Source: Eledone cirrhosa (taxonomy: Eukaryota). From it: DNA of 64,000 nucleotides. Below the pieces are notes generated by a model. That model saw nothing but the letters and a program-made list of their open reading frames with translations. It had not been told where the DNA came from and ran no database searches. The position numbers and the translations under genes were made by a program. The stretch covers positions 20,026,001 through 20,090,000 of the forward strand of contig OZ024753.1 in the NCBI GenBank assembly GCA_964016885.1, in the 5' to 3' direction. Below, piece after piece: positions 1 through 64,000 of this stretch (position 1 is its first letter; each line of letters opens with the position of its first letter).

Positions 1-460
1 CAATCTCCGCACCCTCCTCGTCCACAGCTCCCTACCCCCAACTCACGCTCTGTTTCCCCCACGGTTCCTTTCCCTGTTCTAGGCCCCGCTGCAACACCTG
101 TCCCCACATCACCAACACCACCACCTTCCAGGGTTCCCAACGACCACTCTCTCTCTGTCCGGCATGCCTTCCGCTGCACCTCCTCCAACCTAGTCTACGG
201 ACTTCTTATGTCGGACAGACGGGACGTCGCCTGGCGGACCGATTCACTGAGCACCTCCAGGATATTCGTCTCGGGGGTAGTTCCCCCATCGCCCGCCACT
301 TTGGTGGCCCTGGACATTCCGCACACCATCTCACAGTCTGTGGCCTACTCCAATGCCACGGAACACCCGCCAATCGCCTTAGAGTCGAACAAAGAACTAT
401 CTTCATCTTACAGACCCACACTCCCCCCGGCCTGAACTCCCCACCCTTATTCCTTTAGCC
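1..460 (+). pseudogene. Penelope-like element (Neptune-type) linker Zn motif + GIY-YIG endonuclease remnant, frameshifted, running off the window's left edge
   Basis: Manual translation across frameshifts gives SFPCSRPRCNTCPHI...FRCTSSNLVYG / YVGQTGRRLADRFTEHLQDIR...PIARHF...GH...RLRVEQRTIFILQTHTPPGLN, which matches PLE GIY-YIG motifs. Confidence 0.88.
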
Positions 461-469
461 TTCGACCGC

Positions 470-1790
470 CCCCCTCCCCCCACACTTATCCCCCACTAAC
501 ACCACTAACACACCCCTCCTTTTCACCGCCCACTCCACAACTAACAATACTAACACCTCCACTCCACCCCTCATCCGACCACCCTTCCCCCACTAACATA
601 CTAACATCCCTCCCTTCTTCTCCTCCTCCCCCCTCCTTATCACACGCACACACCCACCGCACATATATACACGCGCTCACACTAAACACACACCCTACTA
701 CCACCACTAACCCTCACCCCCACACCTCTCACCCAACACCTCCATCCCACCACCCCGCAACTAACCTCACTAACACCCCCTGACTCCAAACACACGAACA
801 CACGCACCCACTTACACCACCCACCCCACACGCAACTAACATCACTAACACCCCCCAACCCCACGCACACGTACCCACACACCCTCGTACACCACCAACT
901 CTACACACCCTACCACCACTAACCCCCACTCACACCTGCAGTCAACCCTTCCCCACCTCCCATATACTAACACCCACTAACACCCCTTCATCAAACTACA
1001 CACACACCAGTACACCACACTCCCTCCATAGAACTACACACACCCTTCTCTCCCCGCTCCACTCACACCCTCTCTCCACACTCACTCATCCCACTAACAC
1101 CTCTACTAATACACACACACACCCTCCTCACTCTAACTTTCACACCTACCCATCCTCGCCCCTTTACCATTCCACCGACTGCTGCTATGCCCTCTGACCA
1201 CCTCCCAGCACAAACAGACACACAGCACTCCCACTGCTTGACCACTTCCTGTTGCGCGCGCACCCCACATCTCTCCTCTTCCGACCATCGCTTCATGGAA
1301 TACTCGTATGTGTAACTTAACCACCACAGAATCCACTAAACATCATAGTATTTTACCAACTTTTCAACCATCCTCTTACGTAATCACCTATATAACTCAC
1401 CCACACACACACCCCAAAAACATTTTTTTCTCCACATGCCATCTACACCCACAACACGCTTAAACCCCACACACACGTGCTTTCCACCACATATTTACAC
1501 CCTCAGCCTCCTGATTCCTCTCCCCCACCCCTCTATCCACACACGCACAGACACTCCGACCTACAACCCCCCCCCCCCCCCCACACACACACACACCTCT
1601 TCCTGAACATGCAACCTCGTTCTTCCCCCAACCCTTACTTTCACATACACACACACACACACACACGTACACCTACACACACACACCACCTTCAGCCCTC
1701 CCCGCTCGGACACCCCGTCTCCCTCTCCCCACTCCACCCGCCGCCACCCCTACACACCCCACACCCTTCCACCACCTGTTTTACCCCCCT
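470..1790. repeat. C/A-rich low-complexity tract with recurring ACTAAC motif (3' region of the Penelope element)
   Basis: Almost G-free on +, with many CACTAAC/TACTAAC words and (CA)n runs. Confidence 0.8.
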
Positions 1791-1965
1791 TTTAATTTCA
1801 GTTTATTTTGATCATGCTTTTATATTTAAATTTATTTCATTCCTTGTATTTTGATCATGCTTTACTTTTATTTTTATTTTTAATTTCATTCGCACCGTTT
1901 CCTTTCGCTATATGTCTCTCCACCACTCCCCTACACACCCTTTGAACTCTGTTCCCACACACTTC

Positions 1966-2000
1966 TCACCCGAGGAAGGGCTTATGCCTGAAACGTCGTT
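1966..2000 (+). ncRNA. Minimal type I hammerhead ribozyme core (degenerate) of a Penelope pseudo-LTR
   Basis: CCGAGGA-a-GGGC-ttat-GCCT-GAAA-CGTCG-TT; U4>C variant with no clear stem I; AATAAA follows at ~2036. Confidence 0.6.
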
Positions 2001-2094
2001 CCCCACCAACACCCCGCTCTCCAGAGCGTGAAATTAATAAACATTCGATGTACTGCCTCTCTGTTTTGTTCCTGTTCAAATTTTTCCATTTTTC

Positions 2095-2220
2095 CGTCGA
2101 AACGGCTTGAGCTCAGCCGTCGGGGTTTTACTTGTTCCTATTACCCACTCTACTACCCTAAGTATTGAGTACTTTGGTGCGTTATAGTCCACCTGGTTCC
2201 TTACCACATTTCCTTCGTTA
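2095..2220 (+). mobile_element. Short non-coding element family P1 (hammerhead 3' half, Penelope pLTR-like), ending in (TA)n
   Basis: GAAA-CGGCT-tgagctc-AGCCG-TC stem III with GUC triplet; homologous copies at ~13150-13210, 58670-58857 (-) and 62305-62556. Confidence 0.7.
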
Positions 2221-2252
2221 TATATATATATATATTGTACATATATATATAT

Positions 2253-2309
<57 letters not shown>

Positions 2310-2311
<2 letters not shown>

Positions 2312-2399
2312 TATGAAGAGAGAAGAAACATTTAGATATAATTAGTAATAAAATGTATCATACCTAAACTGCTCCTAAATTCCTCGACTACGTAGTTTC

Positions 2400-2400
<1 letters not shown>
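2310..2400 (-). mobile_element. Truncated pLTR-like fragment beginning at a hammerhead 3' half
   Basis: Minus strand starts CGAAA-CTACGTAG-TC-GAGG (palindromic stem III + GUC) and is flanked by (TA)n on both sides. Confidence 0.5.
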
Positions 2401-2477
<77 letters not shown>

Positions 2478-2478
<1 letters not shown>

Positions 2479-2712
2479 AATCAAGAAAGAAGAGTAACAT
2501 GGTTTGCTATACTATAAGGGCTTTATTCATATTGCTGACAATTCTTTCTCTGAACTGGTAGGTCTAGAGATCGCTACCCGCCTGTTTTTGCTTGAATCGA
2601 TCACCAATACTTTGTTATAACCAGTCAGTTCATACGCGTTAAAACTATCCACTACTCGGAGTACCTAACTGGACTACATCTAAGTGGACAACCTATAACA
2701 ATAATTTGTTAT
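2478..2712. mobile_element. Family P2 fragment (long-stem-II hammerhead family), with an inverted junction
   Basis: 2478-2633 matches 59283-59438; 2648-2705 is the reverse complement of ~59122-59182. Confidence 0.75.
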
Positions 2713-2723
2713 CCCGTATATAA

Positions 2724-2824
<101 letters not shown>

Positions 2825-3250
2825 AGAGTCCAAACAAGCTGAGAATGCCGGTCAAGAAGCCATCACCCTCCTAAGCCAAAAAAACGAAGCAAGCCAAACA
2901 GGTGAAACAAAAGAATTTACCTAGACCCCTGGAATTGATGATATAATCCAGTAAAGGGTTTCTACGACACCTAAATCATTTATACTGCCTGCTTCCATAT
3001 TAAGCTTTTGGGATAATGATCGAAAAAGGCTGCCACTTACACAACAGGTATTTTATTCTCAGCCAGCGAGCGGGATCCCAGCGGTAATAGTAAGTTGTTG
3101 TAGTTATAACCCCACGTGTAGTACCCTGCAAGGGAAGTAACCCCAGTTTTGGGCGTATGAATTCAGCATGTGCAAAATTGATGCAAGAATTGCAAAAACG
3201 GCACAAAACGAATCAAGCTCTCGATCGAGCTGTTTTTAAAATAAACTCAA
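2825..3250 (-). mobile_element. Diverged copy of family P3
   Basis: Reverse complement aligns by eye with ~60930-61310 (e.g. gatttaggtgt..cagaaaccc, ttcgatcattat..caaaagctt). Confidence 0.65.
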
Positions 3251-3310
3251 GGAATGAATCAGTCTATAGAATTATCTAATAGCATTAACTATTATTACAT
3301 TTCCCTCTAG

Positions 3311-3500
3311 GGCGGTGGATTGGCAGTATTGGTAGAGGGTCGGACGCCATGCTTTGACTTATAGAGTTACGGCCCTTGCCATTCTGAGTTCAAATCCCGC
3401 CGAGTTTAACTTTGCCTTTCATCCTTACGGGGTCGATAAAATAAAGTACCAGTAATGCACTGGTTTATTTGATGGCCTTGTGCCTGATGTAGAAACAATT
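3311..3500 (+). mobile_element. tRNA-derived SINE family 1, full length (Deu/Nin-like central domain)
   Basis: A box TGGCAGTATTGG, B box GAGTTCAAATCC, core GCCTTTCATCCTTACGGGGTCGATAAAATAAAGTACCAG, tail GTAGAAACAATT; more than ten copies in the window. Confidence 0.9.
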
Positions 3501-3522
3501 GCATTTCCCGGTCTCTTTTTGT

Positions 3523-3524
<2 letters not shown>

Positions 3525-3585
<61 letters not shown>

Positions 3586-3779
3586 ATATATATATATGTA
3601 TATGTGTATGTATGTATATATGTGTGTATATATGTATATGTATATGTATATGTATGTATGTGTATGGGTATGTGTATGTATATATCTATGTATATGTATA
3701 TGTATATATATGTGTATGTATGTGTATATGTATGTGTATATGTATGTATGTATGTATGTATTTATGTATGTATATATAC
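3525..3779. repeat. (TA)n/(TATG)n compound microsatellite
   Basis: Direct reading. Confidence 0.95.
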
Positions 3780-4360
3780 GTGTCAGGTGACCAGTTGGAG
3801 CTACTAGTAACATGTATCCCAGTACAACCTGTCCCATGGTCGGGTCGTTCGCGACTAAACTGGCAACCCCACCACGGTTTCTTGGACTAAAAACAAAACC
3901 TGTCAAAGGGCAAAGGAGCTCTTAAGAGTCAATGGCCATCCAAAATCACCTGGAGAGATGACCCCTGAGCCTTCGTCAAAGCAGAATTCTAGGAGAAGGA
4001 AAACTCTGATATAACACCTGCAACCCTGATAGTATCCAATGATGTTGACTTGTTCTTCTTTTTGGTAAATATCATCTTGGTTAAGGGACTGGGACTGGCT
4101 TTGTGCAGTGCCTTTGCTCACTATAAAAGCTTCACAGCACAGGCATTGCTTTATATCTGGAGATCTCTCTGCACTTGTCGTCACATGGTACCATGGGCCC
4201 AACACTATGTGTCAATAAATGTCACAAGTGTAGTGATTGTACCAGAGTTTTCAAGTCGCTGGCTGGAGTAAAAAGTCACACTCGTTCAGCGCATTGGTAG
4301 GGGTTCTCCTACATGGATATAAAGTAGTGGCTGTACTCGGAAACGAGTTGGCAGCCACCA
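3780..4360 (+). mobile_element. Non-autonomous bipartite RTE-derived element, family A, near full length
   Basis: RTE 5'UTR-like motif CTAGGAGAAGGAAAACTCTGAT; 3' half has a C2H2 remnant ([16 protein letters not shown]); ends GGCAGCCACCA + (TATG)n like the RTE LINE end at 19602. Confidence 0.8.
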
Positions 4361-4754
4361 TATATATATGTATGTGTGTATATGTATGTATGTGTGTGTA
4401 TGTATATGTATGTGTGTGTATATATGTATGTATGTATATGTGTATATATGTATGTATGTATATGTGTATGTATGTATATATGTATGTATGTATGTGTATA
4501 TATATATGTGTATATGTGTGTATGTATATGTATATATATGTATATGTGTGTATATATGTATATATATATGTGTGTATTCATATATATATATGTATATATA
4601 TATATATATGTATATATGTATATATATATATGTATGTGTGTGTATATATATGTGTGTATGTGTATATGTATATGTATATGTATGTATATGTATGTACATA
4701 TGTATATGTATGTGTATATGCGTGTATATATATATGTATATGTCTGTATATGTG

Positions 4755-4791
<37 letters not shown>

Positions 4792-4960
4792 GTACATATG
4801 TGTGTATATGTGTGTATATGTGTATATATGTGTATATATATATGTATGTGTGTGTGTATGTGTACATGTATATGTATATGTATATATATGTGTATATATA
4901 TATATGTATGTGTATGTATATGTATATGTGTATATGTATGTATATATATATATGTCATAT
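4361..4960. repeat. (TATG)n/(TA)n microsatellite tail
   Basis: Direct reading. Confidence 0.95.
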
Positions 4961-4962
4961 AT

Positions 4963-5414
4963 AAGGGCAAAGGAACTCTTAAGAGTCAATGGCAATCCAA
5001 AATCACCGGCGGAGATGACCCCTTAGCCTTTGTCAAGGCAGAATTCTAGGAGAAGGAAAACTCTGATATAACACCTGCAACCCTGATAGTATCCAATGAT
5101 GTTGACTTGTTCTTCTTTTTGGTAATTATCATCTTGGTTAAGAGAGTGGGACTGGCTTTGTGCAGTACCTTTGCTCACTATAAAAGCTTCATGACACAGG
5201 CATTGCTTTATATCTGGAGATCTCTCTACACTTGTCATCACATTGTACCATGGGTCCAGCACTATGTGTCAATAATTGTCACAAGTGTAGTGTTTGTACC
5301 AGAGTTTTCAAGTCGCTAGCTGGACTAAAAAGTCACACTCGTTCAGCGCATCGGTAGTGGTTATCCTACATGGATATAAAGTAGTGGCCGTACTCGAAAA
5401 GGAGTTGGCAGCCA

Positions 5415-5417
<3 letters not shown>
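4963..5417 (+). mobile_element. Family A copy, 5'-truncated, in tandem with the previous copy
   Basis: Closely matches 3906-4360; followed by (TA)n to ~5750. Confidence 0.85.
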
Positions 5418-5475
<58 letters not shown>

Positions 5476-5549
5476 AGATATACATATATATATAGTTCAT
5501 ATATATATATATATATATATATTGTACATATATATATATATTGTAGATA

Positions 5550-5639
<90 letters not shown>

Positions 5640-6917
5640 ATATATATATATATATAGTATATATATATATATATATTGTACATATATATATATATTGTAC
5701 ATATATATATATATATATATATATACTATATATATATTCTATATATATAATACGCATGACTTACTACATGGCTAACTTTGGCAAAATAATTATTTCCAAG
5801 GACGAATGTGTATTAATCTTTAATCAGCCGGTTTCATTACTGACAGTTTTATATTTTCATTACGAGATATTAATCCATATTAAACTATTTCTACTCAGAT
5901 CTCTGTTATTTGCATTAAATTTCTCTTTTATTCTGCATCTTATTACATTTTTATTATAGTTAAAAGTCAAACATATTATTATTCGTTTCAGTTCCATTAA
6001 CATATCGAAGTTAACTACTGAAGCAATGTACATACATGTTATTTCTGTTTGTTTCTAACTTGTTCTCTTACCGTACATTAACCGACTTCTTGAGTACTGT
6101 AACCACAAGACAAATCTTTTCATTCCGTACTCAACCCCGTCTATTGGATGTTACCCTTCCCTGTAAACCAACTAATTCTCTTCAGTAATGTATTGGGATC
6201 ATTACTTATATGAGTTAATATTATTTTATCGACGTGACTGTGTATTTTATTGCAATCAATTTTATTTATTGTTGAAGTGCATTGATTTGCATTACATTCA
6301 TGTTTCTATGCCAGTTAAAAAACTGACATCTCCTACCAAAATAGAAACAGCGAAAAATCGATATTTCAGTTGTTGCAAATTTACCATTGTAATTTCTTTT
6401 TCATATTTCATACAACTGTAATTTACTTCCTGTTGTTATGCTTGTCTTTTATCAGCATTACACTCCATTACCATCTAACCAGTATTCACAACGCGAAGAT
6501 ATTTTAACATCTTACAGGCTAACAGTGTGTTTTCGTTATTCTTGACGCGAATATATTTTAAACAACGAATCAGGTATTTTCAGGTTTCTGTGCTACGTTT
6601 AGAAATGCTTTTATTAACACTAAGATAAACATTTAAAAGATAAAGACAAATATTCCAAGATAAAAAAGAAATATACTTTCAATGGCGTCTACACCCCTTG
6701 TATCCAACGCTTTCTCGTAGTTGCATGACATGAAATAGATTCTTTATATAATAATTACTTTCATCTGAGTTGTATTGTCTGCTATTTTGGTACAGATTCA
6801 CGACTACTAAATGAACCGAGACATATATGTGAAATATGAAGAAAGATCTGTACAAAATCTCGTGGATTTTGTCAAATAAATTATCTTGACAAGTATGATG
6901 GTCGGCTGGAAAGTCCA

Positions 6918-7110
6918 TAAGCTGAAACGTTCATAGGCTGATCAAGATACTCTCTCGGAATGACCAGATGACGTTTATTTTTCGTCATAGTCTCTTAAAA
7001 GAAACAATGCATTTATTAATAAGGAAGTCTTGAAATGAATGCATGCAAGATTTCACAACTCTAGCACCACTCCTTTATAGTCACCCTATGAACTTTTCAG
7101 CACTCTCGTA
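6918..7110. mobile_element. Mariner-like MITE remnant
   Basis: Imperfect TIRs GCTGAAACGTTCATAGGCTGA / TCACCCTATGAACTTTTCAGCACTCTCGTA; a second copy lies at 8512-8695. Confidence 0.65.
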
Positions 7111-7364
7111 TGTTGCCTCTTCACAAGAAACAGGTTAATACGTTTTTTTTTATGAAACAAGTCACTGAAACGTTTAAAGAAAAAAGCATTGCTTTAGAGG
7201 TAGATTTGAGGAGTTCTGACTTCTGTTTCATATGGTCTTAGTCTCTAATGGCAATATTTGATTTATGGTGGCAGGTTCAGCTTTATAAATTATGAAAACA
7301 TGATCGCCTTTTGAAGCCGAATGGATCACACACTACACAGGTCCCGATACATTTTACCTCCTCT

Positions 7365-7550
7365 GATTTAGGTATAAGGCCAACAATGTTTGGGGTAAGG
7401 GAGGGCAAAGTCGATTAAATCGACCATTTTGCGTTACTGGTACTTTATTTTATCGACGATCCCGTAAGTCAGATAGCCTCCGCCATATTTGAACTTAGAA
7501 CGTAAGCAGCCGAAAGAAACACCGAAAAACCTTTCTGCCAATCCACCACT
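7365..7550 (-). mobile_element. SINE family 1, diverged
   Basis: Core ctggtactttattttatcgac, B box remnant, ctgccaatccacc. Confidence 0.75.
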
Positions 7551-8065
7551 CTTCTCTGCCTTCATAATAAATAAACTAGACTTCAGATTTATCTGCCCGT
7601 TATAAGCATAATATATGATGGAACTTAAGTTTGAAAAGCAAGGGAACGAAAAGCATTAATATTTAGCATTGAAGCAACATAAATCTATTGTCTAGAGGAT
7701 GTAAGTTCCCATGCTGTTGTAACTGTTCATGTATGTAAACACAAGTATAATATACTTACTAAATAAGAAATTTATTTTAGATGAAGAAAGATAAAAGCTG
7801 TGATTTGAAATGAATACATGCACACCTTTACAGCTCTACCATCACTCCTTCATAGTGAGTCTAATTTTTTTTCCATCCTAGTTTTAAGTTAAACAAATAT
7901 TGTTGTTAAGTTATGTTCCAAATACTAGTTCATAATGAGAAAGTTATATCATTTTTGTTTTAGTTATATAAATCTTTTCAAACACGTGTCTAATTATAAA
8001 ATAGGGGAACGTGTTGGTAATTCAGCGAGACTGAAATACAGAGAAGTTTGAATATGAAATAATAA

Positions 8066-8180
8066 GTGTTTCTACTTTAGGCACAAGGCCAGCAATTACC
8101 CATACATTACTGGTACTTTATTTTATTGACCCCGTAAGGAGGAAAGGCAAAGTTAACCTCGGCGGGATTTGAACTCAGAC
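8066..8180 (-). mobile_element. SINE family 1, 5'-truncated
   Basis: Core and tail match 3311-3500; flanked by a direct repeat ttgaatatgaaataataa (probable TSD). Confidence 0.85.
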
Positions 8181-8511
8181 TTGAATATGAAATAATAATG
8201 AAATATCTGGGCAATATGTGATATAGGAATATTACAGTCGGGTATTACAAGGATTAAGTGATATCGTAAACATCTGAAAATGTCAGGATATCCACATTTG
8301 AGGTGATTGAAAACAAAATAATTCAAAACTAATTTCAAATTAATAAAATATCTTTGTGCGTGGAAATTGATTATTTTTGTCAATAATTAATTGATTTTTC
8401 TCAGAAATATTGTCCACCCCCACACACTGACACGAACACACTCATGCTCATAACACACACATACACATATCACACTCAAACACACATGCATTTGTGTATG
8501 CATGTTAGCTG

Positions 8512-8695
8512 TACGACCATCGGCTGAAATGTTTATATGCTGACCAAGATACTCTCATGAAATGACCAAATATGGTTTATTTTTCTTCATAGTCCCGAGA
8601 AAGAAACAATTCAACCATTTTTAAGTGGAGTTGAAATTTATGATTTAGAATCATTCCTTCATAGTTAGCCTATGAACATTTCCGACGACCCTTGT
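8512..8695. mobile_element. Mariner-like MITE remnant, second copy
   Basis: TACGA..GGCTGAAATGTTTATATGCTGACCAAGATACTCTC ... TTAGCCTATGAACATTTCCGAC; homologous to 6918-7110. Confidence 0.6.
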
Positions 8696-9082
8696 GCACC
8701 TGAGCTGTATGGCAACAATGATAATTCCTGCCTCAGACAACACCTTTGGTGATTAAGGAGACACAATTGAAGTGAAATAATACAAGAAGCAGTTTCAACA
8801 TTACATATTGCACCTCAGAATAGAAGCAATATTAAATAACTTGTAAAAACATTAACAAATCAATCATATTGACACTTGATCGACAAAATCCCAAACCTCG
8901 CTTAACGAGAAGGGTAGAGCACATCCAATCAGACCAAGGAAACAATGTGTCCATTAGTCTTTCCGATTGCTAATACTATCTGTCGGTCGCAACACTAAGT
9001 AGGATCAACGCATGGGCCCGCAGTCGAAATCACCACCTCAGGATTGCGACGCCCCTACACACACACGCACGCACGCACGCAG

Positions 9083-9116
<34 letters not shown>

Positions 9117-9191
9117 GTTTAAGAAGATTCCGTTAAGGGTGAAAGCAGCGATTCTTTGCTTAAACTTTAATCTGTTATTTTAATAAATACA

Positions 9192-10612
9192 TCTCTATAT
9201 ATATAAAACGGAAGATGTCTGTGTGTGAGTGTGTGTGATTTTTATGTATTTCCTCATTTCCCTACCGATTTTGATGATTCTTTTCCGATGTGCTCCAAAT
9301 TTACCAACGATGGTCAACGCGTAATAAACTTTGCCAAAATTGTCCTGCTTCTATGAAATTAAATACATGCTGTAACCCTCTCTCTTACACGTTTATTCAC
9401 TCTCTCTACTACCCAATAGCGACAAAACTTTGTTCAGGAACGCGACTTAAACTTTCAAAACTAAGCAACACATCATTTTATACAACAATAAACAGTCATA
9501 ACGCTCTCTCCGTCGTTCATCTCTCTCTCTATAATAGATCATTCCCCTTCTCTATAATTTAACTGCTTTACTCTCTTCGTGCTTTGAGGTTTAACACACC
9601 TCGCTATAGTTTCTTAGCTTTACTCTCTCCGTCGCTCTTCCCTCTCTCTATAATAGATTATTCCCCCCTCTCTATAATTTAACTGCTTTACTCTCTCTGT
9701 CTCTCTTCACTCTCTATATGACAACACTGTTTTACACACCTCTCTATAGTTTCTTAGCTTTACTCTCTCCAACGCTCTTCCCTCTATAATAGATTATTCC
9801 CGCTCTCTATAATTTAACTCCTGGGGGAGTCATTGGAGTTCCGTATTGACATACGGCTTTTCTGGGGTATTTTAAATCGGCTTATTGTAAAAATAATACT
9901 TCATATAATATTAATGCTATAGACATATGAATCGGAAAGTTTAAATTATTTATTTTTTACGACGTTCATTGGTTAAATATTAATATGACAACACCCATAG
10001 TGTTGTACTTCTGGCAAGACTGCCGAATACACAGCCAAGGATGAACCTTTTCCCCTCGGGGTCAGATATCCCGTTCGATTTCCGGCGATCCCAATTCCCG
10101 GTGAGACCATGTTTTGCCATGTCCATTAACAAGTCACAAGGGCAAACATTGTCGGTGGCGGCTCATCCATTTGGGGGAGCCATGCTTCTCCCCTGGCCAA
10201 CTTTACGTTGCCTGATCCCCCGTAGGGAGCAGGAATGGACTTTTTGCTTACACTCCTCAAGGGATGACACGCAATATCGCCTACAAAGAGGTGCTATAAA
10301 TGTTGGTGCAGGTGTTGGAGGTGTTGGAGCTATGCTGTCTGGAAAACTATTTCTTGGTAGGGTCACCCATGGCGGACAGATCTGACACCCAGCGGCATCA
10401 GGGACACCATCTTGCAACTTGGCTCTGCTAAATTCGCTATTGGAAGATTATTAACCCGTCCAAAATGCTAATTGGTTCGTAACTTTTAATAACCGGTTCA
10501 ACTGCTTTATGCACTTAATTGATAAGCTTATTCGCTTTCAAGCCACGTTTACCTGTATGTAACTTTTTATAGCAAATGAACAAACCCGAGCAACGCCGGG
10601 CTAAACTGCTAG
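9192..10612 (+). mobile_element. Non-autonomous Helitron
   Basis: A|TC start (TCTCTATATATATAAAACGG), 3' hairpin CCCGAGCAACGCCGGG then CTAG|T, internal tandem repeats at ~9500-9820 and a PIF1 fragment. Confidence 0.9.
10041..10300 (+). pseudogene. Helitron RepHel PIF1-helicase C-terminal fragment
   Basis: DIPFDFRRSQFPVRPCFAMSINKSQGQTL, then frameshifted PCFSPGQLYVA. Confidence 0.9.
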
Positions 10613-11022
10613 TATATATATATAGTAATAATAATAAATGTGAATACTAAAATCCAAAGACGGCTCGATAAGGATAAATATATATAAAATATATGAGAAC
10701 CCTAGAGCAAATATTTATTAAAATAACAGATTAAAGTTTAAGCAAAGAATCGCTGCTTTCACCCTTTTGAAACTAAAGAAATCAATCTGTGACCGCAGAA
10801 GTAAATATTTCAAAAAACGTTGCAACCGAAGGAAAACAGGAAAACGATACGTTGGATCGTGAAGACGTTCCCTGGCAATTAACGGAAAAAAGCGAAGATA
10901 ATACGTCGTTATGTGGAACAATGAGAACAATTACACGCAAAGATAAAACCACGTTTATGGTATAAATGGAGTCGTAAATACATATATATAAATACCTATA
11001 TATATATATATATATATATATA

Positions 11023-12230
11023 TTAGCAGATTTACCCAGCGTTGCTTGGGTTTGAAATTATGTTAAGAATATACAGCTAGGAAGTAAAAGAAGAACATTA
11101 TTTGTCCCAACCTGTTAAAATAAGCAGAATTCTTCAATAATTAATGCAAACAAATATTTAGTGCAATCTTTGTACACATAAGACTATGTTGATAATGAAG
11201 GAAAACACTGAACAGGATGTAGTTATACAAATGATTAAAGACAATACACGTTTACCAATCTGTAAAAAAACAGGCAGTTTTGGTAAAGTTCAAAATGTTG
11301 TAATGAAAGCAGAGTTGTATACAAACAAAAAAACAATGAGAGTAAAATAAGAGAAAATCTATTATTTGAGAGCATCCTTTGCTGTGTTTGGTTAAATTTT
11401 GAACTTATAATCCAAAATATCCCGCATGACATATTCTTTGGTATGTTTTCTAATGAGTAAGGTGAAGTCAAGGCAGAGCTGTAATAAGATTTTTTGTTAA
11501 CACTAAAGCACTTCAGGATAGACGATATTCTTTGTTTTTCTTTTCGTAACAAACGCAAAGAGATTATCTCGACTGCCAACTCGTGAGCAGGCAATGTAGA
11601 ATTGTCATCCGGATAGAATGGTAGCGTCAATACTAAGTGGAGACAGTTTTTAACCACAAGGCGTATACCATTGCATAGTTTTGGAGGAGTGATATTTCTC
11701 AGCAAAATAACTGGCGTTCCCTATTTCAGAACCAATGTATTACGAGGTAAACCAGGAGGATTTATAGAATTTAGAAATTCAACTGGATAGTTGACCGCAT
11801 CCTGTGGATCACATACAGTATCAATAGATTTATATATCCGGGGTCATCCAGGAAGAATCTTGTTCAGTATGTTCCTTCATTGTCAAAAAAGTTTGATGTG
11901 TACTAATACAGCTGGAGCATAGATAATGCCCGCCTCAAATGTGGACGAAATTACTTTTAAAATGTAAAAGCTGTAGGTCCCAATGGTTTGAATGGAAAGT
12001 CCCATAAGGATTGCCAATAAAGTTGGTTATCCCCCTTTTTTTATAAGGATTGTCAATAAAGTTGGTTATCTCCCTTACATCAATGTTGCTACTGCTAATT
12101 TTGATATCGATTTTTTATTACTCAACCTGGGTCGATTGTAAAATTTGGTCAAATTCGGTTGGTAATTGTAAAAACCTTACGTATCCAAAGTTGTACACAG
12201 GCACACACATCCTCGCTTTTATATATATAA

Positions 12231-12233
<3 letters not shown>
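11023..12233 (-). mobile_element. Non-autonomous Helitron, convergent with the first
   Basis: Minus strand has a 5' TCTTTATATATATAAAAGCGAGGATGTG start and a 3' hairpin CCCAAGCAACGCTGGG + CTAA (CTRR). Confidence 0.85.
11645..11830 (-). pseudogene. Helitron PIF1-helicase 2B-region fragment
   Basis: [59 protein letters not shown]. Confidence 0.9.
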
Positions 12234-12301
<68 letters not shown>

Positions 12302-12302
12302 A

Positions 12303-13125
12303 AGTGAAGGGTGAGGAAGAGGCTAACAGAGAAAGAGACTGCTAGAAAGGGTAAAGATACATAGAACGAAAAAGACGCACCCAGTCCATGCTGTAAAGTG
12401 GCGCTGGTGTTAGGAAGGGCATCCAACCAGTGTATCAATGCCAAAACGCTTATCAGCACAGCAACAAATAGGAACAACAACAAAATATGAAGACGCCCTT
12501 ATTATCATATTTACACATACTTTTTCCTCTGCTGCTACACGTCTTTTTCGTTCTATGTATCTTTACCCTTTCTAGCAGTTTCTCTCTCTGTTAGCCTCTT
12601 CCTCACCCTTCACTCACTCATTCTCTGTCACTACCTCTCCTCCTCCTCTTTCTTCCCGTTTGACCTGTGTGTAATTCTTTTCTCCCGCACGCTGGCCAAG
12701 CTGGTATGAATTTTTTCTCTCTCTCGTCTACGAATTCACAGAACTTATGTTTACCGAATTCGCAAACCAGACCCCTTCTTCCCCCCGTTAGACCTGTGCG
12801 AAATTCCTTCCTTGCTCACATTTCAACCAGGTTTGATGGTCTTTATTCTCTCGTTCACGATTTCACCGAATTTAAATTCATAGAAATCTGGGACTTGTCT
12901 GTTTCTTCCTCACTTTCTGTTGCTTCACCATTTTGTTTGTTTACCCTCGCGTCCCCTTTATTTACGTGTCCCAACGACTTTTTTTAGCCGTTGCTCGCAC
13001 CAACCGGAGGTATATGGTCTTTAAAGCGATGAAAAGCCTATGATGGTTGGAAGATCACTGATGAAGGACACACTTTTTTCATATGTAACCCATTTGCAAC
13101 TCCGCAGCGCCCTTATTATCATATA
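12303..13125. mobile_element. Fold-back element in (TA)n with inverted 5' part and duplicated terminus (Penelope-like architecture)
   Basis: Inverted arms 12303-12377 / 12540-12614; direct repeat cgcccttattatcatat at ~12494 and ~13108. Confidence 0.6.
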
Positions 13126-13231
13126 TATATATATATATATAAGGTTTACGCGTCAAAAAATAGCCGTCGAAATGGCTTGAGCTCTGCCGGCGGGGTCCTG
13201 AACCTTTTCCTATATAAATATAAATATATAT

Positions 13232-13832
13232 ATTTCCCAGAGATAATATCTTACGAAGTCGTATTCATTCAACACCAATGAATTTATGACATCTAATTTC
13301 TAAGGTTGAAAATCAATGTCAGTTTGGAATAAATTTTAATGAGGAATTACCATCGCAATATGTTCTGGGAAGGGAAAATCCACACCAGTGCGTTACTGGG
13401 ACTTTATTTGATCGACCCCGTAGAGATGAAAGTTATATGTTATAATTGTTTCTACTTTTGGCACAAGGCCAGCAATAACCCAGTGTATTACTGGTACTTT
13501 ATTTTATCGACCCCGTAAGGATGAAAGGCAAAGTTAACCTCGGCGGGATTTGAACTCAGAATGGCAAGGGCCGTAACTCTATGCGTCAAAGCATGGCGTC
13601 CGAGCCTCCACCGATACTGCCAATCCACCGCGCTTATATAAGTTATAATAACGATGGAACACAGCTTCCAGTGTTACGTTTCCTCCTGTAATACTGTCCA
13701 GAACATATTGCGATGGGAATTCCTCATTAAAATTTATTCCAAACTGACATTGATCTTCATCCTTAGAAATTAGATGTCATAAATTCTTTGATGTTGAATG
13801 AATACGACTTTGTAAGATATTATCTTGGAAAT
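13232..13832. repeat. ~135-bp inverted repeat enclosing SINEs
   Basis: 13232-13368 is the reverse complement of 13698-13832, with scattered mismatches. Confidence 0.85.
13443..13632 (-). mobile_element. SINE family 1, full length
   Basis: Reverse complement of 3311-3500. Confidence 0.9.
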
Positions 13833-14753
13833 CTGGATCGGTAAAATAAAGTACCAGTAATACACTGGTGTCAATTTACTCAAATTCACCCTCTCCCAGC
13901 ATTGTTGCTCTTATGCCTAAATCATAAACCATTATTTTCTCAACGAGGTTAGCTTTTGGCTTTCATCGTTGCGGGTCGATAAAATAAAGTACCAGTAACG
14001 CAATTGTGTTGATTTAATCGACTTTTCCCACCAATAAACCACTCATAAACCACTATCTCTTTGAAATCAATGAAGTGTACGGTATACAGTTACTTACTAT
14101 ACGTTCTAAAACTCGCTCTACACCAACAAATTATGTTCCATTCTTGGTGACAGTGAAAGAAAGAATACTAATTAGAAATAAAAGCTAGAGTTGTAGAGAA
14201 GCTACTGACGAACGAGTTTGATTATACGTATTGAGTTGAAACAATGGCTTAGTTATCTTTCTCCCATTTATTTAAAGCTTAGGAAATGGCAGAGCACAGA
14301 ACAATTTCCAGAGCTTCCGAGACTGTTGCTGAGAAGGAAAAATTAAACTATGACAAACCCAATGACCTGGTCCGAATGATCAGTACACCATTACATGTAC
14401 TGAAATATCAGGGGAAGTTGTTAAGCTGGGTTACGATCAAATCTACCATACTTGTGAACCACGGCAAGATTTAAACTCAAAACATATAAAGTCGAAAGAA
14501 ATACTGCAAGTTACTCTTAAATGCCACCAGCATGGTGATTGATTTACCACCCTGAAACTTAAACTCAGAAAGTAAGGAGTCAAATATAGATGGTAACATA
14601 ATACCAGAAATTTGAGTAACATTTTTTGTAACTTGTCAGACAGATATACGACAGAATGTTTGATATATATAGCTAAATATTATAAACGTGTACAGCATTG
14701 TGCCGCTTACTCTTCCACCATACAAAATAAGCAGACAAATGTTTCGTTTTGTA

Positions 14754-15133
14754 ATAATTGTTTCTACTTTTGGCACAAGGCAGGCAAATACCCAGTACAT
14801 TACTGGTACTTTATTTTATTGACCCCATAAGGATGAAACGCTAAGTTAACCTTGGCGGTATTTGAACTCAGACTGTAAAACGACATAACTATGCCGGAAA
14901 GCATGGCATCTGACGTTCTACTGATACTGCTAATCCACCTGTAATAATTGTTTCTACTTTTGGCACAAGGCCAGCAATTATCCCAGTGTATTACTGGTAC
15001 TTTATTTTATCGACCCCATCAGGATGAAAGACAAAGTTAACCTCGACGGGATTTGAACTCAGACCATAAAGGGCCGTAATTCTTTGCTGCAAAGTATGGT
15101 GTCCGATCCTCTACCGATACTGCCAATCCACCT
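14754..15133 (-). mobile_element. Two tandem SINE family 1 copies
   Basis: 14754-14940 and 14943-15133, each with head, core and tail. Confidence 0.9.
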
Positions 15134-16459
15134 GTAATTATGAAGGTAGCGTTCAATCCCATTACACCTTAAATTATAAATCATATTAACTGTAGTCTGT
15201 AAGACAAACTAGACATACGGGGACACGAGCTCGACTGATTCTACCTGAAATTCAAAGATGCAGCTTTGTCATATTTTCCTGCTAACACTGGCTGGGAATT
15301 ATATTAAAGTTACAATTTATTTGGAATACTCAGCCATTTTTAGATTTATTTAATGCGTAAGATGTTGATTTGAAATCTCCCACGAATCCTTCACTGCCGT
15401 ACACCACCATCTTTATATTTTGTCAGGTTGCTAGGCTAAAAATATTAGATATAATTAATTTTTAAAGTTCAAATATATTTTAAAAGCAGTTCTTATAAAA
15501 TGAAGTGATATTATTTTAGTTGGGTTTCGAAAGTGTATCTTCGTTAATGTCGTCGTTATTTGTGTTTCAGGCCCTAGGATATTGCTACATATCACGTACT
15601 TTAGACAACCGTAACAGGGAACAATGTTTCCACAGAAAATAAACCAATAAAAAAAATCAAGATTCTAAATATTCCATAACGCCTCTAAATACCGATTTTA
15701 ATTTTTAATCGAAACTTTTCCTTTCAATTAATATTGATTTTATTTCGTTGTGTTGATTTGCAATTTAATGATATCATTTTCAATAGTTATTATTGTCAAG
15801 ATTGATTAAAAAAAAGGTTTTACAATGAGTCAAAATCCAATCTGATTTGATTAAATGGAATTCTATAAGAAGCTCTTTTTCCAGGCAGTATTCCTTTCTT
15901 TTATTCTTTAGCAAATCTAGAAATGTTTTCTGAAATATTGAGTAGAAAACGATGTACATTTCTTTTCATAAAAAGGGAGATTAAAACGTTGATTCTTCTT
16001 CCGACTTGCTATTCTTTGCAATATTAATAATGAGACAATCCTATATCTATAAGCAGTTAATTAAGAAAAGAAAATCCCACAATGAATTTAGCTCCTTCAT
16101 ATGCACTTGAAGAGGAAAAAAGATTACATTTAGTTTAAAATATGTATTCTCCTATAGGCACAATAATCCATTTAGAAATATGAAATTTTATTATGTGTGG
16201 CGTTTATGGTGAATTTAGCAGACATTAATTCGGAAACTATATATAAAATATCAGTACAAAAATTGCTACTGAGAGTCAAAGTTTGAAAGGGACCTCAGCT
16301 GACACCACGATACCAATACCGTTCTACATATTTGACTATGTAGACAACAAGGCTTTTAAACAAGGATTGTATAAGTATTGACTATTGAAAATTCACAAAT
16401 ACTGTAATATTTTATTATAGAGTGGGGAAGTTGATAGAATAAAGAATATATATATATAT

Positions 16460-16679
16460 ATGTGGGTGGGTGTGTGTATGTGTGTCTGTGCGTGTATGTG
16501 TGTGTGTGTTGCAGTGTGTGTAACTGTGTGTGTCTGTGTGTGTGTCTGTGCGTGTGTGTGTGTGTGTGCCTGTCTGTCTGTGTGTCTGTGTGTATGTGTA
16601 AGTGTAAGTGTACGTGTGTGTGTGTGGATGTGTGTGTGTATGTGTGTGTGTGTATATGTGTGTGTGTGTGCGTGTGTAT
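16460..16679. repeat. (TG)n microsatellite
   Basis: Direct reading. Confidence 0.95.
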
Positions 16680-17000
16680 GTCAGGTTGCGCTTCAGCGCT
16701 ACTGACAACATGTAACCCAGTACAACCTGTGGAACGTCAGGTTGACTGCGACCAAACCGGCGGCAAGTCCATTAAACTTGCTTGGTGTGGAGATTATGGA
16801 CACCCTGCAAAATGAAACACAAGACCAATGAAAGGGCGAAGTAAGTCAGGACAGTCAACGACCATCTAATAACGATTTTTTTGTGGACTGAGAGACTCCT
16901 AGTCTTCATTAAGACATCTCTCTAGGAGAAGGTCATTCTGATATAAAGCCTGCGACTGCGTTTGAATACAATGATGGGAACCAGTTATACTTTTTCGATA
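16680..17000 (+). mobile_element. Diverged 5' half of RTE-derived family A/B
   Basis: gtcaggt..aacatgtaacccagtacaacctgt ... ctaggagaaggtcattctgatata. Confidence 0.7.
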
Positions 17001-17184
17001 AATGCCTTCGCTGTTCAGAGAGTAGCCAACACAAGACAAGCCAACACTAGAGCAAGAATGACGGGTCATTTTACTGACATGGCTTTAAATAGGCTGTTTG
17101 CATAATTGCAAACGAATCGAAATTTATTAATATTCGAAAAACTCAGATTACATTTATTATATATATATATATATAAATATATGA

Positions 17185-17218
<34 letters not shown>

Positions 17219-17347
17219 GAAGAGAGAGAGAAAGAGAGAGAGAGATAATGCTGAAAGGAAGTCATCTGGATATGACCGAAACATCTTCGATCGCTTTCCC
17301 ACTCACTCGATGTTTTAATTCAACTTGAAGATATCAACAAATGAAAA

Positions 17348-17628
17348 CAGAGTGCCCACTAATATATACATATGACATCAGAGTGCACACTAATATATAG
17401 ATATGACGTCAGAGTGCACACTAATATATAGATATGACGTCAGAGTGCACACTAATATATACATATAACGTCAGAGTGCACACTAATATATACATATGAC
17501 GTCAGAGTGCACACTAATATATACATATGACGTCAGAGTGCACACTAATATATAGATATGACGTCATAGTGCAAACTAATATATACATATGACGTCAGAG
17601 TACACACTAATGTATAGATATGACGTCA
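17348..17628. repeat. 31-bp minisatellite, 9 units
   Basis: Unit CAGAGTGCACACTAATATATA(C/G)ATATGACGT. Confidence 0.95.
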
Positions 17629-17769
17629 TGTATGTATAAATTTAAGATAGCTATACTCTGTAACTTTTTGAGTAACTTGTTATGGCCATCTCCCAATACT
17701 TGGAAACATCATTATACATACATACATTCATACATACATAGATACATACATACATAGATACATACATAA

Positions 17770-18400
17770 TGATAGCTGCCTCTCGTTATCGAGTATGGCC
17801 ATCGCACGAAATACCATTATTAATAATTATTAATTAATTCTATCGTGCAATGTCTGTGCGTGAAGATATTTTTTAAAGTGACGAAAGACTGTGCACTGAG
17901 CCAATCCCACTCTCTGAGCTACAGTAGCTATAACCCGAAAAGAAGAAAAGATCAGCATCATCGGTAACTACTGAGCCGCAGGTTTTATATCGGTGTTATC
18001 CCAGTTTCCTGAGTTGCCTTCTCCTAGAAGAATGCCCTGACAAAGGCTAGGAGTCCTTTACTCCCAGTGGTTTAACCGCGTGATCGGGTATCTGGTCCGA
18101 AAATTTTTGTCCCCGCGCTTATATAAAAACATGTATACATGTATATACATATATACATATATATACATATATACACATGTATACATGTATATACATTGTT
18201 TACACATTTTTGGATGGCCGTTGACTCTTATGAGTTCTTCCGCCCTTTGTCAGGATTTGTTTTTTTCCTACAGGGTGTCCAAAATCACCCTCCTCACCAA
18301 ACAAGCTTGGTGGAGTTACCGGTTTAGTCGCCGATGACCCGACCATGCGACAGGTTGTACTGGGTTACATGTTACTAGTAGCACTCAAGAGTCCCCGGAC
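17770..18400 (-). mobile_element. Non-autonomous RTE-derived family B, full length
   Basis: Shares its 5' segment and CTAGGAGAAGG motif with family A; ends CTCGATAACGAGAGGCAGCTATC + (TATG)n; copy at 46884-47408. Confidence 0.8.
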
Positions 18401-18450
18401 ATACAACACATACATACATACATACATACATACATACATACATACATACA

Positions 18451-18480
<30 letters not shown>

Positions 18481-18481
<1 letters not shown>

Positions 18482-19426
18482 GTTGCCCGGAGGCTCCAGC
18501 GTGAGAGTAATATAGATAAGGAAAGCGGTCTATCTTGGACCAACAACCGCTATATTGACTCCCACTTTGAAAGATACGCTTTTGCAATCCAAGAACAGGA
18601 AATCAACAGAAAATACCTGATTCACAAAAGAGATAGGATTGCAGGCAAAACATCTAGATGTTACAACAAGTGCAGACTCTGCAGAATTAACATCGAAGGT
18701 GTCAACCATGTAATATGCAGCTGTCCAAAGATGTCATTGCGGTACTATCTACCTATGAGTTGGCCAATGCAATCCGTAGAAAAGTTAGCCCCGACAATAA
18801 ACACATTAAGAAGCTACAGCAATGTGGAAGAGATGCATGTACATAATATGAAAGAGTACAGATATAATATGGGACCGGGAAAAGAAGGCATGTACACTAG
18901 TGAAAGTTAGCTGCCCAGCAGATGCCAATATAATATCAAAGATTAGTGAAAAGGAGAATATCTATGCAGAACCAATTAGAAATCTGCAGATTCTCCACCC
19001 TGATTATACCTTCAGATTTATACCTGTGATTGTTAGGGCACTGGGATATGTTAGTAACTGCCTCAATACAAATCTTGACGGGCAAGGCTTCACAGAAACA
19101 GAAAGAACACAACTAGTTAGGAAATTACAAGTACAATCCATTAATGGAACAGTACAAATATGTAAAACATTCCAAAAATTCTGCATCTAATAACTGCATG
19201 TACACATGTGCAGATACAAATCATATGCACATGCACACATACAACTGCACACATACAACTCAAAACATCCACATCCACACATACAATAACATCCATATCT
19301 ACACATGCATACATAATCTACCTAGTTGATATTGTGTAAATTCCAATAAGATAGTCGTGTATCTATGTTAGAAACCGACTCTCTCTCTATTGGGAACACT
19401 TTGTGAAATTATAAAACCAGAAGAAC
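18481..19426 (+). mobile_element. R4/Dong-type non-LTR retrotransposon, 5'-truncated copy with internal deletions
   Basis: CCHC and RLE remnants, common 3'UTR, end AAAACCAGAAGAAC; (CATA)n on both sides. Confidence 0.9.
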
Positions 19427-19471
19427 ATACATACATACATACATACATACATACATACATACATACATACA

Positions 19472-19503
<32 letters not shown>

Positions 19504-19601
19504 CATACATATACATATATACATATATACATATATACATATACATACATACTCACACACACATATATACATACATACATATACATACATGCATACATAC
19601 A

Positions 19602-20756
19602 TGATGGCTGCAAACTGCTAAGAGTATTGCAATCGCTTGACAGATTCAGATGTGGGACGCTGGAATATGGCTTCTCCAGCCTGCTAGGGACTTGCACTCC
19701 TTCACACACTGACGACAACTATGGAACTCCCTGGCTTGAGGTCCTGCATCAGGTTGCCCGTGAACTCTCACAACACTGTGGAGATCATAGTTCACTGGTT
19801 CTCTTTGAACATGGCTGCGACTGTGGCTCCTGAGACCAGATTTGCTCAAGCAAATTTTTCCACACTCAGGGCACTTCAATTCAATGGAGACAGATCGTTT
19901 TGCGAGATACACCAGGGCATTGCTTACGCACATCCCCTTTGATCTTCCCGTGATCTATGCGTCTGTCCTCAAAATGATGGACCCATCATTCACCATTCCA
20001 CGCTAAGTTTCTCTTTCAAGAGCTTCTATCTCCCAGTCAGCCACCAACAAACCAGCTTTTTTTCAATGAGTCCTTTACACAATCCATGAATCGGAGCTTT
20101 GGTTTGTGAGGTTGTCTCTTACCCTCACAAAGCTCGCCATACAAGAGTTGTTTTGGGATTCAATCATCCTCCATTCTGCAGAGGTGTCCGGTCCATCGCA
20201 AACGCTGTTGGTGGATGATACTCTCAATGCTCCGACACTCACTTCTCTCAAGGACCTCAACATCACTCACAAGGCATCTGCCACTTAAAACCAAGCAGCA
20301 TTCTGAGACACTGCTAATGAAACCGTTCCAGTCTGTGGATATGCAGTTTGTAGGCAACCCATGTCTCACAGGCATACAGCGAAGCTGACAGTACACATGC
20401 AGCCTACACTCTCACCTTGGTCCTCATTGTGATTCCTCGCCTGCACCAAAGACGGTCGTTGAGCCTTCCAAATGACTCACTTGCCTTACTTACGTAGACC
20501 AACTTCTGCATCCAGAGAGCAGGCCACACTCACAGTACTCTCCAAATACACAAATGTGTCAGCAGCCTTCAGCTTTTGACCGTATACGTATATGGAGGGT
20601 TCATTGAAAACTTTATCCGGAGCAGGCTGGTACATGACGACAGTCTTCTTCAGGCTTATTGTCAGTCCCAAATCACTGCACACGTTGGAAAAAGAATCCC
20701 TAAGGTGTTACATGTCACTCTGGGAGTGTGCAAAAGACATCTCAATCATCTGCATA
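19602..20756 (-). mobile_element. RTE LINE 3' fragment (RT C-half + C2H2 fingers)
   Basis: Begins at YADD; LGLTISLKKT, RLRWTGHLCRM, CPECGKICLSKSGLRSHSRSH, CRQCVKECKSLAGWRSH; ends GCAGCCATC + (TATG)n. Confidence 0.9.
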
Positions 20757-21126
20757 TATACATATACATACATACATACATATACATACATATACATATA
20801 TACATATACATACATACATATACATAAATGTGCATACATATATATATATACATACATATACATATATACATATACATACATACATACATACACACACATA
20901 CATACATACATACATATATACATACATACATACATACACCCACCCATACATACATACTTGCACACACACATACATAGATACACACATACATACACCCACA
21001 CCCACATACATACATACACCCACCCATACATACATACATACATACATACATACATACATACATACATACATACATACATACATACACACCCATACATACA
21101 TACACACACCCACACATACATACACA

Positions 21127-21166
21127 ATGGCTGCCCCCTCGTTATCGAGTATGTCCATTGCACGAG
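21127..21166 (-). mobile_element. Family B 3' end (split copy)
   Basis: atggctgccccctcgttatcgagtatgtccattgcacgag matches the first ~40 bp of 17770 and 46884. Confidence 0.75.
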
Positions 21167-21274
21167 AAAAAAAAATTAATAAATAAATAAAAAATAAAAT
21201 AAAAATAAAAAAAGAAATATATATATATATATATATATAATATAAGATCAAAAGATGGTTAAAGGAGTTCCATG

Positions 21275-21345
21275 TATTTTATTATGCGCATTTCAAAAAC
21301 AAACATCATCATGCAATAATATTTGTGTTTTCATCAGATAAAACA
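21275..21345 (-). ncRNA. Type I hammerhead ribozyme, family P4
   Basis: Minus strand: TGTTTTAT-CTGATGA-aaacac..gtttgttttt-GAAA-TGCGCA-TA-ATAAAATA. Confidence 0.85.
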
Positions 21346-21524
21346 GGAGAACATGATATGAAGGCTAAAAAATACTTGTGGATAGTGCAGTTTTAAATCA
21401 ACATATCTTATAAATCAACATATCTTTTAAATCAACATATCTTATTTATCAGTTTTAAATCAACATATTCTTATCCGATATCTGCATTGCTTTATTGTAC
21501 TACAATAAAACTCACCTCCTACAG

Positions 21525-21560
<36 letters not shown>

Positions 21561-22435
21561 TACATATACATATATGCACACACATACACACACACACACA
21601 TATACATTAATAACAATAATAATAATAATAACAACAATAATAATAACGATAACAACAATAATAATATACATATACATATATATATACACATACAAGCACA
21701 CACATAAACATATCTATACACACACACAAACGATAGCAACTAACAGCGTTGCGATCGAATGTGGCTTTTTAGCCCAGCCAATGATCTAAAATGTCTTGCA
21801 CAGAGTCGGCAACCAAAACATTCACTGGGAATAGTCGGCTGTGGTTGGAGTTCATGTACTTTTGCATGTCGCTTGAGCCCTCCTGCTGACTTACATTCTC
21901 TACCACATGTTTGGCAAGCATGATGAGTAGCATCTCCAACAGCAGCCTGGTAGTCAACCACTGGTCTTACTTTATGACTGCGAAGATGACTTTCGAGTCC
22001 AGCTTTGCTTAGTCAGAGTCTCGCACAGACGCTGCATGTCAGCACCATAGGAAGACCCTCGCCGTCTGGAAGTTCAACAGCAATGCCCTTCCTCACATCC
22101 CGCTTTACTTTTTCGTATGCGATTCGAGATGCCTCAAAGGCAACTTTTCCCTCATATACAGTCTTTCACCATTTATTATGATCAGCAGCAATATTTTCCC
22201 ATGTATCAGCAGAGATGCTAGCGTCTTTCAAAGAGGCTTTCAAGGAATCCTTATACCTCTTTTTTGGTTTATGTGGCGGTCGTTTTCCTTTAACCAACTC
22301 TCCATAAACGAGTTGTTTTGGTATTCTAGAATCCTTCATCCTGGCAAGGTGACCACTCCAACGGAGTCATTGCTTAAGCACAAGAGCTTCTATAAGGTCA
22401 CACATAGAGCTTTCCAAAATCTTGACATCACGTCG

Positions 22436-23146
22436 TCATGCCTTCATGTCGTCATGGAAAGACCTAACTAAAGCAAGGAATGTATCAGGGCAACCAAGTT
22501 TCTGGAGAACCTTCCATAATGCATTTCTGTTAACAGTATCGAAAGCTTTTGTCAGATCGACAAAAACCTGATACAGATCCAAGCCTTGTTCCATGCACTT
22601 CTCCTGGGGCTGTCTAGCTGAGAAGATCATATCAGTAGTGCCGCGTCCAGCACGAAAACCAGATTGACTTTCAGGAAGAACACAATCTGCAATGTGTGTC
22701 AGCAGACGGTCCAGAGGCACCCTACAAAAAACTTTCCCTACGACAGAAAGCAATGATACACCTCTGTAGTTCCCACAATCATTCCTGTTACCCTTTCCCT
22801 TGTACAAGACCACCATTACTGCATCTCCCCAGTCCTCAGGTACGGATTCATTAGCCCATATCCTGCCAAACAAAGAGTGAAGATGTTGCAGGAGTCTCTC
22901 ACCACCATATTGTAGGAGCTCAGCATGTATGCCATCCATACCTGGAGATCTTCCACTGTTCAGCTTCGAAATAGCCACTGCAACCTCCACAAGCGTCGGA
23001 GGTTCTGCGAGAGCTACTTTCACGGGACTTTCTGGAATGAGATTGAAGAAATCTTCACTGACGACAGACGGCTGATTCAAAAGATCATCAAAGTGCTCTC
23101 GCACTTCGTAGAATTCCTTGTGAGTCACGAAGAAGTTCTTTGCCAT
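22436..23146 (-). pseudogene. RTE reverse transcriptase N-terminal part
   Basis: SPGMDGIHAE, YKGKG..DCGNYRGVSLLS, ESQSGFRAGRGTTDMIF, FVDLTKAFDTV. Confidence 0.92.
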
Positions 23147-24302
23147 CCTTGCTGCGAAGCGGTGTCACCAGAGAAGAAGACGGTCCATAAACCTCACGCA
23201 AGAGACTGTACAACAGCTTTGTGTTATTGGAATCTGACGCAGTTTGTATCTCACCAGCCTTCTCACTCCACCACTGATCCTTCATCTGAGAAAGACTCCG
23301 CCTAACACGTGATTTTACATCCTTGAGTTCCTCATGCAACGTATTCCTCTCCTGTGGTTTTGCCGTCAAGTAGCGTGACAGAGCACGCCTCTTATCAGCC
23401 AAAAAGTCTTCTATATGTACATCATTCTCATTAAACCAGTCCTGATGTTTTCTATGCACCAATCCCAGAACACGCCTGCCTACATCATAAACCGACTTTT
23501 TAAGGGTCGGCCAAGCCTCACCAAGATCTGCAGCCTGCATCTCTTCTTCCAATGTCCTCTTCACATTTTTATCCTTAAGACGAGCAGCATTCAAACTTTT
23601 CAGCAGGGCAACACCAGGAGCCCGGATTTTACGTTTAGTGTGTAGTTTCACTTTTACGCGTACCAGGTGGTGGTTCGTCCAGCACTCAGCTCCACGAAGA
23701 GCACGAACACACTGCACATCCTGTCTGTCACGCATCCTGACTAGGACGTAGTCCAAAAGATGCCATTCCTTAGATGCAGGATGCATCCATGTGGTCTTGA
23801 ATTTGTTCTTTTGTTGGAACATGGTGTTGGTAACATACAGATCCAGCTCCTCACACATATGCAGCAGGAGCATACCATTGTTGTTACACTTTCCCACCCC
23901 ATGCCTTCCGATTACATTCCATGTGTTAAAATCCCTACCCACTCTAGCATTGAAGTCACCAAGCACGATGACTTTGTCTGCCTGAGGGATATTTCTTAAA
24001 ACACCTTTCAAGGCATGGTAAAAGAACACTTTTTCTTCATCGACAGAATTCATAGTTGGAGCATACACACTCACCAGGGTCGCATATCTTCCTTTGTCCA
24101 GCAGAACTCTCATGGACATAAGACGCTCACTAATCCCTACTGGGAATTCTTCTAATTTATTCACAAGTACAGTCTTAACAGCAAATCCTACCCCAGCCTC
24201 TCTTCTGGTTCCTTCATCTCTTCCATTACAGAAGAATGTATATTCTCTACAAAATTCTGTAAGATGACCATCTCCAGCTAACCTCGTCTCAGATAAAGCC
24301 AC
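23088..24302 (-). pseudogene. RTE apurinic-type endonuclease domain ORF
   Basis: ALSETR, GVGFAV, SVYAPT, LGDFNARVG, TWMHP..WHLLDYV, CWTNHHLV. Confidence 0.92.
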
Positions 24303-24649
24303 GATGTCAAGATCTTAACGTCGAAGCTCCTTTGCAACAAGAGCGGTCCTTCGTTCAGGACGCTCCAAAGAATCCCTGTCAAGCAGCGTCCGTACGTTCC
24401 AGCAGCCAAGACTAAATGCCTTGTTTGGCTCTATTACAAAGGCAAGATGACGAGCGGGCCAAGGCTGTGATAACCTGGGGCCCCTGCCCTTATTGCCAAT
24501 GATCTTTTTTGTTCCAGAACCTAAATTGCCAATTATCTCTTTTATATTGTTCTGGAACATCATTGAATTGGAAAAAATAAAAAAAAAATTATAATAATAG
24601 TAACAATAATAATAATAATATTAATACACTATTAATAATTATTAATGCA

Positions 24650-24928
24650 CTCGTGCAATGCCTGTGCGTGACGAATATTTTTAAAGTAAGGAAAGACTGT
24701 GCACTGAGCCAATCCCACTCTCTGAGCGACAGTAGCTATAACCCGAAAAGAAGAAAAGATCAACATCATCGGTAACATCTGAGCCGCAGGTTTTATGTCG
24801 GAGTTAACCCAGTTTCCTGAGATGCCTTCTCCTAGAAGAATGCCCTGAAAAGGGCTAGGGGTTCATCACTCCCAGTGGTTTAACTGCACGATCGGGCATC
24901 CAGCCCGATTATTTCTATGTCCCCGCGC
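24650..24928 (-). mobile_element. Family B body (other part of the split copy)
   Basis: Matches 17843-18118. Confidence 0.8.
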
Positions 24929-25699
24929 AAAAAAAAAAACTCACTTATTGACACTTATACATACGACATACACACACGCGCATACGGATGCGCGCACACA
25001 CATGCATACATACGCGCGCACACAGCAACACTCATAGATACAAACAAACACACACACGCTACTCACTTACACACACACACACATATATATATATATATTA
25101 TATATATATTACCAGCATTACTGATACAAGATTACAAGATTATGTCAACTGTTGACTTTCAAGATTTTGTATAGTTGAAGCCGTTCGTATTACAGTCCAG
25201 TATTATTATAATTGCTTTAAGGCATAGAGATATGGCTCTCCACGCTCTGAGCTTAAATCACGCCGAGGTCAACCTTGCCTTTCATCCCCACGGAGTCAAC
25301 AAAAGAGAGTACCAGTAATGCGCTGGACCAGTGGCTGGATCCGTGCCAAAAGCAGAATAAATATTATTATTAAAAATGTTTTCTTAAGGCCATGTCGCTG
25401 GTGATGGTGATGGCGGCGGTGGTGCCGGTGGTGGTGGTGGTGGTGGCAGTTGATGTTGTTGTTGTGTTGTGTGCGTGTGTGTGTGTGTGTTTTGTTATTT
25501 TGAGTTTTTTTGTTTGTTTGTGTTTTTTTTTTTTAATCGTTTGATGCCGCTGTTGTTGTAAATGTTCATTTCAATTCATTCTGAAGCTGTTGTTATATGC
25601 ATGTATGTATGTATGTATGTATGTATGCATGCATACATACATACATACATACATACATACATACATACATACATACATACATACATACATACATACATA

Positions 25700-28600
25700 A
25701 TTCCATCAGTCAACGCGATCAATCGCATATTTTGGCGTGGGAGACTATTTATTAAATTTAAGATGAATACTATCTCCGACAGTAATGCCACAACTACAGC
25801 CAGGTTGAATAACTGGTTATTCTTCTAACTATCCCTTCTGAAGACAACCTTTTATTCGAATTCGTAGAGATATCCGACTAAATACATAATTCATTTTACA
25901 AGGATTTGCTACAAACAGCATGGTTGAACACAATATCAATAAGAAAATTAAGGAAGTATCGAAGACAAATAACAAAGAAGGTGATCAAACTTTATTCACT
26001 TGTAGCTACTGAAGAAACCGAAATTATAAATCGCATTTCTCTTGGAGTTGCGAACTTAATAATGATTTATTTAATTGTTATAAAATGGCAAAAAAATCCT
26101 TCCATTGGCTATATGAATAGAATGAAGCTACACTGGGACGAAATGCACCCAGAGCTAAATTATTTCACAGCGAAACAATTGCGCCAACAACAGATAAATA
26201 TTATTAATTATAAGTCGCCCACAACAAACATGGAATCAACAACACGTGCTACACATCGCCATGCTACTAGACTTCCTAGCAGCCAGGTCGAACAGCGCCT
26301 TGAAACAACTATGCCTGTAAGAAACTTGACACCACCTGTACCATCTAAGTCTACCTCGATTGCTGGGGAAAAACACTATCGATAAAATTAATAATCGAAG
26401 AAATAATAATAATAATCGAATAAATGTGACACCACGTATACCATCCGAGTCTACCTCGACTGTTGTGGAAAATACTATCGATAATTGTTTCTACTTTTGG
26501 CACAAGGCCAGTAATTACCCAGTGCATTACCCTGGTACTTTATTTTATCGACCCCGTAAGGATGAAAGGCAAAGTCAACCTCGGCGGGATTTGAACTCAG
26601 ATCGTAAAGGGACGTAACTATGCTGGAAAGCATGGCGTCCGACCCTCTACTGATGCTGCCAAATGATAATCAAAAGTATAAACAATTGAAAATTTCTCTC
26701 AACGAAATCTTCCAGAGAAAAAATTAAGTCATGTACAAATATCTCTCTGGCTGAATGTGTTAAAATGACAATGGTGAATAAAAAACCAAATAATGAAATA
26801 CTACGTGTTATTGACGAAATAGGGGATGAATATTTACGACGGATAAAAACCCCGACATTTTGGCAAATCAACGCCTGTTTATATGCCTTAGCAATGACAG
26901 TGAAGCATTATCTTGGTGATAGCAGAGATATTAACAAGAACAAAACACCACCAAAAATACCATTATATATAACTAAAATAGAAAAAAAGAGTGCTGACCT
27001 ACGAAAAAACATAGGACATGTGATAATGCTCTTTACATGAAAACAAACACAAAAAAACCTCACTCCTTACCAACAAAGAGTGAAAAATAAAATAGAGACG
27101 ATGTTTGGTAACAGTAGAACCAGAACTCTCCAATATAAGCTGATCACCCTCAAACAAGAATTGAGAACTGTTAGCGAAAAACGCCGATACCTGAAGAAGG
27201 TAGATGAGAGAAAAATGCTTAATAAAAGATTCAGACGAAACCAAACTTCAGTCTATAGAGATATGAAGGGCAAAATAATAAGTGTCACTGAGGCCCCATC
27301 CCAGAAAGACATAGATTCCTTTTGGAGAAAAAATATGGGGTGAAAAGAAGAATTTCAACCAAGATGCAGTGTGGCTAAGAGAAATCTGAAAGAACTATTG
27401 CTCCTAAACTACAACAAAAACATACGAAATAAGTGAGGGTAGCCTTGAAACTGTGATAGGAAAACTCTAAGATAAGAAAACACAAGGAAGAGACATGATT
27501 GTCGGCTACTGGTACAAAAAACTAATATTCTATCGGAGGTATCTTACTGACCTCTACCAACAAGTTCTTAAGGGAGATACACTTATACCAGAATGGTTGA
27601 CATTAGCACAAACGTTACTGGTCCCCAAGAACAATGACACCCACTTGGCAAAAAACTAACGACCCATTCCATGCCAGAACCTGATGTATAAGAGGTATAC
27701 AGCCTGCCTCAAACTATTCCTCCAAGATCACTGTGAAAATGATAACATCATCACAGATGAACAAGCAGCTGGAAAGAAAAGGGTTTGGGGATATGCTGAA
27801 CAACTCCTAATCAACAAAACTGCGATGTCGGAGGTGCGACAACTTAGTAGGAATATGACTACAGTCTGGCTGGACTACAAGAAAGCTTTCGATTCTGTTC
27901 CCCACTCTTGGATGATAGAGGCCCTCCAACTTGCTAAAGTCCCAGACATTATTGTCAGAGCCATAGAGAGGCTGTCTTCTTCTTGGGCTACTATCCTAAG
28001 GTTAAAGACAGAGAGGGAGGACTCTATTTTCACTGATAAAATAAAATATTGCAGGGGTATTTTTCAGGGGGACAGTCTCTCTGTGATATTGTTCATCTTG
28101 TCATTAAACCCGTTGCCCTTTCTGCTCAAGAAATGTGAGGCATACATCATTGGCTCAGAGGAGGACTAAAATACAAATCTAACCCATAACTTCTTTGTGG
28201 ACGATCTGAAACTCTATGCCAAGAACATGGATGGGATGAAGAAAAATCTTGAACTGGTTAAAACGTTCTCAAAGGATATAGGAATGGAGTTTGGCCAGTA
28301 TAAATGCTCATACATGACTGTAAAGCGGGGGAAAACAACAACCCAATCTAGCAACATTGTCATCAATGGTCTAACTGTTTCACCGGTATCTGATGAGGAC
28401 TGATACAGATACCTGGGGATAGATAAGAACATATCATATAAGGGTATATGTAATAACGAACGCGGAACCAGGGAATACTACACCCGATTAAGAAAGATCT
28501 GGTCATCGGAACCCTCTGAGCAAAACAAAACAGTGGCTCACAGTGTGTTTCCTGTGCCTGTCCTAACACCAATGTTTGGAATACTCAATTGGACGATAGA

Positions 28601-30000
28601 TGAAATCCGAGCAGTTGATGTTGGAACTCGAAAAATACTGAACAACACCGGAACCTTCCACATCAACAGTGACATAGGCCGCCTATAGTTCAAACGTAAG
28701 CAGGGAGGCAGAGGCCTAACATCAGTGCAGACAACATTTGAATGTCGCATCATATGTCTCCGACAACATCTACGAACCTCGAAGCGTAGGAGCCCGCTTC
28801 TCGAGCAAGTCTATCTGCATGAAACAGATAAGATCATGAGAGTTGGGAAGGAACTCCTTGAGAGATATTCCATGTGTGATAATCAAAAACTCACACCCCG
28901 GGATGTCGCTCAGCAGTATCGCAGTGAATCTATGGATAAAAAACTGCATGCCTATCAGCAAAATATCATGCATGGATATGTTGCCAGGAAGCTCCAGAGT
29001 AAGAGTAATATAGATAAGGAAAGTAGTCTATCTTGGACCAACAACTGCTATATTGGCTCCCACTTTGAAGGATATGCTTTTGCAATCCAAGAACAGTAGA
29101 TTAACACGAAATACCTGATTCACAAAAGAGATAGGGATGCAGGCAAAACACCTAGATGTGATAACAAGTGCAGACACTGCAGAACTAACATCGAGGATAT
29201 CACCCATGTGATCAGCAGCTGTCCAAAGATGTCATCGCGGTACTATCTACCTATGAGGCATGATGTAGTGGCCAAAACACTGTACAATGCAGTTCTTAAA
29301 AAAGATAGCCCCGATAATAAACACATTAAAAGCTACAACAATGTGGAAGACATCCATGTACATAATATGAAAGAGTACTGGTGGAATGTTCCAGTAAAAA
29401 CCCCAATAAAATGCAGGCATAACAGACCAGATATTATGATATGGGACAGGGAGAAGAAAACATGTACAGTAGTGGAAATTAGCTGCCCAGCAGATGCCAA
29501 TATTATATCAAAGATTAGTGAAAAGGAGAATAGTTATTCAGAACTGATGAGAAATCTGCAGATACTCCACCCTGATTACACCTTCAGATGTATGCCTGTG
29601 ATTATTGGGGCACTGGGATATGTTAGTAACTGCCTCGATACAAATCTTGAGAAGCTAGGCTTTCAAAGGAACAGAAAGAACACAACTAGTTAGGAAATTA
29701 CAAGTACAATCCATTAATGGAACAGTACAAATATGTAAAACATTCCAAACATTTTGCATCTAATAACTGCATATACACATGTACAGATACAAAGCATATA
29801 CACATGCACACATACAACTCAAAACATCCACATCCACACATACAATAACATCCATATCTACACATGCATGCATGCAGGCATACATACATATCTACCTAGT
29901 TGATGTTATGTAAATTCCAATGAGAGAGTCTTGTGTCTATGTTAGAAACCGACTCTCTCTCTATTGGTAAAACTTTGTGAAATTATAAAACCAGAAGAAC
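25700..30000 (+). mobile_element. R4/Dong-type non-LTR retrotransposon, full length, inactivated
   Basis: N-terminal WDEMHPE..KQLRQQ; RT EQAAG, WLDYKKAFDSVPHSW, GIFQGDSLS, FVDDLKL; CCHC CRHC..EDITHVISSC; RHD; RLE RPDIM..VVEISCP; (CATA)n on both flanks; many stops. Confidence 0.93.
26481..26661 (-). mobile_element. SINE family 1 inserted into the Dong copy
   Basis: Absent from the homologous site in the next copy (actatcgataatgataatcaa at ~30820-30840). Confidence 0.9.
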
Positions 30001-30051
30001 ATACATACATACATACATACATACATACATACATACATACATACATACATA

Positions 30052-33000
30052 CAACGCGATCAGTCGCATATTTTGGCGTGGGAGACTATTTATTAAATTT
30101 AAGATGAATACTATCTCCGACAGTAATGCCACAACTACAGCCAGGTTGAATAACTGGTTATTCTTCTAACTATCCCTTCTGAAGACAACCTTTTATTCGA
30201 ATTCGTAGAGATAACCGATTAAATACATAATTCATTTTACAAGGATTTGCTACAAACAGCATGGCTGAACACAACATAAACAAAAATATTAAGGAAGTAT
30301 CGAAGACAAATAACAAAGAAGGTAAAAAAATTGTATTCAGTTGTAGCTACAGAAGAAACAGAAATTATAAATCGCATTTCTCTTGGAGTTGCGAACTTAA
30401 TAATGATATATTTAATTGTTATAAAATGTCAAAAAAAATCCCTCAATTGACTATATGAATAGAATAAATCTACACTAGGACGAAATGCACCCAGAGCTAA
30501 ATTATTTCACAGCGAAACAATTACGCCAACAAGCGACGTTTGTTGAACGTAAAAATAAGATAAATATTATTAATTGTAAGTCCCCCACAACAAACATGGA
30601 ATCAACAACACGTGCTACAGATCGCCATGCTACTAGACTTCCTAGCAGCCAGGTCGAACAGCGCCTTGAAACAAGTATGCCTGTAAGAAACTTGACACCA
30701 CCTGTAATGCTGGGGGAAACACTATCGATAATAATAATAATCGAAGAAATAATTATAATAATCGAATAAATGTGACACCACGTATACCATCCGAGTCTAC
30801 CTCGGATGTTGTGGAAAATACTATCGATAATGATAATCAAAAGTATAAACAATTGAAAATTTCCCTCAACGAAATCTTCCAGAGAGAAATTAACTCATGT
30901 ATAAATATATCTCTTGCTGAACGTGTTAAAATGACAAACGTGAATAAAAAAACTAAATAATGAAATACTACATGTTATTGACGAAATAGGGGATGAATAT
31001 TTACGACGGATAAAATCCCAACATTTTTGCAAATCAACGCCTGTTTATATGCCTTAGCAATGATAGTGAAGCATTATCTCGGTGATAGCAGAGATATTAA
31101 CAAGAACAAAACACCACTAAAAATACCATCATATATAACTAAAATAGAAAGAAAGAGTGCTGACCTACGAAAAAAACCATAGGATATGTGGCAATCCTCC
31201 TTACATGCAAACAAACACAAAAAAACCTCACTCCTCACCAACAAAGAGTGAAAAATAAAATAGAGACGACGTTTGGTAATAGTAGAACCAGAACTCTCCA
31301 ATATAAGCTGATCACCCTCAAACAAGAATTGAGAGCTGTTAGCAAAAAACGCCGATACCTGAACAAGGTAGATGAGAGAAAAATGATTAATAAAACATTC
31401 AGACGAAATCAAACATCAATCTATAGAGATATGAAGGGCAAAATAATAAGTGTCACTGAGGCCCCATCCCAGAAAGACATAGATTCCTTTTGGAGAAAAA
31501 TATGGAGTGAAAAGAAGTATTTCAACCAAGATGCAGTGTGGCTAAGGGAAATCCGAAAGAACTATTGCTCCTACACTACAACAAAAACATACGAAAGAAG
31601 TGAGGGTACCCTTGAGACTGTGATCGGAAAACTCCAAGATAAGAAAACACCAGCAAGAGACATGTTTGTCGGCTATTGGTACAAAAAACTAATATTCTAT
31701 CGGAGGTATCTTACTGACCTCTACCAACAAGTTCTTAAGGGAGATACACTTACACCAGAATGGTTGATATTAGCACAAACGTTACTGGTCCCCAAGAATA
31801 AAGACACCCACTTGGCAAAAAACTACCGACCAGTTGCATACCAGAACCTGATGTATAAGATGTATACAGCCTGCCTCAACCTATTCCTCCAAGATCACTG
31901 TGAAAATAATAGCATCATCACAGAGAACAAGCAGCTGGAAAGAAAGTCGTGTGGGGATGTGCTGAACAACTCCTAATCAACAAAACTGTGAGTCGGAGGT
32001 GCAACAACTTAGGAGGAATATGACTACAGTCTGGCTGGACTACAGGAAAGCTTTCGATTCTGTTCCCCACTCTTGGATAATAGAGGCCCTCCAACTTGCT
32101 AAAGTCCCAGACATTATTGTCAGAGCCATAGAGAGGTTGTCTTCTTCTTGGGCTACTATCCTAAGGTTAAAGACAGAGAGGGAGGACTCTATTTTCACAG
32201 ATAAAATAAAATATTGCAGAGGTATATTTCAGGGGGACAGTCTCTCTGTGATATTGTTCATCTTGTCATTAAACCCCTTGTCCTTTCTGCTCAAGAAATG
32301 TGAGGGATACATCATTGGCTCACAGGAGGACAGAAATACGAACCTAACCCATAAATTCTTTGTGGACGAACTGAAACTCTATGCCAAGAACATGTATGGG
32401 ATGAAGAAACATATTGACTGGTTAAAACGTTCTCAAAGGATATAGGAATGGAGTTTGGACAAGATAAATGCTCATACATGACTGTAAAGCGGGGAAAAAC
32501 AACAACCCAATCAAGCAACATTATCATCAATGGTCTAACTGTTTCACCTGGGGATAGATGAGAACATTTCCTATAATGGTATCTGTAATAAAGAACGCGT
32601 AACTAGGGAATACTACACCCGATTAAGAAAGATCTGGTCATCAGAACCCTCTGCGCAAAAAAAAACTGTGGCTCACAATGTGTTTGCTGTGCCGGTCCTA
32701 AAACCAAAGTTTGGAATACTCAACTGGACGACAGGCGAAATCCGAGCAGTTGCTGTTGGAGCTCGAAACATTCTAAACAACACCGGAAACTTCAACATCA
32801 ACAGTGACATAGACCGCCTTTACTTGAAACGTAAGCAGGGAGGCAGAGGCCTAACATCAGTCCAGACAACATTTGAATGTCGCATCATATCTCTCCGACA
32901 ACATATACGAACCTCGAAGCGTAGGAGCCCGCTTCTCGAGCAAGTCTATCTGCATGAAACAGATAAGATCATGAGAGTTGGGAAGGAACTCCTTGAGAGA

Positions 33001-34037
33001 TATTCCATGTGTGATAATCAAAACCTCACACCCCGGGATGTCGCTCAGCAGTATCGCAGTGAATCCATGGATGAAAAACTGCATGCCTATCAGCAAAAAT
33101 CATGCATGGATATGTTGCCAGGAAGCTCCAGAGTGAGAGTAATATAGATAAGGAAAGTAGTCTATCTTGGACCAACACCGCTATATTGGCTCCCACTTTG
33201 AAGGATTCGGTTTTGTAATCCAAGAACAGGAGATTAGCACGAAATACCTGATTCACAAAAGAGATAGGGATGCAGGCAAAACACCTAGATGTGATAACAA
33301 GTGCAGACTCTACAGAATTAACATAGAGGATATCACCCATGTCATCAGCAGCTGTCCAAAGATGTCATCGCGGTACTATCTAACTATGAGGCATGATGTA
33401 GTGGCCAAAATACTCTACAATGCAGTTCGTAAAAAAGATAGCCACGATAATAAACACATTAAAAGCTACAACAATGTGGAAGACATCCATGTACATAATA
33501 TGAAAGAGTACTGGTGGAATGTTCCAGTAAAAACCCCAATAAAATGCAGGAATAACCGACCAGATATTATGATATGGGACAGGGAGAAGAAAACATGCAC
33601 AGTAGTGGAAATTAGCTGCCCAACAGATGCCAATATTATATCAAAGATTAGTGAAAAGGAGAATAGTTATTCAGAACTGATGAGAAATCTGCAGATACTC
33701 CACCCTGATTACACCTTCAGATGTATGCCTGTGATTATTGGGGCACTGGGATATGTTAGTAACTGCCTCGATACAAATCTTGAGAAGCTAGGCTTCACAG
33801 GAACAGAAAGAACACAACTAGTTAGGAAACTACAAGTACAATCCATTAATGGAACAGTAAAAATATGTAAAACATTCCAAAATTGTTGCATCTAATAACT
33901 GCATATACACATGTACAGATACAAAGCTTATATACAAGCACACAAACAACTCAAAACATACACATCCACACATACAATAACATCCATATCTACACATGCA
34001 TGCATACATATCTACCTAGTTATGTAAATTCCAATGA
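30052..34037 (+). mobile_element. R4/Dong-type element, second near-full copy, head-to-tail with the first
   Basis: Same domains (ORFs 31188-31976, 31999-32445, 33167-33895); separated from copy 1 by ~50 bp of (CATA)n; lacks the last part of the 3'UTR. Confidence 0.93.
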
Positions 34038-34077
34038 TACATACATACATACATACATACATACATACATACATACA

Positions 34078-34109
<32 letters not shown>

Positions 34110-34364
34110 CATGTGTGTGGGTAAGTATTATGTATTTCCTGTCGATGATTTTGATTTTACTTCATTAGTATTATTAACGCCATTTTGGTTTCCGTTGTTG
34201 TTTCGTCCAAAGTCAGACATAATTGAACATTCCTCCCACCTTGGACTATTTAACCACCTATCATTGTATCACGTGATATTACTACTAGATTCTTAAATAT
34301 GTCTATCACTCCAATGTTGCTGATATATGAACACAATTTGTATGTTCTTTCTAACATATTGACC

Positions 34365-34515
34365 CACCAGTATTTAACTGGTACCTTAATTTATCGACCC
34401 CTGGAAGGATGAGAGGCAAGGCTGGACTGGACGGAATTTGAACGCAGGTCGTAGAACATCATAACTAAATACCACAAAACACTCTACTCGATGCTCTACC
34501 GATTACAACCTATCC
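34365..34515 (-). mobile_element. SINE family 1, old diverged copy
   Basis: actggtaccttaatttatcgacccctggaaggatgagaggcaagg..ggaatttgaac. Confidence 0.7.
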
Positions 34516-36580
34516 AATAATTTCATTTATTTCTCGCTAATAATAGTAATAAAATGTGTAAGATGATTAACAAGGAAAAGCAATAACAATAACGGTATCA
34601 ATAATTATAATGACTATGATAACGGTACACTAATGATCGATATTAATAACATCAAACATTAGAATTATTATTATCATTATTACTATTATCGTTATTATTA
34701 TTATTGTTATTATTATCCACATCATCACCTCCATCATTAATATATGTTATTATAAAATACACTATCTTACAATTTGCACCCCCCATGTTGCCTAAGTGAT
34801 GATTTCCTCTTTTTGTTTTTCTTTTGAAGTGTCTAGCAGATTCATATCTAAATAGCTACGAGAAAGGAAGAAAATATTATTTATTGTCATTAAAACACGT
34901 TTATAAATGTGATAATGAATATTCTCTGATTCTGTGATTCGACCCATGCAGCCGTTAGGATATTTATTGACTTTTTAATGAATTTCAGTCATTGAATATC
35001 TTCAATATCAACAAAATAAATCCGACTAGGAAACCACCAACATCTGTCTAACGTCGTGGTTGGTTACGACATATCTGATGATTACCGACTGGGAGAAATC
35101 TGGTACCCCCATACCTCAACAGAAAGAAGCGAGGTGAATATTCTCAGATTAATTCACAGCAGACAATCGACAGGGGTTTCAAAACCGCCAACAAAAGTTG
35201 AAACGATCTATTGAGAGATACAACTGACCATTGTCATTGGAGCACCTTAGCTGCCTCATCTGCCCCAACACGTAGGAGTTTCTAAGTCTAAGTATGATAC
35301 TTTGAATAATAGTTCAATGCGGTGTATCGTTGTTTGTGACATAAGTCTTGCACGTTGATCATTAGAAGAGACCCGCGATATCCATCTCCTGGTCTAGTCC
35401 GTATTTCTATCACAAAATACAGAAGATAAGAGGGAAAGAGTCAGACACTACGTGACTACTGGAGCTGCTAGTAATGACAAAGGAATACCTCACAAATTAC
35501 ACTCTGGTGATGATTGACCCTCCGTCGATTTCAATGATGATCTTTCAAACATTCGATAAATTGAACGTTCCATTTATGAAATAAGATAATATGTAAATAG
35601 TTGAGTATTCCACAGTCACGTGAACCATTACCGCTAATTCTAAGACAGAATCTGAGTTACACAATTTGTAACCGGGTCCAAATCTTTGAATTACGGGTAG
35701 GGCTTCCACACAGTTTCCGTCTACCTGATTTCATTTTCAAGCTTTGGCTCGAGCCGATGTTAAGATAATGCATGTATGGCTTTCGTTAATGAAGCAACAG
35801 TGTAAACCTTTCTTTCGTTAATGAAGCAACAGTGTAAACCTTTCTTAAGATCTGGACTGTGATAACGTGAAATATAACCTTTTTCTCTGCAATATCACGC
35901 TCTAGTAAAAATCAATAATTTCTCACAATCCTAACTCCAAGTACACTTCATAGATACATACACCACTTTCGTTAAAACAAAATATAGTATCTTACAGCAG
36001 AATAGTTAAAATATAAGGGACAATGAGTTATTTGTTGCATTCTTCTCTTTATCTGAGTTCATATCACGCGGGAACATTTTGCCTTCATCGTTTTATCGGA
36101 ATACTGGAGCATTGGAAAAGATGGGTGACGATAAATGTTTCCATTTCGTAGTTTCCGAGTTCAAATATTGCAACCAGAAAACGTTTCATTTTTATTTTTT
36201 TTAAATTGGACGTAATCGCTGACAGGAGAGGAAAGACATTAATGATGAGACCGAGTATTTCAGAAGTTCCAGTTTGGTATATTGGTAGAACACTGACGAT
36301 TGCTCTACCAATATACAACATTCTCACCATACTAGTGTCCTCGTTCAAGCTTTTTTTTCATCACTCCGATCCGTTTCTCCTACATATGTTATATTCATAT
36401 TTCAACATTATTTTACAGATTCAGCTGGCCATAAATCAAAATATCACACATCACCAAAGTAATATTAATTATAGATACTAATCAATCATCTATTTGCCGT
36501 CATACGAACACATATTTGCCATGTTATATATATATATATATTCTTAATGTTATATGTCTCTCTCTCTATCTATATATATG

Positions 36581-36650
<70 letters not shown>

Positions 36651-36772
36651 TTCTATTCAATATAGTATATATATATAATACATTCTATTATATATATATA
36701 AGTTCTATACAAATAGAACTCACAACATTAAGTTCTAGTTTGAATATGTCACTATCTCTAAACCAACTTTTG

Positions 36773-36995
36773 TATTTTATCTGATGAGGGCGCACCAAAA
36801 TGTTGGTACCCTTGAAATATATATATAATTGTTTCTACTTTTGTCACAAGGCCAGCAATTATCCCAGTGTATTACTGGTACTTTATTTTATCGACCCCGT
36901 AAGGATGAAAGGCAAAGTTAACCTCGGCGGGATTTGAACTCAGCCTGTAAAGGGACGTAACTGTGCTACAAAGCATGGAGTCCGACAATAAAATA
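36773..36995 (+). ncRNA. Type I hammerhead (family P5) interrupted by a SINE
   Basis: TATTTTAT-CTGATGA-stem II-GAAA-TATATATA.. then SINE 36826-36986, then stem I partner ATAAAATA. Confidence 0.7.
36826..36986 (-). mobile_element. SINE family 1, slightly 5'-truncated
   Basis: Core, B box and tail. Confidence 0.9.
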
Positions 36996-37058
36996 AATAT
37001 GGTTTTATAAAGATAGCTTCCATTTATTAATATTATACATATATATATATATATATAT

Positions 37059-37317
37059 ATAATATATAAGATCAAAAGATGGTTAAAAGAGTTCCATGTA
37101 TTTTATTATGCGCATTTCAAAAACAAATATCATCATGCAATAACATTTGCATTTTAGTCAGATAAAATATGAAATGCGCATAATAAAATACATGAAACTC
37201 TTTTAACCATCTTTTGATCTTATATATTATTTATACTCCAGTCCTACAAACTGTAGAGTCCTTCTTATCCGATATCTGCATTGTTTTATTGTACGACAAT
37301 AAAACTCACCTCCTACA
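37059..37317. mobile_element. Family P4 fold-back element
   Basis: Arms 37059-37119 / 37170-37230; ends AATAAAACTCACCTCCTACA + (TA)n. Confidence 0.8.
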
Positions 37318-37377
37318 TATATATATATATATATATACGATATTAACAAATGGAAACTATATTTATAAAACCATATT

Positions 37378-37442
37378 TATTTCATTATACATATTTCAGG
37401 GATACCAAATTAAATTATGGTATGCCTTCATCAGACAAAATA
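37378..37442 (-). ncRNA. Type I hammerhead ribozyme, family P5
   Basis: ATTTTGT-CTGATGA-AGGcATACCA..TGGTATcCCT-GAAA-TATGTA-TA-ATGAAAT. Confidence 0.85.
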
Positions 37443-37661
37443 CAATATATAACAGTTTTACAAATAAGCTTTGACGTACCCTTTTAAAATGCAACCATTA
37501 TTTTTGGAAGCCATCTGGATAGTGAATTGTTTATATTATTTTAATAAGTATAAGTGTTATTAAAATAATATAAACAATTCACTATCCAGATGGCTTCCAA
37601 AAATAATGGTTGCATTTTAAAAGGGTACGTCAAAGCTTATTTGTAAAACTGTTATATATTG

Positions 37662-37726
37662 TATTTTGTCTGATGAAGGAATACCATAATTTAATTTGGT
37701 ATCCCTGAAATATCTATAATGAAATA
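37662..37726 (+). ncRNA. Type I hammerhead ribozyme, family P5
   Basis: ATTTTGT-CTGATGA-AGGaATACCA..TGGTATcCCT-GAAA-TATCTA-TA-ATGAAAT. Confidence 0.85.
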
Positions 37727-37880
37727 AATATGGTTTTATAAATATAGTTTCCATTTATTGATATCGTATATCTACTCCAAATACTTGTCGAGTGCTTTAT
37801 ATCAGTTATAAAAATATTTACTTGTTGTATCCCAACAATTTTAAATAGAACTTTTGCATATATATATATATATATGTGAA

Positions 37881-38092
37881 GGCGTGTGGCTGAGTGGTTA
37901 GAGAATTGGATTCGCAATCGTAAGGTTGTGAGTTCGATTCCCGGACCAGGCGATGCGTTATGTCCTTGAGCAAGACACTTTATTTCACGTTGCTCCTTCT
38001 ACCTGGAGTTGCGACCGATAGATAGTATTAGCAATTGGAAAGACCAACGGAAACATTGTTCCCTCGGTCCGATTTGACGAAAGTCGATCGTT
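37881..38092 (+). mobile_element. tRNA-derived SINE family 2 (CORE-like)
   Basis: A box TGGCTGAGTGG, B box GAGTTCGATTCC, core TGTCCTTGAGCAAGACACTT; copy at 50892. Confidence 0.88.
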
Positions 38093-38229
38093 CCTATATA
38101 TATGTAGGAGGTGAGTTTTATTGTAGTACAATAAAGCAATGCAGATATCGGATAAGAAGCACTCTACAGTTTTTAGGACTGGAGTATACATAATATATAA
38201 GATCAAAAGATGGTTAAAAGAGATCCATG

Positions 38230-38300
38230 TATTTTATTATGCGCATTTCAAAAACAAACATCATCATGCAATAATATTTGTATTTTCATCAGATAAAATA
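38230..38300 (-). ncRNA. Type I hammerhead ribozyme, family P4
   Basis: TATTTTAT-CTGATGA-stem II-GAAA-TGCGCA-TA-ATAAAATA. Confidence 0.87.
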
Positions 38301-38418
38301 GGAATACATGATATGAAGGTTAAAAAACACTTGTGAATAGTGCAGTTTTAAATCAACATATGTTGATTTAAAACTGCACTATTCACAAGTGTTTTTTAAC
38401 CTTTATATCATGTATTCC

Positions 38419-38489
38419 TATTTTATCTGATGAAAACACAAATATTATTGCATGATGATGTCTGTTTTTGAAATGCGCATAATAAAATA
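38419..38489 (+). ncRNA. Type I hammerhead ribozyme, family P4
   Basis: TATTTTAT-CTGATGA-AAACAcAaAT..ATgTcTGTTTTT-GAAA-TGCGCA-TA-ATAAAATA; perfect 8-bp stem I and intact core. Confidence 0.88.
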
Positions 38490-38517
38490 CATGGAACTCT
38501 TTTAACTATCTTTTGAT

Positions 38518-38558
<41 letters not shown>

Positions 38559-38622
38559 TCAATCACTCTCATTCTCTCTTATCTCTGTGTCTATCTCTAA
38601 CTTCTTACATCATATGATATAC

Positions 38623-38664
<42 letters not shown>

Positions 38665-38666
38665 CT

Positions 38667-38711
<45 letters not shown>

Positions 38712-39413
38712 TTCATCGTAGCAGATGGCTGTTACAGAGCTATTTTCACGTTTCAGATTCCTAGAATTTTACGAAATATTTATACACTCAACACTCCAAA
38801 CCAATGAGGTTTTTTTTAAATCTCAACTAACAGACTAATTCTATGTAGTCAAATACGGCGTAAGCAGATGTTACTACCTAATTTTCAAATACGCTACCTG
38901 TTAGTAAACAAAACCTGCTTTGTTTTTCCCTATTTATAAACATATATATACCTGCTATGGTTATATCGCTTCTAATTGAATGTAAGGAAACATGGATGGC
39001 GTGTTGGTTTAATGGTAACACATTGGTCCGGAAACCAACGATGTTGAATAGTTATATACGTCAATAATCATCCTTTTTTCTATTCAGAGGGTTTTTAAAA
39101 TCCCAACTAACAGACTAATTCTATGTAGGAAATAATTTCTAAAAAAGTGTTTGAAAAGCGTACCTATATATATGTATAGGAGCTTTATAACATGTACAAA
39201 AGTTAATGTTATTAGGTTTGATTGATTTTTTCATTAAAACTCCTGCATGCTGATCCTCGATCACATTGGCTGATCAGTGGATCTCATATTATGCAGATCT
39301 GACTGACCAGGCAGTTTGCTAATATGCAAATCAGGCCGATCAGTCACTGTATATTTTAGAAAATATCATATATTTTCACTAGTTCTGACAATTGGCAGGT
39401 AAACAGTATACTG

Positions 39414-39590
39414 TACAGATGAAGGGTAATAACCCAAAAACAGTGTCTGCCGTTCTGTTTATATGCCAACGCAAGAGCAAGAATGAGGGGTTCATTCTAC
39501 TGATATGGCTTTAAAGAGGCTGTTTGCATAATTGCAAACGAATCGAATATTATTAATATTCGAAAAACTCAGAATACATTTATTATATAT
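39414..39590 (+). mobile_element. pLTR-like element with a decayed hammerhead
   Basis: CAGATGA-AGGGT-aata-ACCC-AAAA-(A)CAGTGTC (two core mutations); 3' part repeated at ~17072-17160, both ending in (TA)n. Confidence 0.5.
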
Positions 39591-39954
39591 ATATATATAT
39601 TTGTGGTAAGGTTGCTTGGATGCCGGTTGAGCACTCTATGCTCAAAGAGGATTTGCTTCGAAATCACTAGACGTATCTGAGGAACTTGCGAATCCAGAGT
39701 CAGGTTCGATCTGTATGGAGTGTATAAATATCAGTAAATGTTCTAGATATGAATTTTACAGAATAAAACTCCTTCAATAGATTGTTGCCATTCCTGATTC
39801 AGACAAACACAAAATTCCTTTTTACCAAAGCTTAGACCATGAACCCAAACCAGAGAATTAACTACTGTGGGTTGACTAGTCATAGTAAACACAGTGAATA
39901 GTTGTTGACCACAAGCTACCTTCAGAAATAACTCACATAATATTCACAGCCGTC

Positions 39955-39988
39955 AACAACAACAACAACAACAACAACAACAGCAACA

Positions 39989-40020
<32 letters not shown>
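39955..40020. repeat. (CAA)n(CAG)n trinucleotide repeat
   Basis: Direct reading. Confidence 0.95.
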
Positions 40021-40391
40021 GAGCAATTCGTTAAGTATATATTGCTCTCCGGTGAGTTTAATCAGCCTGATACAAATTTCTATAAAGATTTCCTTGTTTT
40101 ACTTAATATGATCTAATTGGTCTGGAGATGTTTAGTATCTCGGTAAAATATGCAATAAAGTTTTATTTAGAAAAGTATATTGAACGAAGGATGGTTCCGC
40201 AGACTATAAATTGTACCAGATCCATGTTATATCTATCGATTTGCATGTAAGCTATAAAAACAATGTAGATTTTTATCGTAATATGCCAGAGATATGTATA
40301 CAAGAGATATTTTTTCTCCTTTGTTTAAATAAGGTTAATATCAGATAAAATGAACAAAGATAAGATATGTTCTCCTTGTTACGGCAGCGAG

Positions 40392-40422
<31 letters not shown>

Positions 40423-40613
40423 GGATGCGAGAATATATAGTGTTTATAATATATAGTGTTTATTATATATAGTGTTTATTATAACTATGTAATAAATCCC
40501 AGAATATGGTCACTTTACTATCATAGTGTTTCTTTATATTTCCCTGCTAAAAAGGCGCCATTGGCTGATTACATGAACAATGTCACGAGGCCATTTTGTT
40601 GTTGCTGTAGATA

Positions 40614-41075
40614 ATGGTGGCGGTGGGGTGTGTAGTAGTGTTAGTGGTGGTGGTGGTGGTGGTGGTGGTGGTGATGGTGTTAGTGGTGGTGGTGGTGTTG
40701 GTGGTGATGGTGGTGGTGGTGGCGGTGGTGTTGGTGGTGGTGGTTTGGGTAGGTAGTAGTATAATGGTGGCGGTGTGGTGTGTAGTAGTGTTAGTGGTGG
40801 TGGTGGTGGTGGTGATGGTGGTAGTGGTGGTGGTGGTAGTGGTGGTGGTAGTGGTGGTGGTGTTGGTGATGATGGTGATGGTGGTAGCGGTGGTAGTGGT
40901 GGTAGTGGTGGTGTTGGTGCTGGTGGTGGTGGTGGTGGTGGTAGTGCTGGTGGTGGTGCTGGTGGTGGTGGTGGTGGTGGTGATGGTGGTCTGGTAGTGG
41001 TAGGGGTGGTAGTGGTGGTGATGGTGGTGGTAGTGTTTGCGGTGGTGATGGTGGTGGTAGTGTTTGTGGTGGAGG
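40614..41075. repeat. (GGT)n-rich microsatellite
   Basis: Direct reading. Confidence 0.95.
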
Positions 41076-41172
41076 TTATTACCCATTGTTGTATCTGCTG
41101 TAACAAAGTTAAAGGTTACAGAAATCGAACAATTGCATTAGAAGAAAGTTTGGAAGATAAATAATTGAGGGC

Positions 41173-41315
41173 TGTATTACATGTGGGGACTTGTAAGGTG
41201 TAATACATGTGGGATGTATTACATGCGGCGTGTATTACATGTGGGGTATATTATATGGTGGACATGTGGGGCGTAATACATGTGTGATGTATTACATGTG
41301 GGGTGTATTACATGG
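41173..41315. repeat. Degenerate ~18-bp tandem repeat (TATTACATGTGGGG core)
   Basis: Direct reading. Confidence 0.8.
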
Positions 41316-41466
41316 AGGATATGTTCTAGGTTCAAATGTTGGTGGAGTGGGGTATGATTTGTAGGTCTTTCTTTCTGTGTCAATAAAATAAGTAGAAGTC
41401 ACGTACTTGGTAAAGATGGCGGAAATAGTAACTGAAATTAAACTACCATTTATGTTCCATCTCAGT

Positions 41467-41595
41467 AGAGGGCAGTACTGTGTCAGAACGAGTACCACTA
41501 GACGGCAGTACTGTGTCAGAACCAGTACCACTACCAGAGGGCAGTACTGTGTCAGCACCAGTATTACCACTAGAGGGCGCTATTATGACAGAACC
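41467..41595. repeat. 33-36-bp minisatellite, ~4 units
   Basis: AGAGGGCAGTACTGTGTCAGAACCAGTACCACT. Confidence 0.85.
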
Positions 41596-42573
41596 TTTAG
41601 AACAGCAGATCTGTCTCTTTATGTTTCAAGTTCAAATGCCACTGAGATTAACTTTCTCTGCAATCCTTCCGCGGTCGATACAATAAAGTATCAGTAAAAT
41701 ATTTGATTCGATATATTTGGTATCCACCTTTCCCTAAACAACTAACAATGTGTCAATACAAACAAGAATTATTACTTGTAGCACTACTTGGCATTGCCCA
41801 GATTGACTAATACCTAAAAGAAATACTACATAAATTCCTATTTTTGGATAAATTACTTTAAATGGTTGTTGGTAGTCTTCTGATATTCAAGGAGTGTTGA
41901 TTTACTCTCCTGTATTCAAGCAGTTCTCTTAAAAGTGTATTTGGTGCGTATTTAAAAATTAAATACTTATAATCTTAAATAAAATATTACAGCTTCTCCC
42001 CCCCCCCCAGGAAAATGCTATTAGAAATATGGCACTAATTTACATAATTAGTTTAAATGAATCATTTTTAATCAGTAATATTTCCGATGCCTGAGGATAT
42101 ATAATTTTCGTAATTTCTCTTTCAATATTTAAAGGTACCAAATTTTCGATCACACCATATCACATTTTCTGTTGTGCATTTATGCAACATTTCATTTCTG
42201 TGGGTATAAACCATTTATCAATTCCAGAGCAGGACAATATCATGTTATGTATGACTATATATGAGATATGAGATTACATTGGCTGAGATCTGACACCCAG
42301 AAACACTCGTCCTTAATTGTTTTCTCCGGCTTCCATTTATAATAGAGTCAGACCCCCCAACCCCTCAAAACCAAAATGGGGAGAACCATGAATAAAATAA
42401 CCCCAGAAAAAGGCAAAATGGGGGGGGGGGCGGGTTACATAATGAAAGCTATACACAAGAGAAGGCATTTCTCACTCACTCCAAAGTGGGTGGAGGAACT
42501 TCCCGTCCGACAGGGAGAGTTGAGAGGTCTGTAGTTAAACTATATATTCTGATTCATTATAATTCAAGGCTTA

Positions 42574-42808
42574 TATTGGGGGGAGTCATGTGATTTCACT
42601 CATCAACCAGTATTGGGGGGTGGGGTAGTCATGTGATGTCACCCATCAACCAGTATTAGGGGATAGTCATGTGATGTCACTCATCAACCAGTATTAGGGA
42701 GGGTAGTCATGTGATGTCACCCATTAACCAGTATTGTGGGAGTAGTCATGTGATGTCACCCGTTAACTAGTATTAGGGGGTGGTCATGTGATGTCACCGA
42801 TCAACCAT
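42574..42808. repeat. ~39-bp minisatellite, 6 units
   Basis: TATT-G-run-AGTCATGTGATGTCACCCATCAACCAG. Confidence 0.9.
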
Positions 42809-43270
42809 ATTCTTAGCTATCTGTCCTTCATTCGCATTTCTTCTTATAGTTATCTCACATATCGGGTTCTGTCTACATATAGATTTGTATGTATGTCTGA
42901 ATTGTATGGAAGGGAGTGAGTGGGTGTGGAGGGGAGTGTGTGGGTGTGGAGGGGAGGGTGTAGGTTTGTATGTATGTATGTATGGAGGGGAGTGCGTATG
43001 TATGTATGTCGGTAAGTAGTTAGCTATGTACGTATGTATGTAGTTATGTATGTGTGTTTATCTACATGAAGTGTGTGTTACTCATTCCATTTGAGAATAA
43101 TGGAATGAGAAAAAAATTTGTATAATTCGAGTAAGGCGAACAGAGTAGGATTTCGCTGTAAAATGGTAGACTGTGTGTTGCCATATAAATTAGAAATGGG
43201 AATTCAAAATATGATTGACGCAGTAGAATGCAATTCTCTGATAGCATGCCATTATCTTCTGCCCCCCCCC

Positions 43271-43342
<72 letters not shown>

Positions 43343-43690
43343 CTAGCATGTGTAATGTGCATATTGATATTATACGCAAGTATAATAAATACATCAATTA
43401 AAATCGTAATTGACAATATACACAGAAATTGAACGAAGACTGTGTTACACTGTATTATGTAATCAGTAACGTAATCCATGATACATTTAAAAAAAGACGA
43501 TATTATATATAAACTGCATTAGGAGAGAATTAGTGAAATATATGAATGTTTATTTAAGCGATTGCTAAGTGGAAGTGTTGACATTTGAACATTTTAAAGA
43601 AGTGAATCATTAAATAAGCAATAAAATATATTTAATGGACAGCCACGAAATTTAGTAGATAAATTATGTAATATTTATTCATTATTTAAT

Positions 43691-43873
43691 AGGCGGTGGA
43701 TTGGCAGTATCGCTAAACGCCATGTTTTGATGCATAGAGTTACGGCCCTTGCCATTCTGAGTTCAAATCCCGCCGAGGTTAACTTTGCCTTTCATCCTTA
43801 CGGGGTCGATAAAATGAAGTACCAGTAATGTACTGGGCAATTGCTGACCTTGTGCCAAAAGTAGAAACAATTA
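43691..43873 (+). mobile_element. SINE family 1
   Basis: Head, B box, core and tail. Confidence 0.9.
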
Positions 43874-44131
43874 TTTATTCAAAGTAATCCAACTTATTTT
43901 ACACACTGGATAAAAAAATATATTCTGCATGCAGTCCCACACTCCTTCCTTTATTATAGTTTAGATATATATATATATATTATATATATAATATATATAT
44001 ATAATATACAATATATATATATAGATATATATAAGAACTTATATATATATGAAGAACGTGTTCTTTGTTTTTATTTCATTGTTTTTATTAATTTATATAT
44101 ATATATATATAATATATATATATATAATATG

Positions 44132-44197
<66 letters not shown>

Positions 44198-44407
44198 GTA
44201 TATAAACAATGGGTTAAATACTTCGTTGATATGTAATCAACTGAGTTATGTTCATAACAGATACGAACCACTCGACAGTTAACACTTATCTCGAGTATTA
44301 TTATAAATGTTTCTACTTTTGGAGTATTATTATAATAATCAGCTGACTTATATATAGCAGATGTGAAACACTCAACGGTAATTGTTTTTCCGGAGTTTTA
44401 TTATAAT

Positions 44408-44595
44408 AATAATTGTTTCTACTTTTGGCACAAGGCCAGCAATTATCCAGTGCATTACTGGTACTTTATTTTATCGACCCCGTAAGGATGAAAGGCAAAG
44501 TCAACCTCGGCGGGATTTGAACTCAGATCGTAAAGGGACGTAACTATGCTGGAGAGCATTGCGTCCGACCCTCTACTGATACTGCAAATCCACCG
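44408..44595 (-). mobile_element. SINE family 1
   Basis: Head, B box, core and tail. Confidence 0.9.
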
Positions 44596-45200
44596 TTTAT
44601 AATAATAATAAACGAAAGACAGTTACTTTAGTCCACCCAAATTTATTTTATTATACGTATTTAAAAGATGCAAGGCTTATGTATAACATAAGCCAAAACA
44701 TGGTCTCTTCAGATAAAATCGACTGGAGTTGATATTTGATGTGCAGACGGTCAGACGAGCTGTTCAGTTCCGTAGCCTGCAAGCATATGAGATAGAAACC
44801 TCAACACCGAATATATATGAGTGGGAGAAATATTAAAGTTGGTATTGACGTATTTGAACTGGCAAAAGTATGATGATACCCGAGTGGTAAAAAAATATTA
44901 ACCGTTAGTCTATGTATTTATAACTGAAATTAGATTAAATTAGATACTAAAAAATATATATTCGAAGATGCTAAATTAATAACGTAACTATATAATAAAG
45001 AAAAAATTATAAACTACTAATTTCGTAGACAATTTATCGTAGTTTATGTAAACAATTTAATTTAGTAGATATTATGAGAGTGGAAAAATATTTAACAATT
45101 GGCTTTGGTTAAGTTATCATTTTATGATATTAAAATTAATTCACTTATATACTAATTAAAGTTAAAATAGATGTAAACGTTATGATGAAAAAATATAATA

Positions 45201-45318
45201 CTTGGGCCACGTACTGCCGAGATCCTCCGCAAGATCGGAGCCTCGGCGGCACGTCAAAGGAGGGATCTCCGCCAGGTTGAGTGGGTGTTGCAGCGGGTGT
45301 CACTGACTACAGAGAGGT
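45201..45318 (+). pseudogene. Fragment of a CRE-clade non-LTR retrotransposon RLE C-terminus
   Basis: GC-rich island translating LGPRTAEILRKIGASAARQRRDLRQVEWVLQRVSL, then (frameshift) LQRG; resembles the CRE pattern LGP.A..FL..IG...A....D.R....L.QRLS..IQRGN. Confidence 0.6.
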
Positions 45319-46737
45319 TGTCTTCTTCTTTGGCTAGTATCCTAAAGTTAAAAACAGAGAAGGAGACAGCTTCTCTATAGTCCTGATATTAGTCTCTGGG
45401 ACTTTAGCAAGTCGGAGGGTCTCTATCTTCCAAGAGTGGGGAAACATAATTAAATTCTCTCCTGTAGTCCAGCCAGACTGTAACCATATCCATCTAAGTT
45501 GTCGCACCTACGATTTCGCAGTTTTATTAATTAGGAGTTGTTCATCACACCCCCAAACACCTTTCTTTCCAGCTGCTTGTTCCTCTGTGATGATGTTATT
45601 ATTTTCACAGTGATCTTGAAGAAATAGGTTCTGGTATACAATGGGTTGGTAGTTGTTTGCCAAGTGGGTGTTTTTGTTCTTGGGGACCAGTATTGTTTGT
45701 GCTAATGTCAACGATTCTGGTATAAGTGTATCTCCCTTGAGAACTTGTTGGTAAAAGTCCATAACATACATCCGATAGAATATCAGTTTTTTGTACCAGA
45801 AACCAACAATCATGTGTCTTCCTGGTGTTTTCTTATCTTGGAGTTTTCCTATCACAGTCTCAAGGGTATCCTCATTTATTTAATATGTTTTTGTTGTAGT
45901 CTAGGGATAATAGTTCTTTTGGATTTCTTTTAGCCACACTGCAACTTGGTTGAAATTCTTTTTTTCACCCCAGGATTTTCTCAAAAGGAATATATGTCTT
46001 TCCAGGACGGGGCCTCAGTGACATTTATTATTTTGCCCTTCATATCTCTATAGTCAGATGTTTGGTGTCATCTGAATCTTTTATTAATTACTTTTCTTTC
46101 ATCTACTCTCTTAAGGTAGCGGCGTTTCTCTCTGACAGCTCTCAATACTTGTTTGAGAGTGATCATCTTATATTGAAGAGTTCTGGTTGTAGTGGCACCA
46201 AATATAGTTTCAAACATCCAGTCCAAACCCCAATAAAATGCAAGCATAACATATCAGATATAATGATATGGGACAGGAAAAAGAAGGCATGCACAGTAGT
46301 GGAAGTTAGCTGCCCAGCAGATGCCAATATAATTTTAAAGATTAACGAAGCGGAGAATACCTTTGCAGAACTAATGGAAACTTTGCAGGTACTCCACCCT
46401 GACTATACTTTCAGATTTATATCTGTAATTATTGGAGCACTCGGGTGTGTTAGTAACTGCCTCAGTACAAATCTTGAGAAGCTGGACTTCACAGGCACAG
46501 AAAGAACTCAACTAATTAGGAAATTCCAAGTACAATCCATTAATGGAACATTAAAAATATGTAAGACATTCCAAAGATTCTACAAGTAATAACTGCATAT
46601 ATGCATGTATACACATTCATGTATGCAGACATACATATCTTCATAGTTGATGTGTAAATTCCGATCAGAGAGTCTTGTGTTAGAAATCGACTCTCTTTCT
46701 ATTAGTAAAGATTTATAAAATTATAAAACCAGAACAA
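45311..46737. mobile_element. Rearranged, more diverged R4/Dong copy (+ / inverted / +)
   Basis: 45311-45368 is an RT piece on +, ~45370-46190 an N-terminal/RT piece on -, 46217-46737 RLE + 3'UTR on +. Confidence 0.88.
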
Positions 46738-46883
46738 AATACACACACATACATAAATACATGCAGTCATGCATACATACATAATACATGCATGCATGCA
46801 TGCATACACACATACATACATCCATACAAACATACATACATGCATACATACATATTTAAATGCATGCATACATTCATAGATGA

Positions 46884-47408
46884 CGATAGCTGCCCCTCGC
46901 TATCGAGTATGGCCATTGCACGATAGATCATTATTAATAAATATTAATTAATTCTATCGTGCAATGCCTGTGCAAGAAGATATTTTTTATAGTGAGGAAA
47001 GACTGTGCACTGAGCCAATCCCACTCTCTGAGCTACAGTAGCTATAACCCGAAAAGAAGAAAAGATCAACATCATCGGTAACTACTGAGCCGCAGGTTTT
47101 ATATCGGAGTTATCCCAGTTTCCTGAGTTACCTTCTCCTAGAAGAATGCCCTGAGAAAGACTAGGGGTCCTTCACTCCCAATGGTTTAACCGCGTGATAC
47201 ATATGTATATACATATTTACACATTTTTGGATGGCACTTGACTCTAATGAGTTCTTCCGACCTTTGTCAGGTTTTGTTTTTTGTCCTGCAGGGGGTCCAA
47301 AATCACCCTCCCCACCAAGTAAATTTGGTGGGGTTGCCGGGTTAGTCGCCGAAGACCCGACCCTGCGACAGGTTGTATTGGGTTACATGTTACACGAGAG
47401 TGACACGA
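46884..47408 (-). mobile_element. Family B copy
   Basis: Matches 17770-18400. Confidence 0.85.
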
Positions 47409-47437
47409 CATACATGCATACATAGATATATACATAC

Positions 47438-47742
47438 ATGGTGGCTGCCAACTCGTTTTCGAGTACTGCACTACTTTATATCCATGTAGGAGAACCCCTA
47501 CCGTTGCGCTGAACGAGTGTGACGTTTTAGTCCAGCCAGCATCTTGAAAACTCTGGTACAAACACTTGTGACAATTATTGACACATAGTGCTGGGCCCAT
47601 GGTACCATGTGACGACAAGTGCAGAGAGATCTCCAGATATAAAGCAATGCACGTGCCGTGAAGCTTTTATAGCGAGCAAAGGCACTGCACAAAGCCAGTC
47701 CCACTCTCTTAACCAAGATGATATTTACCAAAAAGAAGAACA
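47438..47742 (-). mobile_element. Family A copy, 3' half only
   Basis: Reverse complement of ~4050-4360. Confidence 0.88.
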
Positions 47743-47783
47743 TACATACATACAAACATACATACATACATACTTACATAAAG

Positions 47784-49730
47784 ACAGATAAAGTAAAATG
47801 TCACAGGTGTATATTTCGGAGGGACAGGCTCTCTGTGATATTATTCATCTTGTCATTAAACCCCTTGTCCGATCTGCTCAATAAATCTGAGGGATACATC
47901 ATTGGCTCACAGGAGGACAGAAATACGAACCTAATCCATAAATTATTTGTGGACGAACTGAAACTCGATGCCAAGAACATGGATGGGATGAAGAAAAATA
48001 TTGACCTAGTTACAACGTTCTCAAAGGATATAGGAATGGAGTTTGGCCAAGATAAATGCTCATACATGACTGTAAAGCGGAGAAAAACAACAACCCAATC
48101 TAGCAACATTGTCATCGATGGTCTAACTATTTCAGCGATATCTGATGAGGACTGTTACAGATACCTGGGGATAGATGAGAACATATCCTATAATGGTATC
48201 TGTAATAAAGAACGCGTAACCAGGGAATACTACACCTGATTAAGAAAGATTTGGTCATCGTAACTCTCCGCACAAATCAAAACAGTGTCTCACAATGTGT
48301 TTGCTGTGCCTGTCCTAACACCAACGTTTGGAATACTCAATTGAACGATAGACGAAATCCGAGCAGTTGATGTTGGAACTCGAAAAATTCTAAACAACAC
48401 CGGAAATTTCCACATCAACAGTGACATATACCGCCTTTACTTGAAACGTAAGCAGGGAGGCAGAGGCCTAACATCAGTCCAGACAATATTTGATTGTCGC
48501 ATCATATCTCTCCGACAACATATACGAACCTCGAAGCGTAGGAGCCCGTTTCTCGAGCAAGTCTATCTGCATGAAACAGATAAGATCATGAGAGTTGGGA
48601 AGGAACTCATCGAGAGATATTCCCTGTGTGATAATCAAAAACTCACACCCAGGGAAGTCGCTCAGCGGAATCGCAGTGAATCCATGGATGAAAAACTGCA
48701 TGCTTATCAGCAAAAAATCATGCATGGATATGTTGCCAGGAAGCCCCAGAGTGAAAGTAATATAGATAAGGAAGTAGTCTATCTTGGACCAACAACTGCT
48801 ATATTGGCTCCCACTTTGACGGATATGCTTTTGCAATCCAAGAACGGGAGATTAACACGAAATACCTCATTCACAAAAGAGATAGGGATGCAGGCAAAAT
48901 ACCTAGATGTGATAACAAGTGCAGATTCTGCAGAAATAGCATCGAGGATATCACCTATGTCATCAGCAGCTGTCCAAAGATGTATCGCGGTAGTATCTAC
49001 CTATGAGGCATAATGTAGTGGCACAAACACTGTACAATGCAGTTCGTAAAAATGATAGCCCCGATAATAAACACATTAAAAGCGATGTGGAAGACATCCA
49101 TGTACATAATATGAAAGAGTACTGGTGGAATGTTCCAGATAAAACCCCAATAAAATGTAGGCATACCAGACCAGATATTATGCTCTGCGACAGGGAGAAG
49201 AAAGCATGCACAGTAGTGGAAATTAGCTGCCCAGTAGAAGCCAATATAATATCAAGGATTAGCGAAAAGGAAAATATTTATGCAGAAATGAAGAGAAATC
49301 TGCAGATACTCCACCCTGATTACACCTTCAGATGTATGCCTGTGATTATTGGGGCACTGTGATATGTGAGTAACTGCCTTAATACAAATCTTGAGAGGCA
49401 GGGCTTCACAGGAACAGAAAGAACACAACTAGTTAGGGAATTACAAGTACAATCCATTAATAGAACAGTAAAAATATGTAAAACATTGCAAACATTTTGC
49501 AACTAATAACTGCATATACACATGTACAGATACAAAGCATATACACATGCACACATACAACTCAAAACATCCACATCTACACATAAAATAACATCCATAT
49601 CTACACATGCATGCAGACATAATCAACCTACTTGATGTGTAAATTCCAATGAGAGAGTATTGTGTCTATGTTAGAAAACAACTCACTCTTTATTGTGAAA
49701 GAATTTGTGAAATTATAAAACCAGAAGAAC
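47784..49730 (+). mobile_element. R4/Dong copy, 5'-truncated within RT
   Basis: RT C-half, CCHC, RLE and end CCAGAAGAAC|ATACATAC. Confidence 0.92.
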
Positions 49731-49743
49731 ATACATACATATA

Positions 49744-50056
49744 TGGTGGCTGCCAACTCGTTTTCGAGTACGGCCACTACTTTATATCAATGTAGGAGAA
49801 CCCCTACCAATGAGCTGAACGAGTGTGACTTCTTAGTTCAGCCAGCGACTTGAAAACTCTGGTACAAACACTACACTTGTGAAAATTACTGACACATAGT
49901 GCTGGGCCCATGGTACCATGTGATGACAAGTGCAGAGAGATCTCCGGATATAAAGCAATACCTGTGCCGTGAAGCTTTTATAGTGAGCAAAGGCACTGCA
50001 CAAAGCCAGTCCCACTCTGTTAACCAAGATGATATTTACCAAAAAGAAGAACAAGT
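49744..50056 (-). mobile_element. Family A copy, 3' half only
   Basis: Reverse complement of ~4047-4360. Confidence 0.88.
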
Positions 50057-50082
50057 ATATATACATACATACATACATACAT

Positions 50083-50115
<33 letters not shown>

Positions 50116-50127
50116 TACATACATACA

Positions 50128-50161
<34 letters not shown>

Positions 50162-50163
50162 CA

Positions 50164-50803
50164 TGGTGGCTGCCAACTCGTTTTCGAGTACGGCCACTAC
50201 TTTACATCCATGTATGATAACCCCTACCGAAGCGCTGAACGAGTGTGACTTTTTAGTCCAGCCAGCGACTTGAAACCTCTGGTACAAACACTACACCTGT
50301 GACAATTATTGACACATAGTGCTAGGCCCATGGTAGGACAATTATTGACACATAGTGCTGGGCCCATGTGAGGACAAGTGCAGAGAGATCTCCAGATATA
50401 AAGCAATGCCTGTGCCGTGAAGCTTTTATAGTGAGCAAAGGCACTGCACAAAGCCAGTCCCACTCTCTTAACCAAGATGCTATTTACCAAAAAGAAGAAC
50501 AAGTCAACATCATTGGATACCATCAGGGTTGCAGGTGTTATATCAGAGTTTTCCTTCTCCTAGAATTCTGCCTTGACTAAGGCTAAAGGGGTCATCTCTC
50601 CCGGTGATTTTGGATGGCCATTGACTCTTAAGAGCTCCTTTGCCCTTTGACAGGTTTTGTTTTTAGTCCTGCAGGATGTCCAAAGTCACCCTCCTCACCA
50701 AGAAACCTTGGTGGGGTTGCCAGTTTAGTCGCCAACGACCCGACCATGAGACAGGTTGTACTGGGATACATGTTACCAGTAGCACCAACTGGTGACCTGA
50801 CAC
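50164..50803 (-). mobile_element. Family A copy, full length
   Basis: Reverse complement of 3780-4360 plus a small internal duplication at ~50300-50370. Confidence 0.88.
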
Positions 50804-50891
50804 ATATATATATATATGTATGTACATATACACATATATATACATACATATATATATATATATATATACATACATATATATATATAGTGAT

Positions 50892-51106
50892 GGCGTGTGG
50901 CTGAGTGGTTAGAGAACCGGACTCGCAATCGTAAGGTTGTGAGCTCGACTCCTGGACCAGGCGATGAGTTATGTCCTTGAGCAAGACACTCCATTTCACG
51001 TTGCTTCCTCCACCTGGAGTTGCGACCGATAGATAGTATTAGCAATTGGAAAGACCAATGGAAACATTGTTTCCTCGGTTCGATTTGACGAAAGTCGATC
51101 GATTGG
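50892..51106 (+). mobile_element. SINE family 2
   Basis: Matches 37881-38092. Confidence 0.88.
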
Positions 51107-51116
51107 AAAAAAAAAT

Positions 51117-54013
<2,897 letters not shown>

Positions 54014-54052
54014 AATTTATTGCATACATACATATTATTATTACAAATATAC

Positions 54053-57000
54053 ATATTACGTGTTATTGACGAAATCGGGATGAATATTTACGACGGATAA
54101 AAACCCCAACATTTTAGCAAATCAACGCCTGTTTATATGCCCTAGCAACGACAGTGAAGCATTATCTCGGTGATAGCAGAGATATTAACAAGAACAAAAC
54201 ACCACCAAAAATACCATCATATATAACTAACATAGAAAAAAAGAGTGCTGACATACGAAAAAACATAGGACATGTGATAATGCTCTTTACATGAAAACAA
54301 ACACAAAAAAACCTCACTCCTCACCAACAAGAGTGAAAAATAAAATAGAGACGATGTTTGGTAACAGTAGAACCAGAACTCTCCAATATAAGGTGATCAC
54401 CCTCAAACAAGAATTGAGAGCTGTTAGCGAAAAACGCGGATACCTCAAGAAGGTAGATGAGAGAAAAGTGATTAATAAAATATTCAGACGACAGTCTTTA
54501 GAGATATGAAGAACAACATAAGTGTCACTGAGGCCCCATCCCAGAAAGACATAGATTCCTTTTGGAGAAAAATATGGGGTGAAAAGAAGAATTTCAACCA
54601 AGATGCAGTGTGGCTAAGGGAAATCCGAAAGAACTATTGCTCCTACACTACAACAAAAACATACGAAATAAGAGAGGGTACCCTTGAGACTGTGATAGGA
54701 AAACTCCAAGATAAGAAAACACCAGGAAGAGAAATGATTGTCGGCTACTGGTACAAAAAACTGATATTCTATCGGAGGTATCTTACTGACCTCTACCAAC
54801 AAGTTCTTAAGGGAGATACACTTATACCAGGTTGGTGGACATTAGCACAAACATTACTGGTCCCCAAGAACAAAGACACCTACTTGGCAAAAAACTACCG
54901 ACCCATTGCATGCCAGAAACTGATGTATAAGATGTAAACAGCCTGCTTGAAACTATTCCTCCAAGATCACTGTGAAAATAATAACATCATCACAGATGAA
55001 CAAGCAGGTGGAGAGAAAGGGGTCTGTGATGTGCTGAACAACTCCTAATCAACAAAACTGCGATGTCGGAGGTGCGACAACTTAGGAGGAATATGACTAC
55101 AGTCTGGCTGGACTACAGGAAAGCTCTCGATTCTGTTCCCCACTCTTAGATGATAGAGGCCATCCAACTTGCTAAAGTCCCAGACATTATTGTCAGAGCC
55201 ATAGAGAGGCTGTCTTCTTCTTGAGCTACTATCCTAAGGTTAAAGACAGAGAGGGAGGACTCTATTTTCACAGATAAAATAAAATATTGTATGGGTATAT
55301 TTCAGGGGGACAGTCTCTCTGTGATATTGTTCATCTTGTCATTAAACCCCTTGTTCTTTCTGCTCAAGAAATGTGAGGGATACATCATTGGCTCACAGGA
55401 GGACAGAAACACGAACCTACCCCATAATTTCTTTGTGGACGATCTGAAACTCTATGCCAAGAACATGGATGGCATGTAGAAAAATATTGACCTGGTTACA
55501 ACGTTCTCAGAGGATATAGGAATGGAGTTTGGCCAAGATAAATACTCATAGAAGTTTGTAAAGCGGGGAAAAACAACAACCTGCTCTAGCAACATTGTCA
55601 TCAATGGCCTAACTGTTTCACCGATATCTGATGAGGACTGTTACAGATACCTGGTGATAGATGAGAACATATCCTATAATGGTATCTGTAATAAAGAACG
55701 CGTAGCCAGGGAATACTACACCCAATTAAGAAAGATCTGGTCATCGGAACTCTCTGCGCAAAACAAAACAGTGGCTCACAATGTGTTTCCTGTGCCTGTC
55801 CTAACACCAACATTTGCAATACTCAATTGGACGATAGACGAAATCCGAGCAGTTGATGTTGGAACTCGAAAAATACTAATCAACACCGGAAACTTCCACA
55901 TCAACAGTGACATAGACCGCATTTACTTGAAACGTAAGCAGGGAGGCAGAGGCCTAACATCAGTCCAGACAACATTTGAATGTCGCATCATATCTCTCTG
56001 ACATCTATGAACCTCGAAGCGTAGGAGCCCGTTTCTCGAGTAAGTCTATCTGCATGAAACAGAGAAGATCATGAGAGTTGGGAAGGAACACCTCGAGAGA
56101 TATTCCCTGTGTGATAATCAAAAACTCACACCCACGGAAGTCGCTCAGCGGAATCGCAGTGTATCCATGGATGAAAAACTGCATGCTTATCAGCAAAAAA
56201 TCATGCATGGATATGTTGCCAGGAAGCTCCAGAGTGAGAGTAATATAGATAAGGAAAATAGTCTCTTACTTGGATCAACAACCGCTATATTGGCTCCCAC
56301 TTTGAAGGATACGCTTTTGCAATCCAAGAACAGGAGATTAACACGAATTACCTGATTCACAAAAGAGATAGGGATTCAGGCAAAACACCTAGATGTGATA
56401 ACAAGTGCAGACTCTGCAGAACTACCATAGAGGATATCACCCATGTCATCAGCAGCTGTCCAAAGATGCCATCGCGGTACTATCTACCTATGACGCATGT
56501 TGTAGTGGCCAAAACACTCTACAATGCAGTTCGTAAAAATGATAGCCCCGATAATAAACACATTAAAAGCTATAGCAATGTGGAAGACATCCATGTACAT
56601 AATATGAAAGTGTACTGATGGAATGTTCCAGTAAAAACCCCAATAAAATGCAGGCATAACAGACCAGATATTATGCTATGGGACAGGGAGAAGAAAGCAT
56701 GCACAGTAGTAGAAGTTAGCTGCCCAGCAGATTCCAATATAATATCAAAGATTAATGAAAATGAGAATAGTTACGCAGAACTGCTGAGAAATTTGCAAAT
56801 ACTCCAGCCTGATTACACCTTCAGATTTATGCCTGTGATTATTGGGGCACCGGGATATGTTAGTAACTGCCTCAATACAAATCTTGAGAAGCTAGGCTTC
56901 ACAGGAACAGAAAGAACACAACTAGTTAGGAAATTACAAGTACAATCCATTAATGGAACAGTAAAAATATGTAAAACATTGCAGAAATTGTGCATCTAAT

Positions 57001-57237
57001 AACTGCATATACACATGTACAGATACAAGGCATATGCATGCACACATACAACTGCACACATACAACTAAATACATACACATTCACACATACCATAATATC
57101 TATATCTACACATGCATGCATGCATACATATCTACCTAGTTGATGTGTAAATTCCAATGAGAGAGTCTTGGGTCTATGTTAGAAACCGACTCTTCCTCTA
57201 TTGGTAAAACTTTGTGAAATTATAAAACCAGAAGAAC
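54053..57237 (+). mobile_element. R4/Dong copy, 5'-truncated
   Basis: RT, CCHC, RLE and end CCAGAAGAAC|ATACATAC. Confidence 0.93.
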
Positions 57238-57689
57238 ATACATACATAGCTACGTGTATTTTTGTTTTTGTTTGGAACCATAAAAACTTACACTACTTAA
57301 TATTACATGTAGAAGAAATACAATTGCTTTGATTTCCTGGCTGTGTCAGCAGTTATCTTACTTTAAACTTTACTGTCATTTATTTGTCATTCATTGAATG
57401 TCCATCAAATATGCATGTGAAATTACATATTCCGTGGAGAATTGAAATTGAGAGTGTAACATGAATTAAATAAGCCCGAGAGTGTTTGCAGGTTTTGCTG
57501 AAGTCTGCATTTCCTTTTGAGAATGTTCAGCATTCTAAAGTTCTCACAGAGTTGTCAATGTATTATTTTTTCTTTCTAAATAATTGATTGAACCTTGCGC
57601 AACCGAAGCAAATCATACAAAGATTTCGCCTGATAAACACAATATCTCATTGCACTGTCTACATAAATGCATGCAAGTACAAACACAAA

Positions 57690-57783
<94 letters not shown>

Positions 57784-57818
57784 AAAGAATAGAGGTGTAA
57801 CACACAAGTTATTATATA

Positions 57819-58247
<429 letters not shown>

Positions 58248-58302
58248 ATTATATATCAAGTAAGAATATTTTCGAAACAACGAGTAGGTTTGAAATTATT
58301 AA

Positions 58303-58519
58303 AAATGTAAGTTATCGCCGTATTTTGACTAAAAAAATTAAAAAAATTATTTAGCCTGATAGTGGGGTTGAGAACCCTCGGAGAAATGGAAAAAGATGAG
58401 TGTTGACGTACATGTACGTCAATACTCATCTTTTTCCATTTCTCCGAGGGTTCTTAACCCCACTATCAGGCTAAATAATTTCTTTAATTTTTTTAGTCAA
58501 AATAAGGCGATAACTTACA

Positions 58520-58522
<3 letters not shown>
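58303..58522. repeat. Zero-spacer palindrome with 110-bp arms
   Basis: Centre GACGTACA|TGTACGTC at 58412/58413. Confidence 0.92.
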
Positions 58523-58563
<41 letters not shown>

Positions 58564-58669
58564 TTATATATATATATATATATATTATACATATATATCT
58601 GTATACATATATATACATAAATATATGTATACAGATATATATATGTATACAAAAAATATATATTTATAT

Positions 58670-58857
58670 AACGAAGGAGATGTGGTAAGTACCCAGATGG
58701 ACCATAACGCACCAAAGTACTCAATACTTAGTGTAGTAGAGTGGGTAATAGGAACAAGTAGGACCCCGACGGCTGAGCTCAAGCCGTTTCGCGGCTAATT
58801 CTGGACTAAATGAAAATGTTTATCCTGGTAAATGAATAGCTGAACTTCTCAGGGGAT
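58670..58857 (-). mobile_element. Family P1 copy with a nearly complete, decayed hammerhead (58763-58857)
   Basis: ATCCC-CTGAGAA-..GCTATTC...GAATTAGC..-GAAA-CGGCT-tgagctc-AGCCG-TC-GGGGT. Confidence 0.65.
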
Positions 58858-59337
58858 AATTCCATATATGGTAAAAGTGATTGTCACAAGGATTGGTCAA
58901 AAGTTTGTTGTTAAGATACATGATTCTATCATGGCATTTTGTGGAAGGTAGGGGTAGCTGAACTTGCCAGTAGAAGAAAGAGGGAGAGGGAGTGGAAGAA
59001 ACGCAGTCAAGCGTTGAAAGTGAAAACTACAGCAGATTCTAAGGATAGTGTATAAGGATTGTTTATATATATATATATATATATATATGCATACACACAC
59101 ATATATATATACGGTGTAACTGATTATTGTTATAGGTAGTCCACTTAGGTGTAGTCCAGTTAGGGTACTCCGAGTAGTGGATGATATCAATGCTTTTCTA
59201 AGTTTGACTCAACAAGGCGTTTCCATAGTGATGCTGCGAGTACGCGGTGATTTCTATGTTGTTAACACTTGGAGTAATGATAAATCAGGAAAGAAGAGTG
59301 ACACGGTTTGCTATACAAAAAAGGTTTTTAATCTCAT

Positions 59338-59445
59338 TGCTGACAATTGTTTCTCTGAACTGGTAGGTCTAGAGATCGCTACCCGATTGTTTTCACGTCA
59401 TTCGATCACCAATACTTAGTTGTAACCAGTCAATTCATCAGAGCT
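59338..59445 (-). ncRNA. Type I hammerhead with extended stem II, family P2
   Basis: GCT-CTGATGA-(~80 nt, closed by TGACTGGT/ACCAGTTCA)-GAAA-CAATTG-TC-AGC. Confidence 0.75.
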
Positions 59446-59963
59446 TGTGAGAATAAAAGGATTATATAGGCTTCTATATATAGTAGTGGTATTCAATCTG
59501 AACAAAAATAACAATACTAACAATGCTAGCCATAAATTATTTGAAATAATCACAACATCAATCTAAGTAAGAAACATAGTATATCTACGACTTTAGCGTG
59601 TAGAACTAGCTGATATGAGGCAGATGTATGAAATTGACATGTAAAAGCTGTGATGGGGTGTATTATATATAGTGTAGAGATAAGCCAGTGGCTTTAAACA
59701 ATGTACCATTTTCTTTACTGTAGGTCTGGTGACCGTAAGAATTATTTATTATCTGACAGATTAAATATTTATCATTGTAGTGAGGATATTAATATTTGTG
59801 TTGTGAGGTGGGTTCAATATTTATGTGGTCTATATTAGATGAAGGGATTGTTAGTTCAATTCATGGGGTTGTTTAGCTTTCACATCATCAATAACATACA
59901 TGTATAAGAAAACATTAACAGAGTAGCAATATAATAGGTAAGTTAATACAGAGCTTAAGGAGG

Positions 59964-60027
<64 letters not shown>

Positions 60028-60327
60028 CTCCAAGAACATTTCAGAATACTACTACAGTAAAACATCACCTTCCTCCTGTTATAATTGTAGTCAGGATGTT
60101 TTCTCTTTATATATATATATATATGTTCATTTGTTGAGAGTCAAGGGTGAGGAAGTTGTGTTGACAGCAGCTAAAGTCGTAGATATACTATGTTTCTTAC
60201 TTAGATTGATGTTGTGATTATTTCAAATAATTTATTGCTACCATTGTTAGTATTGTTGCTATCATTCTGATTGAATGCAATTACTATATATAGAAGCCAT
60301 GCCTGTATAATCCTTTCATTCACACAA

Positions 60328-60433
60328 GCTCTGATGAATTGACTGGTTACAACTAAGTATTGGTGATCGAATGACGTGAAAACAAGCGGGTAATGATCCC
60401 TAGACCTACCAGATCAGAGAAACAATTGTCAGC
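60328..60433 (+). ncRNA. Type I hammerhead with extended stem II, family P2
   Basis: GCT-CTGATGA-(~80 nt)-GAAA-CAATTG-TC-AGC. Confidence 0.75.
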
Positions 60434-60483
60434 AAAGAGATTAAAAAAATTGTTTGTATAGCAAACCGTGTCACTCTTCTTTC

Positions 60484-61432
<949 letters not shown>

Positions 61433-61615
61433 TATATATATATATATATATATTGTTATACTTTGGGAGGGTCATGTTGCCAATAAGAAACACACGCACC
61501 AGTTGATTTCACTTCAATTTATTATAATAAATTTATAAATTTAGGAATTTATAAATTTCCGGTTGATTGGTTGGTTTGTTGGTTCGTTCCACAACCAGAT
61601 GATTGTTTATATATT

Positions 61616-61658
61616 GTCAAAGTTATTTCGCCACACATTATGTGACCTCTTCAGTGAC
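61616..61658 (-). ncRNA. Minimal hammerhead downstream of the GIY-YIG ORF
   Basis: GTCA-CTGAAGA-gGTCACAT-aat-GTGTGGC-GAAA-TAAC-TT-TGAC. Confidence 0.7.
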
Positions 61659-61857
61659 TGGGAATTCTTTTCTTTGTTTTTGTGCCTCTCCTTTCTTCTG
61701 TCCTATGCCATCTTCTTTGTGTGTGTGTTGTGTGCTTAGTTTGCGCATGTGTTACATCCGGGTGTCTGTGTGTGTTTATATTCGTTTATTTATTTGTTTA
61801 TTTACATGTTACTGGTTGGTTGTTTATTCTATGTGCGTGTGTGTTTTCATTTTGTCC

Positions 61858-62270
61858 TTAATTGTAAGTTGTGATGTTGCTGTTCCATTCATGTTTTCTA
61901 TTTAATTTTGGTTGGAGTTCATTTATGTTTATTGCCTCTGTGATTTGTCTAAACATTGCGTCTTTTCTGTGTGTAGATTCTATTTTTATTTCTATGTTCT
62001 CTAATTTACCCTTGTGTTCTATATTAGCATGTTGGTAGAGTACAGATGATTCTTTACTATCTTGAAGGTCTCGCCAGTGTTCATGTATCCGTTCCCCTAT
62101 ACTACGAGCTGTCTCACCTATGTACACTATATTTTTATCTCTACATTGTCCTTCAGTACATCTTATGTTATATACTACATTTCTAGTTTTACAGTTAATA
62201 TGGGGGCTTAATTTACAGATTATACATTTCTTATCTATACAGGGAGGTCTTTGGAAAGGGTATGTATTGC
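61858..62270 (-). pseudogene. Penelope-like element GIY-YIG endonuclease (5'-truncated insertion)
   Basis: CIICK..NCKTRNVVYNIRC..YIGETARSIGERIHEH..LYQHANIEH..RQITEAINI..PKLNRKHEW. Confidence 0.92.
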
Positions 62271-62304
62271 TAATATGCATATATATATACATATATATAT
62301 ATAG

Positions 62305-62556
62305 GAGAAAGTATGACCCTGACGGCAGAGCTCAAGCCGTTTTGACGTCTATTTCTGGACTAAAGTAAAAGTTTTTTCAGTCTGTAAAAAAAACAGACTA
62401 AAAAAACTCTTACTTTAGTCCAGAAATAGCCGTCGAAAAGGCTTGAGCTCTGCCGTCGGTGTCATACTTTCTCTTATTACCCACTCTACCACCCTAAGTA
62501 TTGAGTACTCTGGTGCGTTATGGTCCATCTGGTTCCTTACCACAACTCCTCTGTTA
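62305..62556. mobile_element. Family P1 element with fold-back 5' end (62305-62473)
   Basis: Centre agtctgt-aaaaaaa-acagact; the right arm continues as in 2095-2220. Confidence 0.85.
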
Positions 62557-62594
62557 TATATATATATGTATACACACATATATATATATATATT

Positions 62595-64000
62595 CTAAGG
62601 CGGGTAAAATTCCCGAGATCCATGGACGAGTTCTCTCCAGCGGTCTCTGTCCCTCATTATCGCTGCCATGTCCTGCGTCTCCAACAGACCAGTGTCTGTC
62701 CTTGGGGCATCAACATACGTTAACCTTGGTCTTCCTCTTCTAGTGTGTCCATGTAGGGGTTCCCAAAGGAGCACTGAGTACAATGTCAACTCTGGATGTC
62801 GTTGAGCATATCCAGCCAACCTCAGTCTCCTCTGTGTCACTTTTGAGCTGACTTTTGGGATGCTCCCATACAGCTCTGAGTTTTTCATCCTCAGTGTATA
62901 CTGATTAATGTTCAGATCTATCCTCAGCATTCTCGTGTAGCACCCATCCACCATCTGCGTGAGTTCCTTGGTCAGTGTCCAAGTCTCAGACCCATACAGC
63001 AGCACAGACTCCACTACAGCAATGAAGAGGCGGATTTTCAGGTCTTTACGAAGGTCCGACTTCCATACCTATCTCAAGCTGTGGCACGCCGCCCAGGCTT
63101 TGCTCTTCCTCTCAACCACATCATCTTCCGTATTCCCAATCTTTGCTCCCAAATACAGGAAGCTCTCAACCAATTCTAGCGGCTTCCCGCCTACATTAGT
63201 GATCCCCTCTGGCTTCTCAACATTCTCTACCAGATATTTTGTTTTAGTCTCATTCATTCTCAGCCCCACACTCATCGACACAGTCTCAACCTCCCGCATC
63301 AAATCCTCTGCCTCCATCACTGTATTTGTCACCAAAACCATGTCGTCGGCAAATTCAGCATCCGATACCTTTTTCGCCCTAACTCTCCTGCTCTGAGCCG
63401 GTGCTACAGTAAAGCCAGAGTTCTGGTGTTTCTCCAGTGCAAAGCGCATACAATAGTTCACTACGATGATAAAAAGGTAGGGAGCCAATGTATCTCCCTG
63501 GAGCACTCCAGCCAGCATCTCAAAGAACTCTCTCATCCCATCAGGTGTAATGACTTGGGCTTTGGTGTTGGTGTAGAGCAGTGATATCAGGTCCACTATC
63601 TTCTTGGAGATTCCATAAGCCTGTAAGATCTTCATCAGGCAGTAACGGTCCACAGAATCAAAGGCCTTCCTAAAGTAAATGAAAACCATGACCGCAGGAA
63701 GGCACTTTGCTCTAGCTCCCTCTAATATCCTCCTCAGCATCAGGATGTGACTGGTGGTTGATCTTCCCTCTCTGAAGCCGTTCTGGTTGTCCCTGAGCTT
63801 CTTCTCCATCTCAGGCTGGATCCTGTTAAGAATCATCCAGTTGAGGGTCTTTGCCACAAGTGACGTCAGTGAGATCCCCCTGTAGTTGTTGGTGTTAGAG
63901 AGATCTCCCTTCTTTGGCACTGGGAGGATGTTACTGATCCTCCACTGATTCGGGGCAACTCCTTTCTCCAGTGCCCGGTTACAGAACCCCAGGATGATAT
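62595..64000 (-). mobile_element. RTE-clade LINE (different family), RT to 3' end, running off the window's right edge
   Basis: PKKGDLS..NYRGISL, NQNGFREGRST, FRKAFDSV, GVLQGDTLAPYLF, FADD, VESVLLYGSETW; stop at ~63069. Confidence 0.93.

What the first reader, a model, noticed from the sequence alone, without database searches (positions are those of the whole stretch)
17710..21166. Strand-polarised nesting: RTE-type tails appear to provide Dong landing sites
Seen: along one (CATA)n tract the order is family B(-), Dong(+), RTE(-), family B(-). At 46217-50803 the order is Dong(+), B(-), A(-), Dong(+), A(-), A(-). Dong 3' ends meet RTE-type 3' ends tail-to-tail at 19426/19602, 46737/46884 and 49730/49744 (only ~13 bp apart). 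Where the tract reads TATG on + (3780-5417) family A is on +. Inference: RTE tails seed (TATG)n, Dong targets the complementary strand, and the tract grows as a self-reinforcing retroelement hub.
Basis: partly seen in the sequence, partly recalled or inferred. Interest (0 to 1): 0.7.

Follow-up and report, generated by a model that had tools for sequence, protein, structure and literature searches.

The report
Two retrotransposons share one microsatellite
Two unrelated jumping-gene families pile up in the same CATA/TATG repeat tracts facing opposite ways, most likely because each independently inserts on its own strand of an existing tract, not because one family's tails create landing sites for the other.

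Summary
The element order, coordinates and strand polarity are real. A Dong/R4-like LINE lies with CATA on its sense strand. RTE-type LINEs and their short derivatives A and B lie with TATG on theirs. On 5' flanks, which cannot be an element's own tail, 13 of 13 scorable ends follow this rule.

The claimed direction (RTE tails seed Dong sites) is not supported as a rule:
- Only 3 of 6 Dong 3' ends face an RTE-type tail.
- Head-to-head pairs are as common (3), and shuffled orders give ≥3 tail-to-tail pairs 53% of the time.
- Two of three Dong-bearing tracts have no RTE-type end where a seeder must sit.
- At two of the three cited junctions Dong is more decayed than its supposed host (one clearly, one not significantly).
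- 9 of 11 RTE-type 5' ends also sit in microsatellite.

Best reading: both families target pre-existing (CATA)n/(TATG)n on opposite strands, and tail-to-tail pairs follow from that. The possibly new part is a Dong-like element using (CATA)n, where the papers read give (TAA)n. No genome was held, so the genome-wide test was not run.

The parts
17714..17770 (.). (CATA)n tract, 3' flank of family B copy
17771..18398 (-). Family B, non-autonomous RTE-type element; about 3-4% diverged
18399..18480 (.). (CATA)20 between the B 5' end and the Dong 5' end (head-to-head, 82 bp)
18481..19425 (+). 5'-truncated Dong/R4-like LINE (zinc knuckle region, start of RLE, 3' UTR); pN 0.085, pS 0.167
19426..19602 (.). 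(CATA)n spacer of tail-to-tail junction 1
19603..20752 (-). 5'-truncated RTE-type LINE (RT C-terminal part, C2H2-like fingers); about 8-9 disabling lesions per kb
20753..21127 (.). Degenerate (CATA/CA)n tract, 5' flank of the RTE and 3' flank of the B-like end
21128..21185 (-). B-like 3' end fragment, 6 differences in 51 columns from the majority of other B copies
21733..24940 (-). Second RTE-type LINE (APE + RT, internal deletion, about 2 lesions per kb). Its upstream region 24623-24940 is 86-88% identical to the body of family B, the likely 5' UTR from which A and B derive
25596..25699 (.). (TATG)9 joined to (CATA)18, a polarity flip; the Dong follows the CATA half
25700..29999 (+). Near full-length Dong/R4-like copy with a 182-bp SINE at 26481-26662; pN 0.022
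30053..34037 (+). Second near full-length Dong copy, head-to-tail, lacking about 80 bp of 3' end; flanked by (CATA)14 and (CATA)18; no RTE-type element in this tract
45311..46738 (+). Old rearranged Dong copy: 46217-46738 (+), with an inverted piece 45358-46211; pN 0.11-0.12
46885..47410 (-). Family B copy facing the older Dong tail-to-tail (146 bp)
47440..47742 (-). 5'-truncated family A copy; 38 bp of CATA to the next Dong 5' end (head-to-head)
47781..49729 (+). 5'-truncated Dong copy; pN 0.052
49745..50056 (-). 5'-truncated family A copy, 15 bp from the Dong 3' end
50165..50803 (-). Full-length family A copy; 5' flank is a TA/CATA tract
50887..51105 (+). tRNA-like SINE (label recalled, not tested) inside the same tract
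51115..54012 (.). 2.9-kb (TA/CATA)n tract
54053..57236 (+). Dong copy at the right end of the second cluster, followed by 12 bp of CATA and unique DNA
3780..4359 (+). Family A copy in a TATG-on-plus tract; its 5' flank is microsatellite with no RTE-type end upstream
4963..5416 (+). Family A copy, 5'-truncated
16681..17023 (+). Old A/B-like 5' part following a (TG)n tract, same polarity rule

Best explanation
Dong/R4-like LINEs and RTE-type elements sit in the same (CATA)n/(TATG)n tracts in opposite orientations, most likely because each family independently inserts into an already existing tract and primes on the opposite strand. Shown: the orientations, microsatellite on both sides of both families, a fixed Dong 3' junction register (…GAAGAA then CATA in 4 of 6 copies; the other two have altered ends), and mixed age order. 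Inferred: the Dong restriction-like endonuclease nicks the TATG strand and primes there, so its sense strand reads CATA. Inferred: the RTE endonuclease nicks the CATA strand, where the RNA's 3' UAUG-type repeats can pair with the primer, so RTE, A and B read TATG. Inferred: A and B are internally deleted RTE derivatives moved by RTE protein. Each insertion splits the tract and leaves target on both sides, and slippage plus RTE tails regrow it, so clusters form. With fixed opposite strands, any Dong followed by an RTE-type element is tail-to-tail, so those junctions say nothing about who came first.
For: 5' flanks are purine/pyrimidine-alternating microsatellite for 9 of 11 RTE-type ends (p=0.0002) and CA-type microsatellite for 5 of 6 Dong ends (p=0.001), against 0 of 11 control SINE copies; 10.9% of all window 30-mers meet the alternation test. 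Polarity holds at 13 of 13 scorable 5' ends. Tail-to-tail and head-to-head pairs are 3 and 3; shuffle P(≥3)=0.53. A at 3780, A at 50165 and the old copy at 16681 have microsatellite 5' flanks with no RTE-type 3' end upstream in the tract. A Dong tandem lies in a tract with no RTE-type element. Dong is more diverged than its partner at two of three junctions. In public runs, 86 contigs of X9 continue past the Dong 3' end with CATA repeats and then DNA that lies on nothing in the 3.2-kb reference holding A and B. About 4,800 reads in each of X12 and X13 run past an A-type 5' end with a consensus continuing ATACA, i.e. TATG-type upstream. Published passages: R4/Dong insert into microsatellites (PMC7998251, PMC3812793); RTE 3' repeats are proposed to pair with the target (PMC6007223).
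Against: Only one 64-kb window, six Dong copies and about five tracts; no genome was held. The junction inside the finding's own interval fits RTE-first. Ages from 21128 leftwards fall in the order seeding predicts (B-like end, RTE, Dong, B). Ages rest on few copies and mix subfamily divergence with decay (pS>pN for the two older Dongs), and one of the two reversed contrasts is not significant (p=0.12). Four of the nine RTE-type 5' flanks could be tails of a co-oriented neighbour, and two more could be distal parts of a tail split by Dong. The RAD reads start at sites enriched in degenerate tracts, and pure repeat reads can be laid on the tracts, so they give no unbiased fraction. Nick positions and RNA pairing were not tested. 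RTE elements are reported to create repeats at their tails (PMC2887409), so some seeding must occur.
Confidence: 0.65

Rival explanations
1. One reading: RTE-type tails create the (TATG)n tracts and Dong then inserts into those tails on the complementary strand.
For: Three tail-to-tail junctions exist. The RTE at 19603 is more decayed than the Dong facing it. Ages fall leftwards from 21128. RTE insertions are reported to add repeats at their 3' ends (PMC2887409). About 19,000-21,500 reads per RAD run have loose CATA ends beside the tract at the A 3' end (biased, see above).
Against: 3 of 6 Dongs face no RTE tail, and two of three Dong tracts lack an RTE-type end at the origin side. Head-to-head pairs are as common. 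Dong is more diverged at two of three junctions. RTE-type elements themselves have microsatellite at their 5' ends.
Confidence: 0.15
2. Reverse direction: Dong copies or their CATA flanks found the tract, and A, B and RTE are later colonists of the spacers between Dongs.
For: In the 45311-57247 cluster the oldest element is a Dong at the left end, and all A and B copies between Dongs are only 2-4% diverged. The 25628-34107 tract holds Dongs only.
Against: A copies at 3780 and 4963 and the old copy at 16681 sit in tracts with no Dong. Five of six Dongs have CATA on the 5' side too, so they also entered a tract.
Confidence: 0.12
3. No active targeting: both families carry their own repeat tails, and elements accumulate passively in low-constraint DNA where tails expand and merge.
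For: Passive accumulation near CA repeats has been proposed for Drosophila Waldo (PMC3812793). The window is repeat-rich.
Against: It does not explain polar microsatellite at 5' ends of independently truncated copies (13/13), its absence at 0 of 11 control SINE 5' ends, or the fixed Dong junction register.
Confidence: 0.08

Closest known systems
R4/Dong clade non-LTR retrotransposons (Dong of Bombyx mori, DongAg, DongBg, Darwinula Dong1/2; Dong-R4 of octopus annotations)
   Same: Single ORF with RT, a C-terminal zinc knuckle and a restriction-like endonuclease motif; no N-terminal zinc finger in full-length homologs; inserted in a microsatellite. Near full-length copies are about 4.1 kb, close to the 4.19 kb mean of active Dong-R4 insertions computed from Table 1 of PMC13282606.
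   Different: The target here is (CATA)n. The passages read give (TAA)n for Dong in most insects, molluscs and cnidarians (PMC7998251, PMC3812793). No named Dong sequence was available for a tree.
RTE-clade LINEs with microsatellite 3' ends (lepidopteran RTEs, Bov-B, AfroSINE partners)
   Same: Single APE+RT ORF, very short 3' UTR ending in a simple repeat; repeat proposed to pair with the target (PMC2887409, PMC6007223).
   Different: Here copies lie inside long tracts on both sides, instead of unique DNA with a short duplication after a T stretch (the Tn-TA signature of PMC6007223 and PMC13295347, not seen or testable in a tract).
Bipartite non-autonomous RTE elements (RTESINE1/2, WALLSI3, Bov-A; PMC5786205)
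   Same: A and B are non-coding, 530-640 bp. B's body matches the DNA directly upstream of an RTE ORF at 86-88% (A at 70%), and both end in a 3' motif shared with the RTE LINEs.
   Different: The exact parent LINE of A or B is not in the window; the 3' ends resemble the RTE at 19603 more than the RTE whose 5' region B matches.
Microsatellite-targeting LINEs and their tandem clusters (Waldo ACAY, Mino AC, Kibi TC, Koshi TTC, Togen TG)
   Same: A LINE family using a dispersed simple repeat as target; Waldo's ACAY includes ACAT.
   Different: Waldo, Mino, Kibi and Koshi are APE-type (clade labels R1/Tx1 recalled) and Togen is NeSL-related. None of the passages read describes two clades sharing one repeat on opposite strands.

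Membership tests
R4/Dong clade | RT domain in a single long ORF | tested here: met
   PF00078 hits; majority frame open for 906 codons
R4/Dong clade | C-terminal CCHC knuckle and restriction-like endonuclease (RH, PD, E motifs) | tested here: met
   RHD, RPDI and VVEISCP at 33389, 33557 and 33602, invariant across 7 homologs; copy 30053 has one knuckle Cys mutated, copy 18481 keeps it; homolog P0009 hits only R2 structures in the PDB
R4/Dong clade | No N-terminal zinc fingers (unlike R2, NeSL) | tested here: met
   No zinc-finger Pfam hit at the N-termini of 8 of 8 full-length homologs or the window N-terminal piece; criterion from PMC7998251
R4/Dong clade | Divergent N-terminal SANT/Myb-like domain | tested here: inconclusive
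   A conserved Trp-containing N-terminal block is visible, but no SANT/Myb Pfam hit at E≤5; the paper needed HHpred
R4/Dong clade | RT phylogeny groups with named R4/Dong | not testable with these tools
   All 39 homologs unnamed or 'hypothetical'; 0 named among the members read; atlas gave no clade name
Dong sensu stricto | (TAA)n target | tested here: not met
   5 of 6 copies have CATA-type repeats on both sides; none lies in TAA. It works like Dong with another target
RTE clade | Single ORF with APE then RT, no ORF1 | tested here: met
   PF03372 and PF00078; P0040 aligns from residue 1 at 24563 to the 3' end
RTE clade | Short 3' UTR ending in a microsatellite | tested here: met
   Stop codons within about 45 nt of TATG/TG repeats in both LINEs
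RTE clade | RT phylogeny with named RTE/Bov-B | not testable with these tools
   Homologs carry no clade names
Bipartite non-autonomous RTE (A, B) | 5' part homologous to an RTE 5' UTR | tested here: met
   B matches 24623-24940, ending 60 bp before the RTE start codon, at 86-88%; A at 70%. A chance insertion of a 3'-truncated B there is not excluded
Bipartite non-autonomous RTE (A, B) | 3' end shared with RTE LINE | tested here: met
   Shared terminal motif of about 33 nt
Bipartite non-autonomous RTE (A, B) | 5' self-cleaving ribozyme (some RTEs) | tested here: inconclusive
   No ribozyme family in Rfam for 50100-51150; a conserved hairpin among 4 copies with little covariation

The most novel reading that the evidence does not exclude
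A two-clade mutualism on one microsatellite. A Dong/R4 lineage switched its endonuclease target from (TAA)n to (CATA)n because RTE tails made that repeat abundant. Each family's insertion then makes fresh, strand-polarised target for the other, building self-growing retroelement arrays that hold a measurable share of this genome's LINE load.
Probability: 0.2. Interest if true: 0.6.

Novelty: new variant of a known kind. Interest (0 to 1): 0.3.

Why it matters
Microsatellite targeting by Dong and repeat tails of RTEs are each known. A Dong-like element on (CATA)n would be a natural target switch of a restriction-like endonuclease, useful for learning what sets specificity in R2/R4-type enzymes. 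Opposite-strand sharing of one repeat by two LINE clades would help explain local repeat hotspots and the failure of tetranucleotide markers in such genomes. The stretch is high-copy: about 4% of reads in two reduced-representation runs lay on 3.2 kb of it. Nothing here changes basic retrotransposition mechanism.

Tried and rejected
- Whole genome: none held, so the requested genome-wide count was not run.
- Exact search for the Dong 3' junction in metagenome and viral contigs: 0 matches each.
- Earlier scan notes by place, sequence and words: nothing.
- Read joints as a count of Dong-to-A/B junctions: the 15 joints shown (607 not shown) were tract-to-element or within-element, with about 20-40 letters on the short side. 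No listed piece spans the 15-bp Dong/A junction, so recurrence of that junction as a mobile unit is undecided.
- Target-site duplications to order insertions: unreadable inside the repeat.
- The two short A copies as one duplication around Dong 47781: rejected; 6.3% apart like other A pairs, 0 shared derived states.
- 24623-24928 as a separate B insertion: reinterpreted as the likely 5' UTR of the RTE at 21733.
- Clade names from protein clusters, atlas or Pfam: none.
- Ribozyme at the A 5' end: no Rfam hit.
- PMC3124438 passages: not relevant.

Full report
Setting. The window is AT-rich animal DNA (36% GC, no N) dense in simple repeats. It looks cephalopod-like to me from recalled repeat sequences; no call establishes the organism. 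No whole genome is held, so all counts come from this window plus one read lay.

Observation. The window holds six Dong-like copies, all on +: 18481-19425, 25700-29999, 30053-34037, 46217-46738 (with an inverted piece at 45358-46211), 47781-49729 and 54053-57236. It holds five family A copies, two full B copies, a B-like 3' fragment, an old A/B-like 5' part at 16681, and two RTE-type LINEs (19603-20752 and 21733-24940).

Identity of the Dong-like element. It has RT, a majority frame open for 906 codons, and a C-terminal zinc knuckle with RHD, RPDI and E-x-x-CP motifs conserved in 7 full-length homologs. One homolog hits only R2 proteins in the PDB. Eight of 8 homologs lack N-terminal zinc fingers. 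This fits the R4/Dong description in PMC7998251 (passages), but no named Dong was available for a tree.

Identity of the RTE-type elements. The LINE at 21733 has APE then RT in one ORF. Both LINEs share a 3' motif of about 33 nt with A and B. The body of B matches the DNA ending 60 bp upstream of that LINE's start codon at 86-88%, and A matches at 70%. A and B are therefore likely bipartite RTE derivatives of the kind described in PMC5786205 (passages).

Polarity. To avoid counting tails, I scored the 30 bases at 5' ends. Nine of 11 RTE-type 5' flanks are alternating microsatellite and 5 of 6 Dong 5' flanks are CA-type microsatellite, against 0 of 11 copies of a control SINE (Fisher p=0.0002 and 0.001); 10.9% of all 30-mers in the window meet the alternation test. 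The segment 24623-24928 was counted as the 5' end of the RTE at 21733, not as a twelfth element. Where polarity could be called, 8 of 8 RTE-type ends are TG-type and 5 of 5 Dong ends CA-type (13/13, p=0.0002; not fully independent). Four of six Dong 3' junctions have the same register, GAAGAA then CATA; the other two have altered ends.

Direction, geometry. Only 3 of 6 Dong 3' ends face an RTE-type 3' end; one faces another Dong and two face unique DNA. Head-to-head pairs also number three (82 bp, 38 bp, and one across a SINE and a 2.9-kb tract). With strands kept and order shuffled within tracts, ≥3 tail-to-tail pairs arise in 53% of 20,000 shuffles; one MITE-like element and one SINE were left out of the orders. 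A minus-strand seeder must sit at the right end of a CATA-on-plus tract. The tracts ending at 34107 and 57247 have none: an HMM of the ten 3' ends found those ten and nothing else better than E=2. A at 3780, A at 50165 and the copy at 16681 have microsatellite 5' flanks with no RTE-type end upstream in the tract.

Direction, age. Non-synonymous divergence from the majority of four core copies is 0.022, 0.024, 0.040, 0.052, 0.085 and 0.11-0.12 for the six Dongs. A copies are 2.0-3.4% from their majority and the two full B copies about 3-4.4%. Dong 47781 exceeds A 49745 without significance (p=0.12). However, the same-polarity tract continues right to the less decayed RTE at 21733, whose own 5' side carries a degenerate CA tract. 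These ages rest on few copies.

Reads. I laid 4 of 14 listed runs on 46880-50060; their relation to the window's source is not established. 522,242 of 12.5 million and 548,864 of 12.8 million RAD reads lay on it, so the families are high-copy. In X9, 86 contigs leave the Dong 3' end with CATA repeats followed by DNA not in the reference. In X1, another organism, one contig covers the Dong 3' region up to 49740, 11 bases into the CATA flank. About 4,800 reads per RAD run pass an A-type 5' end with a consensus continuing ATACA (five letters seen), meaning TATG-type DNA upstream. Read starts pile up at GCATGC and ends at AATT sites, so I infer a double digest biased to degenerate tracts; pure repeat reads can also be laid on the tracts. 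The reads support the polarity but give no unbiased fractions and no element-to-element counts.

Mechanism. Shown: opposite polarity, tract on both sides of both families, symmetric junction types, mixed age order. Inferred from target-primed reverse transcription: the primer strand is the one opposite the element's sense strand, so Dong primes on the TATG strand and RTE-type elements on the CATA strand, where their 3' repeats can pair (model in PMC6007223; abstract, introduction and passages). Each insertion leaves target on both sides, and slippage and RTE tails (PMC2887409, passages) regrow it. The hub is therefore real but two-way, and tail-to-tail pairs are a by-product. I put this at 0.65, RTE-first seeding at 0.15, Dong-first at 0.12 and passive accumulation at 0.08.

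Comparison and novelty. Passages of PMC3812793, PMC7998251, PMC3636483 and PMC2887409 give Dong as a microsatellite-targeting element, on (TAA)n where the repeat is named. PMC4640811 (passages) adds TG-targeting Togen, and PMC13295347 (passages) the Tn-TA signature of Bov-B. PMC13282606 and PMC8967140, passages only, report Dong-R4 and RTE as abundant or active in octopus without naming targets in the passages seen. Eight searches turned up no paper, in the listings and passages I saw, describing a (CATA)n-targeting Dong or opposite-strand sharing with RTE. I did not see Repbase, Dfam, Kojima and Fujiwara 2004 or any supplement, and these may already hold such a family. Verdict: real pattern, known components, a possibly new target variant, and a seeding claim that the window does not support as a rule. 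Interest 0.3.

Noticed in passing
47742 and 50056: Two independent family A copies are 5'-truncated within 4 nt of each other. On the + strand that point reads AGAAGAACA, the same letters as the Dong 3' junction. It could be a short subfamily, microhomology joining, or deletion between an A interior and a Dong end.
   Followed up: partly
25596-25699: (TATG)9 joined directly to (CATA)18 as a palindrome; the adjacent Dong follows the CATA half. Origin unexplained.
   Followed up: no
45311-46738: Dong copy with an inverted internal piece and about 1.4 kb missing; not a simple twin-priming layout.
   Followed up: no
24623-24940: Family B body lies directly upstream of an RTE ORF, giving in-window evidence for the bipartite origin of A and B.
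   Followed up: yes
51115-54012: 2.9-kb TA/CATA tract, far longer than any other here, between a SINE tail and a Dong 5' end.
   Followed up: no
37069-38535, 57813-58528, 21245-21523, 59280-61332: Long inverted-repeat (foldback or MITE-like) elements embedded in (TA)n tracts, a second microsatellite niche in the same window.
   Followed up: no
26481-26662 and ten other places: A 190-bp SINE-like family that avoids these tracts; one copy lies inside Dong 25700. Used as control.
   Followed up: partly
62607-63953: Another decayed RT-containing LINE fragment on the minus strand, about 27% identical to the RTE homolog; clade not determined.
   Followed up: no
17348-17628: 31-bp minisatellite, 9 copies at 94% identity, just left of the finding.
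   Followed up: no

Follow-up and report, generated by a model that had tools for sequence, protein, structure and literature searches.

Fold-backs and hammerhead motifs in a TA-rich tract

The window, by which we mean the whole 64-kb stretch of DNA analysed, contains a cluster of four neighbouring units, designated C, A1, B, and A2, belonging to two repeat families, A and B (Table 1). Three of the units are fold-backs with arms of 66 nt (37054-37119/37170-37235, 97% identity), 218 nt (37330-37547/37557-37774, 98% identity, spacer of 9 nt), and 167 nt (38193-38359/38360-38526, 97% identity, no spacer). The original prediction, made from the letters of the sequence alone, had placed three fold-backs here, as is confirmed.

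A strict scan for type I hammerhead ribozymes on both strands of the window gave five matches, four in the cluster and one outside it (Table 1). All five share an 8-bp stem I (including G-U pairs), the core CUGAUGA, the GAAA motif, a UA cleavage site, and a 6-nt insert in stem III (TGCGCA, TATCTA, or TATGTA); an AATAAA motif overlaps stem I, in DNA that is 70% AT. With relaxed settings, the scan added a decayed copy in unit A1 (core CUGACUA), together with one unrelated weak match near 36117. A sixth copy in the cluster, in unit C, is split by a dispersed repeat that has eight other copies in the window (120-178 nt, 85-92% identity) plus shorter pieces. The predicted inventory of four intact cores, one decayed copy, and one copy split by a SINE was thus recovered by the two scans and BLAST. 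In the first fold-back, the decayed minus-strand copy was confirmed, and the plus-strand arm carries the 3′ half of a hammerhead only. Between positions 36500 and 38800, four hammerheads are observed, and 1000 order-2 Markov simulations of this region yielded no match at all.

Rfam at gathering scores gave no matches in the whole window, and at E-values up to 10 it gave 52 matches in 36500-38800, none of them a hammerhead. The top sub-threshold matches were microRNA-precursor models, which we rejected as fits to the long hairpin shape. ARAGORN predicted no genes in the sequence, and the AUG within the hammerhead core meets a stop in at most 13 codons.

The motif assignment as dimer-type hammerheads held right. 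Isolated motifs constrained to the hammerhead fold lie within 1.3-2.6 kcal/mol of the minimum free energy, and the closing pair of stem II is A-U instead of the conserved G10.1-C11.1. Stem III had been described as a palindrome or near-palindrome throughout; this is true of family A, where the octamer is predicted to self-pair at -10.5 kcal/mol, but the left arm of unit B pairs only weakly (-2.2 kcal/mol) and its right arm cannot (+1.4 kcal/mol).

Table 1. Positions of the cluster units, the additional family-A copy, the control fold-backs, and the Penelope-like fragment in the window.
Feature	Position	Strand	Remarks
Unit C, 5′ junction: short repeated stubs and TA runs	36648-36771	.	Resembles the inverted end of the family-B tail (47 identities, 21 mismatches, 4 gap columns); weak assignment
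Unit C, B-related arm, type I hammerhead 5′ half	36772-36824 (start approximate)	+	Stem I strand, CUGAUGA, stem II, GAAA, TATATA; 77% to B over 60 nt
Dispersed SINE-like repeat within TA-rich stem III of unit C	36825-36986	.	BLAST; SINE label inferred
Unit C, arm 3′ half, ends tail-less in (TA)n	36987-37040	+	91% to B over 47 nt
Unit A1, tail-less arm	37054-37173	-	5′-truncated at unit position 56; decayed hammerhead 37099-37169
Unit A1, tailed arm	37170-37316	+	5′-truncated at unit position 110; hammerhead 3′ half only; single-copy tail ~37228-37316
Unit B, tail-less arm	37334-37547	-	Intact-core hammerhead 37378-37442
Unit B, spacer between arms	37548-37556		9 nt
Unit B, tailed arm	37557-37770	+	Intact-core hammerhead 37662-37726; self-complementarity of the stem III octamer lost
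Unit B, single-copy tail, ends in (TA)n	37771-37858	+	Weakly alike in sequence to the family-A tail (weak homology)
Second SINE-like repeat, between units B and A2	37877-38093	+	92% over 234 nt to 50869-51101
Unit A2, single-copy tail	38104-38192	-
Unit A2, tailed arm	38193-38359	-	Intact-core hammerhead 38230-38300
Unit A2, tail-less arm, ends in (TA)n	38360-38526	+	Intact-core hammerhead 38419-38489
Unit A3, additional family-A copy outside the cluster	21240-21524	-	Full tail-less arm 21240-21404; intact core 21275-21345
Control fold-back, flush with (TA)n	57780-58151	.	One-sided extension 39 nt; no hammerhead match
Control fold-back, flush with (TA)n	58241-58525	.	One-sided extension 59 nt to TA run; no hammerhead match
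Control inverted repeat, flush with (TA)n	60640-61428	.	One-sided extension 96 nt; no hammerhead match
Control fold-back, flush with (TA)n	62304-62554	.	One-sided extension 81 nt; no hammerhead match
3′ fragment of a Penelope-like element of another family, ends in (TA)n	61454-62278	-	GIY-YIG-like C-terminal frame 61858-62250

The second SINE-like repeat presumably carries tRNA-type A and B boxes. Elsewhere in the window lie LINE-type fragments (22436-24314, minus strand, with an AP-endonuclease Pfam match at 23088-24314; and 62595-63584), as well as three stretches (25882-33895, 45508-49362, and 54479-56999) that we take to be decayed non-LTR copies with a reverse transcriptase (RT) and a C-terminal restriction-like endonuclease; Pfam gave no match on one frame of these copies. 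Two frames in opposite orientation (9984-10385, plus; 11235-11720, minus) presumably derive from a PIF1-type, Helitron-like helicase. Positions 51000-54060 form a degenerate (TA)/(TACA) microsatellite of ~3 kb (GC 11% at 52001-54000).

Asymmetric anatomy, internal controls, and copies in sequencing runs

Every fold-back has two outward-pointing arms, one of which stops at a fixed tail-less end while the other runs ~90 nt further into a single-copy tail (89-91 nt in A1, B, and A2; 89-96 nt when one control is included). All units are TA-bounded, with both ends of each fold-back abutting TA runs, in which target-site duplications cannot be read. The original prediction mentions neither the one-sided tails nor the flanking TA runs nor the additional family-A copy A3, and it names no source for the units. 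One frame of the family-A tail in A2 is open for ~45 codons and one of the family-B tail for ~35 codons. The two have in common a short VECF stretch whose third letters differ, and they may mark where the ORF of the source element begins.

The turn-around centres differ in all three family-A copies of the window (unit positions 1/1 in A2, 56/110 in A1, and 1/202 in A3), with 5′ truncation points varying between arms and between copies. Family A has a recurrent 5′ boundary, at unit position 1 in A2 and A3. The centre of A2 is a self-complementary ATAT overlap (38358-38361). The arms of A3 lack any overlap; its full arm is joined, via a junction made of short repeats of the arm's first bases (21405-21467), to an inverted 55-nt tail stub (21468-21522). 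Head-to-tail tandem units were found in none of the three family-A and neither of the two B-type units of the window.

The same shape occurs in the window where no hammerhead is matched. Among 39 TA-bounded segments of 60-2500 nt, ten hold an inverted repeat of at least 30 nt. In seven of these, one side of the repeat lies flush (0-1 nt) against a TA run and extra sequence follows on the opposite side; in the other three it is not flush. Three of the seven are the cluster fold-backs, and four are unrelated to families A and B by BLAST and gave no match in the relaxed hammerhead scan. As four families with no hammerhead match share the fold-back-plus-tail shape, the shape is independent of the ribozyme. 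These four are likely the ends of other clades of Penelope-like elements (PLEs). One of them has a perfect centre with zero spacer (58412/58413), and a further family occurs as an arm plus inverted stub with non-overlapping arms (2479-2733) and as long inverted arms (59113-60490). This further family has a ~170-nt tail and a CUGAUGA core plus hairpin, with no complete hammerhead by the scans. More copies of the 62304-62554 family lie at 58672-59063, 2094-2217, and 13152-13213, and a 75-nt inverted repeat (12303-12377/12540-12614, 97% identity, 163-nt spacer) is not flush with the TA runs on both sides.

The arms differ at five sites in A2 and four in B, all of the differences being one-sided and none of the nine compensatory. 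At four of these sites (38223, 38282, 37680, and 37760), the letter in the window is rare, the other letter making up 98.6-100% of the depth in run X1, indicating that these changes arose after insertion. The two A2 arms share seven letters that differ from A3, so both derive from one source lineage.

Four of 23 public sequencing runs were aligned, with a likeness threshold of 80%, to a reference made of single arms (37548-38359). The runs of one organism contain both families in highly repeated form, and a second organism also has them. Six of the joints listed (15 of 73) are opposite-strand. Four of them, 38197-38359 (six contigs; 78 reads, two starts), 38134-38359 (98 reads, one start; implying a 30-nt tail stub), 37638-37821 (77 reads, two starts), and 37727-37738 (86 reads, one start), fit head-to-head joins at varied points, the orientation of the joints not being given. 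The remaining two, 37764-37765 (78 reads, one start) and 38103-38103 (12 reads, two starts), fit more poorly, the latter lying at the tail end and not matching the head-to-head pattern. No end-to-start (tandem) joint is among the 15 of 73 listed. In the RAD run, 4598 reads exit family B at 37756 into the tail-less end and then (TA)n.

Depth also steps down where the tail begins. In the X1 contigs, it falls from 1.67M to 0.74M in family A and from 1.40M to 0.57M in family B, and summed contig depth drops by half or more at this boundary in two contig sets; the step is weak in the RAD run (2219 vs. 1689 in family A, climbing to 3001 at the tail end). Up to 38359, the depth of family A remains no more than 2.3-3.5-fold below its peak; at 37576-37603, that of family B lies ~50-100-fold under its peak, depth not being equivalent to copy number in either case. 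Some of the family-B fall may be due to subfamilies that diverge upstream (4650 loose reads at 37655), and the pile-up at 38359 could be sharpened by its coincidence with the reference end. Run X19 (labelled "RNA?", from another organism) has coverage in eight of 29 bins, each of which lies over the SINE-like repeat, and has no bearing on expression. Metagenome pattern scans gave no matches for either family A or family B.

Origin of the units

The units combine inverted 5′-truncated repeats, a tail at one end, a TA target, and a hammerhead in the terminal repeat, as seen in PLE insertions, and we regard them as very probably the debris of such insertions, whichever way the arms were joined. 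Formal membership of families A and B among PLEs lacks a linked ORF, since neither family has an RT or GIY-YIG frame linked to it within the 64-kb window. The PLE fragment at 61454-62278 belongs to neither family; its 61858-62250 frame is GIY-YIG-like (feature matches of 0.96-0.97, one cluster 42% PF01541) and is preceded by a CX4CXXC motif. A Pfam scan of this frame returned no families, and none of 24 candidates was a longer homologue at E ≤ 0.001. A candidate hammerhead-like motif in the 3′ UTR of the fragment (near 61612-61660) folds no better than its shuffles (z = -0.72).

Our preferred reading, which we hold to be likely, joins PLE origin with the head-to-head joining of two cDNAs. The four neighbouring units would be independent short insertions of PLE ends (pseudo-LTR plus tail) into (TA)n. 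By extension from an anole PLE in vitro, an RT-endonuclease supplied in trans would nick both strands of the TA repeat, and one cDNA would be primed at each of the two RT start sites that bound the tail. The 3′ ends of the two cDNAs may then be joined via microhomology, such as the ATAT overlap in A2 or the repeated junction pieces in A3. The hammerhead would be the element's own dimer-type processing motif, presumably serving in source transcripts that are tandem. In the present units it would be a passenger, predicted to be buried within the hairpin of any read-through transcript. After insertion, the arms would drift neutrally as new elements and SINEs accumulate in the same TA tract.

The closest alternative keeps the PLE origin and has the mirror arm copied from a single template by self-priming (snap-back), a mechanism put forward for rotifer Penelope elements (PMC3846280). 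Such copying would leave perfect centres lacking any spacer, as seen in A2 and at 58412/58413, and the seven letters shared by the A2 arms would follow from it, although they also fit two copies of one RNA. However, non-overlapping arms, as in A3 and at 2479-2733, are impossible by snap-back copying and favour two joined cDNAs, and the unequal truncation of the A1 arms and the 30-nt tail stub implied by the 38134-38359 joint also count against it. We consider self-priming unlikely.

Within the preferred reading of two joined cDNAs, we tentatively suggest, at somewhat less than even confidence, that family A represents a non-autonomous PLE passenger, short (~256 nt) and present in very high numbers, which has a defined 5′ end and is scattered through the genome as head-to-head pairs, not as retrozyme tandems, and that this genome offers a large natural data set showing inverted pLTRs to be made from two separately primed cDNAs. 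That one arm is always tail-less and one tailed, and that some arms do not overlap, points this way. Short insertions of such high copy number would allow the two-cDNA and self-priming models to be separated by junction counts.

The type I hammerhead, the low GC, and, in family A, a unit of ~256 nt whose 5′ boundary recurs would also suit scattered monomers of non-LTR retrozymes, a family with tandem repeats of 150-450 bp that are expressed as circles, and retrozymes have themselves been proposed as PLE derivatives (PMC7229834; bioRxiv 10.64898/2026.07.22.740005). Yet head-to-tail tandems are missing from all five family-A and B-type units of the window, and the joints listed (15 of 73) do not run end to start, which makes this origin very unlikely.

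The original prediction had further proposed a functional device, in which a transcript from either strand would form a long hairpin carrying a ribozyme and its antisense, giving self-silencing or switchable cleavage, or a retained substrate for ADAR or Dicer. The hairpin itself is upheld as a prediction, the full-unit folds of the two large units reaching -254 to -330 kcal/mol on both strands. Cores remain intact in four of the six cluster copies, and small RNAs are described from rotifer Penelope copies (PMC3846280). Forcing the hammerhead fold, however, has a predicted cost of 81-99 kcal/mol in the palindrome, compared with 2.6-6.6 kcal/mol when one arm and its tail are folded alone, which lends no support to a cleavage switch. 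In a head-to-head pair, moreover, transcription of either strand passes through the antisense arm before it reaches the sense hammerhead. Each strand carries one sense hammerhead, and a dimer-type motif requires two, which makes a switch unlikely. One core is mutated, one copy is split by a SINE, and one stem III is broken; the lack of compensatory changes among the arm differences and the identical shape in four families without hammerheads also argue against retention. The proposed device therefore finds no support, and we judge it very unlikely indeed. Serving as an ADAR or Dicer substrate is possible as a passive side effect of the predicted folding, and if the host is a cephalopod, as its SINEs and TA repeats may suggest, many such perfect hairpins could passively enlarge the pool of A-to-I editing substrates.

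A MITE or fold-back DNA transposon moving as a preformed palindrome would have the long terminal inverted arms, TA flanks, and high copy number seen here but not the asymmetric ends with a one-sided tail, the copy-specific centres, or the arms that fail to overlap, and is extremely improbable. The same holds for an artefact of assembly or reads. Zero-spacer palindromes are a known long-read artefact, and no aligned record spans a centre, the reference consisting of single arms only; the original prediction had argued against a read chimera from differences between the arms, and one-sided changes on both arms, a tail on one arm only, a design seen seven times, and opposite-strand joints both in a short-read run and in contigs from another run all speak against an artefact.

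These striking ribozyme palindromes are best explained as transposon debris, with a mirror symmetry that is probably incidental to insertion and is predicted to inactivate the ribozyme, and their case counsels caution when similar structures are labelled as riboswitch-like devices, microRNA hairpins, or MITEs.

Comparison with known systems

Craig et al. (2021, PMC8557442) describe PLE insertions as inverted 5′-truncated copies with a 30-40-bp tail at one end and (TA)n targets, and name the origin of tandem and inverted PLE structures as unexplained. Arkhipova et al. (2013, PMC3846280) report head-to-head inverted pLTRs in rotifer Penelope, with a tail on one of them and palindromes at the junction, for which self-priming is favoured. 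The units described here share the head-to-head 5′-truncated copies, the tail at one end, the AT-rich or (TA)n target, and the microhomology or palindrome at the inverted junction. They differ in having no ORF, in tails of 89-91 nt as opposed to 30-40 nt, and in the recurrent 5′ boundary of family A. The CX4CXXC motif before the GIY-YIG-like frame of the separate fragment corresponds to the Neptune/Nematis-type arrangement (PMC8557442).

Variants of PLE hammerheads with a small palindromic helix III and low activity as dimers are reported, as are opposite-strand pairs 100-700 bp apart that probably stem from truncated PLEs (Cervera and De la Pena 2014, PMC4209133). Ours are likewise type I, with a long helix II and, in family A, a palindromic helix III that would need a dimer, and their opposite-strand pairs are spaced about 120 and 220 nt apart. 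Differences are the 8-bp helix I, the 6-nt insert of helix III, and the A-U closure of helix II. In vitro, the protein of the anole Poseidon element PAc nicks AT-rich DNA on both strands and extends each of them, reverse transcription begins at two sites lying at either end of the tail, and insertion does not require the hammerhead (Frangieh et al. 2024, PMC11167929). The two 3′ ends bounding the tail, the AT-rich target, and the hammerhead just upstream of the tail are common to PAc and our units; however, the PAc ORF starts inside the hammerhead, whereas the core AUG here soon runs into a stop. In the papers considered, the joining of two cDNAs is not shown in vivo for a PLE. Judged by titles and the openings of abstracts, literature on octopus hammerheads and Penelope twin priming included no paper on families A and B or on a twin-priming model; relatives of these families may be listed in the supplements of PMC4209133 and PMC8557442.

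Tandem arrangement is the defining feature of retrozymes (PMC7229834; bioRxiv 10.64898/2026.07.22.740005). Animal non-LTR retrozymes resemble our units in being short and non-coding, in carrying a type I hammerhead, and in their proposed dependence on PLEs, but the units here are not arranged head-to-tail. PLEs are active in Octopus vulgaris (PMC13282606). Given that the anatomy has already been published for PLE insertions, families A and B are likely a further, mostly ordinary example of it.
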